UHGV virus genome: UHGV-0140992
Length of the DNA stretch: 40,633 nt
Direction: 5' to 3' (one strand)
Origin: a virus
In this document: positions 1 through 40,633 of the stretch, one piece after another
Position numbering within the stretch: the first letter of the stretch is position 1
Layout of the letters: each line of letters starts with the position of its first letter
Position numbers and translations under genes: made by a program
Notes under the pieces: model-generated
What the model was told of the DNA's origin: nothing
The model's input: the letters and a program-made list of their open reading frames with translations, nothing else
Databases searched by the model: none

Positions 1-1427
1 AAGCACCAGTCAACAATGCTGTGCTTCTGAAAAAGATGATTGGCAAGGATAGTAAGGTCGTTCCCCTGATAGCCGTCAACATCGAATGAGTAGGCCAGAT
101 CACGGACAACACTGCCTTTCTCCTGGACGAACAGAGCAATATTCGCCACGGCAATTGGTGGGACATTGCTCGAGCCATTTGATCCCTGAGAGCTGAATGC
201 AAATGATGATGGGGTAAGCACTTTGTTCTGGTCGCCAGTGATGACGTACTCACCTCCGGAAGTCAGCGCCACCAGCGAACCAACATCAATCAGGTGACGG
301 ATCTCATTAACCTGACGCCCGGCATAGGTGTAGATAATTCTGTCGTCATCCTGCGTAGGATTGCTTTTGCCAAAATCCTTATAATCCCCAGTACGGCTGG
401 CCCAGATAGTCTGAGGGAACGCAGTCGATGCGGCGAAGTAAAGACGCTGTTGATAATAAACAACAGTGCCAGGATAACCATTAACACTGTTCCAGGCATA
501 TTTAGCCCATTTATAGCTGGCATTATCCTCGCCAACGACCTGCGAAGGGATATAGGAAATCACCTCGGCAGTTGCAGTAGTGCCATTTGCAGCAGTGATA
601 CGGGCAATGCCAAAACCACTGTGCAGATACTCCCACTCAATGCCAGTATCATCATCACCGGATCCGCCCCAGCCATCCCATGATGTGCCTTCTGTATGCG
701 AAGGGCGCAAAGTACCTGTTTTGCCTGCTGTAACGGCGCGATAGTAGTTACTGTCTGCACGGCGAATATCGCCAATCGACGTACTCTTACTGGTTTCCCA
801 TACAGGTACTGAATCCACTGCAGGCTGTTCCAGATAGAACAATTTGCCTACCTGCTCCGCGCCAAAAATAGAGACGCTTGCCGTTAACGTAATTGTCCCG
901 GTGCTGGCGCTGGCATAAACCGTCACTGACTCATCAATATTGATATCTTCAAATGGCCCGTTCTTCGTTACCACATCAACCAGTTGCCAGTTGTCATGCG
1001 CATAGCGACGCAACTCTTTCGGCGGGTATGCCGGATGAACAAGCGTAAGCACGTCTGCGCTTTGCGTGAATTTAATTCGGAACAGATCGGCTTCAGTATA
1101 TGGCGTGGCAATTTCATAAATAACATTGCTGCTGTTCAGCACCAACGCACCATCTTTGATAACGCGCATGTACTGGTGTCCGAACTCCAGAGCATAGGTC
1201 TGAACCGTCGAGAACTGGAACGGGATCAGGCGGCATTTCCGATTTGGGTATTTGGCGGCACCGACAAAACGCGTACCAGGTCGATTCTCAACGCCGCCAT
1301 ACTGCCGCACGATAAAGTTATCGCACTTGCGCAATGCCACCTGGTACTTCGCCATGTCGATACGTCCGTACAACGACGGTCCAATCTCACCACCAGCAAA
1401 GCTGGGCTGGATCCAACTGATAGCCAT
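1..1427 (-). CDS. tail tubular protein B-like (T7 gp12-like), N-terminal ~475 codons; gene runs off the window start and resumes in frame at the window end
   Basis: ATG at 1427-1425 overlaps the upstream stop (ATGA); manual minus-strand translation 1427->3 is stop-free (MAISWIQPSFAGGEIGPSLYGRIDMAKYQ...); N-terminus resembles T7 gp12; follows a gp11-like gene. Confidence 0.55.
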   Translation of the reverse strand, partial: MAISWIQPSFAGGEIGPSLYGRIDMAKYQVALRKCDNFIVRQYGGVENRPGTRFVGAAKYPNRKCRLIPFQFSTVQTYALEFGHQYMRVIKDGALVLNSSNVIYEIATPYTEADLFRIKFTQSADVLTLVHPAYPPKELRRYAHDNWQLVDVVTKNGPFEDINIDESVTVYASASTGTITLTASVSIFGAEQVGKLFYLEQPAVDSVPVWETSKSTSIGDIRRADSNYYRAVTAGKTGTLRPSHTEGTSWDGWGGSGDDDTGIEWEYLHSGFGIARITAANGTTATAEVISYIPSQVVGEDNASYKWAKYAWNSVNGYPGTVVYYQQRLYFAASTAFPQTIWASRTGDYKDFGKSNPTQDDDRIIYTYAGRQVNEIRHLIDVGSLVALTSGGEYVITGDQNKVLTPSSFAFSSQGSNGSSNVPPIAVANIALFVQEKGSVVRDLAYSFDVDGYQGNDLTILANHLFQKHSIVDWC

Positions 1428-2035
1428 CAGGACAACCTCGCAATGGTAAACTCGTCAACCGGTGGCTGTGGTTCCTGTGATTCATTCTGGCTATGCGAGC
1501 CAGCACTAAGAATCACGCGATTGTACATATTGAGAGCAAATGTACCGAGATCCGCATTCCCAGTCAGCGCCATGTTAATGGCTGCCGCAAGACGCCAGGC
1601 CAGCGCCTCCATAAAAATGGCATCAAACATGTTTACATCTGAAACGCGAGAGACATACTTGAGCCATGCCTGAGGCTGGTCTGTGTAGATCAACTTTCCT
1701 GTTCCGTTGGTGTCTGCACCAACTTCGTACTGAACGCGCATTGCTGCTGTTGGATTGCGTACACCAGGAAGCATAATTTCAGTAATGCGCAGACAATCTG
1801 ACGGGTACTGGTACGCATATTCCCAGTCAGGCGGTGGATTGCTCGTATCTGCAAGCGCCACGCGTTTGGTAGCAAAGTTCCAGTCAAAATCAGAAAGCAC
1901 AGCATCACGGCAGGCCTCAAAGTGCAGCGAACATTCCCCCGCTTCCTTGCTGGCTTCCGTCAGGCTGTTAATGCTGCGGCTGTTGCCAATATTGGACAGC
2001 GCACGATTACAGATCTCTACTACAGAGGCCATCAC
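1427..2035 (-). CDS. tail tubular protein A-like (T7 gp11-like), 202 aa
   Basis: ORF track; size and position as T7 gp11, immediately before the gp12-like gene; N-terminal similarity by recall only. Confidence 0.45.
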   Translation of the reverse strand: MMASVVEICNRALSNIGNSRSINSLTEASKEAGECSLHFEACRDAVLSDFDWNFATKRVALADTSNPPPDWEYAYQYPSDCLRITEIMLPGVRNPTAAMRVQYEVGADTNGTGKLIYTDQPQAWLKYVSRVSDVNMFDAIFMEALAWRLAAAINMALTGNADLGTFALNMYNRVILSAGSHSQNESQEPQPPVDEFTIARLS

Positions 2036-2361
2036 TCACCTCCGTTACCGTACAGAGTTTCAGCCGCTGATTTTTCTACATCCCCGGAAACAGGAGCGAT
2101 CGCCATATCAGTGATCTGCAGATCGGCGCTGCGATTAACACCATCGTCAGTTTCTTTGGCAGACAGGCCTCGAATAACAGCCTTTGCAGTTATCATCACT
2201 TCTGTTCCGACGCCCTGAGGTTGCGCCTTCAGCTTATTCAATGTGTCGTTATTAAGAGTGATGCACAGCCCCCACGGGTATTCATCGCGAGTTCTGGTTT
2301 CTCCGCTCTCATCCTGGTAGCTGTCAGTGCCGGTTTTGAGGTTTACGAGTTCCATATACAC
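2032..2361 (-). CDS. hypothetical virion-module protein, 109 aa
   Basis: ORF track; co-oriented and tightly packed within the structural operon. Confidence 0.4.
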   Translation of the reverse strand: MYMELVNLKTGTDSYQDESGETRTRDEYPWGLCITLNNDTLNKLKAQPQGVGTEVMITAKAVIRGLSAKETDDGVNRSADLQITDMAIAPVSGDVEKSAAETLYGNGGE

Positions 2362-2371
2362 TCCTGCAATA

Positions 2372-2389
2372 AAGGGGCCGAAGCCCCTT
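2372..2389 (-). other. GC-rich RNA hairpin between structural genes
   Basis: aaggggc-cgaa-gcccctt inverted repeat between the 114-aa and 109-aa ORFs. Confidence 0.3.
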
Positions 2390-2405
2390 GTCTGATCCGC
2401 GAGGC

Positions 2406-2750
2406 TTACACGCCCAGTTCTTTACGCTTATCTGCGATCTTCTCGCGGAGCGTTTCGGCTTTGGCGTTATGGTGTGGCTTCTCGTTAAAGAGCAATTCGT
2501 ACTCTTCACGGAGCTTATCCAGTTCACCATCATCTGACACGTCGTTGATGATTTTGGTGCTGGTTGCTGCCATTGACACCTTTCCTGCAACTTTTGCTTT
2601 TGCCTGTCTGGCTGCATCGTTAACAGGTTCCAGTGCGCTACCAGGCTCACCTTCGTATTCGATTTCTGCCCCCTCCGGCCACAGAGTGTTATGGATATGA
2701 GAGAGGCGCAGAACGCGGTATCTTGGTTTCTCACCTGACATCGATATCAC
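2406..2750 (-). CDS. hypothetical virion-module protein, 114 aa
   Basis: ORF track; co-oriented with the structural operon. Confidence 0.4.
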   Translation of the reverse strand: MISMSGEKPRYRVLRLSHIHNTLWPEGAEIEYEGEPGSALEPVNDAARQAKAKVAGKVSMAATSTKIINDVSDDGELDKLREEYELLFNEKPHHNAKAETLREKIADKRKELGV

Positions 2751-2751
2751 C

Positions 2752-3189
2752 TTAACCAGTTACTTTTGAGCGGATCGGATACGGCGTATTGGCATCAACA
2801 TCAAGACTGATACCAGCAGTGAATTCGCCAGCCGTTAGTGGGCCAGTTGCGACGGAGTAGTTAACACGCAGATATCGCTGAACACCGGCAGGCACCTTTG
2901 CAGAAACAACTCGTTTACCTGCTGTCAGGGCGGTCTTTGCCAGTGCGCCACTATCATAAATAGTGGTCCATGATCTGTTATTCTCACTCGTCTGCAACTG
3001 GATGTTTACAGTTGCATCACCGCTTGCTGCGGCGGCTGTGTTAACCAGCGCCCAAAACTCAAGCGGGTAACCCACGCCGATATCACGACGTTTTCCGTCA
3101 ATTGGACCGAGATCGATTACGTCAGTAGAAGCCGCGGTATTCGTAACCGCCTGAGCTTCGGAGAACATCAACAGTTTGTCGGTGATCAT
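2752..3189 (-). CDS. hypothetical capsid-associated protein, 145 aa
   Basis: ORF track; immediately downstream of the major capsid gene. Confidence 0.4.
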   Translation of the reverse strand: MITDKLLMFSEAQAVTNTAASTDVIDLGPIDGKRRDIGVGYPLEFWALVNTAAAASGDATVNIQLQTSENNRSWTTIYDSGALAKTALTAGKRVVSAKVPAGVQRYLRVNYSVATGPLTAGEFTAGISLDVDANTPYPIRSKVTG

Positions 3190-3204
3190 CTTCTTTCTCC
3201 ATTA

Positions 3205-3224
3205 GTGGGTCTGTTACGACCCAC
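3205..3224 (-). other. stem-loop directly downstream of the capsid gene
   Basis: gtgggtc-tgttac-gacccac, 7-bp stem, about 17 nt after the capsid stop; no U-run. Confidence 0.3.
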
Positions 3225-3240
3225 AGGTTAATAACAGGCG

Positions 3241-4233
3241 TTACACCACGCGGGCTTCTGTTTCCAGAAGCGCATCAGTTTCACGGATTGGTACACCACG
3301 GAATGAAGTCCACCACTCGCCTTCTGTCTCTTTTACGCTGATAGCCAGAGATGTTTTCTCCAGAGACTGCAGATCAAGAGCCTGGCCTACAGTGCGGTTC
3401 ATGTAGAACACCGGGCGGCCCATGCCACGGTTTGGAATGCGATGTAGTGCTTTAACCATCAACTTCGCAATATTTGCGGCAGAGGATGGTTCTGAAAGAT
3501 TGCTGACATCGATGTTTGCAATGCGAACAACATAACGCCAGTCACGCAGAGCAAGTCCGTTATCCCATTTGTAATGGGTGCGATAGCCTTCGTACTTGCC
3601 GCCATTAGCATCTTCCAGTGTCACCTGGCCTTTATCTTCCATCTGGATGCCAGCCTTCTGCCCTTTCGGGAAGATGCCATGCACGGTGTTTTCGCCCCAC
3701 ACCACTAACCAGATTGAGGTGTTATCTGTACCCGTGCCACCAGCATCAATGATGTTCTGAGCATTACCCGCAGACAGGCTGGAATAGCGGGAGGACAGTC
3801 CCATAAACTGCTGAGGGTTAACGCTGGAATCACCATAAAACAGCGTCTGCGCCATCTGCTGATTCATCGCTTCAATAAATGCGCGGTCTTCAGACAGGCG
3901 GAATTCGGCGGTATTGCCGTTCAGATCAGCCAGTGACTTATCGACTTCCGCATAGGTTTCCAGCATGCCAACGGAATCGGTTACCTGCACTGTGGTTGAT
4001 TTGCTTGGCTGTACGCCATAGTTCAGCAAACGCCAGGTAGCTGAAGGTAAACCAGAACGAATGGTGGTTCGGTGTCCGGTAGGAAGGTTCCCTTCGACAA
4101 AAGGCATATCCTGAAGGATCGGGTTAGTTTGACCGAGAAGCTCGATAATCTTATCGACTTTCCCGTTTGGATCGACGCGCTTACCCCAGTCAGCCAGCGT
4201 TAGCGCAGTTAAGCCTTTAACAGCCATTGTCAT
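3241..4233 (-). CDS. major capsid protein, 330 aa
   Basis: ORF track; follows the scaffold gene, typical size; assignment by gene order and composition. Confidence 0.65.
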   Translation of the reverse strand: MTMAVKGLTALTLADWGKRVDPNGKVDKIIELLGQTNPILQDMPFVEGNLPTGHRTTIRSGLPSATWRLLNYGVQPSKSTTVQVTDSVGMLETYAEVDKSLADLNGNTAEFRLSEDRAFIEAMNQQMAQTLFYGDSSVNPQQFMGLSSRYSSLSAGNAQNIIDAGGTGTDNTSIWLVVWGENTVHGIFPKGQKAGIQMEDKGQVTLEDANGGKYEGYRTHYKWDNGLALRDWRYVVRIANIDVSNLSEPSSAANIAKLMVKALHRIPNRGMGRPVFYMNRTVGQALDLQSLEKTSLAISVKETEGEWWTSFRGVPIRETDALLETEARVV

Positions 4234-4241
4234 TTCCTCTC

Positions 4242-4943
4242 TTATTTGCCATAGAGCACTTCGGCCGCACTACGCTGGCCTTCATTACCACCGGTGACCA
4301 TGCCATCTTCAGACATCGCCTTTCCGATTTTCACGAACGTTTTGACCAGATCAGGGTGATTACCCAGCCCGGTGGTGTTCAGATATTCTTTGAGTTCAGG
4401 TGTCCCGAACTGGTCAAGCGCACGCTGTGCGGCGCTAAGGTTAGAAATCAACTTGTCGCCACCGATTTCTTTGTCGGCTTTTACATCCGCAGCCCACTGC
4501 TCGGTTGTTTTCTGCCAGGCTTCTGCCTGGCGCTGCTGAACACCTGCCAGAATCTTCGGATAAGCATCAACCAGCTTTTGCGCTTGCTCGTTGGTCAGGT
4601 TTAGTTCTCGCGCCACCGGCTCGAATTCCTTCAACGCTTCTGTATCCAGCTCTACGCCTTCGGCAGCCTGAAACTCGTACTTTTCAGGCGCACCCTCTGG
4701 TTTATCGCCGTCCTTTTTTTCATCCTGCTTATCGTTTTCAGGCTTTTTGTCATCAGCAGGTTTATCGCCATCAGCAACAGGTTGTGGCTTATCACCTTCC
4801 TGTTGTGATGGATCACCAACTGGAGCAGGGTTATCACCTGCAGGCGCTGACGGTTCTGACGCAGCCGGAGCTGCTCCACCATCGACTGGTTGCTCATTGC
4901 AAAGACGGCGATACAGCAAACGCTCAAATAAATTCATGATCAC
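4242..4943 (-). CDS. scaffolding protein, 233 aa
   Basis: acidic, Pro/Ala/Asp/Lys-rich low-complexity N-terminus; located between portal and capsid. Confidence 0.6.
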   Translation of the reverse strand: MIMNLFERLLYRRLCNEQPVDGGAAPAASEPSAPAGDNPAPVGDPSQQEGDKPQPVADGDKPADDKKPENDKQDEKKDGDKPEGAPEKYEFQAAEGVELDTEALKEFEPVARELNLTNEQAQKLVDAYPKILAGVQQRQAEAWQKTTEQWAADVKADKEIGGDKLISNLSAAQRALDQFGTPELKEYLNTTGLGNHPDLVKTFVKIGKAMSEDGMVTGGNEGQRSAAEVLYGK

Positions 4944-5236
4944 TCCTGTTCACTGGCCTCTTTGGCCATCTTCAAATACTGTTCAGGGCAATGCGCCATA
5001 ACGCGCTGAAACAGTTCCAGCGCCAGATTGCGTTGCCCCTCATTAAATGCCATTGCCATAGCATCCATCGGAGAGATAGCGGAAAACACCCGGCCTTTCT
5101 CCAGCACCGACCAGACAACGCGACGCCCCTGTTCACTGCTCATGACAAAGCGAATGTCATCAATTTCACGCTGTGCCATGTCACGTTGCTTACGGGCGTT
5201 TTCTTCTTTCAGTTGATCGTCTTCGAAATCTGTCAT
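4940..5236 (-). CDS. hypothetical small protein, 98 aa
   Basis: ORF track; overlaps portal stop and scaffold start (translational coupling). Confidence 0.4.
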   Translation of the reverse strand: MTDFEDDQLKEENARKQRDMAQREIDDIRFVMSSEQGRRVVWSVLEKGRVFSAISPMDAMAMAFNEGQRNLALELFQRVMAHCPEQYLKMAKEASEQE

Positions 5237-6912
5237 TGTGATTGCCCACCCTGACCACTAACTGCATTCGCCATAGCTGACAAAACACTCGGATCCGAAG
5301 TTTTAGCTTCGCTTAGCGTCTTGGCACCCTGTGCCGCCGCCATCCCCATCGCCATCATTTGTTGCTGCTGTTGTTGCTGTGCCCGTTGCTGGCGAGCCTG
5401 CTCAACCTGTTCCTGCGGAACAATGACGGTTGGAGACACTCCGGACATATCAGCGAATGCATCGATCGCCTGATCAACGTTGAGTTTGTCGAGAGCTTCT
5501 GGTTTCGCTTGCGCAAGTTGACCAATGAAGTTAACCGTGGACGCCAGACTGGACAGGCCGATAGACTTCTGCGCCTGAGCCATGACGGAAATGTATTCGA
5601 CCTTCAGGGGCATGCCTTCCATCGCGTCAGGCGGTGTCGGCAGCATGTTTTTACGCACCATCATCGAGAAAGCGCGGTCAATGAGAGGATTAAGACATTC
5701 GTCGTTCAGACGCTCCAGAACCGGCCCCAACATCAGAAGTTTTTCTTCTTTCATTTCGATCACCGCTTCAACAGGCATCGAGCGGGTATTGATGTTCTGC
5801 AACATCATGAACAGATCGACAAAGTAGGCGCTGTTAATGATTTGACGGGTGTCCTGAATGTCTGCCACCAAATCTGCTGTACTGGGGTTAACCAGATAAG
5901 CAGGCCTGAAACCATCCTGACCAGTAATCTGATCGATATACGTGATGTCGCCAGGAAGAAGGGAGGCACGCTGATTCTTGAGGGAAGTCGGAGCAACCAT
6001 CGGCGGATTGGTGGCTTTATCAATCAACTGCGACTTGCGCTTCTGGAGAAGCTGCAATGCCTTAACAGGTCCAAGCGCCAGCATACCCGGGCATGATGAT
6101 CCATAAACATCTTCGCCGTTAACTTCCCAGCGCGGAGCCATAATTGGAAACTCATCGAATCCGGACTCACGCAACAACTTGTCGTTATCGCCACCAACCT
6201 CGTAATAAACCGATTTGAATGGCTTGTTCTTGCTATCCAGCTTCGATGTATCGCGGTCAATGTTCGGGTAAACCGAATGCATCACTTCAATCCACTTCTC
6301 GTAGGTGCCGCTTTCCCACATGCTTTTTACGGATTCGCTGACGTTATTTAGCCCGAACTCCTGAACAAGCTGACGAACAGTCATAGAGAACTTGCGAAAA
6401 CAGGTGTCCACACTGCCACGAGGTGAGTTAGCCAGGTAGTAACTGCCTATCGGGAATGGCATTGTGCGAATGATGTCCTCGTCATCCTCCAGCACCGCCA
6501 TTGCACCAGTGCTGTATGTGCCGAGGCTTCCGTATAACTGCGGAAGAGACTGGTAGAGATTCGACTTATTGAACATATCGTTCATGCGGTTCTGAACTGC
6601 CTCAAGCCACAACTTAACAGGGCCATAGTCCATCATTTCAGGATCTGGCGTAGCCAGGCGAAACCACGGACGGGCGGGGCTTGTTATGCCTGACATCATG
6701 CCGCTGGCAAGAGTGCGCGCCGCCATAGTCCCGGTCGAATCAATAATGCGTGTATTGCGTCGATCGTTACGGTTAACCTCAGAAGTCAGAAAGCGGGAAC
6801 CACGCGGGTTGATGTAATCACTCAACTCGCGCCAGTGCGGCTCGAACGACTGACGCTCGCTTTCAAGTTGTGCGAACTGTTTGTTCAATCGCTCTTTAGT
6901 TGTTTCCGCCAT
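5233..6912 (-). CDS. portal (head-to-tail connector) protein, 559 aa
   Basis: downstream of terminase; Gln/Ala/Met-rich C-terminal tail resembles the T7 gp8 C-terminus; GGAG RBS upstream. Confidence 0.8.
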   Translation of the reverse strand: MAETTKERLNKQFAQLESERQSFEPHWRELSDYINPRGSRFLTSEVNRNDRRNTRIIDSTGTMAARTLASGMMSGITSPARPWFRLATPDPEMMDYGPVKLWLEAVQNRMNDMFNKSNLYQSLPQLYGSLGTYSTGAMAVLEDDEDIIRTMPFPIGSYYLANSPRGSVDTCFRKFSMTVRQLVQEFGLNNVSESVKSMWESGTYEKWIEVMHSVYPNIDRDTSKLDSKNKPFKSVYYEVGGDNDKLLRESGFDEFPIMAPRWEVNGEDVYGSSCPGMLALGPVKALQLLQKRKSQLIDKATNPPMVAPTSLKNQRASLLPGDITYIDQITGQDGFRPAYLVNPSTADLVADIQDTRQIINSAYFVDLFMMLQNINTRSMPVEAVIEMKEEKLLMLGPVLERLNDECLNPLIDRAFSMMVRKNMLPTPPDAMEGMPLKVEYISVMAQAQKSIGLSSLASTVNFIGQLAQAKPEALDKLNVDQAIDAFADMSGVSPTVIVPQEQVEQARQQRAQQQQQQQMMAMGMAAAQGAKTLSEAKTSDPSVLSAMANAVSGQGGQSQ

Positions 6913-6926
6913 TTCAATGACTCCGG

Positions 6927-7133
6927 TTACTGACCAAGCAGCGTTTTACCGCTGGTATTAGCGGTTGATGTGTCGCCCTGAGAACCGGTAAGCAGCGTAG
7001 AACTACGACCAGCAGCAGCGCGACGGCGACGAGTTTCTTCGTCGCGGGCATCAACAACGGCGGCATCCTGCTCCTGTGGTGCTGCCTGAACTTCTGGTGT
7101 TGCAGGCACTGATGGTGAGCTACCCATGCACAT
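6927..7133 (-). CDS. possible small protein upstream of portal, 68 aa
   Basis: ORF track; GGAGTCATTGA-ATG context nearly identical to the portal start context. Confidence 0.25.
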   Translation of the reverse strand: MCMGSSPSVPATPEVQAAPQEQDAAVVDARDEETRRRRAAAGRSSTLLTGSQGDTSTANTSGKTLLGQ

Positions 7134-7223
7134 ATCAATGACTCCGTACGCAATTAAATTATTACCAATTTAACCACATATGATTTATTTATCGTAGGTA
7201 GTTGACATTTAACGCACAAATTA

Positions 7224-7238
7224 TTACCTTTCAGGTAA
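7224..7238. promoter_or_regulatory. TTACCTTTCAGGTAA, operator-type inverted repeat (TTACC-N5-GGTAA family)
   Basis: perfect 5-bp half-sites; same 15-mer recurs at 28399; TTGACA hexamer about 20 bp upstream. Confidence 0.45.
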
Positions 7239-7560
7239 CCAAAGAGTTCATTCCGGTTACTAACCTGACTGGCTTGTCGTTAAATTGAACAGGTGGAGTG
7301 AGCTTTTATTTTGAGCAGTACGGCGTATGGCACATGCGCCGATAGCGGTCTGGATACGTTTAAGGGGCACCCTCCCTTGCTCGGGCAAACGAACCAGGTA
7401 GCCGGAATGTGCAAGTCGAGCGGTTTTATTCCGCGCACGGGGATTCACCATCCCGGCGATTCGGTGTGACGCCTCGGAAGAGACGAGGGTACAACGATGA
7501 GAGCATTTATGGAGCCGCGACAAAGTGTGGCGCCTTAACAGGCTAAGTGCTCTCAGCGTT

Positions 7561-7637
7561 GTGGCATTAGCTCAGTTGGACAGAGCAACCGCCTTCTAAG
7601 CGGTTGGTCGCAGGTTCGAATCCTGCATGCCACGCCA
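7561..7637 (+). tRNA. tRNA-Arg (anticodon TCT)
   Basis: cloverleaf folded by hand: acceptor GTGGCAT/ATGCCAC, D-arm GCTC..GAGC, anticodon stem ACCGC/GCGGT with loop CTTCTAA, T-arm GCAGG-TTCGAAT-CCTGC, discriminator G plus CCA; close to E. coli argU. Confidence 0.85.
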
Positions 7638-7680
7638 GAATCACGCCTAAGGACCGTGATGCCAGAAGTTCCAGGTGCTT

Positions 7681-7722
7681 GGCGGTGATGGTTTCCCTTG
7701 AAGGACTATCACCGCCCTTTTT
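7681..7722 (+). terminator. intrinsic terminator downstream of the tRNA
   Basis: GGCGGTGAT ... ATCACCGCC 9-bp stem followed by CTTTTT. Confidence 0.55.
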
Positions 7723-7750
7723 ACAGCAGGACGCCATTGCGATGACTTCA

Positions 7751-7770
7751 TGCTGTAAACCAGTACAGCC
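7751..7770 (+). promoter_or_regulatory. weak LexA-box-like site (CTGT-N8-ACAG)
   Basis: TGCTGTAAACCAGTACAGCC about 70 bp upstream of the 7838 ORF; spacer not AT-rich. Confidence 0.25.
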
Positions 7771-7800
7771 ACGGAAGGCATAACTCATTGCTTCCAGTTC

Positions 7801-7825
7801 GCCCGGTTCGTCCGGGCATTTTTTT
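7801..7825 (+). terminator. intrinsic terminator
   Basis: GCCCGG-ttcgt-CCGGGC followed by ATTTTTTT. Confidence 0.5.
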
Positions 7826-7837
7826 AAGGTGAAAATC

Positions 7838-8170
7838 ATGAAAGAGAAGACTGCAGCTGAGCGCTATGCCGCAGCTATCAATGCCGCGATGGCGATTGTA
7901 AACCTGCGTGAAGAGATTAAAGATCTCCTTGCAATTATCCATAACAACCTGACATGTACAGAGTTGCTTGGCGGTCAGTACAACGGTGAGGCGGTGAAGG
8001 AGGCATTTAAAAATGCCGAGGTAGGAATAATTCCAGCAAACTATGTCAAGGCTGAATGTGTGCTCCTAAAGGCACGAGTGAGTCTGCATGAAGATCCTGG
8101 TAATCTCGGTCGAACTGCAATGCGTTACGTGATAGACGAGTCGAATGCCAAACACAATCTACCGAAATAA
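7838..8170 (+). CDS. hypothetical moron protein, 111 aa (track start 7829 is GTG; ATG at 7838)
   Basis: ORF track; opposite strand to flanking terminase and portal; GGTG RBS. Confidence 0.45.
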   Translation: MKEKTAAERYAAAINAAMAIVNLREEIKDLLAIIHNNLTCTELLGGQYNGEAVKEAFKNAEVGIIPANYVKAECVLLKARVSLHEDPGNLGRTAMRYVIDESNAKHNLPK

Positions 8171-8174
8171 CACC

Positions 8175-8186
8175 GTGACATGTCAC
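8175..8186. repeat. perfect palindrome GTGACATGTCAC, copy 1 of 3
   Basis: exact 12-mer shared with 10440 and 31612; intergenic. Confidence 0.6.
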
Positions 8187-8260
8187 AAACAGACAGCCTA
8201 TGAGCTGGCTTTGTTTTATCCTCACCAGAGGATATCAACGACATTATCCCCACCAGCGGA

Positions 8261-9736
8261 TTAAGCATAGGGATCGTAATCTGTGATGGCCTTGCCTTGC
8301 TGGTTCTGCTGACCGGGAATTCGCAGACGCTTCGACACAGGGAACGCAAACGTCAGCAGTAGCGCATCGCCTTTACCAGGAGAACGCCCAAGTCGCTCTT
8401 TGATATCTTCCTTCGGTTCGATAACGATTTTACCGTCCACTCGAACTTTGTACTCTGCTGCCGACAGGTCGTCCGCTGTTTCCTGGTCATCCAGCATGCC
8501 GCCCAGCCTCAGCCATGTCTTGCATGAATTGAACATCTCCCCACGCTTGTTGAGCATCTGCGGGTCAGTAGACGCGCCACCGAACGGAACAAGTTGCCAT
8601 GTACGACCCCATCCGTCACCGATTGACTTCAGACCGGTTCCGTAACCGAAGTCGATGAACACCGCGTCAGCCTGATACTGGTCTTCAAAGTCAGCGATAC
8701 GCTTCGCCATAATCAGATCGTCGGTAGTCTTGTTGCCAGTCCACAGCACCTTACTGTGTAGCCCCTGCCGCAGGTATATCACCGCGTCATCAACGCCTGA
8801 ATATGCCGGGTCAACACCGATTATCACCGGAGCATGCGCCACCTGCGCAGCGGTTACCACCCGTTTCATTGCCTCATCAGTAAGACCGGTAGGGATAAAC
8901 TGCAATTCAGATGCATCAGGGAATATGCCGCGCACACGGATTTTAACGAAGTCGCTGTCTTCCCCGTAGTCATCAACCCATTTCTGCAACTGCTGTTTGT
9001 TAGTGCCTTCCACCGTTCGGCTGTCAATCTGCGCAGTTTTCCAGCGGTGTTTATATTTGCGGAAACATTCGCGGAAACGTCCGGTATTACGCGTCGGGTT
9101 TCCGAACGCCACCCAGATAATCTCAGTGTCTTCGTCCGTTAGTGCACCCTCGGCAACTTCCCACACCAGATCCGCAATGTTCGACGCTTCATCGAATACC
9201 ACGATGATGCGTTTGCGCTCGTTGTGTAGTCCGGCGAATGCCTCAGTGTTGTGCTCAGACCAGGGGATTGCGTCAGCTCGCCACCGCTTGTCGTGTCCAG
9301 GATCATTGCTGTACATCGCGGTAGCGGTACAGGTAAACCAGTCTTTCGTGATAGCAAGGTTCGACCACTTGATAATTTCCGGCCAGGTCTTCGTTCGTAG
9401 CTGGTTGTCGGTGTTGGCGGTCACCACGACCTTACAATCCTCGCAAGTGGACATGCCCCAGTTGATCAGCATTGAGATGAATGCGGATTTACCAATACCG
9501 TGACCCGAAGCACGTGCCAGCATAAGCGGCTGATAGCGCGTCTCTGGATTCTGCAGGTGATCACGTATCTCTCGGAACGCATCAGCCTGCCACTGACGTG
9601 GGCCGGTAGCATGTGCCAGTTCAGTCCCCTCTTCCCCCCACGGGAACGCATAGAGGGCATAGCCAAGCGGATCGTGAGTGAACCCTGCAATATCCTCGAT
9701 CAACTGCTCTTCAGGAGATAACGCTGTATCTGTCAC
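8261..9736 (-). CDS. terminase large subunit, 491 aa
   Basis: Walker-A-like GHGIGKS; size; GTG start overlapping the small-subunit stop. Confidence 0.85.
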   Translation of the reverse strand: MTDTALSPEEQLIEDIAGFTHDPLGYALYAFPWGEEGTELAHATGPRQWQADAFREIRDHLQNPETRYQPLMLARASGHGIGKSAFISMLINWGMSTCEDCKVVVTANTDNQLRTKTWPEIIKWSNLAITKDWFTCTATAMYSNDPGHDKRWRADAIPWSEHNTEAFAGLHNERKRIIVVFDEASNIADLVWEVAEGALTDEDTEIIWVAFGNPTRNTGRFRECFRKYKHRWKTAQIDSRTVEGTNKQQLQKWVDDYGEDSDFVKIRVRGIFPDASELQFIPTGLTDEAMKRVVTAAQVAHAPVIIGVDPAYSGVDDAVIYLRQGLHSKVLWTGNKTTDDLIMAKRIADFEDQYQADAVFIDFGYGTGLKSIGDGWGRTWQLVPFGGASTDPQMLNKRGEMFNSCKTWLRLGGMLDDQETADDLSAAEYKVRVDGKIVIEPKEDIKERLGRSPGKGDALLLTFAFPVSKRLRIPGQQNQQGKAITDYDPYA

Positions 9737-10329
9737 TGATTACCATCCTGACGTTCTTTGAGTCGCTTCCTGGCTGCTGCTATGCGATCAGCAATTGTCA
9801 CATTCACATTAACATCCAGACGTTCTTTGAACGCGTTGACATCAACATGCTTACCAATCAGCTCAAGGTTCTTCACCTTGTCAGGCCATTTAATTTTTTT
9901 GAGGATTGTCTCTATCGAATCCTCGTTCATGTTCATGATGGTCGATGACAGATCAAAGCCACTAAGCGTAGTGCGCCAGATTTTCGGCCACTCACGGATT
10001 GGTTTAAGGCTCCCATCGTCGTTGAGGATGTCGATCACGTCCATCTGGTCGATCTCCACCAGGCGCATGAGAACGTAATCAGCACTGACGCGCATTCGTT
10101 TGTTGCGCTCCTCCATCAACTCGGCAATCCGTTTTTGAATGCGTTCATCGCGCATCATGACACTGGCTTTAACTGCCGCTGTATTTGGGGAGAATCCTGC
10201 GTTAATCGCTGCCTGAGTCTGGTTTTCAGGCGTTTTGATGTATGACTGGCAATAAGCCTCCTGCATTGCTGTTAGTGGCTTAAATTGCGTTGATTTGCGT
10301 TTATAGGTTTTAGGTTCAGCAGGCATCAT
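9733..10329 (-). CDS. terminase small subunit (track ORF to 10407; likely start MMPAEPK near 10329)
   Basis: basic/helical protein immediately upstream of TerL; the N-terminal extension in the track is encoded by a DNA tandem repeat. Confidence 0.65.
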   Translation of the reverse strand: MMPAEPKTYKRKSTQFKPLTAMQEAYCQSYIKTPENQTQAAINAGFSPNTAAVKASVMMRDERIQKRIAELMEERNKRMRVSADYVLMRLVEIDQMDVIDILNDDGSLKPIREWPKIWRTTLSGFDLSSTIMNMNEDSIETILKKIKWPDKVKNLELIGKHVDVNAFKERLDVNVNVTIADRIAAARKRLKERQDGNQ

Positions 10330-10336
10330 AACCACC

Positions 10337-10365
10337 GTGGTAATAGTTACCGTTGTGGTAATAGT
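10337..10365. promoter_or_regulatory. tandem GTGGTAATAGT repeat containing operator-type site TTACCGTTGTGGTAA (10347..10361)
   Basis: two 11-bp direct repeats 18 bp apart just upstream of the terminase operon; perfect TTACC-N5-GGTAA. Confidence 0.45.
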
Positions 10366-10372
10366 ACCATGC

Positions 10373-10398
10373 AAAATAAAGCCGCCATAGTTGGCGGC
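10373..10398 (-). terminator. intrinsic terminator
   Basis: gccgcca-tag-ttggcggc hairpin with a T-run on the minus strand. Confidence 0.45.
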
Positions 10399-10439
10399 AG
10401 TATTCAAAACCCATCAAATTCATCATGCATAATCTACTC

Positions 10440-10451
10440 GTGACATGTCAC
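10440..10451. repeat. perfect palindrome GTGACATGTCAC, copy 2 of 3
   Basis: exact 12-mer; overlaps the stop of the 115-aa ORF, upstream of the terminase operon. Confidence 0.6.
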
Positions 10452-10795
10452 ACTATTAATTTCGTTTCATGCCAGCCTTTAGTCACCCAGCATTGCGAGT
10501 CACCATTACACGGGCATGAATTAACTGGAACTCTCTCGCCGCACTTACCGCAACATTTTCTGCTGATCGATTTTATACGCCCGCGCACGCGTGCATCATC
10601 CTGGCGGATCAGTAACGCGATGTACTCGGCCATTTCATAGGGATCGCGACCAGGGCGCCGGGCGGCGCAGTTCCGCGCCAGCATTTCCTGCTCCTGCTTA
10701 TCCAGCACCAGTTCAATTTTGCGCTCACCGGCGGCGGACTGCCGAGCGCGCTGCGCGGCTTTGCGTTCTGCGGGGGATTTAGCCACGAATCGCAC
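10448..10795 (-). CDS. hypothetical protein with C-terminal Cys cluster, 115 aa
   Basis: ORF track; CCGKCGERVPVNSCPC motif; last gene before the late operon. Confidence 0.45.
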   Translation of the reverse strand: MRFVAKSPAERKAAQRARQSAAGERKIELVLDKQEQEMLARNCAARRPGRDPYEMAEYIALLIRQDDARVRGRIKSISRKCCGKCGERVPVNSCPCNGDSQCWVTKGWHETKLIV

Positions 10796-10901
10796 TCCAC
10801 GCCAGATTGATTAATGACTCCCAGGTAATATAAACCCGGATACCAGCAGCCAGGCCGAAACCAATCACCATGGCATAAAGCAGAGCGTTGCACTTGTTCA
10901 T
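10779..10901 (-). CDS. possible small hydrophobic protein, 40 aa (MNKCNALLYAMVIGFGLAAG...)
   Basis: AGGAGGT RBS; start overlaps the stop of the DUF551 gene (TGATG); inner part of track ORF 10779..11048. Confidence 0.3.
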   Translation of the reverse strand: MNKCNALLYAMVIGFGLAAGIRVYITWESLINLAWSAIRG

Positions 10902-11908
10902 CACTTCACCTCCTGCGGCGGTTCTGGTAGCGGCATCCAGAACAAGGCGTTCCCTAACCACGATAAAGTGCCGTCGCTCAACTCCACGTATTCCCCTTGT
11001 ACCTGTCCTGCCATATACTCGCCGTGCTTTGAATAAATTAAAATCCAATCATCTTGAGGGGGCATTCGCTCACTACAGCTTATCCAACCATCCGGAGTCA
11101 CCGGAAGCGAGAACGGCAGCACATCTCTGTGAACAAGTTTTTGCTGTGACAGGTTATCCAGAACTTTCTGTACTGCTGCATCACCGAATACACCAAGCGC
11201 ATCTGCCATAACTCCTACAACCTGATAAGCCTCAGCGCATACCGTGGATAAACCATCCGGAATATCCGGATAGTTGCCTGCCAGTCTACGCAAAACAGCC
11301 TTAACAGCCTCAATACGGTCATCATCGTAACTTTCCGCCGTATCTATGCGGTCGAGCATGATGATTGCGTTATCAATATCAGGATTGCCGGTCCACTCAT
11401 TACCGCGATTGGATTCGGCAGCCTGGTTGCCGCGTACTGGTTGATTGTCGGCTTTACCCAGTCTGTCGTCGCTGCATGAATGCCCTTCCAGCCAGGCCAA
11501 TGCTTGTCGCATGAAATACGCAATATGTTTGCCGTGGTAATCGTCTTCATCGATGTGAAAAGCGATACTACGAATGTATTCAATTGCGTTTTCAATGGCC
11601 TCTAACGCTATCGGCGCTGGCGGAGTGGTATATAGTTTTCGACATTTGTATATCCAACCGGCATGGTCAGGCGTGTCTGTAAAACGCAAATCGTCTTCGT
11701 AGCACTCACGACTACGTTCTTTCCATTCCGTCCACGGAACACCGCTATTCCAGGTGGGGCGAGTGCAGGACTGATACAGAACAGGCTCTGCTTCCAGCGA
11801 TGCCAGAGCAATTTCATAAGCCAGGCGCTCAATATTGTCTCGCACGTCCAGGCTGCCGATTCGCTCTCTGATTTCTTTAATCAGTTCTTTGTCGGTAAAA
11901 GTTGTCAT
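10901..11908 (-). CDS. DUF551-type prophage protein, 335 aa
   Basis: C-terminal region resembles the DUF551 family common in enterobacterial prophages (recall). Confidence 0.5.
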   Translation of the reverse strand: MTTFTDKELIKEIRERIGSLDVRDNIERLAYEIALASLEAEPVLYQSCTRPTWNSGVPWTEWKERSRECYEDDLRFTDTPDHAGWIYKCRKLYTTPPAPIALEAIENAIEYIRSIAFHIDEDDYHGKHIAYFMRQALAWLEGHSCSDDRLGKADNQPVRGNQAAESNRGNEWTGNPDIDNAIIMLDRIDTAESYDDDRIEAVKAVLRRLAGNYPDIPDGLSTVCAEAYQVVGVMADALGVFGDAAVQKVLDNLSQQKLVHRDVLPFSLPVTPDGWISCSERMPPQDDWILIYSKHGEYMAGQVQGEYVELSDGTLSWLGNALFWMPLPEPPQEVK

Positions 11909-11918
11909 GTGTTAGTCC

Positions 11919-12182
11919 TTATCCTGCTGTGCTTTCAACTGATGAGGGGAACAAAATCTTTTCATCAAACCCTGCATTCATATCATGAACAGCAACACAC
12001 CAATCCATTGACGAACGATTATCAAGAGCCTCCATGATTTCATCCATGCGGCGCAGGTCATACAGGTAAATGCTTTTATCGCCAATGGTGTAAAAACCAA
12101 TTTTTTTCGGTGATGGGCAGCGATCAAGAACGTCCTGTAATTCATTCAACCATGCCCGTTCTTTTTTTGTTAAAGTTGCCAT
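11919..12182 (-). CDS. hypothetical protein, 87 aa
   Basis: ORF track; co-oriented. Confidence 0.4.
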   Translation of the reverse strand: MATLTKKERAWLNELQDVLDRCPSPKKIGFYTIGDKSIYLYDLRRMDEIMEALDNRSSMDWCVAVHDMNAGFDEKILFPSSVESTAG

Positions 12183-12183
12183 A

Positions 12184-12714
12184 TCACTCTCCTTTGATGC
12201 GAATGCCAGTGGTACTCATTCTCCTGATTTCCCAGAGCACACGAGGAACACCACCGTTTCCGACCGGATCGCGTTTACTCCGCAGGGCGACGCTTGATTC
12301 CGCCCAGCTTTTTCTTGGAGGAAGCTCTTTCACACGAACAAAACCAGCTGCGCGAAGAGATGCTCCTGATTCATCTGCCCGGGTGTACGTAATACAACGT
12401 TGATAACCCATAGCTTTTGCTGCCCGCCAGACAGCACCATAAAGCGCGCTGTTAGCGTTGCGTTCTCCTGTGGTACATGTGCGATTTACTTCAAGCGTTA
12501 ATCCATCGTCCAAATGTCGTGCAACAGGTCGACCGGCTGTCGCCACACCTATCAATTCTCCGGCATCATTTCTCAGACCAATGCTGAATTTATGCCCCAC
12601 CGGGGGTTTATTGTGTCGGTGATGTCTGGATATAAATGCCTTCGCAACACGAAGAGTAACCGGTGAAATCTGCACTCTCACTCTCCTTTGATACCAATGT
12701 TTACAGTCTGGCAA
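12184..12714 (-). CDS. hypothetical protein, 176 aa (possible acetyltransferase-like fold)
   Basis: ORF track; weak GNAT-like motif; C-terminus IRIKGE matches the neighbouring Ea22-like gene. Confidence 0.4.
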   Translation of the reverse strand: MPDCKHWYQRRVRVQISPVTLRVAKAFISRHHRHNKPPVGHKFSIGLRNDAGELIGVATAGRPVARHLDDGLTLEVNRTCTTGERNANSALYGAVWRAAKAMGYQRCITYTRADESGASLRAAGFVRVKELPPRKSWAESSVALRSKRDPVGNGGVPRVLWEIRRMSTTGIRIKGE

Positions 12715-13406
12715 GCTTCTCTGAGCACCCAGTCAATAGCGTCTTTCCATGCTCCGGTTTCGACTGACGGATTTTCACGCTTAACCTGTTCATAGAAGCG
12801 CACTGCTTTAACCAGTCCTTCCGGTACTACTGGCGATGGCTGTTTAGCTTCTAAATCAGCAATTCTGTCAACCACGGCATCGACAGCATCTGAAAAGCCG
12901 AACCAGTTACTCCACTCCGGTCTGTCCCCGGTTGCTGCAAAGTACATATCAGCTAAAGCAGACTCAGCATGGTCACGCTCATTGATGAGTTGCTCTTCGC
13001 TTTTCTCCAGTTCAGCAATACGATTACTTCCATCCGAGATAACACCTTCGTAATACTCACGCTGCTCGTTGAGTTTTGATTTTGTCTCCTCAAGCTCAAC
13101 ACGCAGCTTCCCTACCGTTAGCGCAATATCCTCGTTCTCCTGGTCGCGGCGTTTGATGTATTGCTGGTTTCTTTCCCGTTCATCCAGCAGTGCAAGCACG
13201 GTAGCCGGATTAGCCTTGGCAACAAAATCCCGGACTGGCTTACAATCAATCTCCGCAATGGGTTGATACGATGTGTAGCCATGCTGTCTTGTATAACTAC
13301 CGTGACGAATAACGAAAAAATCACCATTTATTTTTTTAGCCTGCCACTTATCTTCACCGGCTTTCTCTGCCGCTTCACGCAGTGCATGATAGTTAATTTT
13401 GTTCAC
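12678..13406 (-). CDS. Ea22-like protein, 242 aa
   Basis: coiled-coil-rich protein in the nin/ea region; family assigned by recall. Confidence 0.5.
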   Translation of the reverse strand: MNKINYHALREAAEKAGEDKWQAKKINGDFFVIRHGSYTRQHGYTSYQPIAEIDCKPVRDFVAKANPATVLALLDERERNQQYIKRRDQENEDIALTVGKLRVELEETKSKLNEQREYYEGVISDGSNRIAELEKSEEQLINERDHAESALADMYFAATGDRPEWSNWFGFSDAVDAVVDRIADLEAKQPSPVVPEGLVKAVRFYEQVKRENPSVETGAWKDAIDWVLREACQTVNIGIKGE

Positions 13407-14008
13407 TGGTTGCCTCCTTTGCGAAGCTCTGCGGCAAAGTCAACTAACCACTCGGTCATTTCAACCTTCCCTACCAGGTCTGAACCAGGAAACATACAGC
13501 AATCACTCTGCGCCGCTTTGAAATCCTTATACTCATATTCCTGAGCCACCAGATTTTTTGCAGCTTCTATAACAGCATCCACCCCCTGCGCCCGTACTTC
13601 AGCCAGGAAAGCGTCGGTGGCTTGGGTTTCGATATCGTTAATTTCAGGAAGAATCTCTTCCCATGTAGCGATATCGCCATTCAAATGCCATCCGGCAATT
13701 CCACTGGAGTTATCCGCAACACTGCGAACGGCTTCAATAGTTTCATGCATTGCCGCATTCTCCGCTGCCAGCGCCGAAAACTTCTCGTGTGCCAACTTAA
13801 CAGCCGCATCAGCCTGCTTAATTGACTCAATCGCTTTCTGCTGGTCTTCGGCCAGCGCATTAGCACGCACCAGTTGCACTTCCAGTTGCGTTGCCAAATC
13901 GCTGATCAGCTTTGCCACACTGCGCATATCAACGGCACCACATTCTGCTTTCAGTTCCGAAGCCATCTCATGCCCGGCGGCAACTAACCCTTTGATATTA
14001 CTTTCCAT
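13403..14008 (-). CDS. Ea22-like protein, 201 aa
   Basis: ORF track; acidic coiled-coil composition. Confidence 0.45.
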   Translation of the reverse strand: MESNIKGLVAAGHEMASELKAECGAVDMRSVAKLISDLATQLEVQLVRANALAEDQQKAIESIKQADAAVKLAHEKFSALAAENAAMHETIEAVRSVADNSSGIAGWHLNGDIATWEEILPEINDIETQATDAFLAEVRAQGVDAVIEAAKNLVAQEYEYKDFKAAQSDCCMFPGSDLVGKVEMTEWLVDFAAELRKGGNQ

Positions 14009-14069
14009 CTTTACCCTCGCTTATCCACATAACTTATTGATTACATTGATAACTAAAAAGATCGTCGAT

Positions 14070-14414
14070 TCAGAACTCTTCGATGTTCCAGCCACCACCT
14101 GCTTTCTTTGGTTTAACCGTTACCCCGATGATTCGGAACGGATACTGATCTGCGGCGACTTTGGTTTTCACCCTGGCGTCGTCGGTCCAGAAACCTTTCA
14201 CTTCGTGCAGTTCCATCTCTCCGGTGGCGAGCATCACAGCGAAATCGGGCGTATAGAACGTGTTGTCAGCTAACCGCAGCTTGATACCCTCGAATCGATA
14301 CCAGGCGATTTCCCCTGCACGTTTACGCTGCTCAAGGTGCTGGCAATACGCAGATTCTGTTTTGTTCATCTGGCCTGTTTTGAGTCGACCAAGAGCCTGT
14401 ATCTGTTTTCTCAT
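14070..14414 (-). CDS. DUF1064-type phage protein, 114 aa
   Basis: resembles DUF1064 family (recall). Confidence 0.5.
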   Translation of the reverse strand: MRKQIQALGRLKTGQMNKTESAYCQHLEQRKRAGEIAWYRFEGIKLRLADNTFYTPDFAVMLATGEMELHEVKGFWTDDARVKTKVAADQYPFRIIGVTVKPKKAGGGWNIEEF

Positions 14415-14417
14415 GAT

Positions 14418-14494
14418 TTACCTCTAAGGTAATTGAAAACCATATAAGACACGAAATCAATAGAGTTTAGAATATTTTGTTACCTTGTAGGTAA
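14418..14494. promoter_or_regulatory. two operator-type sites TTACCTCTAAGGTAA (14418..14432) and TTACCTTGTAGGTAA (14480..14494)
   Basis: perfect half-sites, 62 bp apart, between the P-like gene end and the DUF1064 gene start. Confidence 0.45.
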
Positions 14495-14503
14495 TTGTTG
14501 AGG

Positions 14504-14528
14504 CGTAAAAAAATGCGCTATCGCGCTG
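14504..14528 (-). terminator. weak intrinsic terminator after the P-like gene
   Basis: short GCGC hairpin with a 7-T run on the minus strand. Confidence 0.3.
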
Positions 14529-14531
14529 GTA

Positions 14532-15308
14532 TTACTTGATAAATCCTGCCGCCTTTCCCCGCCTGTATTCCTCCATCAGCCACTGCGCCGGTGTTATTCC
14601 CCCAAGGGTGGCGGCGTTAGGCATGCACCCGAAACTTCGCCCTGGTGGATGGTAAACGTCTCTCCCTGTGTCCGGAGGTGTACTCATGGGCTCTGGCTTT
14701 GCCTGTATGCTGATCACCGGATCGGGTATCTGCTGTCCGGAAGCCACCTTTTTCGCCCAATCATCGAGCAGCCTGCGCGCGTGTTTCTCAACCTCACTCT
14801 CGCTAAGCTGGCGCTGATACATTGCACGACGGGTATCACATACGACCCAGTACATAACCGGATGCCGCCACGGGAATCTTTCGGGACCACCAGGATATAA
14901 ACTTTTTTCCTTGCTGTACCGGTGAAACTCCGCCATCACATCGTCAATGGTGACGCCAAGAACCATCTTGCTGTCTTTGCACCACTTGATGAATTGCCCT
15001 GGCGACGGCCAGAACGGAGATTCACTGGCGCGGGCGTGGCGCATACCAGCGTTAACCTGTTCCATTGTAGTGATCCCATTCTCCAGAAACGCAAGCATCC
15101 ATTGCTTACGGAATTCATTAAGTTTGTTCTGCTCCCTTATGGTCGAAACGCTTGCAGGAAATGCAGCCTGTAACTGGACAAATAGTTCATTGAAAATTCT
15201 AGCAACCTGCTCCTTTTTGCCATTGCTGTCACGCCGCTCTTCATGCACAGCAACACCATGCTCACGTAAGCGATCGTACTCATTGAGAAGTTCTGGAGTT
15301 GATTTCAT
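14532..15308 (-). CDS. replication protein P-like (helicase loader), 258 aa
   Basis: clear similarity to lambda P, e.g. FPAS...EQN...RKQWMLAFLENGITTMEQVNAGMR. Confidence 0.8.
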   Translation of the reverse strand: MKSTPELLNEYDRLREHGVAVHEERRDSNGKKEQVARIFNELFVQLQAAFPASVSTIREQNKLNEFRKQWMLAFLENGITTMEQVNAGMRHARASESPFWPSPGQFIKWCKDSKMVLGVTIDDVMAEFHRYSKEKSLYPGGPERFPWRHPVMYWVVCDTRRAMYQRQLSESEVEKHARRLLDDWAKKVASGQQIPDPVISIQAKPEPMSTPPDTGRDVYHPPGRSFGCMPNAATLGGITPAQWLMEEYRRGKAAGFIK

Positions 15309-16110
15309 CCCACACCCCTTCTATCCAGTCAGTGTTATTCCAGTCAAGCTCATCGCTTTTCCCGGCATTTTTTGATTTTCCCCTGATATGATTTACGTGC
15401 CTGGCGAATTTTTGTTCCCACTGAACCTGCGTGAACACTTTGCCCTCAGCCATCCAGTAATCCCGGAATGCAGCAAGTTCAGCAGGTGTAAATTCCGGTT
15501 CCGGCAGGGCCGTTCCCCACAGCGCAGCACGCCGCCGAAAATCTGGCGACGGTAGCCAGCCATCTGTCATCGGAAATTTCCCGATGGGTTCACTCAGGCC
15601 ATCCAGAAATTCAGGTTCTGCCACCTGCAACGGCGTACTGTTCGCTTCACTGGTCGGAGCACCCTCGCGCACGTGCGCTATGTGTGGGGTTTTATATATA
15701 TCTTCCTCTTCCTCTTCCTCTGGTAACTCCTTTTGTAACGCTGTTGGCGTTACTTTTTGCGTTACTCGTTTTCTATGCTCTGCCACTCTTCTATTCGTAA
15801 GTGCACGTTTTTTCGATGATTCTCCATTATGTCGCTCAAAGTTTGGAAGAATTAGTTTGCCGTCATGATAAGCAAGCCATCCGACGCTAATGAGGGCGTC
15901 AGCAAATCCTGTAATAAAAGCGAGTCTATCAAGTACTCCTTTTGTAACGCTGCCAGCGTTACCGTCTATTGTTTGCTGGTCAGCCCATGCCCATATACGA
16001 ACCAGCTTTCCAAGAACAGCATCTGGATCAATACCCAGAATTTCTGCTATCTGAAAAATTTCAGGTTTATCAGGAGTGATAACTTCAACCTTAATCCAGC
16101 TGCTTGCCAT
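15280..16110 (-). CDS. replication initiation protein (O-like position), about 276 aa
   Basis: directly upstream of and overlapping the P-like gene; contains iteron-like DNA repeats; start set at MASSWIKV. Confidence 0.6.
   Translation of the reverse strand: MASSWIKVEVITPDKPEIFQIAEILGIDPDAVLGKLVRIWAWADQQTIDGNAGSVTKGVLDRLAFITGFADALISVGWLAYHDGKLILPNFERHNGESSKKRALTNRRVAEHRKRVTQKVTPTALQKELPEEEEEEDIYKTPHIAHVREGAPTSEANSTPLQVAEPEFLDGLSEPIGKFPMTDGWLPSPDFRRRAALWGTALPEPEFTPAELAAFRDYWMAEGKVFTQVQWEQKFARHVNHIRGKSKNAGKSDELDWNNTDWIEGVWDEINSRTSQ
15728..15965. repeat. iteron-like repeats (candidate origin) inside the O-like gene
   Basis: CTCCTTTTGTAACGCTG at about 15728 and 15946, each followed by inverted GCGTTAC; five GTAACGC/GCGTTAC copies; the two long copies are read in different frames. 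Confidence 0.4.
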
Positions 16111-16303
16111 AGGTTTCCCCTCTTGCACTCTTTAGTGCACAAGCAAATTCATTACGATGGCGGTTGGCGCTATTCATTGCACATTCAACACATGTTCCGT
16201 TCAGAACATACCTTTCAGAGAGATGGCCGTGACGGCACCGCTTTCCTGTGAAATAGCGATTTAACCCGGCTTTTGCGGCCTCCATTCTGGTTACTATCTT
16301 CAA
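16091..16303 (-). CDS. hypothetical small Cys/His-rich protein, 70 aa (cII position)
   Basis: ORF track; between the Cro-like and O-like genes. Confidence 0.4.
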   Translation of the reverse strand: MKIVTRMEAAKAGLNRYFTGKRCRHGHLSERYVLNGTCVECAMNSANRHRNEFACALKSARGETYGKQLD

Positions 16304-16403
16304 TTTTTCCGCCCCTTTTTGTTATTGATATTGACTATTTTGCACAATTGGAAAATTTGATCAACCAGATTTGGTTTTTTATTACCCTTAAGGTGCGAAT
16401 AGA

Positions 16404-16430
16404 TATGAAAAGACCGCCGGATGGCGGTCT
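16404..16430 (-). terminator. intrinsic terminator after the Cro-like gene (tR1-like position)
   Basis: agaccgcc-ggat-ggcggtct 8-bp stem with TTTT on the minus strand. Confidence 0.5.
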
Positions 16431-16451
16431 ACAGAGGGTTGTGGCTGGATA

Positions 16452-16682
16452 TCATGAGTAGAAGAAGTATGCCAGTTCTGCTTTTGAGCGCAGCCATTGT
16501 CTTGTTTTACAGGCTTTAAAAAGCCCATTCATCAATACTTTACCTGGCATTTTGCGCTTGCCTGTTAAGTGAGTCTGGATATAGTGACTCGTCGTTCCGG
16601 CTTCCTGTGCGAAGGCTTCACGCTCATCCGGAGTAAGTGCAAGCCAGTGCTTTTTGAAATCGAAATGTCCGTTATCGCTCAT
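16452..16682 (-). CDS. Cro-like regulator, 76 aa
   Basis: small protein transcribed divergently from the repressor across the operator cluster. Confidence 0.55.
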   Translation of the reverse strand: MSDNGHFDFKKHWLALTPDEREAFAQEAGTTSHYIQTHLTGKRKMPGKVLMNGLFKACKTRQWLRSKAELAYFFYS

Positions 16683-16718
16683 AGCTATTGCCTGATATTT
16701 ATTTCAGATAATAAATAT

Positions 16719-16781
16719 TCACCCATAAGGTAACAAAAATCAAGGATAGTTACCTATGAGGTGCATTTACCTGTTGGGTAA
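16719..16781. promoter_or_regulatory. OR-like operator cluster: TCACCCATAAGGTAA (16719), TTACCTATGAGGTGC (16750), TTACCTGTTGGGTAA (16767)
   Basis: three 15-bp inverted repeats at 31- and 17-bp spacing between divergent Cro-like and CI-like genes. Confidence 0.6.
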
Positions 16782-16836
16782 TATTGCTTTAAATTGAATC
16801 ATCTACTGATTCATATATGAGGCGATTTTCCAGAAA

Positions 16837-17421
16837 ATGAAAAGTATCCAGGACGTCCGCAGGCAAAATCTCAACGACTTGATCGACCGTGAATTCAATG
16901 GTGTTCAGACGCGGATGGCAGAAAAACTTGGAACTCAGGCAAATCTGGTAAACCGCTGGGCTCTTGGCAAGAAGGTTATCGGCGACCAGGTTGCACGAAA
17001 AATTGAAGCTGCCGCCAATAAACCCCGTAACTGGCTTGATATTGATCGTTCGCTTTCTCAGGAGGGTTTTCAGCCTGTCGGCCCGAGCGATATAGGTCAG
17101 CTGGCGGCTCACAACCTGGAACGCTGGATGAGCGAAAGCCGCGACCTTTCAACACAGGGAAAACTTCACCGCGCATCCGGCGTCGCCCAGGTGACAATCA
17201 GCCGCCTGTTAAACAATGAGGTCAGCGTTTCCATTTCCACCCTGGAGAATGTTGCATCCGCATTCGGGCGTCACGGATATGAACTACTGATTCACCCGCA
17301 CGACCCTGCGACTATCAACTATGACCGCTCACGCTACGCATTGTTACCCGAAACCGAGAAAGCAAAGATCGAAAGTTACATTGAATTTGTCATCAACCAG
17401 AACGAAAAAAGCAAACAATAA
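16837..17421 (+). CDS. CI-like immunity repressor, 194 aa, two HTH-like segments, no S24 peptidase domain
   Basis: divergent from the Cro-like gene across the operators; HTH-type N-terminus; no Ala-Gly / GDSM / Lys autocleavage motifs seen. Confidence 0.7.
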   Translation: MKSIQDVRRQNLNDLIDREFNGVQTRMAEKLGTQANLVNRWALGKKVIGDQVARKIEAAANKPRNWLDIDRSLSQEGFQPVGPSDIGQLAAHNLERWMSESRDLSTQGKLHRASGVAQVTISRLLNNEVSVSISTLENVASAFGRHGYELLIHPHDPATINYDRSRYALLPETEKAKIESYIEFVINQNEKSKQ

Positions 17422-17442
17422 AACTATAGTTTTCAGTAAGTA

Positions 17443-17467
17443 AGCCGCCTCATGGCGGCTTTTTTAT
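17443..17467 (+). terminator. intrinsic terminator of the repressor gene
   Basis: agccgcc-tcat-ggcggct followed by TTTTTTATT. Confidence 0.6.
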
Positions 17468-17478
17468 TGCCAGATAGA

Positions 17479-17555
17479 TTACCTTACGGGTAATTTTTTT
17501 AACTCATATCTATTGACACCAAACCAAATAAGCATAATTATTACCCCAACGGTAA
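17479..17555. promoter_or_regulatory. OL-like operators TTACCTTACGGGTAA (17479) and TTACCCCAACGGTAA (17541) around a TTGACA hexamer
   Basis: two perfect sites flanking TTGACA at 17513, upstream of the plus-strand operon. Confidence 0.55.
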
Positions 17556-17574
17556 CAGACCGAGGTAACAAGTT

Positions 17575-17727
17575 ATGCAGTGGAAAATCATCAACGGTTG
17601 GTACTGCGTTACTGCATGCGGATTCATGAGCTGGAAGTTCCGCACCTTACAGGAAGGCATTAAGTGGGCTTTCGTCAGCAAAGAAGCTCGCGATGTAGCC
17701 AACGATAACGAGATATGGGAGGGCTGA
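17575..17727 (+). CDS. possible small protein, 50 aa (MQWKIINGWYCVTACGF...)
   Basis: GAGGT RBS; stop overlaps the next start (TGATAATG); below the ORF-track length cutoff. Confidence 0.3.
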   Translation: MQWKIINGWYCVTACGFMSWKFRTLQEGIKWAFVSKEARDVANDNEIWEG

Positions 17728-17729
17728 TA

Positions 17730-18029
17730 ATGAACGTTAATCAGCAGAAAAATCTTCAAAAAATCATGCTGGCATTCGACAAGGACTACCGCCTGTCAGA
17801 ACAGCTATATGACCGACAAGTTGAACTGATTGAGAGCATCCGACTTCATCAACTGTCCTCAACTTTCGACGTTGTAACAGGCAAAGGCGTTCGTCAGGAA
17901 GTGCTGGAGGCTGCTAAAGACAGCCCTGAGTTCGAAGAACTGATGGATGCCTACCGGCGCGAGGCAATGGCAATTATAGCGCGCTGGGATCTGGCGGATC
18001 AGCTTGATGGGCAGAGGGACGCGGCATGA
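17730..18029 (+). CDS. hypothetical early protein, 99 aa (ATG at 17730)
   Basis: GGGAGG RBS 8 nt upstream; stop overlaps the exonuclease start. Confidence 0.5.
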   Translation: MNVNQQKNLQKIMLAFDKDYRLSEQLYDRQVELIESIRLHQLSSTFDVVTGKGVRQEVLEAAKDSPEFEELMDAYRREAMAIIARWDLADQLDGQRDAA

Positions 18030-18925
18030 TGCGGAACGCTGGAATCATGGATAGAACAAAATACATCGGAGGAAGCGATGTTGCAGGGATTCTTGGAATT
18101 AGCCCATGGCGCACCCCGCTTGAGGTTTATCTGGATAAGGTCCAGCCACGTGTCAAACCAGTAGACCCAAGCAAGCAGAAAGTTTTCACGCGTGGCCAGC
18201 GTATGGAGCCATACGTAATAGACCTGCTTTCTGAGGAAACAGGGATGGAAATCGTTCATCGCGGAAACCGCTATATCCACCGTGATTACGATTTTATTGC
18301 AGCTGAGATCGATGCAGAAGCAGCGTCAGGCGAGAACATTGAGATCAAAACAGTTAGTCCGTTCAAAGCCAAAGAATGGGGAGAAATCCAGACAGATGCA
18401 ATTCCTGTGCATTACACGGCCCAGGCCATGCACGGGTTGATGGTTACAAACAAACAGGTATGCGTTTTCGGTGTGCTTATCGGTGGCGACGACTTCCGAA
18501 TCTATCGGGTTGAGCGTGATGAAGAAACTATCCAGGCGATCTTAGAAAAAGAAATCGCTTTCTGGGACCGAGTGAAAAATCTTAACCCGCCGGAAGCTAC
18601 CAGCGTAAGCGATGTATCGCTGATGTTTGAGAAAGATGCCGGGACAAGTATCGAGGCTGACGGAAAGGCACTCGCACTATTCAACGATCTACGAGACATG
18701 AAATCACGCAGAAAATCACTGGAAGAAGAAATAGCTATATCAGAAGAGAAGCTGAAGATGTACATGCAAGAGCACTCAGTCCTGACCCTGGACGGAAAGC
18801 CGCTCTGCACATGGAAATCTCAGATCAGCAACAGATTCGACCAGAAGCTATTCCAGTCAGTACACCCTGAGTTATTCGAAAAATTCAAAACAACAACGAC
18901 ACAACGCGTCTTCAGAATGAAGTAA
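18026..18925 (+). CDS. YqaJ-like recombination exonuclease, 299 aa
   Basis: YIGGSDVAGILGISPWRTPLEVY motif typical of the YqaJ family; paired with RecT. Confidence 0.8.
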   Translation: MMRNAGIMDRTKYIGGSDVAGILGISPWRTPLEVYLDKVQPRVKPVDPSKQKVFTRGQRMEPYVIDLLSEETGMEIVHRGNRYIHRDYDFIAAEIDAEAASGENIEIKTVSPFKAKEWGEIQTDAIPVHYTAQAMHGLMVTNKQVCVFGVLIGGDDFRIYRVERDEETIQAILEKEIAFWDRVKNLNPPEATSVSDVSLMFEKDAGTSIEADGKALALFNDLRDMKSRRKSLEEEIAISEEKLKMYMQEHSVLTLDGKPLCTWKSQISNRFDQKLFQSVHPELFEKFKTTTTQRVFRMK

Positions 18926-18934
18926 GGAGAAAAA

Positions 18935-19957
18935 ATGTCTATCAATGCACTTAAGGCAGCGGCTACCGGTAACCAAGTTGCACATCATAATGAGAAACCA
19001 ACAACTCTGGCCGGACTTCTGGCAGACCCAAAAATTAAAGCTCAGATGGCTTTGGCACTTCCAAAGCACATGACAGCAGACCGTCTGGCGCGCATAGCAA
19101 CCACAGAGATCAGAAAGGTTCCAAAACTTGCATCATGCGACCAAGCCAGCTTCCTGGGGGCAATTATGCAATGTGCCCAATTGGGTCTTGAACCAGGCGG
19201 AGCTCTTGGACACGCTTACCTGATACCGTTCGACAAACGCCAGAAAGTAAATGGAAGATGGGAAACCGTATCTACAGAAGCACAGCTGATTATCGGCTAT
19301 CGCGGAATGATTGACCTTGCCCGCCGCTCTGGGCAGATCCTGAGTATCTCGGCTCGTACCGTACATACAAACGACAAATTCAGCTACTCATACGGCCTGG
19401 AAGAAACGCTCGAGCATTTACCTTGCGAAACAGGTGACCGCGGAGAATTAACGCACGTTTACGCCGTTGCACGACTGAAAGATGGCGGAGTCCAATTTGA
19501 AGTTATGAGCCGGGCAGACGTTGAGAAAGTTCGTGCACTGAGCAAAGCCGGTAGCAGTGGCCCATGGGTTGATCACTTCGATGAGATGGCTAAAAAAACA
19601 GTAATTCGCCGACTGTTCAAATATCTTCCTGTTTCTATTGAAATGCAGAAGGCTGTTGTTATGGATGAGCGCGCTGAAGCTGGACTTAGCCAAGATAACG
19701 CAGCTGTTATCACTGGTGAATATTCCGTAGTTGACGATGAGCGTCAACACCTGTCGCCAATTTCAGATTCAGAACGAGAAGAAGCTCGAGAATATATCAT
19801 CGCGATACTTAATAGCCTGGATCCATCTGCTGAAGATGCAAAAACGATGTTCAAGCGCGCTGAAAATGAAATTAACACCATGGCTGAAAAGCTCGGTGAT
19901 GAATATCACCAAAAATTCATGATGACGCTTAACGATATGCGTCCAGAATTCGAGTAA
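18935..19957 (+). CDS. recT: RecT-family single-strand annealing protein, 340 aa
   Basis: RecT-like motifs (GLEPGGALGHAYLIPF); classic exonuclease-RecT pair. Confidence 0.85.
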   Translation: MSINALKAAATGNQVAHHNEKPTTLAGLLADPKIKAQMALALPKHMTADRLARIATTEIRKVPKLASCDQASFLGAIMQCAQLGLEPGGALGHAYLIPFDKRQKVNGRWETVSTEAQLIIGYRGMIDLARRSGQILSISARTVHTNDKFSYSYGLEETLEHLPCETGDRGELTHVYAVARLKDGGVQFEVMSRADVEKVRALSKAGSSGPWVDHFDEMAKKTVIRRLFKYLPVSIEMQKAVVMDERAEAGLSQDNAAVITGEYSVVDDERQHLSPISDSEREEAREYIIAILNSLDPSAEDAKTMFKRAENEINTMAEKLGDEYHQKFMMTLNDMRPEFE

Positions 19958-20006
19958 CCACCACCGCGGCGCCACGTGCGCCGCACTGCAACCAAGAGAG
20001 GTATTC

Positions 20007-20255
20007 ATGAAAGGTGCATTAGGTAAGAAAGAACTCCTGGCGGTGGTGCCACTGTCATGGAGCACTATCGACCGTATGGAGCGCGCAGGGGAATTTCCTA
20101 AACGCTGGTATATCACCGATAAACGCTGCGCATGGAACCGTGATGAAGTTGAGCGTTGGCTTGATGAACGTCAGGCAGCAAGCCCGGCAGAGTTCCAGGG
20201 TAAAAAGCCTCCTGTTCAGCAACGTGTATATCGTCCCGTGAGCAACGCTGCATGA
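20007..20255 (+). CDS. AlpA/excisionase-like small DNA-binding protein, 82 aa
   Basis: AlpA-type HTH (WSTIDRMERAGEFPKRWYI). Confidence 0.5.
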   Translation: MKGALGKKELLAVVPLSWSTIDRMERAGEFPKRWYITDKRCAWNRDEVERWLDERQAASPAEFQGKKPPVQQRVYRPVSNAA

Positions 20256-20364
20256 GTGCGCTGCTAAGGCACTGGAGCAAATGGTCAGGATGGTACTTAT
20301 TCCTGGCCTCTGTTTCAGCATGGCTTTATCTGCTGGCATTAATTTTCAGAGAGGGTTGGATTAA

Positions 20365-20664
20365 GTGAGAAAGTTAAGCCGACTTGAAAAATATCACATG
20401 AATAAGGTTTCAATGCGCAGTCCGTCAAAGATTGTCGCCGTTACTCCTGCGGCGATAGAGATCGAAAAACGCGCGATTGAAAGAGAGAAAAAAGGGCAAT
20501 TCCGCATTGCCGCTCACCTTTGGCTTCAGTGTATGGATGTTGCTTCTGGTGATGTTGAACGTGCAAGGATCGCGGTTCGCAGGGACCAATGTATCACAAA
20601 AGGTAACGGCCTTCGCCGTGGCGACTATAGCGGCATAGGATGTTGTGGGGTGGTTTATGACTAA
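20365..20664 (+). CDS. hypothetical protein, 99 aa (GTG start; internal ATG possible)
   Basis: ORF track. Confidence 0.35.
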   Translation: MRKLSRLEKYHMNKVSMRSPSKIVAVTPAAIEIEKRAIEREKKGQFRIAAHLWLQCMDVASGDVERARIAVRRDQCITKGNGLRRGDYSGIGCCGVVYD

Positions 20665-21307
20665 GAAATACACACTAATCTATGCAGATCCACCCTGGGT
20701 ATACCGGGACAAAGCCGCAGATGGTAATCGCGGTGCCGGTTTTAAATATCCGGTTATGAGTGTGCTGGATATCTGCCGCCTTCCTGTGTGGGATTTGGCC
20801 GATGAAAACTGTCTGTTGGCCATGTGGTGGGTGCCAACACAACCACTCGAAGCACTAAAAGTTGTTGAAGCCTGGGGATTCCGTCTGATGACGATGAAGG
20901 GCTTCACGTGGATAAAATGTGGTAGTCGACAACCAGATAAACTGGTTATGGGTATGGGACACATGACTCGCGCCAATAGTGAAGATTGCCTGTTTGCGGT
21001 AAAGGGAAAACTACCTACGCGCATTAATGCAGGGATCGTTCAGTCATTTACCGCACCGCGGCTTGAGCATTCAAGAAAGCCAGATATCGTTCGTGAAAAA
21101 CTTGTGCAATTATTAGGCGATATTTCTCGCATTGAACTGTTCGCCCGCCAGACGTCTCATGGCTTTGATGTTTGGGGTAATCAGTGCGAAGACCCGGCAG
21201 TGCAACTACACCCTGGATACGCGTTGGATATTGGCGGATTAACAAATGCATTCAGCAATGCTCCGCTGTCACCAACAGACATCCAGGGGCGGGAGCGTGC
21301 TGCATGA
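20645..21307 (+). CDS. MT-A70-family DNA N6-adenine methyltransferase, 220 aa
   Basis: DPPW catalytic motif (IYADPPWVY). Confidence 0.75.
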   Translation: MGWFMTKKYTLIYADPPWVYRDKAADGNRGAGFKYPVMSVLDICRLPVWDLADENCLLAMWWVPTQPLEALKVVEAWGFRLMTMKGFTWIKCGSRQPDKLVMGMGHMTRANSEDCLFAVKGKLPTRINAGIVQSFTAPRLEHSRKPDIVREKLVQLLGDISRIELFARQTSHGFDVWGNQCEDPAVQLHPGYALDIGGLTNAFSNAPLSPTDIQGRERAA

Positions 21308-21502
21308 ACAGGGCATCACCAGCAGATTTAAGAAAATGCCTTGAAACTGCAAGGCATGCTTGCACACAGCGGGATCAGGTTTGTTCCAATTCCCGCTGTC
21401 ACTGATGCTGAATTTGCAACACTGTCAGCAATATTCGAAAACAAAATTGAATCACTGGCAGCAGAAGCAGAGATGGAAGAAAATCAGCAGAACTATTAAA
21501 CG

Positions 21503-22753
21503 TTATTCCCCCGCCATCCACTTCTCAAACTTCGACGGGGAGAACGGAATCAGATCCGTATGCTCCCCGTCAATCCATGAATCAATCATATCGGCCCACT
21601 GCTGCAACATGTAGGCGCGCTGTCTGGCGTATTCCGCTTTGTTATATACGGCGCGCACACCTTTCTGCTCATGTGCCAGAGCCTTTTCAATCCAGTCTGA
21701 AGGATAACCAGCCTCATGCAACAACGTACTGGCTGTACGGCGCATATCATGTACAGTGAAGTCCTGAATATGCTCACCATCTTCATTTATTATTTTCACC
21801 GTTCTGTCGATCAGAGAGTTCAGCGCGGCATTAGATAATGGCTTCCGGAAATTGTAACGACCAGGAACCAGATATTCACTTCCACCAGCGCACATCTGCA
21901 ACCCGACCAATATATCCTGTGCCTGTTTAGGCAGGTAAATAACGTGCGCCCGGCTTCCCTTCATGCGGTCTGGAGGAATTGTCCATGTCCATTTTTTAAA
22001 ATCTATTTCATCCCACGTTGCATTGGTGAATTCGCCCTTACGAACCATAGTGATAAGCACCAGTTTTAAAGCCATTTTCATAGTGCCCATAGCACCAATG
22101 GCATCCAGCGTGCGGAAGAACAGGCCAATTTCTTCTGGTGCCAGTGTTCGCTCTCGTGGTTTAAATATGGCGATAGACGAAGGTTTAATGTCAGCCGCAG
22201 GATTAAACAAACCATGACCACGGTCATTGGCGTGACGGTATACGCTACTGATGATCTCCCTGGCCTGCACTGCTGTTGCCCGGCCACCGCGTTCGACAAT
22301 CCGGTCACACAAATCACGAACCATCGATGTGGTAATTTCAGCCATCATTTTATTGCCAAGAACCGGAAGTATGTCACGGTCGATCACCGCCTGTTTCATT
22401 GCGCGGGTACTGTCAGCCAGGATGACGTGTTTCATATAACTGTCGGTATGTACCGCAAACGTCTCGGCACCACGAATCTTTTTGATACCGTCACGTTTAG
22501 CCGCAGCCGGTGACTGGCCTGCTTTAAGCAGCTTCTTTGCAGCAATCAGTTCTTCTCGCGCTTCTGCCAGGCTGATACCGTCACGCCCATACTGCCCGAT
22601 TACCAGTGTTTCGCGGCGACCGTTGATACGGTAGTCATAGCGAAACGAGACCGTGCCTGACGTAAGCACAGCTACATACAGCCCGTCACGATCGGAGACC
22701 TTGTACAGTTTGTCCTGCGGCTTGAGGTTTTTTAATTTTGTATCGGTAAGCAC
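21503..22753 (-). CDS. int: tyrosine integrase, P4-like, 416 aa
   Basis: N-terminal arm-binding-type domain and C-terminal catalytic region (HDMRRTASTLL ... Y); GTG start. Confidence 0.9.
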   Translation of the reverse strand: MLTDTKLKNLKPQDKLYKVSDRDGLYVAVLTSGTVSFRYDYRINGRRETLVIGQYGRDGISLAEAREELIAAKKLLKAGQSPAAAKRDGIKKIRGAETFAVHTDSYMKHVILADSTRAMKQAVIDRDILPVLGNKMMAEITTSMVRDLCDRIVERGGRATAVQAREIISSVYRHANDRGHGLFNPAADIKPSSIAIFKPRERTLAPEEIGLFFRTLDAIGAMGTMKMALKLVLITMVRKGEFTNATWDEIDFKKWTWTIPPDRMKGSRAHVIYLPKQAQDILVGLQMCAGGSEYLVPGRYNFRKPLSNAALNSLIDRTVKIINEDGEHIQDFTVHDMRRTASTLLHEAGYPSDWIEKALAHEQKGVRAVYNKAEYARQRAYMLQQWADMIDSWIDGEHTDLIPFSPSKFEKWMAGE

Positions 22754-22795
22754 AATTCACCCGTATAGAAACCATTTTCATGACGGTATGAGAGT

Positions 22796-22810
22796 ATACC
22801 TTTAAGGTAA
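22796..22810. promoter_or_regulatory. operator-type site ATACCTTTAAGGTAA (one mismatch)
   Basis: about 45 bp upstream of the integrase start. Confidence 0.4.
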
Positions 22811-23043
22811 TACCGTCACCTGTACCGACGAAAAATATGGTGTATAGTGAATAGAAATGAATACATAAAAACAAAAACCCTCTGTTTTTACAGAGGGTTA
22901 AATTAGTATCTGAATAGGAATGAGTTGCTATGAGTTAGCTGTTAATCATTCCCACTCAATTATTTACGATAACCATAACCAATTGAGTGATAACATTTTT
23001 CCAAATCTCAATTTTTCCCGTACCGTTTTATATACCGTCACCG
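22811..23043. other. candidate attP region with direct repeats TACCGTCACC (about 22811 and 23034) and GTACCG
   Basis: non-coding region next to int; repeated 10-mers about 220 bp apart; 9-bp inverted repeat cactcaatt ... aattgagtg around 22950-22990. Confidence 0.3.
22866..22899 (-). terminator. intrinsic terminator at the end of the late/lysis operon
   Basis: aaccctctg-ttttta-cagagggtt 9-bp stem followed by TTTTTGTTTTT on the minus strand. Confidence 0.6.
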
Positions 23044-23070
23044 GAAATCAGTACCATGAAAAATGCCATG

Positions 23071-23553
23071 CTATCTGGTCAAAGTGTCGTACTGTTTTTC
23101 GCAGACTCTTCCGGCTTCGGCTGCCCGGTCAGCATACTCTGCCAGTTGTCTGTTTCTCTCGAGAGATTTGCTGAGCACGTCGGCAAGCAAAACTCCGGTG
23201 TCTGCGGCTGACGACCCAGCGCCGACAATGGCGTTATACTGCCTGAGCTGCTCACGGATGGCAAAGAGTTGTTGCTGCAACCGGCCAGCGCTAGCGGCAG
23301 CATCAAGAGCATCATTGCGCGCCTGGTCGATCCTCTGCTGAGCTTCACGTTCATTGGTCACTTTCTCCTGTTCGTAGTACTGACGAACTTTGTCTTCTTC
23401 GGCTTTGCGGTCTTCTTCCGCCTGAGCATACCCGGCATCGTACTGGCGACTGCCGTGTATATTCCAGGCAACCACTCCTGATATGACCAGAACAGCAAGC
23501 ACTGCCACGATAAGAAACTGTTTCCAGTATGCTTTTACGAATGCCCAGATCAT
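23071..23553 (-). CDS. Rz-like i-spanin, 160 aa
   Basis: N-terminal TM helix then charged coiled-coil; follows the endolysin with ATGA overlap. Confidence 0.7.
23079..23315 (-). CDS. Rz1-like o-spanin lipoprotein embedded in Rz (+1 frame)
   Basis: lipobox LALAGC after a short signal sequence; Pro/Ser-rich; fully embedded in Rz. Confidence 0.5.
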   Translation of the reverse strand: MMLLMLPLALAGCSNNSLPSVSSSGSITPLSALGRQPQTPEFCLPTCSANLSRETDNWQSMLTGQPKPEESAKNSTTL

Positions 23554-24179
23554 ACCGCCAGCACCTTACTGGCAGTGATGTACCGCGCTCGCCGGTCGTC
23601 GATGCCGTTCCGGCCACCATTGATAATCAGAGTTACACGTGCAATATCGCCGGTATACTTCATGCATCCTTTGCTGGCGAAGAACCACGCCGCGCTACGA
23701 GCCGCATATTCGTCCTGCGCCAGCAGTTCAGGGCTCTCCAGCAGGTTAACCTTCAGACCGTTTCCGCAATCACGATAGTTATTCAAACCGGTAATCTGGA
23801 TAAGTCCGCGCCCTCGGTAATTCCAGCCATCACCAGGGGCATTGTTCCCCATGCGTTTGCTGTATACCAGATTTGCGATCGCGCGCTGGCGCTCAAGTGG
23901 CAATGGTGGTTCACCAGCACGGCGCCCCAGTGCATTAGCCTGCCCCTGAGTGAGACGCCCAGCCCGAACGAAGTTAGCCAGTCCGCTGACACTGTAGTTG
24001 AAATTCTCCTGCAACCTGGTGAAGCCCCCAGACTCATGCCCGACTTGAGCAATAAACATTGCCTGATCTTCTGCTTTGCTGATACCAAACTCTTTCATCG
24101 CAGAAGTTATATGCGAGAACCAGCGTGCGGCCAGTGCCTCGCTGATACCAGCAGCTCGCTGGAATTGTTTAATCTCCAT
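23550..24179 (-). CDS. endolysin, glycoside hydrolase family 19 type, 209 aa (start [11 protein letters not shown])
   Basis: [24 protein letters not shown] and [18 protein letters not shown] motifs as in GH19 phage endolysins (recall); track ORF extends upstream of the likely start. Confidence 0.8.
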
Positions 24180-24477
24180 GTTTAGACCTCGATACTTTAA
24201 AAATTTGAACGACGTTACCGCGCGTTTTAATAACCGCAGCCAGCATGACAGCGTTGATAATGACCTCAGATAAATCCACAGCCATTGGCGTACGTAACCA
24301 GATTGCATAGGCGACTCGAACAGGAATACTGGCCGCAGCAACAATCAGGAAATAAGCAAGCCATCCTCCCCACCTTCGATGTTGAGAGCCGTTACGCCGG
24401 AATGTGACAACGCGAATTGCTATGCCAGTGCAAATAACTGCATTGGTGATAAGCAAAAAAAACTCATGCGTTACCAT
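24169..24477 (-). CDS. holin-like membrane protein, 102 aa
   Basis: three predicted TM segments; overlaps the endolysin start. Confidence 0.5.
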
Positions 24478-24868
24478 CGTCTTTTCTCCCCGGAATTAAC
24501 TCGCGTGGATTATCGGAACGGTGATAGAGCCATATACCAATACGCACAGCGACAATTGCTGACACGAATGCGCCTGCAGAGAAAACAATCCCTTTTTCAA
24601 AAGAGTCCTGCGTGATGGTAGGGATCAGGCTGGCTATGCCGATAAGAATTGATGCTGCTGGTTTGTAAAAGAGAAGGCCGCAAAGAAAGCTGAGCATCGA
24701 CAGGAGCACCCGGCGACGGATGGGGTACTCTACTGCAGAGGTAACAAAAATTACCGCCCCAGCCAAAGCCCCTAAAGCAACCTCCGGAGGGGCACCTGCA
24801 ATAACCGCAGCAAGAGAACTAAAACTAAGCAACTGATTTAATTGCTCACTTGTTACTTGAGCAGACAT
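24464..24868 (-). CDS. holin-like membrane protein, 134 aa
   Basis: multiple hydrophobic helices; first gene of the lysis cassette. Confidence 0.45.
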   Translation of the reverse strand: MSAQVTSEQLNQLLSFSSLAAVIAGAPPEVALGALAGAVIFVTSAVEYPIRRRVLLSMLSFLCGLLFYKPAASILIGIASLIPTITQDSFEKGIVFSAGAFVSAIVAVRIGIWLYHRSDNPRELIPGRKDDGNA

Positions 24869-25149
24869 ACTTTCTCCTGTTTACTATCTATAAGCCAGTC
24901 AATTATTGATGACTAAACCCGCATAGTAAACCATATATGAATCATTATTGTTCCATATCATATATCTCAATAAAAGTACTAATGATTTTACAGAACGAGC
25001 CAGCAGAGTGGGGGCAGTTGTACAGGAACCATAGACTTAATTTTGTATTTAATAATGCTATGGTGTAATAAACCTGAACATGTATTTAAAATACGTACTG
25101 ATTCATGATAGAATTCAAAGATAACTTTTCACAAACTCCGTTTTTGATA

Positions 25150-25178
25150 CCCGCAAAATATTGCGGGCTTTTTTTTAA
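25150..25178 (+). terminator. plus-strand intrinsic terminator abutting the tailspike stop
   Basis: cccgcaa-aata-ttgcggg followed by CTTTTTTTTAA; U-run only on the plus strand. Confidence 0.45.
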
Positions 25179-28100
25179 CGTTCTTCCAGAGACTGAATCC
25201 GCTCTTTTATCTTATCCATTTCTCTGCGCTGCCATGCTGCCTCGATATAGAATAAGAGATCAGGTCTGACCCCCCATCTAGATCCTGCTGGCGTTATTTC
25301 AACGCGCTCAATGATGTCTTCCATTACCATCACTGGATTATCATCCTCATCAACAATGATGCTCCCGTCATTATCAGTCAGCGGCATTTCCCTTTGGCCA
25401 GTAATGACGTCATCATATACTGCGGGATAATCGTCATAGCAAAGAAAGGCATAGCGGCATGTTGTGCTTTCTTCTTCCATGAGTCCGTGAGAAATAAGAA
25501 CATCACGAAGTTGCTGCGCGATTACACCATGATGTATCCTCGCCCCTTCTTCCCCCTTTATAGCGACAGCGTTCAGCCATTTATAAGCGATATACCTGAC
25601 GTCACCCCAGGCATCCAGCAATGCTTCGTCAGGAGAGACCGGCTCTGTCTTTAATGTTCCGTCACTGGTAACCACAGGATTGGAGCCAAGATAAACTGTC
25701 GAGAACCTGTTTCCCGGACCACCAAGAGCATTTACATTATCAAGATAAGGTTTAACATCTCCGTTCTCAAAAAGATGTTCGAGTGCGTTATATACCGCGC
25801 GACGTGGAGTACTGCTTCCGGAACCATGCAACGTTATCATTGCACCATCTGCTGAAGACGTTATTTCACCGCCGCTAACGATTAATCTCTGAGCGGTAAC
25901 ATCATCAGACGGTACTTTCTTCGCAATAATGGCGTAATTACCCTCAAGTTTGACTTCCGCGCGAACTTGTCCTGATGTACCTGCATGGACAGTCAGTGAC
26001 TGGACGGCAACATCATCTGTGAAATCAACGGGTACAGGAACCGTCCTCACGCCTGACGTCGACATAAAAGTAGGAAGCGTTCTGTTAGGAGTGGCTCCGT
26101 AGACAAAATCCCTTGAAACAAATTCTTCCTGTTTAATTTTCACCCTGAAACAATACAAATCAGCCGGGTGACCATCGTGAACATAAGGATATTTTCTGTT
26201 GTTATCCCCTATGCTCCATGGGTTTAGAAAGTCTTCCCCACCGAAAATGTAGTACAGCCAGTTGTCTTTGATACAAACTGAACCAACACCAACTGCAGAG
26301 TTAACTATTCCGCCCTGATAAATCTGATCAGTAACATTAACCCACTCTACATTATCCAGACTCCACTCATTGACGTTAACTCTGGTCATAAATGTTCTTG
26401 GATAATTTCCTGCATAACGGTTATCAGGTTCTCCTCCTTCCCACTCACCAAATGCGCGCTCACTGCCAAAAATAATCAGCTCATCGCCAACTTTGGCAAA
26501 AGGAAGGTTTGAGTGATGAACATTATTTGGGAAGCGAAGAGAATTCCATGATGTACCTAAATCAGAGCTTCTGTGCAATGAACTACCGGGTTGAGTACTT
26601 AATGTCCCCCTGGTCGTCAGATACAGAATGCCATCATAATATTTTACACATGGCTCAGATGCATTCGCCTCATATTCTGCAGGTATGCGTCTGCGAACAA
26701 AGCTACCAGGAGAACCGAAAGCATCAGAGAAATAGAGTATCCCAAGCTCGCGTGGACCAATATCACCATTATGGTAGCCAACAGCAAAACTGTTATCGCT
26801 AATCGTCGCAAAACTGTGAATCTCAGTAACAGGAGTGCTTCCGTCAACAAAAGAAGGAATAGTTCCAAGACTGGTTTTTCTCCATGGTGACGAGTGAAAT
26901 GATGTACCAAAACTCCAGTATCTACCCTCGTTATTCTGATCCACATCCTGGGTATTTTGCGTCGTAACTGTAAAAGTATTTTTATCAATAACAGTAGTCA
27001 CCGTCATATTCCCGGTAACACCTGTAACACCAGAGTTTGAGAAGTTGACAAAATCACCAGCAAATAATCCGTGATCAGTAATGCGAATATAAGCGACTTG
27101 CTGATTTGCTGCTTTCGTTATACCACCATAAGCGCGAAGGCTGCGACTCATTGGGCGATCCCACAACTCTGCAACCTGCAGTTTATTTCCGCTCACGGTC
27201 CGCGTCTCAATTACAGCAAAAAGGCGATTTCTGACAACCCCCATACTCATGCAGTGATAGTTAACTGTGGGATAGTTTTCATGTAAATCTGTAAGCCATT
27301 CCGGCGTTGTCCAGGTCTTCCCGTCATCTCCTGAGCGAACCCATGCAACATGGAGGTTATTTACACCATGGCGGTCTCCAGCCATAAAAGGCGCATAGAT
27401 GACATTGTCATATACAAACGTTTTATCCTGCGTCCAGGCGTTGTACCACGGTGTATCTGTAATTTTAAATAACTCTCCCTGGATAAAATCTTCAGAAGCA
27501 TAAAAAAGAGGCTGGCCCGGTATTCTCTCAAATAAAAAACGAGCATTTTTAAATCGACTGACATCCGGAAGAGTTGATACTTTAAAAGTAAGCCCTAATC
27601 CGTCAATTTTATAACCTGGAGATGAGGCTTCAAGGCACGCGCTTATTGCAGTGGAATCGTCATTTATACCATCACCAACAGCTCCAAAATCTTTGGGGCT
27701 AATAGCATCACGCATTTTATCCTGGAACGTTCGGTACACAGCCCCAGAACCATACTGAATAAACCAACCAAAACCACCAACAACCCCGGCGATTGCAGCA
27801 TCGACATAATTACGCATTGAGCGATTATTTACAGCGTCCTGCTCAAATGATGGATCTGCAAGGTTAGAAATTTTGTTTTGCTTTGCATCGTAATATTTTG
27901 CAAGCAAAGATGGTTTCATCAATGCACGTCTGAACCACCCAAAACATTGCTGGATCAGCATCGTCAGGTAGTCAAAGGCATCTTCATGCACTTCGGGGAA
28001 AAATTTTCCCTGATTGCGAAGGTCTGTCTCCTGCACTACATCAAGCACACGATCTATCGTAATTCGCCATCCAGTAGCAAGCGGAGACGGAAGAACCACA

Positions 28101-28294
28101 GAACCGCCACTATAAGTGCCCGCCCCAGTTACCGTATAACCGGTATCCAGAACCAATTCTGTTACGTTTCCGTTCAGGTCAGACACCTGAACAACCAGGT
28201 CTGATTTTCTGAAAATTCGAAAAGTATACGGAAACGATGTCGTAACGCCGTTACCGGTGTATTCGTTGTGGTCAACTTCGGTTGAGACCGTCAT
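25175..28294 (-). CDS. tailspike endo-N-acetylneuraminidase (K1 endosialidase) with C-terminal intramolecular chaperone domain, 1039 aa
   Basis: long blocks match recalled phage K1F endosialidase (FERIPGQPLFYASEDFIQGELFKITDTPWYNAW ... EWLTDLHENYPTVNYHCMSMGV); chaperone-domain motifs (LGSNPVVTS, TEPV, DAWGDV) near the C-terminus. Confidence 0.85.
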   Translation of the reverse strand: MTVSTEVDHNEYTGNGVTTSFPYTFRIFRKSDLVVQVSDLNGNVTELVLDTGYTVTGAGTYSGGSVVLPSPLATGWRITIDRVLDVVQETDLRNQGKFFPEVHEDAFDYLTMLIQQCFGWFRRALMKPSLLAKYYDAKQNKISNLADPSFEQDAVNNRSMRNYVDAAIAGVVGGFGWFIQYGSGAVYRTFQDKMRDAISPKDFGAVGDGINDDSTAISACLEASSPGYKIDGLGLTFKVSTLPDVSRFKNARFLFERIPGQPLFYASEDFIQGELFKITDTPWYNAWTQDKTFVYDNVIYAPFMAGDRHGVNNLHVAWVRSGDDGKTWTTPEWLTDLHENYPTVNYHCMSMGVVRNRLFAVIETRTVSGNKLQVAELWDRPMSRSLRAYGGITKAANQQVAYIRITDHGLFAGDFVNFSNSGVTGVTGNMTVTTVIDKNTFTVTTQNTQDVDQNNEGRYWSFGTSFHSSPWRKTSLGTIPSFVDGSTPVTEIHSFATISDNSFAVGYHNGDIGPRELGILYFSDAFGSPGSFVRRRIPAEYEANASEPCVKYYDGILYLTTRGTLSTQPGSSLHRSSDLGTSWNSLRFPNNVHHSNLPFAKVGDELIIFGSERAFGEWEGGEPDNRYAGNYPRTFMTRVNVNEWSLDNVEWVNVTDQIYQGGIVNSAVGVGSVCIKDNWLYYIFGGEDFLNPWSIGDNNRKYPYVHDGHPADLYCFRVKIKQEEFVSRDFVYGATPNRTLPTFMSTSGVRTVPVPVDFTDDVAVQSLTVHAGTSGQVRAEVKLEGNYAIIAKKVPSDDVTAQRLIVSGGEITSSADGAMITLHGSGSSTPRRAVYNALEHLFENGDVKPYLDNVNALGGPGNRFSTVYLGSNPVVTSDGTLKTEPVSPDEALLDAWGDVRYIAYKWLNAVAIKGEEGARIHHGVIAQQLRDVLISHGLMEEESTTCRYAFLCYDDYPAVYDDVITGQREMPLTDNDGSIIVDEDDNPVMVMEDIIERVEITPAGSRWGVRPDLLFYIEAAWQRREMDKIKERIQSLEER

Positions 28295-28398
28295 GTTAAA
28301 TCTCCAGATAGTCGCAGCACCCGTTGCGCCGCATATCTGGTTATTCTATTACCTGGAAAACCACATATGGATAGAAAGGATGTAAATACGAATAGATA

Positions 28399-28413
28399 TT
28401 ACCTTTCAGGTAA
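28399..28413. promoter_or_regulatory. operator-type site TTACCTTTCAGGTAA
   Basis: identical 15-mer to 7224; in the divergent region between tailspike and the LexA-box gene. Confidence 0.45.
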
Positions 28414-28450
28414 TTTGCAAAACGTGCTGGATAGCAAACAAATTATTTGA

Positions 28451-28470
28451 TACTGTATAAATATACAGTT
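28451..28470. promoter_or_regulatory. LexA (SOS) box TACTGTATAAATATACAGTT
   Basis: 18 of 20 match to consensus TACTGTATATATATACAGTA, intact CTGT-N8-ACAG, overlaps a TATAAAT -10-like element about 20 bp before the downstream ATG. Confidence 0.65.
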
Positions 28471-28489
28471 ATTGCATGGAGAAGATAAG

Positions 28490-28747
28490 ATGCAGCAGTA
28501 TCACTATCCACTGGAAGACGGATTTACCGAAAGGATTCACACGCCGGGAGGCGTCAGGTCACTGGTGGAGGGATCGCACTTGATGAAATTACTCCGGGAT
28601 CTCGATAAGGATGGATTTAATGTCGATGGCCCACTTGCCGAACTGACTGCACTGATTAACTACGTCACCAGCTCACAGATGTCTATGCAGGATCTGCAAA
28701 CACATCTCGACTATTGTGCCGAACAATTACGAAAACAAACCCGGTAA
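28490..28747 (+). CDS. small antirepressor-like protein, 85 aa (track 28472 is TTG; ATG at 28490)
   Basis: GGAGAAG RBS; LexA box and operator upstream; about 45 percent identical by eye to the C-terminal domain of the Bro-N protein at 29896..30606. Confidence 0.55.
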   Translation: MQQYHYPLEDGFTERIHTPGGVRSLVEGSHLMKLLRDLDKDGFNVDGPLAELTALINYVTSSQMSMQDLQTHLDYCAEQLRKQTR

Positions 28748-28769
28748 ATTTAAAGGCCGCAAGAGCGGC

Positions 28770-29498
28770 CTATCGTTTCGCTTTGTGCTCGTCCCAGCAC
28801 GTTTTGCACCATGCCATTAAGCCGTCCGCATTTTGATTATTAGGGTAAAAGCTGGTCCGTTTTCTGCGGACATTACAAATTGGGCACCACTTCATATGGC
28901 GTGTATTCTTTGGGCCATCGAGACACCTTGCACACCACTTAGTCAATCCATCTGGATTTTTTGACGATTTCCGGAATTTGTCATATGGAAGGTTTATTCT
29001 GCATCGCAAACACTGCTTGCGGCCACTTGAAACTCTGTTAGCTGATTCTTCTTTTGGCGGCGATACAGAAGGTATTCTTGCTGGCTCTGATACTGCCTGA
29101 GGTGCTTTTTTAGATGACTGAGACGATATGTCATCACCAGGGAATCTTCCATGATATGCCGGACGCATTGATACTCCAGGTGGAAGCTCAGCTGTAAACG
29201 GCTTTGGCTGAATCAGTTGCCTCTCTTTTGCTAACTCCTGCTGTTTACAATATGTCTGGATTACCGCACTATCATAAGCAGGAGGTGCGGAAATATTAGG
29301 CGCATTACCTCCAGTTTTTTGAAACTGAGTAGAGGTGTGTTCTATCACCTGTGTACGATTAATCGTTATCTCCCCATCTTCGGTCTTTATCGTTTTGTTA
29401 TGATTAACGACCGTACGATCAGAGATCTTAGTCTTGTTCTGGTTGATAACGTAAATAATCACCGCAACCACACCAACAACTATCCAGAAAACTTCCAT
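28770..29498 (-). CDS. membrane-anchored protein with duplicated CxxC zinc-ribbon module, 242 aa
   Basis: N-terminal TM helix; two copies of CxxC-x(20)-DGL-xx-WC-xx-C; GAGGAA RBS. Confidence 0.5.
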   Translation of the reverse strand: MEVFWIVVGVVAVIIYVINQNKTKISDRTVVNHNKTIKTEDGEITINRTQVIEHTSTQFQKTGGNAPNISAPPAYDSAVIQTYCKQQELAKERQLIQPKPFTAELPPGVSMRPAYHGRFPGDDISSQSSKKAPQAVSEPARIPSVSPPKEESANRVSSGRKQCLRCRINLPYDKFRKSSKNPDGLTKWCARCLDGPKNTRHMKWCPICNVRRKRTSFYPNNQNADGLMAWCKTCWDEHKAKR

Positions 29499-29518
29499 TG
29501 CTTTTCCTCACAATAACA

Positions 29519-29626
29519 TTACCTTAAAGGTAATATCTTGCTTTCAGGTGATCAAGCGTTAAACGCCACCAACCAAATACGGTTGATTTTGATATTTCTC
29601 CGCGTTTATCATTACCTTTGCGGTAA
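29519..29626. promoter_or_regulatory. operator-type sites TTACCTTAAAGGTAA (29519..29533) and TTACCTTTGCGGTAA (29612..29626)
   Basis: perfect half-sites between the divergent 242-aa gene and the Bro-N gene. Confidence 0.45.
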
Positions 29627-29639
29627 ATTTACATCGCAC

Positions 29640-29880
29640 TCCTCTTGTGCCATAGTAATCGGGCACTGGCAAAATCCAGTGCCGGGATTGGCGTCCCGGG
29701 TTACTAAGTGGCGCATACCACGCCAGACGTGGTTTTTTTATGCGTTAAGCACAGCTATATCCGAATTATGGTGGGCTGGGCAGGGGTCCGAAAGGACGCC
29801 GGTACCACTTAGGCCGGTACGCCAACCTTGTCCAGTTCACCACCAGTAATTGGCGTTGCGGTGGTGATTAAAATCACTAA
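29640..29880 (+). other. highly structured non-coding leader upstream of the Bro-N gene
   Basis: nested inverted repeats GGCACTGG-caaaat-CCAGTGCC and CCGGGA-ttggcg-TCCCGG; CCACG-ccaga-CGTGG followed by TTTTTTTA; direct repeat GCCGGTAC. Confidence 0.3.
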
Positions 29881-29895
29881 GTGGAGATAACCACC

Positions 29896-30606
29896 ATGGC
29901 TAATGCTCAAACTTCCATCTTCAAATTTGAATCTGTTAACCCTATCCGTTCCATCATTATCGATGGCCAACCATGGTTTGTAGCCCAAGACGTTTGTAGT
30001 GCGCTGCGTATCCAAAACGTCACCCAAGCACTTGAAAAACTGGATGATGATGAAAGGTCTATGTTCAACATAGGGCATGAACATCGTGCAATTTTTGACA
30101 GCCGAGTAAAAGAGATCAACATCATCTCCGAGTCAGGCCTCTACACACTGATCCTCCGCTGCCGCGACGCAGTGACACCAGGCACTATCCCCTACCGCTT
30201 TCGTAAATGGGTTACGGGTGAGGTTCTTCCTCAGATCCGCCGCACCGGAAGCTACATTAAAAACTCGCTCCCGCAGGAAGAACGCATAAAGATGGTTGCC
30301 GACCAGGTGGCCAACGCCACGGCGTCAGCAGTAATGCAGGCGATGAAGATAGAGAACAAAACCTACAGCGCCCCACTGAATCCCGGCTACCGCAGCCTGA
30401 TTCATTCGCCGTCTGGTGTTCTCGGCCTGACGGAGAACTCACTGCTGATGAATCTGCTGAACCAGTTACAGGACGACGGGCACGACGTATCGGGCGCGGC
30501 GGCGGAGCTGACCACCATGTTCTGCTACATCGTCGGTGTGAGCAAATGCCTGCGTGATATCCAGACCCACGCGGAATACATCAACGACAAGGCAGGGTTC
30601 TTCTGA
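29896..30606 (+). CDS. Bro-N domain antirepressor-like protein, 236 aa (ATG at 29896)
   Basis: N-terminal Bro-N-type motifs (FKFESVNPIRSIIIDGQPWFVAQDVCSAL); C-terminal domain paralogous to the 28490 gene. Confidence 0.65.
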   Translation: MANAQTSIFKFESVNPIRSIIIDGQPWFVAQDVCSALRIQNVTQALEKLDDDERSMFNIGHEHRAIFDSRVKEINIISESGLYTLILRCRDAVTPGTIPYRFRKWVTGEVLPQIRRTGSYIKNSLPQEERIKMVADQVANATASAVMQAMKIENKTYSAPLNPGYRSLIHSPSGVLGLTENSLLMNLLNQLQDDGHDVSGAAAELTTMFCYIVGVSKCLRDIQTHAEYINDKAGFF

Positions 30607-30613
30607 CGGGCGG

Positions 30614-30640
30614 TGGCACAGGGATGTGCCTTTAAATAAT
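30614..30640 (+). terminator. weak intrinsic terminator after the Bro-N gene
   Basis: ggcaca-ggga-tgtgcc followed by TTTAAATAATT. Confidence 0.3.
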
Positions 30641-30678
30641 TCTGTACAGATTGCAGACTGTGGGTGAATAGCGTACTA

Positions 30679-30693
30679 TTACCTTAAAGGTAA
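30679..30693. promoter_or_regulatory. operator-type site TTACCTTAAAGGTAA
   Basis: identical to 29519; immediately before AGGAGG and the ATG at 30706. Confidence 0.45.
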
Positions 30694-30705
30694 AGGAGGC
30701 GCGAT

Positions 30706-30873
30706 ATGACAGCGTTGAAAAATCGTACTCAGCACAATGAACAAGCCAAGCAATGCTGGGATGTCATTGGAAAAGTTATGCTTGGCCGCGCAAGCAAAGA
30801 GCGCGACAAGGATATGGTTTACCAGACAGGAACATCTTTCAGCGACTTCAAGGCGGCATTTCGCTCCAAATAG
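30706..30873 (+). CDS. possible small protein, 55 aa (MTALKNRTQHNEQAKQCWDVIGKVMLGRASK...)
   Basis: AGGAGG RBS 6 nt upstream; operator directly upstream; below the ORF-track cutoff. Confidence 0.4.
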   Translation: MTALKNRTQHNEQAKQCWDVIGKVMLGRASKERDKDMVYQTGTSFSDFKAAFRSK

Positions 30874-30893
30874 AAGCACATCAGGAGTTTTCC

Positions 30894-31334
30894 TTGAAGT
30901 TTAACATTAGAATATCTAATAGTTTTCTACATGGGGAAAGCAACACCCCTTTCGCTGTAGACGGACCTTTCCTTACTGATGATGAAATAAAAATCATACA
31001 AAGTTTTTTAGAGGATGTTGCCAATGGAAGGGCGCTTGTTGGAAAAAACAAGCCCTCGTGGGTTGATGATAACCATGATAAAATTCCCGGCTCAGACAAT
31101 TATGAGCAAGAGAATTATTGGCATTATCATTGTGGGCCAACATGGTATCCAAACACATTTAAGAATTATACCATTAACTTAAATTTCAACCCTGGCGGAA
31201 GGCATTCTAATGAATGCATTCATTATGCAAAAAATGATAATGAAATTGTCATTGTTGGATTTTCAAGAGAACACATACCTTTCCTTTCATCAGATGGAAA
31301 CAACAATCCGCTTTTTAATGATGAAGAAGAATAG
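30894..31334 (+). CDS. hypothetical AT-rich moron protein, about 146 aa (TTG start; track ORF begins 30753)
   Basis: AGGAG RBS 7 nt before in-frame TTG; markedly AT-rich codons versus flanks; acidic C-terminus. Confidence 0.4.
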   Translation: MKFNIRISNSFLHGESNTPFAVDGPFLTDDEIKIIQSFLEDVANGRALVGKNKPSWVDDNHDKIPGSDNYEQENYWHYHCGPTWYPNTFKNYTINLNFNPGGRHSNECIHYAKNDNEIVIVGFSREHIPFLSSDGNNNPLFNDEEE

Positions 31335-31426
31335 CCCGCGCTGCGGGCTTTTTTGTGGACGAAACAAAAGTCAGTGCTACACTCATTGACGCCACATTGA
31401 GGTGGCTTATAGATGGAAATTTCACA

Positions 31427-31588
31427 ATGAAAAAAGCATTTGCTGCACTGTTCGTTTTGTTGTCTCTGGTAGCTTCAACTCAGGCCTTTGCCGGTCGTTG
31501 TCAGCACGACAGCGACACTGCTGCTGACGGCTCCCGCTGCGGTGGGCGTTCTGCGGACTCCCGTCCGGGCGGCGGTGGCATTCGTTAA
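31427..31588 (+). CDS. small secreted Gly/Cys-containing peptide, 53-aa precursor with signal peptide
   Basis: MKKAFAALFVLLSLVASTQAFA signal-like N-terminus with AFA-G cleavage context; 31-aa Gly/Asp/Arg-rich mature part with two Cys. Confidence 0.35.
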   Translation: MKKAFAALFVLLSLVASTQAFAGRCQHDSDTAADGSRCGGRSADSRPGGGGIR

Positions 31589-31594
31589 AAACAA

Positions 31595-31610
31595 GGCCGC
31601 GAAAGCGGCC
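31595..31610 (-). terminator. hairpin GGCCGC-GAAA-GCGGCC with minus-strand U-run
   Basis: 6-bp GC stem, GAAA loop; TTGTTTTTAA follows on the minus strand. Confidence 0.4.
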
Positions 31611-31611
31611 T

Positions 31612-31623
31612 GTGACATGTCAC
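31612..31623. repeat. perfect palindrome GTGACATGTCAC, copy 3 of 3
   Basis: exact 12-mer between the small hydrophobic ORF stop and the hairpin. Confidence 0.6.
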
Positions 31624-31630
31624 GCTCACG

Positions 31631-31771
31631 TTATGACAAGCCTATGTACCCTGCTACACCAGATAATATCATAATAACTGCAACAGCAAATTCGCCATCG
31701 TCAATGATACATTTACGGTTCATAACGCCAAGTGCAACAAGCGCAAACACAACAAGAATAAAAGCAATCAT
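31631..31771 (-). CDS. possible small hydrophobic protein, 46 aa (MIAFILVVFALVALGVMNRKCIIDDGEFAVAVIMILSGVAGYIGLS)
   Basis: GGATGAGAA RBS-like context 10 nt after the 824-aa gene stop; two hydrophobic segments; below the ORF-track cutoff. Confidence 0.3.
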   Translation of the reverse strand: MIAFILVVFALVALGVMNRKCIIDDGEFAVAVIMILSGVAGYIGLS

Positions 31772-31780
31772 TTCTCATCC

Positions 31781-34255
31781 TTATTGCGGAGTGACATCCT
31801 GTGGTCGCCACCAGTATGTCTGGTTAAACTCTTTCTTCGAACGTTGCTCCATTTTACGCAAATAACCTGGTGAAAAATACTCCTGCATCTGGTTAAAGAT
31901 CATGTGATCGAGAGCCGCCTTCAAGTACCAGAGATTCGCACCTGGCATCAGACCTTTCCCCAGCTTAACCAGATCACCACCAGTCTGCTCACTCTTCCCT
32001 TCCACAGCATTTAACGGTATGCCCTGAGCAATCTTCACTACGTCATCAACCAGACCAGCTACCGGGCCAAGCATCGACGCCAGCGCGCCGCTTCCGTACC
32101 TAGTGTGATCTGACAATAAAAAGTCACCGTAAAGGCCAAGACCACCACCTTTCAGTAGAGCACCAAGCCAAAATTTAGCAGCATCTTCTCCTGTCATCTC
32201 GCGAGGATTACGACCAGACGCAAGGTCGTTAAGTTGCTGCGACAAAGCGCCAAGAATGGTCGTACTGGCAATAAACGTCGCAATATATGCCGCACGCCCA
32301 CCAGCAGACGGCATACCCATAGCGCGTGACCAGTGACGCATAACCACCGAGATAGGGAACGATTTAAACAGGAAAACACTTCTCGTTAATTCACCTTTCC
32401 ATGTTCCACGCTGAATACCAGAACCGGTTATCAGTTGCTCACGTGCTCCCGGTGTAATAACAGCCATATCAACTTCTTCAGTTACGGCACCGAGCAGTTT
32501 ACGCATTGCCTCAAATTTCACGCGTTCAGGCTCACCAAGATGTTTAACTGCTGAATCAGGGATACGCATAATGCTTTCCGGTGTCAGCATCGTATTATTA
32601 CCGTTCCCCCAGTCCTCCTGTTTCGCCAGCTTCCATACGCTCCAGTCTGTGTCAGTAATCCCTTTGCTTTTCAGGATACGAAAATCAGAGTCATCGAGGC
32701 TACGAAGGTCTGGTGTACGTGACACTACTTCTCCCAGGCTTCCCATCATGGTTACGCCATAGGCGCGCTTGTGCGCATCTGACCATGCTGTAAGCCCACT
32801 GGCACGCATTACCGCCGTTGCCGCCCAACGAGACACTGACGGCCCCATATTATCCATCGCCCAGCGGTTAACGCTGCCAAGTAGAGATTCCATCGCCAGA
32901 CCAGCGCGGCGCGCCCGCGCAAGTTCTGTACGGTTCGTTGGGTCCATAGCTTCAAGCTGGTTGCGGAATAACTGGTTCATTGGAAGGTTGGTAACCTTCG
33001 CAGACAGATACATGGTTCCAAGATCAGAGAACGATGACAGCAACGCGGATCCGAGTCTGCTGGCAACCAGCCAGTTGCGGATATTGTCAGACCATCGCGC
33101 GATGTGCGGATTCGCTACAGGCTGTGTCTTTCCGGAAATAAAGTTGTACAGATTCTCTGTGTTGTTCGCCAGCCGCTCGACTTTACCGGTTTTACTCGGG
33201 TTAGCTGTTGCCGTTTCTGCCTTCACCTGATCAAGAAGAGAGCGGAAAACATGATCGGGGTTTGGGCCATATGTTTCCACCAGTGCAATATCTTTACTGA
33301 TACCTTCCAGGTGACCGACCATGATTTCCCATAGAGAGCGATCGCCATAAAGTTGCTGATATTGCAGATAGGAATCTGCATCTTTGAAATGTATCTGTCG
33401 TGATGCATTACCACGGTTAGCACGTGCGCCGGAAATTCGCATTCCGGTATCAGTAAGCTTATTCAGCCCACCAGTAGCGATCGTGTTATAAGCCTCTCCA
33501 AGAAATGAAGACAACTCGGCATCGTTCATCAGTTGTCCATCGGCTCGGATATAATATTTGCGATCCAGCTTACCTATAACATCGCTAACCCACTTATCCT
33601 TTGATACTGCCCCAACCTTTTCCATAGAATGATGTTGAGGGATCCCCCAGTTTTCGAGATAGCCAATGTCCCCACCAGCATCATTAAACCGGCGGCGCAG
33701 CAGCTCTGTAACTTCTCTCCACGCCTTAGCACCGTTTCTTGCTTTAGCATTGCCAGTATTTTGCCCCCGCATTTCATATACCAGGTCACGTACGCCCGCT
33801 TCATCTTCAAACAGACCAAAAAAGCGAGGATCAACTGCTTCGAATGCCTCCTGCAATTGACTCAATGCATAATCACGGGTGGCTTTTGTTCTGGATTCAA
33901 CAGAGAGGAAATTAGATTTACCGTCTGCATTAAAAGCTATAGTACGGTTAAGAGCGCCAAGTTTCCCATCAGCCCCTTGATAGCTATTGATAAATTTATC
34001 CAATCTCTGACGCGCGGCTATAGTGAGAGCCACACGACGTTTCTTTAATGCCGCTTCTCGCTGTAATTCTTCAGATGCCAATTGTGCTGCTCGATATAGC
34101 CGCTCTGATTCGGAAAGTTGTCTCCACGACATCGGGTCATCACGAGCAATGGAGCGCATATTTCGATAAATGCGGTCTTCAATGTTCTGTATTTCTCGCG
34201 CCGTTAACGTGCGCTGCGCCGCCTGCTGGACCGCTTGTATACATTCCTGTCTCAT
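31781..34255 (-). CDS. internal virion / ejection protein, 824 aa
   Basis: large co-oriented protein in the gp14-gp16-equivalent block after the tail tube genes. Confidence 0.55.
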   Translation of the reverse strand: MRQECIQAVQQAAQRTLTAREIQNIEDRIYRNMRSIARDDPMSWRQLSESERLYRAAQLASEELQREAALKKRRVALTIAARQRLDKFINSYQGADGKLGALNRTIAFNADGKSNFLSVESRTKATRDYALSQLQEAFEAVDPRFFGLFEDEAGVRDLVYEMRGQNTGNAKARNGAKAWREVTELLRRRFNDAGGDIGYLENWGIPQHHSMEKVGAVSKDKWVSDVIGKLDRKYYIRADGQLMNDAELSSFLGEAYNTIATGGLNKLTDTGMRISGARANRGNASRQIHFKDADSYLQYQQLYGDRSLWEIMVGHLEGISKDIALVETYGPNPDHVFRSLLDQVKAETATANPSKTGKVERLANNTENLYNFISGKTQPVANPHIARWSDNIRNWLVASRLGSALLSSFSDLGTMYLSAKVTNLPMNQLFRNQLEAMDPTNRTELARARRAGLAMESLLGSVNRWAMDNMGPSVSRWAATAVMRASGLTAWSDAHKRAYGVTMMGSLGEVVSRTPDLRSLDDSDFRILKSKGITDTDWSVWKLAKQEDWGNGNNTMLTPESIMRIPDSAVKHLGEPERVKFEAMRKLLGAVTEEVDMAVITPGAREQLITGSGIQRGTWKGELTRSVFLFKSFPISVVMRHWSRAMGMPSAGGRAAYIATFIASTTILGALSQQLNDLASGRNPREMTGEDAAKFWLGALLKGGGLGLYGDFLLSDHTRYGSGALASMLGPVAGLVDDVVKIAQGIPLNAVEGKSEQTGGDLVKLGKGLMPGANLWYLKAALDHMIFNQMQEYFSPGYLRKMEQRSKKEFNQTYWWRPQDVTPQ

Positions 34256-34260
34256 TTAAT

Positions 34261-36063
34261 TTAACCTCTCAAGAAACACGCCACAGCGACATCAAACAGG
34301 CTGGAATCCTGTATTGCCTGCTCACTTTCCCTGTTCGCTTCATCCAGTACTTCACGCGCGCTGCGCGATTGTGGATTACCATCATCATCCAGCACGGTGA
34401 TTATCATGTCCGGATATTCAAGCAGCGAGTCTTCAGCTATACGCAGATCAATATCTCCTGCCGGATCTGCCATCATTTTTTGTTCTGTCTGTTGCAATAT
34501 CTTACCGGGATCAAAAGGAGCTACTTCGTCTGGCGTCCTGACCTCTGCTGTTTTATAGAATGAAACAGCCTGAGCATTAAGTTCACTTTCTGCCTGCTGT
34601 CTCCGAGCCAGTTCTGCTCGAGCTTCAAAAAACTGACCGCCAGGCTCATGCGGTGCCAACGCGTTACGGGAAAATTCCAGGCGTTCTTGTGCCTGCCGGA
34701 TTCGTTGGTCAATATCCCGAAGTCTGGCCTGTTTATCTGATCGAGCACGAGACAAAGCTTTACCGCTACCGGCTGGATCTTCTGCAAGAATTTGTGCGCG
34801 CTGTTCAGTGAGATTTTCAATAATTCGTTGGCTATTAGCGATTTCAGACTGGTAAACCTGTCTATCGCCACGCGGCAAAAGCTGCGCGGCCTGTTCTTCA
34901 AGCAACCGATTTTCTATAGCGCGCGCCGTTACTCCATCATCTACAGATGACAGAGCCTCATTAACTGCCTGAGACAGCAGACTCTTGCGTCCAGGAATTT
35001 CACTGAAAGATGCAGACTCAACAATGCTGGCAACGTCTACAGGTCTCCCCTGGCTAACATCAGACATGGCTTTTCGCAGAGCCTGAATGTGCGAATTACG
35101 CGAAAGCACGTTGATCGGCACGCCGGGAGCAATATCAATTTCAGCATGATGAGCGGCATTCGCCGCCAGTGCAGCATCGATATCAACTGGTGAAAAATTT
35201 GGTGCGCTTGTAGACTCGCCGCGAGAGTTAATAAATCTGCCGACACCACCAAACGCCACCCCAAGAACAGCATCAATAGCAATTGCCTGTCGATCCAACA
35301 CATCATACTGGTTAGCCATTTCGCTATAGCCACCATCACGAAGCGTTTTTGCAGTAAGCCCACGCTGTGCCATACCGAACGCAATATTTGTACCTGCGGC
35401 ATAGGCAATATCTGGCGTTGCACGTACTGCTGTTGCTGCGGCGCGTCGCACTGAACTTTCACCCGTCCGCGCAAGCTGAGCCGCCACACCTTCCGCCAGC
35501 GCACCACCAGCACGTAACCCGAGGCTCATAGGGATCAGTGTTCCGGCACCAGCAGTAATACCCTGCACTAATCCCGCTTCCTGCGCCGTCCTGAAATCAA
35601 CACCCTGTGCTGTAAGCCGTTCAAACTCAGAAAAACCCTGTAGAGAAGTTACCGCCGCAGCACCTCCGACCGGACCACCGAGCGTTGTACCGACAACAGC
35701 CTGCCCGCCCATATCGAACAACCCATAAAGGACCTGCCCGGCGGTTCCGGTTGTCGCGGCATCAGGCGTCAGCCGCTTAACCTGCTGCTCTGCTAGTTTT
35801 CTCTGCTCAGCAATGTATGAAACTGAAGTGTCATTGATCGAGGTGTTTTCGTTAACAAACTGAGCAATCGGGGATACGATTTTATCCATCCCTGCCCATA
35901 GCAACTGATCTGGCTTTGCCACCAGCCCGGAGTACAAACCAGACAATGCCGCTCCTACAGCATTGTCGAAAAAACCAACATCGCTGTTAAAGCCAGCTGG
36001 ATTTGATGCTGCTTCGTCAAGCTGCTGATTCTGGTTTACTGGATTAAGGCCAAAGTAACTCAT
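34261..36063 (-). CDS. internal virion / ejection protein, 600 aa, Gly/Ala-rich
   Basis: glycine-zipper-like hydrophobic stretches; position in the ejection-protein block. Confidence 0.5.
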   Translation of the reverse strand: MSYFGLNPVNQNQQLDEAASNPAGFNSDVGFFDNAVGAALSGLYSGLVAKPDQLLWAGMDKIVSPIAQFVNENTSINDTSVSYIAEQRKLAEQQVKRLTPDAATTGTAGQVLYGLFDMGGQAVVGTTLGGPVGGAAAVTSLQGFSEFERLTAQGVDFRTAQEAGLVQGITAGAGTLIPMSLGLRAGGALAEGVAAQLARTGESSVRRAAATAVRATPDIAYAAGTNIAFGMAQRGLTAKTLRDGGYSEMANQYDVLDRQAIAIDAVLGVAFGGVGRFINSRGESTSAPNFSPVDIDAALAANAAHHAEIDIAPGVPINVLSRNSHIQALRKAMSDVSQGRPVDVASIVESASFSEIPGRKSLLSQAVNEALSSVDDGVTARAIENRLLEEQAAQLLPRGDRQVYQSEIANSQRIIENLTEQRAQILAEDPAGSGKALSRARSDKQARLRDIDQRIRQAQERLEFSRNALAPHEPGGQFFEARAELARRQQAESELNAQAVSFYKTAEVRTPDEVAPFDPGKILQQTEQKMMADPAGDIDLRIAEDSLLEYPDMIITVLDDDGNPQSRSAREVLDEANRESEQAIQDSSLFDVAVACFLRG

Positions 36064-38573
36064 TGCGGAATATCTCCGGAGAATCTCTGACGCTTCTGTG
36101 TCAGATTAAGAACAACGGGAGAACCATCATCTTTCAGCAGATAACCAGTACCAAGTTTCACCAGGTACTGACTATCGCCGTAACTTTGCAAACCATACTG
36201 ACCAGGCGGTGTTTTTATCCCGGAGCCGACAACTTGTTCATTCCAAGCCTGATTAACCTGCTTATCGAATTGCTCTGCAGACATTCCCCACGGCAAAAGG
36301 ACATTCCCCATTCCGTTATAGTCATGCACGCCACCTGTAGCTACGTTAACAGCCTGTTTCCAGACATCATTGTCAATTTCGCCTGATACCACGCCTTTTT
36401 TCGCCATCACACCAGCGTAATAATCCTTTGCGATCTCGTATGCCATTGATGCGCCCTGAGCGTCACCAGCAAATGCATCCTTCACCATGTCAGAAAACTC
36501 AAGGCGAAGATCAGCATCTTTAGGCATCGGAATACCTTTCGCATCATCAGTACCTTTACGAGCCGCCGCGCCAGCAAGAATTGTCTGCGCAGCGGTTTCA
36601 GGAGACACGGAAACATCCGGATTAAACCAGTTTTTTTCTGCCAAAATACCACCAGGCTTATCCATCAGTATCCCGGCAACGGCAGCAGATGGAGCGTTGG
36701 CACTGATCTGCTGTAGTGCTGACATATACACCTGCCCACCACCAGTGCTCTGCCTGATGGTATCGAGATATGCTGCCTGTTGGGAAACTGGAGCATCACG
36801 AAAGAAAACACCGATCTGATTGGCCTCGTCTTTGGAAAAGAACGTCAGTGGAGTGCCATATGACTTAGCAAGGTCACTGACCTGAGCGGCACGCAAGGCA
36901 ACGCTCTGTCCAAAGTTATCCTTATTGCTCATGTCGATAGGCTTTGCCTGTCGGGAGGCAAGAGAGAACTGCACAGGATCCGACTGCCGCTGCTTTATCA
37001 CCTGATTTGCAGCCGAAACAACGTTGTCATAAAGAGTTGCGCGTGCCGCATACCCCTCCCCTGTATCACCAGTATCCGGGCGTAATTGCTCAACATATGC
37101 TGTAATGCTGCTTGTCGGCATGTTGCGGAAAGAGCCTATATACTGTCCGGCGATCTGCGTATTCTTAAACTCGGTATATCGCAGGTTTCCTTCTCTGACT
37201 CCATAAGCTGCAATAAAATCATCCTCACCAGGTGGGTTAGGAAATTCAATGCCACGCATATACGCAGCCGTCGCATCGCGAACCCGGCTGTCGAGCATCG
37301 TTTTATATTCAGCCTGCTGTTGTCTGGCTAGTGCATCAGTCTGTCGCAACACGCTGGCCTGATCTGATTCACTTAAAGCATCGAACCAGGCTACACCGGT
37401 ATAACGTTTATTTTTTGTCGGTAGCTGAGAAAGCCCCAGCGCAGCACTAACACCTGCAGTTAACTGCTGATCACTGTATGGCTGGCTACCGTTTTCATGA
37501 TGGATAATGGCTGCACAAAGCGCCTTCAGGGTATCAGGATTTGATGCATCGAGAGGCTCATCAGCAGAAACGCCAAGTTGTTCGCACACTGCTTTGATAT
37601 ACGACATAGTGTCATTTTTATCAGTAGGCGGTGCCCAGCGATTAATTATCTCGCTGACGGTATCAATACCCTGCCGCTGATACGACATCAGGTTCCGCCC
37701 TAATGCACGAATACCGTGTTCAGGGGTTTCGAATTTGGCAAAGCGACCATCATCACCAGTCTGCCCAACCCACGGATTAGTTTTGCTGTATTCAAGATTG
37801 CCGGGGTTATTGTTGCGTATACCGCGGGTACGATCGGAAGAGCCACTATCTGCTACAGCACGGCGAGAACCAGCAGCAGTATCGCTTAACTCGCCGTTTT
37901 GCTGTCTTACCTGAAGATAGTTTGCTCCAATAGCATTTTGAGCAGTTGCTTTTGCTGTTGCTTCTTTAAACTCGATTTTCTTGGCCTGGATTTGCTCGTC
38001 ACTCCAGCCATGTGCAATGCCGTAATCCTCAATTTGCTGGAAAGTTTGCTTATTAGCCAATACGTATGCGGCGTTGTCGCCATACAATGCTGCGGCATTT
38101 TTACCATTGTTCAGCAGCGTAGCCTGAAACTGGCCTTCTTCGTAGGCATTTATTTGCCCTATCTCGTGCCGCCCGGCCTGCGTAGTGAACTGAATGCGCT
38201 GCTGCTGCGCCTGCTGCATGAAAGCATTACGAGCCTGTTCATCCGGCAGCGACATAGCCAGTTGTTCGACCTGAGCATCAAACTGCTGCGTATACTCCTG
38301 ACCTTTTCCAATAGCATTTTTCCCTTTCAGGTTAAGCAAACCTGTTTCAGGGTTATTCAGCAGATCGCTGCTTATCTGGCTTAAGCTAAGAGAAGCATCC
38401 TGAGCCATAGCAACATTCGCACGCTGTTTTGCCTGCGCAATAATACCTGCATATTGCTCTGCAACATCGCCAAGTACATCACCGACATTTGGTGTCTGAA
38501 ACGATGAGAATCCCTGCGTCGAAATCCCTCTGCTCTGAACCTGACGGCCCGATGTTGTTGGTACAACTGGCAT
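36060..38573 (-). CDS. internal virion protein, 837 aa, possible cell-wall-degrading domain
   Basis: position; conserved-looking GIRNNNPGNLEYS ... RFAKFETPEHGIRALGRNL block that I associate with virion-borne muralytic domains (recall, uncertain). Confidence 0.5.
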   Translation of the reverse strand: MPVVPTTSGRQVQSRGISTQGFSSFQTPNVGDVLGDVAEQYAGIIAQAKQRANVAMAQDASLSLSQISSDLLNNPETGLLNLKGKNAIGKGQEYTQQFDAQVEQLAMSLPDEQARNAFMQQAQQQRIQFTTQAGRHEIGQINAYEEGQFQATLLNNGKNAAALYGDNAAYVLANKQTFQQIEDYGIAHGWSDEQIQAKKIEFKEATAKATAQNAIGANYLQVRQQNGELSDTAAGSRRAVADSGSSDRTRGIRNNNPGNLEYSKTNPWVGQTGDDGRFAKFETPEHGIRALGRNLMSYQRQGIDTVSEIINRWAPPTDKNDTMSYIKAVCEQLGVSADEPLDASNPDTLKALCAAIIHHENGSQPYSDQQLTAGVSAALGLSQLPTKNKRYTGVAWFDALSESDQASVLRQTDALARQQQAEYKTMLDSRVRDATAAYMRGIEFPNPPGEDDFIAAYGVREGNLRYTEFKNTQIAGQYIGSFRNMPTSSITAYVEQLRPDTGDTGEGYAARATLYDNVVSAANQVIKQRQSDPVQFSLASRQAKPIDMSNKDNFGQSVALRAAQVSDLAKSYGTPLTFFSKDEANQIGVFFRDAPVSQQAAYLDTIRQSTGGGQVYMSALQQISANAPSAAVAGILMDKPGGILAEKNWFNPDVSVSPETAAQTILAGAAARKGTDDAKGIPMPKDADLRLEFSDMVKDAFAGDAQGASMAYEIAKDYYAGVMAKKGVVSGEIDNDVWKQAVNVATGGVHDYNGMGNVLLPWGMSAEQFDKQVNQAWNEQVVGSGIKTPPGQYGLQSYGDSQYLVKLGTGYLLKDDGSPVVLNLTQKRQRFSGDIPQ

Positions 38574-38585
38574 CTTATTATCCCC

Positions 38586-39125
38586 TTATCGACCGGTTGG
38601 AGTGCCAACAGCAGCAGAAATCGGCGCAGCCTTCTGAGAGAACGGGCTCCACGTTCCGCCGCCCATCTGGTATGCACCGTATGCTTTTAGTGGTGCCGTT
38701 AACAAAGTGCTGGTCATCGATGATTTAGCAGCCGACTGAGCAGCAGCCCCCTGTGCCTGAGCATTCATTCCCTGAACCTGATACCCATATGCCTCACGCT
38801 GAGCATTATTCACTGTCGTTAACGCATCAAGAGTGCCGAACTGAGCATTATCCGCAAAAACGTCAAGAGCTGTTCCGCTACTTAATTCCGCACCGGTAGC
38901 CCCCATAGTGGCCGCCGCAGTGCCTGAGCGTTGACGCATTTCACGACGACGCTGATCCGCTTCAATATTCCCACGATTGATTGAATCCTGTGCCTGAGCT
39001 TCAGCAATTTCAGCATTCCGATCAGCTATGGCTGACTGGTATTTTGCCTGCTTGCTCTGGCTGTACATTGACGCGGCTGTGGATGCCACTGTGACGGCAA
39101 CCAAAGCGATGGCTGGGTTACACAT
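38586..39125 (-). CDS. internal virion protein, 179 aa (gp14-like position)
   Basis: N-terminal hydrophobic helix then Ala/Gln-rich region. Confidence 0.4.
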   Translation of the reverse strand: MCNPAIALVAVTVASTAASMYSQSKQAKYQSAIADRNAEIAEAQAQDSINRGNIEADQRRREMRQRSGTAAATMGATGAELSSGTALDVFADNAQFGTLDALTTVNNAQREAYGYQVQGMNAQAQGAAAQSAAKSSMTSTLLTAPLKAYGAYQMGGGTWSPFSQKAAPISAAVGTPTGR

Positions 39126-39589
39126 TATTTTCTCTCCATGTGAAATCTGTGGAAATTAAGACCAAGAGCACCATAAGGCGCGGCTTCTTCAAGCCTGAAT
39201 CCAAGCCAGTGCAGCCATGCTTTGGCAACATGGTTTCGCTCGTCGACGTAGTTTTCCAGGCGCGGATAAACTGCCAGCATCTGCTGCAATACAGGGCGGC
39301 AGTGGCGAAGAAATGTCTTCTGATATTTTTCAATACGGCTGGTTCCTACCAGCCAGGGCGTACCATTGCCACCGATCATTGACGCCGGAGATACGCCAAA
39401 CATGGTTACCAGTTCTCCGTTCGCAAATCCTGACCAGGCCATAGTCGCAGTACGCAGACCAACACGCAGCGCATCTTCGGTAGTCATCAGTGATACCGCA
39501 TACAGTTCGTCAATATCAGCCTGACGAACATCCGGCAAAATCATCTGAAGATGCTCTTCGGTTGCGGGAATAATTTGAACATTGATCAT
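39125..39589 (-). CDS. virion protein, 154 aa (gp13-like position)
   Basis: position between tail tube B and internal virion proteins; stop/start overlaps. Confidence 0.4.
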   Translation of the reverse strand: MINVQIIPATEEHLQMILPDVRQADIDELYAVSLMTTEDALRVGLRTATMAWSGFANGELVTMFGVSPASMIGGNGTPWLVGTSRIEKYQKTFLRHCRPVLQQMLAVYPRLENYVDERNHVAKAWLHWLGFRLEEAAPYGALGLNFHRFHMERK

Positions 39590-40633
39590 CAGAACCCACC
39601 AACAGTAAGGCGAGGAATAACGGCAAGAACAGACAGCGGCAACGGATCAAGCTGACGGATTTTTACACGTCCGTTTTTGCCCCAGTTACTGTCCAGTTTC
39701 ACTTCTACTTTTCCGGTAGCATCATCAACAGGATCATCGTAGAACTCGAATTCACGCTGTGGATATTCGTACCATTTACCGCCGGGCGTAGTCGCCCAGA
39801 TGCCGCGACTGGCATTCACAACCAGAGTAACGGACGGGATCACCTGTTTTTTGTCCAGCAGCGTTTCCTGTCCGTTAATGTTGATATCCAGTGTTTCGAA
39901 TTCAGCAGTTATTGGCAGGCCGATGTGCACTACAGCCCCCGGTGATTCCAGCGTGACGGCACATCCGGAAACCACTTTCTGTGGTTCCACGTTCGCATCA
40001 GAGAGAATGTTTACGGTCTGGCCTTCAAGATGAGACAGGCCTCCAAATGTCCGGCGCGCCATCTGCCAGTTCGTGGTGGCCACATTCCTGAGGGATGGCG
40101 GGACGTTCCTGTTAGCACGAACCACTACAGCGGTATTGCTGGTTACAGAAATAATGTCGCAACGTAATTCTTTTGACACCTCATCGCCAGTATCAGGATC
40201 AGTTCCGGTATAAGGGAACTGTAGTTGCGCGCCGACATCACTACTGGTGAAGTACGCACCACCAGAAACACTGATTGTATATTCCGCGCGGTAATCCCAT
40301 TCGCCAGAACCACCAGTGATGATCATCGTTCTGTCAGACGTATTTCTTCCATCATAGCTAAGGCCAGAATCAACAAAGAAAGCATCTTCATCGCTGGTAA
40401 ATAAACGGCTGGACAGTCGCTCGATGTATCTCACTGTTTGCCCGTTAACGGTTCGGTTAACGACGAAATACACCGCATCTTCATTGCCTTCGCTGATACT
40501 GCATGTGCTTTCATATTTTCCGGTACTGGATTGTGGTGCCCATGCAAAAACCTGCTGATCACGCAAATAGGTCATCACCAGTAATTTACCGTCATCACGG
40601 ATGCAGAAGGCGCTGGAGTAAGGGACTATTGAG
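39589..40633 (-). CDS. tail tubular protein B-like, C-terminal part (continuation of the gene at 1..1427 across the window junction)
   Basis: frame of track ORF 39589..40578 stays open up to 40632 and joins the frame ending at position 1 through junction codon TTC; combined about 823 aa, comparable to T7 gp12 (794 aa). Confidence 0.55.
   Translation of the reverse strand, partial: SIVPYSSAFCIRDDGKLLVMTYLRDQQVFAWAPQSSTGKYESTCSISEGNEDAVYFVVNRTVNGQTVRYIERLSSRLFTSDEDAFFVDSGLSYDGRNTSDRTMIITGGSGEWDYRAEYTISVSGGAYFTSSDVGAQLQFPYTGTDPDTGDEVSKELRCDIISVTSNTAVVVRANRNVPPSLRNVATTNWQMARRTFGGLSHLEGQTVNILSDANVEPQKVVSGCAVTLESPGAVVHIGLPITAEFETLDININGQETLLDKKQVIPSVTLVVNASRGIWATTPGGKWYEYPQREFEFYDDPVDDATGKVEVKLDSNWGKNGRVKIRQLDPLPLSVLAVIPRLTVGGF

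What the first reader, a model, noticed from the sequence alone, without database searches (positions are those of the whole stretch)
29534..29895. About 340 bp of structured non-coding leader before the Bro-N gene: possible regulatory RNA or attenuator
Between operator 29519 and the ATG at 29896 lie a second operator, nested GC-rich inverted repeats, a short hairpin followed by a T7 run, and a GCCGGTAC direct repeat. The track ORF 29538..29849 has implausible composition. This recalls antisense-RNA control of antirepressors in P22 (sar) and P1 (c4).
Basis: inference. Interest (0 to 1): 0.55.

Follow-up and report, generated by a model that had tools for sequence, protein, structure and literature searches.

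The report
P1-type C4 antisense control of antirepressor
The "structured leader" before the Bro-N gene holds two known small-RNA genes, an IsrK-like leader RNA and a C4 antisense RNA, which together form the phage P1-style switch that keeps a prophage's antirepressor silent; it is a real but ordinary, previously unannotated example in an epsilon15-like phage.

Summary
Rfam places an IsrK RNA at 29663-29739 (67.7 bits, cut-off 50) and a C4 antisense RNA at 29764-29847 (66 bits, cut-off 45). C4 displays two exposed segments: b' CCACUUAG (29805-12) and a' ACGCCAA (29819-25). Each is exactly complementary to two sites. One pair, a1 and b1 (29688-94, 29704-11), lies in the IsrK-like RNA. The other pair, a2 and b2 (29850-56, 29877-84), lies in the Bro-N leader, and b2 overlaps the Shine-Dalgarno GGAG nine bases before the ATG at 29896. 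The order and spacing match the annotated P1 immI region. Across 16 further loci (relatives, P1, Gifsy-1), a1/a'/a2 and b1/b'/b2 change together. The most likely mechanism is that C4, cut from read-through transcripts, blocks translation of the Bro-N antirepressor, and that the terminated IsrK-like RNA competes for C4. Differences from P1: there is no icd-like ORF, and the antirepressor is unrelated to P1 Ant. This is a new member of a known kind, of modest interest.

The parts
29518..29534 (.). Operator-like palindrome ATTACCTTAAAGGTAAT, between the divergent 242-aa gene (ATG 29498, minus strand) and the RNA module
   Evidence: It is one of 11 exact TTACC-N5-GGTAA sites in the window (0.04 expected). 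Three sites (16767, 17479, 17541) flank the HTH repressor-like ORF 16837-17421. Binding was not tested.
29611..29627 (.). Second operator-like site ATTACCTTTGCGGTAAA, abutting the -35 hexamer. Its position corresponds to the C1 operator Oc4/Op51 of P1.
   Evidence: P1 annotation. It is conserved at this position in the nine Uetakevirus-type relatives shown.
29628..29656 (+). Sigma-70-type promoter: TTTACA, 17 nt, TGcCATAGT. The predicted start is near G29663.
   Evidence: The geometry matches P1 promoter P1c4/P51b: the -10 hexamer ends 6 nt before position 1 of the isrK model. A -35/-10 pair at the same distance is present in all relatives. Activity is inferred.
29663..29739 (+). IsrK-like leader RNA. 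Hairpin 1 is 29663-29682. Hairpin 2 is 29683-29698 and presents a1. The linker carries b1. The terminator hairpin is 29717-29733, followed by U7.
   Evidence: Rfam isrK RF01394: 67.7 bits against a cut-off of 50. c4-a1b1 RF03163: 44.1 bits against 46.7 over 29650-29702. Fold. Terminator.
29688..29694 (+). a1 site UUGGCGU, in the loop of IsrK hairpin 2
   Evidence: Exact complement of a' (I3). Co-variation a1-a': 95.5% of cells paired, 4 of 7 pairs changed on both sides, 0 of 500 shuffles as high.
29704..29711 (+). b1 site CUAAGUGG, in the single-stranded linker
   Evidence: Exact complement of b' (I7). It changes together with b' in relatives.
29764..29847 (+). C4 antisense RNA gene. The predicted mature RNA is 29770-29844, by alignment to the annotated ends of P1 c4.
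   Evidence: Rfam C4 RF01695: 66 bits against a cut-off of 45. The minimum-energy fold equals the family structure, z = -5.0. Compensatory changes occur in the closing stem and hairpins. P1 ends.
29805..29812 (+). b' CCACUUAG, in the loop of C4 hairpin 2
29819..29825 (+). a' ACGCCAA, in the single-stranded stretch between hairpin 2 and the closing stem of C4
29850..29856 (+). a2 target UUGGCGU in the antirepressor mRNA leader
   Evidence: I4. Co-variation a'-a2: 95.5% of cells paired, 0 of 500 shuffles as high.
29877..29886 (+). b2 target CUAAGUGG (29877-29884), overlapping the Shine-Dalgarno GGAG (29883-29886)
   Evidence: I8. Predicted duplex b'-b2 is -12.6 kcal/mol.
29860..29895 (+). Leader hairpin: GGUGGUGAU (29860-68) pairs with AUAACCACC (29887-95), leaving b2 and the SD in the loop. 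The 5' arm can alternatively pair with the C4 3' strand (29837-44).
   Evidence: I9, I10, D4. Support from relatives is weak: most changes are G-C to G-U.
29896..30606 (+). Regulated gene: Bro-N domain antirepressor (236 aa)
   Evidence: Pfam Bro-N, E = 9.6e-20. PHROG 'anti-repressor Ant', E = 3e-56. It is 81% identical to ORF4 of phage ZX5, whose over-expression lowered lysogeny about 1000-fold (PMC9782041).

Best explanation
The region is the immunity-I-type (immI) module of an epsilon15/phiV10-like temperate phage (genus Uetakevirus). One promoter drives two small RNAs and the antirepressor gene.

1. Transcription starts near 29663, from a sigma-70 promoter at 29628-29656 that directly follows a prophage-repressor operator.
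2. Many transcripts stop at the intrinsic terminator (29717-29739). This gives a 77-nt IsrK-like RNA that displays the a1 and b1 sequences.
3. Read-through transcripts carry the C4 RNA. By homology with P1 and P7, RNase P cuts before G29770 to release a C4 RNA of about 75 nt.
4. The C4 loop b' and single strand a' pair with b2 and a2 in the leader of the Bro-N antirepressor mRNA. This covers the ribosome-binding site, so no antirepressor is made and lysogeny is kept. An incoming phage with the same a/b specificity is silenced in the same way.
5. The IsrK-like RNA, or the same sequence in cis within read-through RNA, carries identical a1/b1 sites. It therefore competes for C4 and relieves the block.

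Shown here: family membership, exact complementarity, overlap with the SD, and co-variation. Inferred: promoter activity, partial termination, RNase P processing, the direction of regulation, and the decoy role.
For: - Rfam matches above the curated cut-offs: isrK 67.7 bits against 50, and C4 66 bits against 45.
- Every C4 copy folds on its own into the family structure. Fold z = -5.0 on the plus strand, against -1.2 on the minus strand.
- An automated search for complements of the C4 loop and single strand returned exactly the annotated a1, b1, a2 and b2 sites of P1. In the window it returned 29688, 29704, 29850 and 29877.
- Spacings match P1:
  - a1 to b1: 16 nt here, 14 in P1.
  - a2 to b2: 27 nt here, 29 in P1.
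  - b2 to ATG: 19 nt here, 18 in P1.
  - C4 end to a2: 3 nt here, 4 in P1.
- The 17 loci carry four a specificities and about eleven b specificities. In each locus all three copies change together.
- Cognate C4-target duplexes rank first in 12 of 13 cases for both the leader and the IsrK targets. Mean energy is -21 kcal/mol for cognate pairs and -14.5 for non-cognate pairs.
- Formal pair counts for a1-a' and a'-a2: 95.5% of cells paired, co-variation score 0.33-0.36 against 0.095 in shuffles (0 of 500 as high) and at most 0.125 when partners are slid.
- Only two a-then-b sites within 40 nt exist on the plus strand of the whole window.
- The cargo is an antirepressor.
- In Gifsy-1, the type IsrK locus contains a C4 match in 'orf45' (69 bits). 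Published mutants there show pairing between IsrK and orf45. The paired mutations G28/G31 and C159/C162 are each three positions apart, as expected if they lie in a1 and a'; that assignment is my own inference from the sequence, not a tool result. IsrK supplied in trans raised antirepressor translation about 140-fold (PMC4825925).
- P1 biology is summarised in PMC8198154 and PMC5320573.
Against: - There are no expression data for this phage. The promoter, the terminator efficiency and the processing are all inferred.
- The c4-a1b1 model scores 44.1 bits, just under its cut-off of 46.7.
- P1 uses an intermediate ORF (icd) and Rho-dependent polarity. Neither can be shown here, and no icd-like ORF exists.
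- The Gifsy-1 authors explain IsrK activation through orf45 translation, not through titration of C4.
- The operator sits at about -44, which fits neither a textbook repression nor a textbook activation position, so its effect is unknown.
- The shuffle test for the IsrK targets alone is only moderate: z = -3.1, with 11 of 2000 shuffles as good.
Confidence: 0.8

Rival explanations
1. P4-type control of transcription. C4 pairs with a1/b1 and a2/b2 on the nascent transcript and causes premature termination, either at the 29717-29739 terminator or by Rho downstream. The block would then be on transcription rather than on ribosome binding. This could act together with the main explanation.
For: A terminator lies directly after a1/b1. 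The Gifsy-1 paper points to P4 seqA as a structural homologue of IsrK and raises this possibility. In P1, blocked icd translation leads to loss of ant transcription; this rests on my own knowledge of Biere, Citron and Schuster 1992.
Against: b2 overlaps the SD in the window and in most relatives. That overlap is what a translational block needs and is not required for termination control. In Gifsy-1, constitutive STnc1160 did not reduce the IsrK effect.
Confidence: 0.2
2. Gifsy-1-type translational coupling. A small ORF that starts at the C4 AUG (29768) must be translated for the antirepressor to be made, and the IsrK-like RNA activates that ORF.
For: The AUG of AUGGUGGG is conserved in all loci, and this model has experimental support in Gifsy-1.
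Against: In the window this frame stops after 14 codons, at 29812, which is 84 nt before the Bro-N ATG. Across relatives its length varies from 3 aa to a fusion with the downstream gene. The AUG is conserved because it is part of the C4 closing stem.
Confidence: 0.04
3. The region encodes a protein: ORF 29538-29849, or an 'Ash family' protein as annotated in some relatives.
For: An open frame of 103 codons exists. Frames of 91-104 codons are open in the closest relatives. Records for ZX5 and yong2 annotate 'ash family protein' over this DNA.
Against: The ORF has no Pfam match (not scanned against PHROGs). The frame carries 2-4 stops in ST11-OXA245phi3.2, Tyrion, EC.W1-9 and Kp4865-1. Sequence change follows base-pairing, not codons. 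There is no SD, and the start codon is TTG.
Confidence: 0.02
4. P22 sar-type cis-antisense RNA, transcribed from the opposite strand across the antirepressor start.
For: Only the general analogy, namely antisense control of an antirepressor.
Against: There is no sar match at E<=10. No minus-strand promoter-like site lies near 29896-30000. The structure is specific to the plus strand. The complementary sites are short and act in trans.
Confidence: 0.02

Closest known systems
immI operon of phages P1 and P7 (Oc4/Op51, P51a/P51b, a1 b1, c4, a2 b2, icd, ant1/ant2)
   Same: - The order of elements is the same, and the spacings are nearly identical.
- C4 has the same three-helix fold, with b' in the hairpin-2 loop and a' in the following single strand.
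- b2 overlaps the SD of the first downstream gene.
- A main-repressor operator lies just upstream of the promoter.
- The GGU at the RNase P cleavage site and the CCACC 3' end are conserved.
   Different: - The a and b sequences differ: TTGGCGT and CTAAGTGG here, TTGACAG and GTTAGTG in P1.
- There is no icd-like ORF, so C4 targets the antirepressor SD directly.
- The antirepressor is a Bro-N protein with no detectable similarity to P1 Ant1.
- The operator is a symmetric TTACC-N5-GGTAA site, not the asymmetric C1 site.
- The host phage is an integrating podovirus rather than a plasmid prophage.
IsrK / orf45 (STnc1160) / anrP locus of Salmonella prophage Gifsy-1
   Same: - Both loci carry the same isrK RNA with an intrinsic terminator.
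- A C4 match lies directly downstream (Gifsy-1: 69 bits at L017 1646-1729).
- The a and b sites follow the same logic, and b2 lies on the antirepressor SD.
- In Gifsy-1, partial read-through and trans-activation by the short RNA are shown experimentally.
   Different: - The Gifsy-1 orf45 runs to the anrP start codon and is needed for coupling. The same frame here ends 84 nt before the ATG.
- The published Gifsy-1 model does not invoke C4 antisense repression.
- The genomic position differs: next to the Q antiterminator in Gifsy-1, and between the tail fibre and ejection-protein genes here.
isrK + c4 + Bro-N arrangement in the APSE phages of Hamiltonella
   Same: Both sRNA families are reported next to a Bro-N gene, with a'/b' matching the non-coding region upstream of that gene (PMC7313666).
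   Different: The phage group is different (P22-like). That paper treats IsrK as a separate virulence-linked sRNA and reports a second a'/b' match in a DNA polymerase gene. No second bipartite site exists in this window.
P4 immunity (CI RNA with seqA, seqB and seqC)
   Same: A processed small RNA from the leader of its own operon pairs with repeated sites upstream and downstream of itself (PMC4825925).
   Different: P4 acts by premature transcription termination of replication genes, not on an antirepressor SD. This was not tested here.
P22 immI (sar antisense RNA, Mnt, Arc, Ant)
   Same: It is a secondary immunity region that controls an antirepressor, at a comparable place in a podovirus genome.
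   Different: sar is a cis-encoded RNA from the opposite strand. No sar, arc or mnt equivalent was detected here.

Membership tests
C4 antisense RNA system (P1/P7 immI; Rfam RF01695, clan CL00128) | The RNA matches the C4 covariance model at or above the curated score and folds into a closing stem with two inner hairpins | tested here: met
   66 bits against a cut-off of 45. The minimum-energy fold equals the family structure, z = -5.0. Compensatory changes occur in relatives.
C4 antisense RNA system (P1/P7 immI; Rfam RF01695, clan CL00128) | Exposed a' and b' are complementary to a2 and b2 just downstream, and b2 overlaps the ribosome-binding site of the next gene | tested here: met
   Exact matches of 7 and 8 nt at 29850 and 29877, with GGAG at 29883-86. 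The same procedure recovered the annotated P1 sites.
C4 antisense RNA system (P1/P7 immI; Rfam RF01695, clan CL00128) | A second copy of the targets (a1, b1) lies upstream of c4 in the same transcript | tested here: met
   Sites at 29688 and 29704. The c4-a1b1 model scores 44.1 bits against 46.7, just under the cut-off. The overlapping isrK model scores 67.7 against 50.
C4 antisense RNA system (P1/P7 immI; Rfam RF01695, clan CL00128) | Specificity sequences co-vary between C4 and its targets in different phages (the basis of heteroimmunity) | tested here: met
C4 antisense RNA system (P1/P7 immI; Rfam RF01695, clan CL00128) | C4 is released from a longer transcript by RNase P | not testable with these tools
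   Only sequence features are present: GGU at the aligned 5' end (29770) and CCACC at the 3' end, as in P1.
C4 antisense RNA system (P1/P7 immI; Rfam RF01695, clan CL00128) | The first regulated ORF is icd, whose translation is needed for ant transcription | tested here: not met
   The first ORF after b2 is the 236-aa Bro-N protein itself. Some relatives (yong2, YpM41, SW-37) do have a short first ORF.
C4 antisense RNA system (P1/P7 immI; Rfam RF01695, clan CL00128) | The regulated product is an antirepressor | tested here: met
   Annotation and homology only: PHROG anti-repressor at E = 3e-56, and 81% identity to ZX5 ORF4, which has an over-expression phenotype. The protein is not homologous to P1 Ant1.
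IsrK (Rfam RF01394; Gifsy-1) | Match to the covariance model at or above the curated score, ending in an intrinsic terminator | tested here: met
   67.7 bits against a cut-off of 50. The terminator was found independently.
IsrK (Rfam RF01394; Gifsy-1) | A downstream orf45 whose stop overlaps the antirepressor start (translational coupling) | tested here: not met
   The frame ends at 29812, 84 nt before the ATG.
IsrK (Rfam RF01394; Gifsy-1) | Hfq binding and trans-activation by the short RNA | not testable with these tools
   No computation available here addresses this.
P22 sar antisense RNA | An RNA transcribed from the opposite strand across the ant ribosome-binding site | tested here: not met
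   No Rfam sar match at E<=10. No minus-strand promoter-like site lies there.

The most novel reading that the evidence does not exclude
IsrK and the P1 a1b1 leader are the same element, and Gifsy-1 'orf45/STnc1160' is a C4 RNA. On that reading, the widespread isrK-C4 cassette is a three-part RNA switch.

- C4 represses the antirepressor.
- The terminated IsrK leader is a dedicated decoy for C4.
- Terminator read-through sets the ratio of the two RNAs.

In Uetakeviruses the a and b specificity blocks assort independently. The window shares b with phiv142-3 and a with TL-2011b. This would give combinatorial immunity types.
Probability: 0.4. Interest if true: 0.5.

Novelty: new member of a known kind. 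Interest (0 to 1): 0.3.

Why it matters
- Annotation: the non-coding gap upstream of the antirepressor in epsilon15/phiV10-type phages gets a correct annotation. In the annotated public records examined, this DNA is blank, marked only 'terminator', or called a protein ('ash family protein').
- Biology: the result predicts which related phages should be mutually immune at this second immunity layer. It also gives a simple handle, the a/b sequences, for engineering or typing them.
- Literature: the data link two bodies of work that the papers I could search treat separately. One covers P1 c4 and the other covers Salmonella IsrK; a 2025 review lists them as unrelated entries. This suggests re-reading the Gifsy-1 results as relief of C4 repression.

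Tried and rejected
- tRNA or tmRNA in the region: none. The only tRNA is at 7561.
- P22 sar and other Rfam families at E<=10: only chance-level hits besides isrK, C4 and c4-a1b1.
- Coding potential of ORF 29538-29849 and ORF 29708-29812: no Pfam hit (neither was scanned against PHROGs), and the frame is not conserved.
- Gifsy-type orf45 coupling: the frame is closed in the window.
- Leader hairpin 29860-29895: RNAalifold finds it, but with a weak co-variation term (-0.42) and mostly G-C to G-U changes, so it is kept only as a possibility.
- Formal pair counting for the b sites: not attempted, because MAFFT does not keep the variable-length b loops in register. The per-sequence table and the energy matrix were used instead.
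- RNAalifold on the terminator region missed the clamp helix for the same register reason. A per-sequence scan was only partly successful.
- Similarity of the Bro-N protein to P1 Ant1: none.
- Additional bipartite C4 targets elsewhere in the window: none.

Full report
**Observation**

- Two operator-like palindromes are present: ATTACCTTAAAGGTAAT at 29518-29534 and ATTACCTTTGCGGTAAA at 29611-29627.
- Their core, TTACC-N5-GGTAA, occurs 11 times in the 40.6-kb window, against 0.04 expected in shuffles. Three of these sites flank a 194-aa helix-turn-helix repressor-like ORF at 16837-17421.
- The terminator scan finds a hairpin at 29717-29733 followed by seven T.
- GCCGGTAC occurs at 29798 and 29813.
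- ORF 29538-29849 exists. It has no Pfam hit (it was not scanned against PHROGs), and its frame is broken by 2-4 stops in the more distant relatives.

**What it is**

A scan of 28000-32000 against Rfam gave three overlapping or adjacent matches on the plus strand.

| Family | Coordinates | Bits | Curated cut-off |
|---|---|---|---|
| isrK (RF01394) | 29663-29739 | 67.7 | 50 |
| C4 antisense RNA (RF01695) | 29764-29847 | 66.0 | 45 |
| c4-a1b1 (RF03163) | 29650-29702 | 44.1 | 46.7 |

- The first two matches also pass in a gathering-threshold scan of the whole window. That scan otherwise finds only one tRNA.
- The C4 segment folds on its own into the family structure: a 17-bp closing stem and two inner hairpins, at -43.6 kcal/mol with z = -5.0. 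Its reverse complement does not (z = -1.2).
- No sar-like or other family reaches significance.

**Anatomy**

C4 exposes b' CCACUUAG (29805-12) in the loop of hairpin 2. It exposes a' ACGCCAA (29819-25) in the single strand that follows.

| Element | Sequence | Coordinates | Context |
|---|---|---|---|
| a1 | UUGGCGU | 29688-94 | loop of IsrK hairpin 2 |
| b1 | CUAAGUGG | 29704-11 | linker before the terminator |
| a2 | UUGGCGU | 29850-56 | Bro-N mRNA leader |
| b2 | CUAAGUGG | 29877-84 | Bro-N mRNA leader |

- b2 overlaps the Shine-Dalgarno GGAG (29883-86), which lies nine bases before the ATG at 29896.
- The repeat finder recovers these relations independently (D2, D3, I3, I4, I7, I8).
- They are the only two a-then-b sites within 40 nt on the plus strand of the window.
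- Predicted duplexes are -12.6 kcal/mol for b and -10 to -12 kcal/mol for a. The summed energy for the leader is exceeded by 1 of 2000 shuffles.
- A sigma-70-type promoter (TTTACA, 17 nt, TGcCATAGT; 29628-29656) ends six bases before position 1 of the isrK match.

**Comparison with P1**

The annotated P1 record lists, in order: the C1 operator Oc4 (Op51), promoters P51a and P51b, a1, b1, c4, a2, b2, icd and ant.
- My complement search, applied blindly to P1, returned exactly the annotated a1, b1, a2 and b2 positions. This validates the method.
- Spacings are almost identical in the two phages:

| Interval | Window (nt) | P1 (nt) |
|---|---|---|
| a1 to b1 | 16 | 14 |
| a2 to b2 | 27 | 29 |
| b2 to start codon | 19 | 18 |
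| -10 hexamer to RNA position 1 | 6 | 6 |

- P1 itself gives C4 at 68.8 bits, c4-a1b1 at 51 bits, and a sub-threshold isrK match (35 bits, E = 8.5e-6) that covers a1, b1 and a terminator-like hairpin. The IsrK RNA and the P1 a1b1 leader are therefore the same element.
- By alignment to the annotated ends of P1 c4, the mature C4 here should be 29770-29844. It would begin with the GGU described for the RNase P cleavage site (PMC5320573).

**Relatives**

The window is a Uetakevirus (epsilon15/phiV10 group).
- The same gap between the tail-fibre gene and the antirepressor gene is conserved in TL-2011b, phiV10, phiv142-3, ZX5, HEMP4, Tyrion and others. In the annotated records the RNAs are not annotated there.
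- A distant DNA search found the cassette in 256 phage records, mostly Stx phages.
- All 15 fetched relatives carry C4 above its cut-off, and 14 of them also carry isrK above its cut-off (SW-37 has only a recognisable IsrK-like sequence).
- The specificity sequences differ between phages, and all three copies always change together:
  - a is TTGGCGT, TTGGTCT, TTGAGAC or TTGACAG.
  - b has about eleven forms, for example CTAAGTGG, CTAAAAGG, CTACAAAGG, GTTATCGG and TCATCATG.
- Each C4 pairs best with its own leader in 12 of 13 cases, and with its own IsrK in 12 of 13 cases.
- Pair counting on the MAFFT alignment gives 95.5% paired cells for both a1-a' and a'-a2, with 4 of 7 pairs changed on both sides. 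The co-variation score is 0.33-0.36, against 0.095 in shuffles (0 of 500 as high) and at most 0.125 when partners are slid. The only unpaired cells are in the P1 row, which the alignment shifts by one column at a' and misplaces at a2.
- The intramolecular helices of IsrK and C4 also show compensatory changes.
- The window combines the a type of TL-2011b with the b type of phiv142-3, so the two blocks assort independently.

**Cargo**

The gene at 29896-30606 has a Bro-N domain (E = 9.6e-20) and matches PHROG 'anti-repressor Ant' (E = 3e-56).
- It is 81% identical to ORF4 of phage ZX5. Over-expression of ORF4 lowered the prophage count from about 10^9 to 10^6 per mL (PMC9782041). That paper does not mention any RNA control.
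- It has no similarity to P1 Ant1.

**Mechanism**

C4 in P1 and P7 is experimentally established. It is processed from the operon transcript by RNase P, and its a' and b' pair with the mRNA so that b' occludes the ribosome-binding site (summaries in PMC5320573 and PMC8198154).
- Given this, I conclude that C4 here blocks translation of the Bro-N antirepressor directly.
- The upstream half is best read through Gifsy-1. There, RNA polymerase partly reads through the IsrK terminator, and short IsrK supplied in trans raises antirepressor translation about 140-fold. Compensatory mutants (G28/G31 with C159/C162) prove pairing between IsrK and 'orf45' (PMC4825925).
- I fetched Gifsy-1 and found that its 'orf45' region is a C4 RNA (69 bits, at L017 1646-1729). 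Its a'/b', a2 and b2 follow the same logic, with b2 on the anrP SD.
- The published IsrK-orf45 helix therefore appears to be a1-a' pairing: the mutated positions are three apart on each side, as expected for sites inside UUGGCGU and ACGCCAA. This assignment is my inference from the sequence.
- The ~80-nt STnc1160 species lies where the processed C4 would be expected.
- The IsrK-like RNA in the window would then act as a competitor that frees the antirepressor mRNA from C4.

**Differences from the two model systems**

- There is no icd-like ORF, so the P1 route through Rho polarity is not required.
- The Gifsy-1 orf45 frame stops after 14 codons here, 84 nt before the Bro-N ATG. Its length varies from 3 codons to a fusion with the downstream gene among relatives. 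Translational coupling therefore cannot operate in the window.

**Uncertain points**

- The operator at 29611-29627 is centred about 44 bp upstream of the predicted start, so its effect on this promoter is unknown.
- A weaker promoter-like site (TTGATT 29583, TATCAT 29612) overlaps the left edge of that operator. It may correspond to the repressor-controlled P51a of P1. This is only a positional analogy.
- A leader hairpin (29860-68 with 29887-95) would place b2 and the SD in a loop, but co-variation support is weak.

**Verdict**

- It is a further member of a well-known and widespread regulatory module. It is unannotated in this phage group and differs from P1 in having direct control of a Bro-N antirepressor.
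- Interest is modest. The most useful by-product is the evidence that IsrK, c4-a1b1 and C4 belong to one system.

Noticed in passing
window 29711-29716 with 29740-29745; also L001-L017: A 'clamp' helix brackets the IsrK terminator: GCGCAU just before the terminator stem pairs with AUGCGU just after the U7 run. The two strands change together in relatives. Examples are GCACAU/AUGUGU in EC.W1-9, GCGACAA/UUGUCGC in sal3, GCGACAG/UUGUCGU in Gifsy-1 and GGACA/UGUCC in P1. The helix can form only in read-through RNA and is not part of the Rfam isrK model. Its function is unknown; it may be a processing site.
   Followed up: partly
L011 1288-1971 (Hafnia phage yong2); L007 1672-1785 (ZX5): CDSs annotated 'Ash family protein' lie over the RNA cassette. 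In yong2 the Pfam Phage_ASH (PF10554) match covers residues 68-161. That corresponds to nt 1489-1770, which spans isrK (1501-1575), C4 (1599-1685) and the leader. The protein family may be, at least in part, a translation of these conserved RNA genes.
   Followed up: partly
L017 1544-1790 (Gifsy-1): The type IsrK locus contains a C4 RNA (69 bits) exactly where 'orf45' and the processed STnc1160 RNA were described. isrK there also overlaps a c4-a1b1 match above its cut-off (48.1 bits). Rfam lists isrK outside the C4 clan, and a 2025 review treats IsrK and c4 as unrelated entries.
   Followed up: partly
window 28472-28747 (+), with an operator-like site at 28399-28413: This 91-aa ORF is a free-standing paralogue of the C-terminal 80 residues of the Bro-N antirepressor (42% identity, E = 4e-15; shared phrog_450 and phrog_15539). 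It has its own operator-like site upstream. It may modulate or mimic the antirepressor.
   Followed up: partly
window 7224, 10347, 14418, 14480, 16767, 17479, 17541, 28399, 29519, 29612, 30679: There are eleven exact copies of TTACC-N5-GGTAA (0.04 expected). They cluster around the repressor-like gene 16837-17421 and lie in front of several small genes near the antirepressor, including the 55-aa ORF at 30706. This is probably the prophage repressor's regulon.
   Followed up: partly
window 29768-29774 with 29891-29897; 29837-29844 with 29860-29867: The 5' strand of the C4 closing stem (AUGGUGG) is complementary to CCACCAU, which includes the Bro-N start codon. The 3' strand (UCACCACC) is complementary to GGUGGUGA in the leader (I14, I9, D4). 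Unprocessed precursor could therefore adopt alternative folds, reminiscent of structures A and B in the Gifsy-1 paper.
   Followed up: no
window 29606-29612 and 29871: Mosaic boundaries are visible in the matches to relatives. Many relatives match only from about 29606 (the second operator) to about 29871 (between a2 and b2). HEMP4 is 99% identical from 29612 onwards, while TL-2011b matches from 29400 to 29871. The RNA cassette appears to be exchanged as a unit, with break points at the operator and just before b2.
   Followed up: no
window 28935-28943, minus strand: A third copy of the 9-mer ACTAAGTGG (the b site plus one base) lies in the mRNA sense of the divergent 242-aa gene, with no a site nearby. 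About 0.3 such copies are expected by chance, so this is probably coincidence.
   Followed up: no
window 28770-29498 (-): The divergent 242-aa protein has an N-terminal membrane-anchor-like segment and C-terminal cysteine-rich repeats. These repeats match PHROG families annotated endonuclease VII, Lar-like restriction alleviation and HNH endonuclease, and weakly match Pfam Stc1. TL-2011b annotates the equivalent stretch only as a misc_feature.
   Followed up: no

Follow-up and report, generated by a model that had tools for sequence, protein, structure and literature searches.

A RelE-fold gene pair resembling a toxin-antitoxin module, predicted to be controlled by the prophage repressor, in a variable slot of a Uetakevirus phage of Escherichia coli

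Two described prophage systems come closest to the gene pair analysed here, which we call orfA-orfB. In the cryptic prophage CP-933P, the paaR2-paaA2-parE2 module consists of a short antitoxin and a ParE toxin that form part of a lambda-like CI/Cro circuit; the toxin-antitoxin (TA) genes are under a CI-like regulator, and the antitoxin has no domain for binding DNA (PMC8630535). Antitoxin autoregulation is therefore not universal among TA systems, since PaaA2 has no DNA-binding domain. Phage Pf4 carries PfiT/PfiA, a prophage TA system that influences phage production and immunity (PMC7264888). The logic of paaR2-paaA2-parE2 is the nearest documented one to that of orfA-orfB, but its TA genes are co-transcribed with the repressor in the immunity region and are on in the repressed state, whereas orfA-orfB would be a remote target of the repressor, through an operator, and is predicted to be off in the lysogen; the toxin families also differ, and orfA-orfB has no third gene. 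PfiT/PfiA is, as orfA-orfB appears to be, an accessory TA system of a prophage with a toxin of ParE/RelE fold (9w3a_A), but PfiAT autoregulates through its own palindrome, belongs to a filamentous phage and has no sequence relationship to orfA-orfB.

The pair lies in virus genome UHGV-0140992, whose 40,633 nucleotides were analysed as a whole (the window); the virus is a temperate E. coli podophage of the genus Uetakevirus and resembles epsilon15 and phiV10. Over 2 kb round the cassette it shares 98% identity with phages HEMP4 and phiv142-3, and TL-2011b, phiV10, ZX5 and EC.W1-9 match this region in part. The local gene order is a tail fibre gene (minus strand), a small ORF, ant, the cassette, a gene for a 53-aa signal-peptide protein, and virion/injection protein genes (minus strand). 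Among 5426 complete E. coli genomes, 77 contain 80% or more of the cassette, and a further 134 contain only a fragment of it, usually a promoter/operator stub. The features that bear on the argument are these:

16452-16682, minus strand: cro-like gene, divergent from the cI-like gene
16837-17421: gene for a 194-aa cI-like, repressor-like protein with HTH_3 and Cro/YdaS-type HTH matches
29881-30606: ant, Bro-N antirepressor (Pfam Bro-N, E 1e-19)
30615-30630, plus strand: hairpin GGCAC-AGGGAT-GTGCC directly after the ant stop codon, from sequence reading and the palindrome listing
30651-30679, plus strand: putative sigma-70 promoter, with a -35 element TTGCAG at 30651-30656, a 17-nt spacer and a -10 element TACTAT at 30674-30679
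30679-30693, no strand assigned: operator TTACCTTAAAGGTAA (TTACCTT-A-AAGGTAA, a perfect 7+1+7 palindrome), one of 14 phage-wide copies
30694-30699, plus strand: Shine-Dalgarno sequence AGGAGG of orfA, 6 nt ahead of the ATG, from sequence reading
30706-30873, plus strand: orfA, 55 aa, ATG start, candidate antitoxin or partner (phrog_8607 match)
30883-30887, plus strand: Shine-Dalgarno sequence AGGAG of orfB, 6 nt ahead of the TTG, from sequence reading
30894-31334, plus strand: orfB, 146 aa, TTG start, candidate RNase toxin (phrog_5954 match; RelE/ParE-superfamily fold)
31333-31355, plus strand: intrinsic terminator that closes the cassette, with a 7-bp stem (6 GC pairs), a 3-nt loop and TTTTTT

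The preliminary description of this DNA had proposed a two-gene cassette in which a 55-aa ORF stands behind a perfect operator and an AGGAGG ribosome binding site and is followed by a second ORF of about 146 aa. All of the former elements are present at 30679-30873, and the second ORF begins at a TTG at 30894, preceded by AGGAG, and ends at 31334; a public cluster representative (P0001) has the same MKF... beginning. A single putative promoter and a single, strong terminator flank the pair; the promoter matches the consensus weakly, at 3 of 6 positions in the -35 and 4 of 6 in the -10 hexamer. The orfA stop codon and the orfB TTG are separated here by 20 nt; across Uetakevirus-like contexts the stop-start junction is often TGA-TTG with no gap, and the orfB start codon is TTG in 11 of 12 distinct contexts and GTG in the other. 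This conserved TTG and the juxtaposition of stop and start fit a coupled translation in which the partner stays in excess. Nothing in 30400-31800 passed the threshold of an Rfam scan, so an RNA antitoxin is unsupported.

The position after ant is a variable hotspot, as had been suspected: near relatives hold other cargo there, or none. The hairpin that follows ant is kept in TL-2011b and EC.W1-9, and the sequences diverge beyond it, which marks the left boundary of the slot. In TL-2011b the slot is occupied by a YafO-like pair with a YafO_toxin match, also of RelE fold, and in EC.W1-9 and ZX5 by a pair of 108 and 167 aa, of which the 167-aa protein has a DUF2335 membrane domain. The phiV10 slot is empty; there the GGGCGG behind ant is joined directly to the final codons of the 53-aa gene, and the window has a short GGGCGG repeat at both of the corresponding junctions (about 30609 and 31566), so that phiV10 looks like a deletion derivative. 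At least two sequence-unrelated RelE-fold pairs are thus interchangeable at this locus. All three cargo types carry a TTACC-N5-GGTAA operator; that of EC.W1-9 and ZX5 has its own TTTACA-17-TATACT promoter in addition, and the promoter ahead of the YafO-like cargo in TL-2011b is identical in sequence to that of our cassette. The slot thus seems to be reserved for functions gated by the repressor. The 53-aa secreted protein encoded beside the cassette is a moron with a putative promoter that lacks an operator, and Pfam, NCBIfam and PADLOC scans of it gave no match.

We also considered whether orfB belongs to the YafO family (PF13957), and rejected this: none of 84 members of the orfB family match it, and hhalign of the orfB family against the YafO-like cargo family gives an E of 0.013 at a probability of 3.5%, which is not significant. 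The weak alignment of orfB with the YafO-like protein pairs WHYH with RHTH and TS..IHY with TSD.LVY. The YafO-like pair of TL-2011b shares its locus with orfA-orfB, but the partner proteins of the two pairs are unrelated as judged by eye.

The operator is a genome-wide element. TTACC-N5-GGTAA occurs in 14 copies at no more than one mismatch, where 0.76 are expected and none of 100 shuffled sequences reaches 14, and with up to three mismatches the whole 15-mer is found 19 times (1.4 expected). All 14 copies read as intergenic. Those at 16719 and 16767 lie between the cI-like and cro-like genes, and between these two a degenerate third operator can be made out, some 24 bp from either; those at 17479 and 17541 closely follow the repressor gene and precede the rightward early genes; and two lie upstream of ant, at 29519 (identical to that of the cassette) and 29612. 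Apart from the cassette's own, the remaining copies are at 7224, 10329/10347, 14418/14480, 22796 and 28399. The epsilon15 genome paper is said to give ATTACC...GGTAAT as an operator consensus. As would be expected of a member of the Uetakevirus repressor regulon, the perfect site at 30679-30693 overlaps the -10 element of the putative cassette promoter, and the geometry is shared: at 14418 (reverse strand), 17541, 29612 and 30679 alike, the first T of TTACC is at the same time the last base of the -10 hexamer. This placement suggests that the prophage repressor would block the cassette promoter sterically; in a lysogen neither the cassette nor ant would then be transcribed, and infection or induction would turn both on. 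Such silence argues against a constitutively expressed gene for lysogenic conversion, immunity or exclusion. The operator control that the preliminary description had read from the palindrome thus stands as far as the perfect operator goes, but the site is a copy of the phage-wide repressor operator and not a private one of a TA system. As a general explanation, we rejected the possibility that the palindrome is the TA pair's own operator, since it occurs genome-wide, is present in phiV10, which has no cassette, and is missing from many homologs of the cassette.

The abrupt fall in GC content that had drawn attention to this locus is real: the window has 48.9% GC and orfB 35.6% (z = -3.57 with 441-nt windows), with a GC3 of 30.6% for orfB. 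Only 0.17% of windows are as low in GC, and 24772-25277 is the only other such region in the 40.6 kb. The fall begins exactly at orfB; orfA is ordinary at 47% GC. It had been taken as a sign of recent horizontal acquisition, and this interpretation does not survive a comparison with homologs, which are also richer in AT than their surroundings down to 33-50% identity. The GC fractions of orfB homologs and their flanks are 0.36-0.43 and 0.46-0.56 in Enterobacterales, and 0.32-0.37 and 0.38-0.43 in Pasteurellaceae; the bias holds in nearly every lineage for the orfB homologs and does not hold for the partner genes. The AT-richness of orfB is a persistent trait of its gene family, not a footprint of recent transfer into this phage. 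That the cassette is mobile follows from its presence/absence polymorphism among near-identical phages and not from its AT content.

Sequence and profile methods place orfB in no named family. Pfam, NCBIfam and PADLOC searches and PDB sequence and profile searches gave no match; its sole annotation is PHROG 5954, a family with no assigned function. The 30 + 54 relatives that were scanned have no Pfam or NCBIfam family match either. A search of 5.8 billion proteins (90% database) returned 34 clusters of homologs, all hypothetical proteins of Enterobacterales and Pasteurellaceae, and a profile search of 1.84 billion representatives returned 118 clusters (50% identity). The family keeps the motifs GKNKPSW, WHYHCG, IHY and S..H.PF; H77, H79 and H127 are invariant even in its most distant members, and N52, K53, Y78, H110 and Y111 are nearly so. 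An AlphaFold2 model built from the family alignment (pLDDT 93, pTM 0.88) has the order beta1-alpha-alpha-beta2-beta3-beta4 with an antiparallel sheet, and is superimposable on solved RelE, YoeB, HigB or ParE. Structural neighbours of the model are overwhelmingly TA toxins, PfiT (9w3a_A) among them; a Foldseek search of the BFVD viral structures gave no match at E <= 0.001. The conserved His, Lys and Tyr residues fall on beta2 (75-79), on beta3 (108-114) and just after beta4, and it is on the equivalent elements that YoeB, YafQ and HigB carry their catalytic residues. Judged by this model, orfB belongs to the RelE superfamily (BECR fold), in a family as yet unnamed. The remote-homology search that had been suggested for orfB thus gave a RelE/ParE-superfamily toxin fold at the level of the model, but no match to a named family at the level of sequence.

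The invariant H77, H79 and H127 and the near-invariant K53, Y78, H110 and Y111 offer indirect evidence for an mRNA interferase of RelE type, and orfB is most likely an RNase. The protein nevertheless departs from known members of the superfamily. It has no detectable sequence similarity to RelE, YoeB, YafQ, HigB or ParE; where RelE/ParE toxins are basic proteins of about 85-120 aa, it has 146 aa, is acidic (pI 4.9, net charge -11) and has extra N-terminal and loop elements; and its partner lacks the RHH, HTH or Phd-type DNA-binding domain of RelE/ParE systems. A pI this low speaks against binding to the ribosome in the canonical mode, and orfB may not use the ribosomal A site; free RNases of related fold that are acidic do exist, as in RNase Sa and T1. 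With orfB acidic and orfA basic (pI 9.8), the charge pattern of the pair is the reverse of that of canonical RelE/RelB, which is awkward for a protein that binds the ribosomal A site.

Searches with orfA found no domain in Pfam, NCBIfam or PADLOC and no PDB match, only PHROG 8607, again a family with no assigned function; a PDB sequence and profile search with a long form of the partner was also negative. Its constancy is in position. In 103 of 103 loci a partner ORF ends 0-31 nt before the orfB homolog or overlaps it, and these loci cover Uetakevirus-like phages of Escherichia, Enterobacter, Kluyvera, Pectobacterium and Erwinia, lambdoid Klebsiella prophages (nin-region morons), and elements of Pasteurellaceae, Neisseria/Kingella and Aeromonas. 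The adjacent pair is thus conserved across contexts, as is expected of a type II TA system. The partners share a C-terminal segment of about 32 residues, in which [VI]-L-[GS]-R is followed after 6-8 residues by D/S..Y/F and after another 4-5 residues by S-[FLV]-x-[DE]-[FIL]..A; their N-termini range from nearly nothing (55-66 aa in total) through proteins of about 100 aa to proteins of 160-216 aa in total. Aligned by hhalign, the short partners match the Klebsiella type of about 100 aa with a probability of 96% (E 1e-9) and the Pasteurellaceae type with a probability of 43% (P 2.5e-4) in the same register, and an HMM of the short partners finds only Klebsiella-type partners (E 0.011-0.06), its sole matches among 10,303 ORFs. 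Homology of the C-terminus, as read from these alignments, is solid within Enterobacterales and moderate for Pasteurellaceae. A conserved C-terminal segment behind a variable N-terminus is the usual pattern of an antitoxin; the DNA-binding domain through which an antitoxin would autoregulate has no counterpart among Pfam, NCBIfam or PDB matches of the 55-aa orfA. The guess that this is a toxin-antitoxin pair has thus gained a toxin fold for orfB and a constant orfA-like partner, while functionally the pair is still a candidate. Our literature search found no experimental data on toxicity of the module or on its neutralisation.

Lambdoid prophages of Klebsiella, of two immunity types, carry in their nin region a three-gene module (a 95-aa protein, the partner and the orfB homolog) that is preceded by a perfect ATTACCATTAAGGTAAT, the same palindrome as the Uetakevirus operator. 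These prophages have no other such site within 20 kb, and their resident CI is LexA-like; looking for the repressor in lambdoid phages of Klebsiella yielded near-identical Uetakevirus repressors and no others. Since a LexA-like CI is found there in the absence of further operators, the protein that binds the palindrome may not be the resident repressor everywhere. A diverged copy (L066) retains the palindrome. In other lineages the same position, before the Shine-Dalgarno sequence of the partner, is taken by ATCACC-N3-GGTGAT (L054 and L058), ACAACC-CC-GGTTGT (L056 and L057) or TTGCTCA-N4-TGAGCAA (L059), and an orfA-orfB-like pair is also found in non-Uetakevirus contexts with no Uetakevirus operator.

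We consider it somewhat probable that orfA-orfB is an RNase module like those of type II TA systems, carried as swappable cargo and transcribed under the control of the prophage repressor. By this mechanism orfB would be a RelE-fold toxin, most likely an RNase, with H77, H79, H127, H110, K51, K53 and Y111 at its catalytic elements, and orfA would be its cognate neutraliser, acting through the conserved C-terminal segment of about 32 residues. The strong ATG/AGGAGG start of orfA and the weak TTG of orfB abutting the orfA stop would keep the partner in excess. Transcription would be gated by the phage's two-HTH repressor at the operator that overlaps the -10/+1 region of the cassette, so that the module would be off in a stable lysogen and on, with the neighbouring ant, at infection or induction. 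One difficulty is that a repressor-silenced TA pair with a labile antitoxin would poison new lysogens; either orfA is stable, then, or the logic of the module is a different one. Together with the inverted charges, this paradox of lysogenisation keeps in play a reading in which orfB is no self-poisoning toxin but a RelE-fold effector of the early lytic phase, an RNase or a factor that binds RNA or the ribosome and serves host takeover or counter-defence, with orfA as its cofactor, chaperone or timing inhibitor. The operator predicts just such expression, at infection or induction only and alongside ant; all three cargo types bear it, even the DUF2335 membrane-protein pair; the charges are atypical, acidic for orfB and basic for orfA; and PADLOC gives no defence-system match. 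We regard this as rather unlikely all the same, given the classic TA layout, in which a small partner gene stands upstream, tightly coupled to a toxin gene with a weak start, the overwhelming share of TA toxins among the structural neighbours of orfB, the YafO_toxin match in an alternative cargo, and the occurrence of the pair in non-Uetakevirus contexts that have no operator.

Two further readings differ from a repressor-gated TA-like module in the time of expression or in the roles of the two proteins. Leaky or partial repression in the lysogen, despite the operator, would let the pair act, much as the preliminary description had proposed, in abortive infection, in superinfection exclusion or as an addiction module that stabilises the prophage. 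A TA-like pair of two genes in an accessory hotspot of a prophage would suit that role, prophage TA systems do stabilise prophages or modulate phage production (PMC8630535, PMC7264888), and the neighbouring secreted 53-aa moron has its putative operator-free promoter; we nevertheless find it improbable, because the operator on the -10/+1 region is perfect and identical to one upstream of ant, a gene that must be tightly off in a lysogen, because PADLOC-DB v2 gives no match to either protein or to the 53-aa neighbour, and because the sequence gives no sign of a second, operator-free promoter. A reversal of roles, with the small basic orfA as effector or toxin and the acidic orfB as its neutraliser or immunity protein, seems very improbable. 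The charges of a basic small and an acidic larger protein fit it, and TA systems with the toxin gene upstream exist (higBA and mqsRA), but it is orfB that has the toxin fold and invariant His, Lys and Tyr residues that hint at catalysis, the weak TTG start belongs to orfB, and conservation of the partner in its C-terminal 32 or so residues only, behind an N-terminus of anything from nothing to about 180 aa, is antitoxin-like.

A bolder extension of these ideas, which we think unlikely, is that the ant-proximal slot of Uetakevirus is reserved as a socket for nuclease modules of RelE fold, gated by the repressor and fired only at infection or induction. The prophage repressor would then replace autoregulation by the antitoxin, and the acidic orfB family would represent a novel class of early phage effectors that cleave host RNA, or disarm a function of the host or of a co-resident phage, and so bias the choice between lysis and lysogeny, and would not be an addiction or Abi module. 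If this were true, the orphan operator in Klebsiella would let the repressor of one prophage control the toxin of another.

No concept is overturned by these findings: prophage TA systems, the diversity of the RelE fold and control of TA genes by CI-type regulators all have precedents. If confirmed, the repressor-gated RNase module that we favour would add an unnamed and fairly widespread family of RelE-fold toxins, found in Enterobacterales, Pasteurellaceae, Neisseriaceae and Aeromonas, and a new partner motif, for two genes that PGAP labels hypothetical. The cargo hotspot, with its fixed left boundary and the same type of operator on each cargo, would help in mining phage genomes for repressor-gated accessory genes. 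Finally, orfA-orfB would be a natural example of a TA-like module controlled by the master repressor of a prophage, a control that would move the action of the module to infection and induction and away from the resting lysogen.

The operator that precedes the cassette (orfA, a 55-aa candidate antitoxin, and the AT-rich orfB, 146 aa, with a RelE-fold model) is part of a phage-wide operator regulon, with 14 TTACC-N5-GGTAA sites in the window against 0.76 expected. At several promoters in the window the first T of the operator is the end of the -10 hexamer. The intergenic region of the cro-like and cI-like genes contains two sites, 16719 and 16767, and between these, about 24 bp from either, a degenerate third copy. 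The predicted repressor gave no peptidase domain match.

7224, 10329/10347, 14418/14480, 16719/16767, 17479/17541, 22796, 28399, 29519/29612 and 30679 (window): operator sites
16837-17421 (window): predicted repressor, with HTH_3 and Cro/YdaS-type HTH matches

The variable slot after ant, which the cassette occupies here, holds a third type of cargo in phages EC.W1-9 and ZX5. The 167-aa protein of this cargo matches DUF2335, a predicted membrane domain (E 1.4e-15), and its genes are preceded by the operator TTACCCGATTGGTAA and by a promoter close to consensus (TTTACA-17-TATACT).

EC.W1-9 (L106) 1990-2831 and ZX5 (L107) 155-956: overlapping 108-aa and 167-aa genes

In phage phiV10 (L003, 2975-3000) promoter, operator and cassette are all missing, and of the neighbouring 53-aa gene only the last few codons remain. 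Since both junction points fall in the window at a short direct repeat, GGGCGG (30609-30614 and 31566-31571), these sequences suggest that the phiV10 state arose by microhomology-mediated deletion rather than that the window phage gained an insertion. The 53-aa protein has a match in PHROG 14503, annotated as "membrane associated protein, moron", and because its putative promoter contains no operator, it is probably expressed in lysogens.

31427-31588, plus strand (window): 53-aa protein whose N-terminus (MKKAFAALFVLLSLVASTQAFA...) resembles a signal peptide and whose tail is rich in Gly/Arg/Asp
31386-31391 (TTGACG) and 31408-31413 (TATAGA) (window): its putative promoter

Only one other stretch of the window matches orfB in AT-richness (GC down to 34%), and it probably marks a further mosaic junction or the boundary of a host-range module.

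24772-25277 (window): AT-rich stretch spanning the gap that separates a 134-aa ORF (24464-24868, minus strand) from the tail-fibre gene (1039 aa, 25175-28294) at its 3' end

In RefSeq E. coli genomes both cassette genes are labelled "hypothetical protein", and the deposited annotation of phage phiv142-3 (L001, MN187550) has a 52-aa ORF within orfB (L001 3194-3352) rather than the 146-aa TTG-initiated gene. Distant orfB relatives from low-GC organisms (P0086, P0108, P0106, P0110, P0118, P0124, P0125 and P0141) carry either an N-terminal Cys-rich, zinc-ribbon-like extension of about 60-95 aa or a C-terminal extension of about 100 aa; the RelE-fold core of the family therefore also serves in single-polypeptide architectures. 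In Pasteurellaceae bacterium LFhippo2 an orfB homolog and its upstream partner follow a giant polyvalent protein with MuF_C, ART-PolyVal and LPD domains, the kind of neighbourhood that conflict systems of phages or conjugative elements typically have.

L009/L013 1-3369 (LFhippo2): partner and orfB-homolog pair directly downstream of the 2935-aa polyvalent protein
L188/L189 9391-10486 (Klebsiella lambdoid prophages), also L066: three-gene moron in the nin region, encoding 95 aa, a partner of about 100 aa and an orfB homolog

The Klebsiella moron has a terminator upstream and a perfect Uetakevirus-type palindrome, ATTACCATTAAGGTAAT, even though the resident CI of these prophages is LexA-like, and no further palindromes of this type occur within 20 kb. 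Homologous cassettes of other phage lineages are preceded by ATCACC-N3-GGTGAT (L054 and L058, at about -218, counted from the orfB homolog), ACAACC-CC-GGTTGT (L056/L057, -252) or TTGCTCA-N4-TGAGCAA (L059, -260), placed as in the window cassette beside a -10 hexamer and a Shine-Dalgarno sequence. Because different palindromes occupy the same position in other lineages, their arrangement hints that the module is regularly put under a lineage-specific operator.

What the first reader, a model, noticed from the sequence alone, without database searches (positions are those of the whole stretch)
39589..40633. Window ends split one gene: the sequence is a circularly permuted complete phage genome
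The minus-strand frame from 1427 to 1 (475 codons, stop-free by manual translation) leaves two bases that, joined to base 40633, form codon TTC and continue in frame into the open frame of ORF 39589..40578 (whose track start is only a GTG). The result is one gene of about 823 codons at the T7 gp12 position. This implies a circular assembly of a headful-packaged or replicative genome, not a prophage flanked by host DNA.
Basis: seen in the sequence. Interest (0 to 1): 0.5.

Follow-up and report, generated by a model that had tools for sequence, protein, structure and literature searches.

The report
Circular phage genome cut inside nozzle gene
The two ends of this sequence are neighbouring bases of one tail-nozzle gene, because the record is a complete, circularly assembled genome of an ordinary phiV10/epsilon15-like temperate E. 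coli phage that happened to be opened inside that gene.

Summary
On the minus strand, 1427..1 and 40633..39589 join in frame through a split TTC codon. The result is one 2472-nt gene of 823 codons plus stop. Its product is 815/823 identical, ungapped, to phiV10 gp15, the epsilon15 gp12 homologue. It matches a solved "Tail Nozzle" chain end to end, and an AlphaFold model matches T7 gp12 nozzle structures. Window bases 1 and 40633 are adjacent nucleotides in eight related phage genomes, and a 40-mer spanning the junction lies inside 18 independent viral contigs.

The whole window is colinear, full circle, with the 39.1-kb phiV10 genome (genus Uetakevirus). It carries the experimentally known attP core (ATTGAGTGGGAATGATT, 22944..22960) 190 bp upstream of the integrase, with phage DNA on both sides. 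In lysogens the same sequence breaks exactly there, against guaA and yfgI. So this is the excised or virion form of a complete phage genome, not a prophage with host flanks.

Headful packaging is the best inference, because TerL is 81% and TerS 88% identical to phage Tyrion, which was shown to be circularly permuted. It cannot be proven without reads.

This is an ordinary consequence of writing a circular assembly as a line, and there is no new biology in it.

The parts
1..1427 (-). 5' part of the tail nozzle gene (codons 1-475 plus the first two bases of codon 476). The ATG is at 1427..1425.
   Evidence: Identical in length and register to phiV10p15. It does not appear in the mechanical ORF list because it runs off the end.
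39589..40633 (-). 3' part of the same nozzle gene (third base of codon 476, codons 477-823, TGA at 39591..39589). The TGA overlaps the ATG of the next gene (ATGA).
   Evidence: PDB 8ck1_A 'Tail Nozzle' aligns 2-822 in one stretch. Foldseek hits T7 gp12 nozzle structures.
1427..2032 (-). Upstream neighbour: a roughly 201-aa connector/adaptor protein, counterpart of epsilon15 gp11 and at the T7 gp11 position.
   Evidence: PDB 8ck1_E 'Connector Protein', E 2.9e-26. Corresponds to phiV10p14.
39125..39589 (-). Downstream neighbour: a 154-aa internal virion protein at the T7 gp13 position.
   Evidence: phiV10p16 'internal virion protein'. PMC4819975 calls this position IVP-A. No Pfam hit.
38586..39125 (-). 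179-aa internal virion/core protein of the T7 gp14 family.
   Evidence: Pfam PF24072 T7_gp14, E 8.2e-08.
31781..38573 (-). Three large virion/ejection proteins (837, 600 and 824 aa), at the T7 gp15/gp16 position.
   Evidence: ORFs. Colinear with phiV10p18-p20. No Pfam hits.
9733..10407 (-). Terminase small subunit.
   Evidence: Pfam Terminase_2, E 1.4e-29. 88% identical to Tyrion TerS. Weak match to PDB 3zqp small terminase.
8261..9736 (-). Terminase large subunit.
   Evidence: 99.4% identical to phiV10 TerL. 81% identical to Tyrion TerL. No Pfam or PDB sequence hit.
5233..6912 (-). Portal protein.
   Evidence: Pfam Head-tail_con, E 6.4e-187.
3241..4233 (-). Major capsid protein (epsilon15 gp7 type).
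   Evidence: Pfam PF20911 GP7, E 2.1e-149.
22944..22960 (-). attP core ATTGAGTGGGAATGATT, identical to the 3' end of E. coli guaA. It lies 190 bp upstream of the integrase start.
   Evidence: Single exact match in the window. Three-way alignment with attL/attR of lysogen A33. Published as the attP of ZX5, phiV10 and epsilon15 (PMC9782041).
21503..22753 (-). Tyrosine integrase (P4-type, with an arm-binding domain).
   Evidence: Pfam Arm-DNA-bind_3, Phage_int_M and Phage_integrase.
25175..28294 (-). Tailspike: an endosialidase that degrades K1 polysialic-acid capsule, with a C-terminal chaperone domain.
   Evidence: Pfam End_N_terminal, End_beta_propel, End_beta_barrel, End_tail_spike and Peptidase_S74.

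Best explanation
The window is the complete genome (40,633 bp) of a temperate podophage of the genus Uetakevirus (phiV10 / epsilon15 / ZX5 type) that infects E. coli. It is written as a linear record opened at an arbitrary point inside the tail nozzle gene, the homologue of epsilon15 gp12 and T7 gp12.

Shown here: the map is circular and complete, the ends are adjacent bases of one intact gene, the DNA is in the attP (non-integrated) configuration, and there is no host DNA.

Inferred: virions of this phage are filled by a headful mechanism. TerS/TerL would cut concatemers at slightly more than unit length, so virion DNAs are terminally redundant and circularly permuted. Reads from such a population, or from the excised circle or concatemer in an induced culture, assemble into a circle, and the assembler or depositor cuts that circle anywhere. 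After injection the DNA would recircularise through its terminal redundancy. Integrase could then recombine the 17-bp core with the 3' end of guaA, which moves the map's ends to attL/attR and leaves the nozzle gene uninterrupted.

The 823-aa protein itself would form the hexameric beta-propeller nozzle below the 202-aa connector ring. This role is inferred by homology to the solved Carin-1 and T7 tails.
For: The junction is seamless. The frame and length are correct. The product is 815/823 identical and ungapped to phiV10 gp15. A 3000-nt junction query aligns in one 3000:3000 piece to 16 phages. Window bases 1 and 40633 map to adjacent coordinates in HEMP4 (23457|23458), PAS61 (23376|23377), phiv142-3 (16433|16432), phiV10 (10489|10490), O157 typing phages 9 and 10, EC.W1-9 and TL-2011b. 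The exact junction 40-mer lies inside 18 IMG/VR contigs.

The map is a full circle. Window 1->10447 equals phiV10 10489->1, window 10448 onward equals phiV10 39104 downward, and window 40633 equals phiV10 10490.

The DNA is in the attP form. There is one core at 22944..22960, and its arms match the int-guaA side and the yfgI-lysis side of the A33 prophage. Hundreds of lysogen matches end at 22960. The published attP is identical and sits at the same 190-bp distance from int.

The nozzle identity is supported by PDB 8ck1_A, a model with pLDDT 89 in which a beta-strand at 471-477 runs through the junction residue, and Foldseek hits to T7 gp12 and P22 gp10. There are 18,263 homologous cluster representatives, with alignments spanning residue 476.

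Headful packaging is supported by TerL 81% and TerS 88% identity to Tyrion. Tyrion's contig had terminal redundancy and its ends were shown by PCR to be circularly permuted (PMC5754475). The ends of Ab31, whose TerL is 53% identical, could not be located (PMC3974807). TerL shows weak similarity to P1 PacB.

There is a precedent for the artefact. pHL15EC-2 is a 41,027-bp circular RefSeq record of the same kind of phage, and its origin splits the portal gene.
Against: No reads are available, so neither physical circularity nor the packaging mode is observed for this particular phage. TerL has no Pfam, NCBIfam or PDB sequence match, so its packaging class cannot be read from a curated family. No paper in the searchable library states the end structure of epsilon15 or phiV10 virion DNA. 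Tandem prophages with an internal attP-like junction exist in E. coli chromosomes (FDAARGOS_1301, unit 40,637 bp). A unit-length slice of such an array would look identical.
Confidence: 0.93

Rival explanations
1. The window is one unit-length slice of a tandem (double) lysogen in a bacterial chromosome. The array would read attL-phage-attP-phage-attR. Any window exactly one unit long would then begin and end at the same point and contain an internal attP.
For: Such arrays exist. In E. coli FDAARGOS_1301 the same nozzle protein (WP_033551244.1) recurs 40,637 bp apart, with a contiguous attP-like junction between the copies. The att-spanning query has three places in that record. Nine of 572 genomes with a match cover the att region contiguously.
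Against: The window would have to be exactly one unit long, to the base, with no overlap and no gap. That is expected for a circularised contig but would be a coincidence for a slice. The odd length of 40,633 suggests a whole record. No complete E. coli genome in RefSeq covers more than about 83% of the first 25 kb of the window, at 97-98% identity.
Confidence: 0.03
2. The phage has fixed ends (cos or short direct terminal repeats). The circle would arise only because the assembler joined ends through concatemer or ligated-end reads. The genome would then be complete and the split gene real, but the virion DNA would not be circularly permuted.
For: TerL is not assignable to a curated family. 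phiV10, epsilon15 and Tyrion records all open just upstream of terS, which could reflect either a physical end or mere convention.
Against: Tyrion, with 81% (TerL) and 88% (TerS) identical terminase subunits, was experimentally reported as terminally redundant and circularly permuted. The ends of Ab31 could not be found by PCR. TerS belongs to Pfam Terminase_2 and resembles PDB 3zqp; from my own recollection, not checked here, that is the SPP1/SF6 pac-type family. The phiV10 record ends (window 10447|10448) are contiguous here without any repeat.
Confidence: 0.05
3. The record represents a genuinely extrachromosomal, plasmid-like circular form of the phage carried in a bacterial isolate, rather than virion DNA.
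For: RefSeq holds 41,027-bp circular 'plasmid' records of the same phage type in two duck E. coli strains (pHL15EC-2 and the SF10 record).
Against: The window encodes integrase plus a validated attP, and lambda-type replication genes, but no partition or plasmid-maintenance genes were noticed. Relatives are overwhelmingly integrated at guaA. ZX5 lysogens release 10^7 PFU/mL spontaneously, which is enough to yield a separate circular contig in an isolate assembly. This rival only changes where the DNA came from, not what the feature is.
Confidence: 0.1

Closest known systems
Escherichia phage phiV10 (NC_007804, Uetakevirus), gene PhiV10p15
   Same: The nozzle protein has the same length (823 aa) and is 815/823 identical. 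The whole genome is colinear full circle. The attP core and integrase are the same.
   Different: The phiV10 record is opened upstream of terS, so the gene is intact there. The window has other cassettes, and about 27% of it is not matched by phiV10: an endosialidase tailspike instead of the O157 tailspike and O-acetyltransferase, separate YqaJ and RecT genes instead of the fused RecE/RecT gene, and a different set of small early-region genes.
Escherichia phage vB_EcoP_ZX5 (MW722083) and HEMP4
   Same: About 98% nucleotide identity over about 75% of the first 20 kb. ZX5 carries an endosialidase-type tail protein, integrates at the guaA 3' end and has an identical attP core.
   Different: The records are opened at other positions. 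Some early-region modules differ.
T7 gp12 (tail tubular protein B / nozzle) and the Carin-1 phage tail nozzle (PDB 8ck1_A)
   Same: Same fold. Foldseek gives 8ck1_A TM 0.89 at 44% identity, and T7 gp12 chains at E 1e-21 to 1e-23 with TM about 0.53. The position is the same, after the gp11-like connector and before the gp13/gp14-like internal proteins.
   Different: Sequence similarity to T7 gp12 is below pairwise detection (BLASTP E 2.6). The profile comparison is only marginal (hhalign E 5e-4, probability 31%). The host phage is temperate and epsilon15-like, not an autographivirus.
Enterobacter phage Tyrion (NC_031077)
   Same: Uetakevirus with the same gene order. TerL is 81% and TerS 88% identical. 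It is reported to be terminally redundant and circularly permuted.
   Different: About 80% nucleotide identity, and a different host and tailspike.
pHL15EC-2 (NZ_CP079771.1), a circular 41,027-bp 'plasmid' record
   Same: The same kind of phage genome deposited as a circle, with the record origin splitting a structural gene (the portal gene). This is the same artefact.
   Different: A different break point, a different tailspike (SGNH hydrolase) and an added acyltransferase.

Membership tests
Genus Uetakevirus (epsilon15 / phiV10-like temperate podophages) | Genome-wide nucleotide similarity and colinear gene order with phiV10 / epsilon15 | tested here: met
   Matches of 80-98% identity to phiV10 cover 29,522 of 40,633 bases in strict circular colinearity. 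Best records are HEMP4 and ZX5 at 98% identity over about 75%.
Genus Uetakevirus (epsilon15 / phiV10-like temperate podophages) | Epsilon15-type capsid and portal module (gp7 major capsid, gp10 staple, T7-like portal) | tested here: met
   Pfam GP7 E 2.1e-149 and Head-tail_con E 6.4e-187. The gp10 staple counterpart lies at about 2032..2355, by colinearity with phiV10p13.
Genus Uetakevirus (epsilon15 / phiV10-like temperate podophages) | P4-type integrase with attP core ATTGAGTGGGAATGATT targeting the guaA 3' end | tested here: met
.
Podophage tail nozzle (T7 gp12 / tubular tail B family) | Beta-propeller nozzle fold shared with T7 gp12 | tested here: met
   AlphaFold model with pLDDT 89 and pTM 0.85. 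Foldseek hits are 8ck1_A at E 9e-87, T7 gp12 chains 7boy_s, 6r21_a, 7ey7_s and 9jyz_P at E 1e-21 to 1e-23, and P22 gp10 at 5e-08.
Podophage tail nozzle (T7 gp12 / tubular tail B family) | Detectable sequence homology to T7 gp12 | tested here: inconclusive
   BLASTP E 2.6. The 30-sequence profile against T7 gp12 gives hhalign E 5e-4 but probability 31%, aligned to T7 270-466. The same profile hits another solved 'nozzle gp13' (23sh_T) at 1.8e-05. PMC4819975 reports the link by PSI-BLAST/HHpred.
Podophage tail nozzle (T7 gp12 / tubular tail B family) | Gene position between the gp11-like adaptor and the internal virion protein genes | tested here: met
   The sizes are 202/823/154/179/837 aa, against T7 196/794/138/196/747 aa.
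Podophage tail nozzle (T7 gp12 / tubular tail B family) | Hexameric assembly at the tail tip of the virion | not testable with these tools
   This would need virion proteomics or cryo-EM. It is inferred from 8ck1 and the T7 structures.
Headful (pac) packaging phages with circularly permuted, terminally redundant virion DNA | Circular assembly or map without fixed ends | tested here: met
Headful (pac) packaging phages with circularly permuted, terminally redundant virion DNA | Terminase closely related to that of a phage with experimentally permuted ends | tested here: met
   TerL 81% and TerS 88% identical to Tyrion. Tyrion's ends are described in PMC5754475.
Headful (pac) packaging phages with circularly permuted, terminally redundant virion DNA | Permuted read starts, a pac fragment, and packaged length greater than unit length in virion DNA of this phage | not testable with these tools
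   No reads or virion DNA are available.

The most novel reading that the evidence does not exclude
The least ordinary reading that the evidence does not exclude concerns the source of the record. It could come from a cell in which this K1-capsule-specific epsilon15-like phage is maintained as a free circular replicon, a phage-plasmid-like state. The 41-kb 'plasmid' records of related phages in two duck E. coli isolates would then be examples of the same state, rather than by-products of spontaneous induction.
Probability: 0.04. Interest if true: 0.35.

Novelty: already known. Interest (0 to 1): 0.08.

Why it matters
The value is practical, not biological. The record should be treated as circular. 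Any ORF caller run on the linear string will miss the 5' 1427 nt of the nozzle gene and will mis-start the 3' part at an internal GTG. Rotating the sequence, for example to just upstream of terS at about 10,448 or to the attP core, restores a complete 823-aa nozzle gene. It also makes the genome directly comparable with phiV10, epsilon15 and ZX5. Finally, the result settles that the contig is a complete, non-integrated phage genome of a well-described genus. Nothing about the junction needs a new mechanism.

Tried and rejected
- Looked for a terminal direct repeat or assembler overlap at the ends and found none of 10 nt or more. The ends simply abut.
- Tried to classify the packaging type from TerL through Pfam, NCBIfam and PDB sequence searches and got no hits. 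tblastn gives only weak P1 PacB similarity, 24% identity over 45% of the protein, so the inference rests on Tyrion instead.
- Searched the literature for a direct statement on epsilon15 or phiV10 virion DNA ends and found none in the held library. The Kropinski epsilon15 genome paper could not be retrieved under the id I guessed.
- Tried direct BLASTP of the nozzle protein against T7 gp12, which was not significant. It was replaced by profile and fold comparisons.
- Tried to locate the window's own source contig in IMG/VR with two internal 40-mers. There were 35 and 106 hits, none from a 40,633-bp contig. The window is also not in RefSeq complete E. coli genomes or in the INPHARED phage collection at near-identity.
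- Local BLAST against the lysogen locus failed because that locus was not exported to the script machine. The att comparison was done with DNA alignment instead.
- Rejected the reading 'prophage with host flanks' because attP is intact and no host gene is present.
- Rejected 'false circularisation through a repeat' because the junction is colinear in many independent genomes.

Full report
**1. The observation**

The first 1427 bases and the last 1045 bases of the window were read on the minus strand. The concatenation 39589..40633 + 1..1427 was reverse-complemented and translated. It is 2472 nt long, a multiple of three, and gives 823 sense codons followed by one stop.

Codons 1-475 are encoded by 1427..3. 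Codon 476 is TTC (Phe), made from the complements of bases 2 and 1 plus base 40633. The remaining codons run to a TGA at 39591..39589, which overlaps the ATG of the next gene.

The mechanical ORF list shows only 39589..40578 (329 aa, GTG start) and nothing for 1..1427, because ORFs running off an end are not listed. No terminal direct repeat of 10 nt or more exists.

**2. The join is real and not a chance frame match**

- The joined protein has exactly the length of phiV10 gene product p15 (9063..11534). It is 815/823 identical to it without any gap, and 41 residues centred on residue 476 are identical.
- It matches PHROG 376 'tail protein' from residue 1 to 823 in one stretch. It matches the solved chain 8ck1_A 'Tail Nozzle' over residues 2-822 in one stretch, E 2.5e-216.
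- The large protein collection holds full-length 819-826-aa relatives at 82-99% identity and 100% coverage. A HMMER scan of 1.84 billion cluster representatives finds 18,263 homologues, whose best stretches (for example 298-822) run through residue 476.
- At the DNA level, a 3000-nt query built across the junction aligns as a single 3000:3000 piece to 16 phage records at 97.7-99.5% identity.
- In the two half-window searches, window base 1 and window base 40633 map to adjacent coordinates in HEMP4 (23457|23458), PAS61 (23376|23377), phiv142-3 (16433|16432), phiV10 (10489|10490), O157 typing phages 9 and 10, EC.W1-9 (16650|16651) and TL-2011b (22056|22057).
- An exact 40-mer spanning the junction occurs inside 18 independent IMG/VR contigs.

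**3. What the window is**

The window is colinear with the 39,104-bp genome of Escherichia phage phiV10 (genus Uetakevirus) around a full circle. Window 1->10447 equals phiV10 10489->1. Window 10448 onward continues at phiV10 39104 and runs downward. Window 40633 equals phiV10 10490. The differences are cassette replacements typical of temperate phage mosaics.

All modules are present:
- TerS (Pfam Terminase_2) and TerL
- portal (Head-tail_con)
- epsilon15-type major capsid protein (GP7)
- connector, nozzle and internal virion proteins
- tailspike and lysis genes
- integrase
- YqaJ/RecT recombination genes and an MT-A70 methylase
- repressor and replication genes

This rests. One tRNA-Arg(TCT) lies at 7561..7637.

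**4. Integrated or not**

Matches to several hundred E. coli chromosomes stop at window 22960 next to guaA. One lysogen, E. coli A33, was fetched with its prophage between yfgI and guaA. Its two junctions were aligned with window 22700..23150.

The window is identical to the int-guaA junction up to a 17-bp core. It is identical to the yfgI-lysis junction from the core onward. This is the classical attP versus attL/attR pattern. The core ATTGAGTGGGAATGATT occurs once in the window, at 22944..22960, 190 bp upstream of the integrase start at 22753. It is the published attP core of ZX5, phiV10 and epsilon15, at the published distance from int (PMC9782041).

In the A33 prophage the nozzle gene is an uninterrupted 2472-nt CDS. 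The window is therefore the excised, virion or circular form of the genome, with no host DNA. Its ends lie about 17.7 kb one way and 23 kb the other way from the site where prophage ends would be.

**5. Identity of the split gene**

- Upstream lies a roughly 201-aa protein matching 8ck1_E 'Connector Protein' (E 2.9e-26).
- Downstream lie a 154-aa protein, then a 179-aa protein of Pfam family T7_gp14.
- Three large virion proteins of 837, 600 and 824 aa follow.
- T7 has genes 11 (196 aa), 12 (794 aa), 13 (138 aa), 14 (196 aa), 15 and 16 in the same order.

Direct BLASTP to T7 gp12 is not significant (E 2.6). A 30-sequence profile aligns to T7 gp12 residues 270-466 with hhalign E 5e-4 but only 31% probability. 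The same profile finds a further solved 'nozzle gp13' at 1.8e-05.

The fold test is clear. The AlphaFold2 model has mean pLDDT 89 and pTM 0.85, with a beta-strand at 471-477 running through the junction residue. Foldseek against the PDB returns:
- the Carin-1 phage nozzle (TM 0.89, 44% identity)
- the LME-1 phage tail protein
- several T7-like nozzles, including T7 gp12 itself (7boy_s, 6r21_a, 7ey7_s, 9jyz_P, 8e4g_P; E 1e-21 to 1e-23, TM about 0.5)
- P22 gp10 (5e-08)

Hardies et al. list epsilon15 gp12 as the tubular tail B homologue of T7 gp12 (PMC4819975).

**6. Why the map is circular: mechanism and rivals**

The sequence shows a circle but not which molecule produced it.

The best-supported mechanism is headful packaging. 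TerL and TerS are 81% and 88% identical to those of Enterobacter phage Tyrion. Tyrion's assembly showed terminal redundancy, and its ends were confirmed by PCR to be circularly permuted (PMC5754475). The ends of Pseudomonas phage Ab31, whose TerL is 53% identical, could not be located (PMC3974807). TerL shows faint similarity to P1 PacB, and TerS to the 3zqp small terminase. Inferring permuted, terminally redundant virion DNA from a circular assembly plus a related headful terminase is standard practice (for example PMC4424284).

Against over-interpretation, TerL has no Pfam, NCBIfam or PDB sequence hit, and I found no accessible paper stating the end structure of epsilon15 or phiV10.

Three rivals remain formally open:
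- A unit-length slice of a tandem lysogen. Such arrays exist: in FDAARGOS_1301 the repeat unit is 40,637 bp.
- A cos or DTR phage circularised by the assembler.
- A free circular replicon in an isolate. pHL15EC-2 is a 41,027-bp circular 'plasmid' record of the same phage type, and its origin splits the portal gene.

None of these changes the main conclusion that the split gene is an artefact of linearising a circular, complete phage genome.

**7. Novelty and verdict**

The phage belongs to a well-described genus. Its closest relatives are 98% identical over three quarters of the genome. Its attP, integrase, nozzle and even its endosialidase tailspike are already described for ZX5.

Public records of this genus are themselves circular permutations of one another. 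Some open upstream of terS, as in phiV10 and Tyrion. phiv142-3 opens, and HEMP4 ends, at the base that corresponds to window 22944, the first base of the att core. pHL15EC-2 opens inside the portal gene.

The finding is correct and useful for annotation, since it says to rotate the sequence before calling genes. It is ordinary, and interest is low.

Noticed in passing
window 25175..28294 (-): The tailspike is a complete endosialidase that degrades K1 polysialic-acid capsule. It has the End_N_terminal, beta-propeller, beta-barrel and tail-spike domains plus the Peptidase_S74 chaperone. It sits in an epsilon15-like temperate phage. The same architecture is described for ZX5 ORF7 and is annotated in the related guaA prophages fetched from E. 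coli FDAARGOS_1301 and A33.
   Followed up: partly
L003 (NZ_CP070111.1, E. coli FDAARGOS_1301 chromosome, 4854264-4897763): There are two tandem copies of a related prophage, with the same nozzle protein 40,637 bp apart and a contiguous attP-like junction between them. Nine of 572 matching genomes cover the att region contiguously. This is either a true tandem lysogen or an assembly that merged free and integrated forms.
   Followed up: partly
L023 (NZ_CP079771.1, pHL15EC-2, 41,027 bp circular) and NZ_CP079768.1 (strain SF10): Two duck E. coli isolates carry a Uetakevirus genome deposited as a circular 'plasmid'. Its record origin splits a frameshifted portal gene. The tailspike is an SGNH hydrolase with an adjacent acyltransferase. 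I did not check whether these chromosomes also hold an integrated copy.
   Followed up: no
window 7561..7637 (+): A tRNA-Arg (anticodon TCT) lies between the portal gene region and terL, on the strand opposite to the late genes. It is also annotated at the same place in related prophages and in O157 typing phages 9 and 10.
   Followed up: no
phage records HEMP4 (OR424387) and phiv142-3 (MN187550) versus window 22944: The HEMP4 record ends, and the phiv142-3 record begins, at the base that corresponds to the first base of the attP core. These 'phage genomes' are therefore written in prophage (attL->attR) permutation. phiV10 and Tyrion are opened upstream of terS.
   Followed up: partly
phage record PP350014.1 'phage PH444' (114,913 bp), 75,649-114,913: A 115-kb record contains about 39 kb that matches this window and runs to the end of the record. 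This suggests a concatenated or chimeric assembly, or a host fragment carrying a prophage.
   Followed up: no
window 18026..19957 (+): Separate YqaJ-type exonuclease and RecT genes (Pfam) replace the single fused RecE/RecT gene annotated in phiV10 (p37). This is a recombination-module swap shared with the A33 and 20Y000092 prophages.
   Followed up: no
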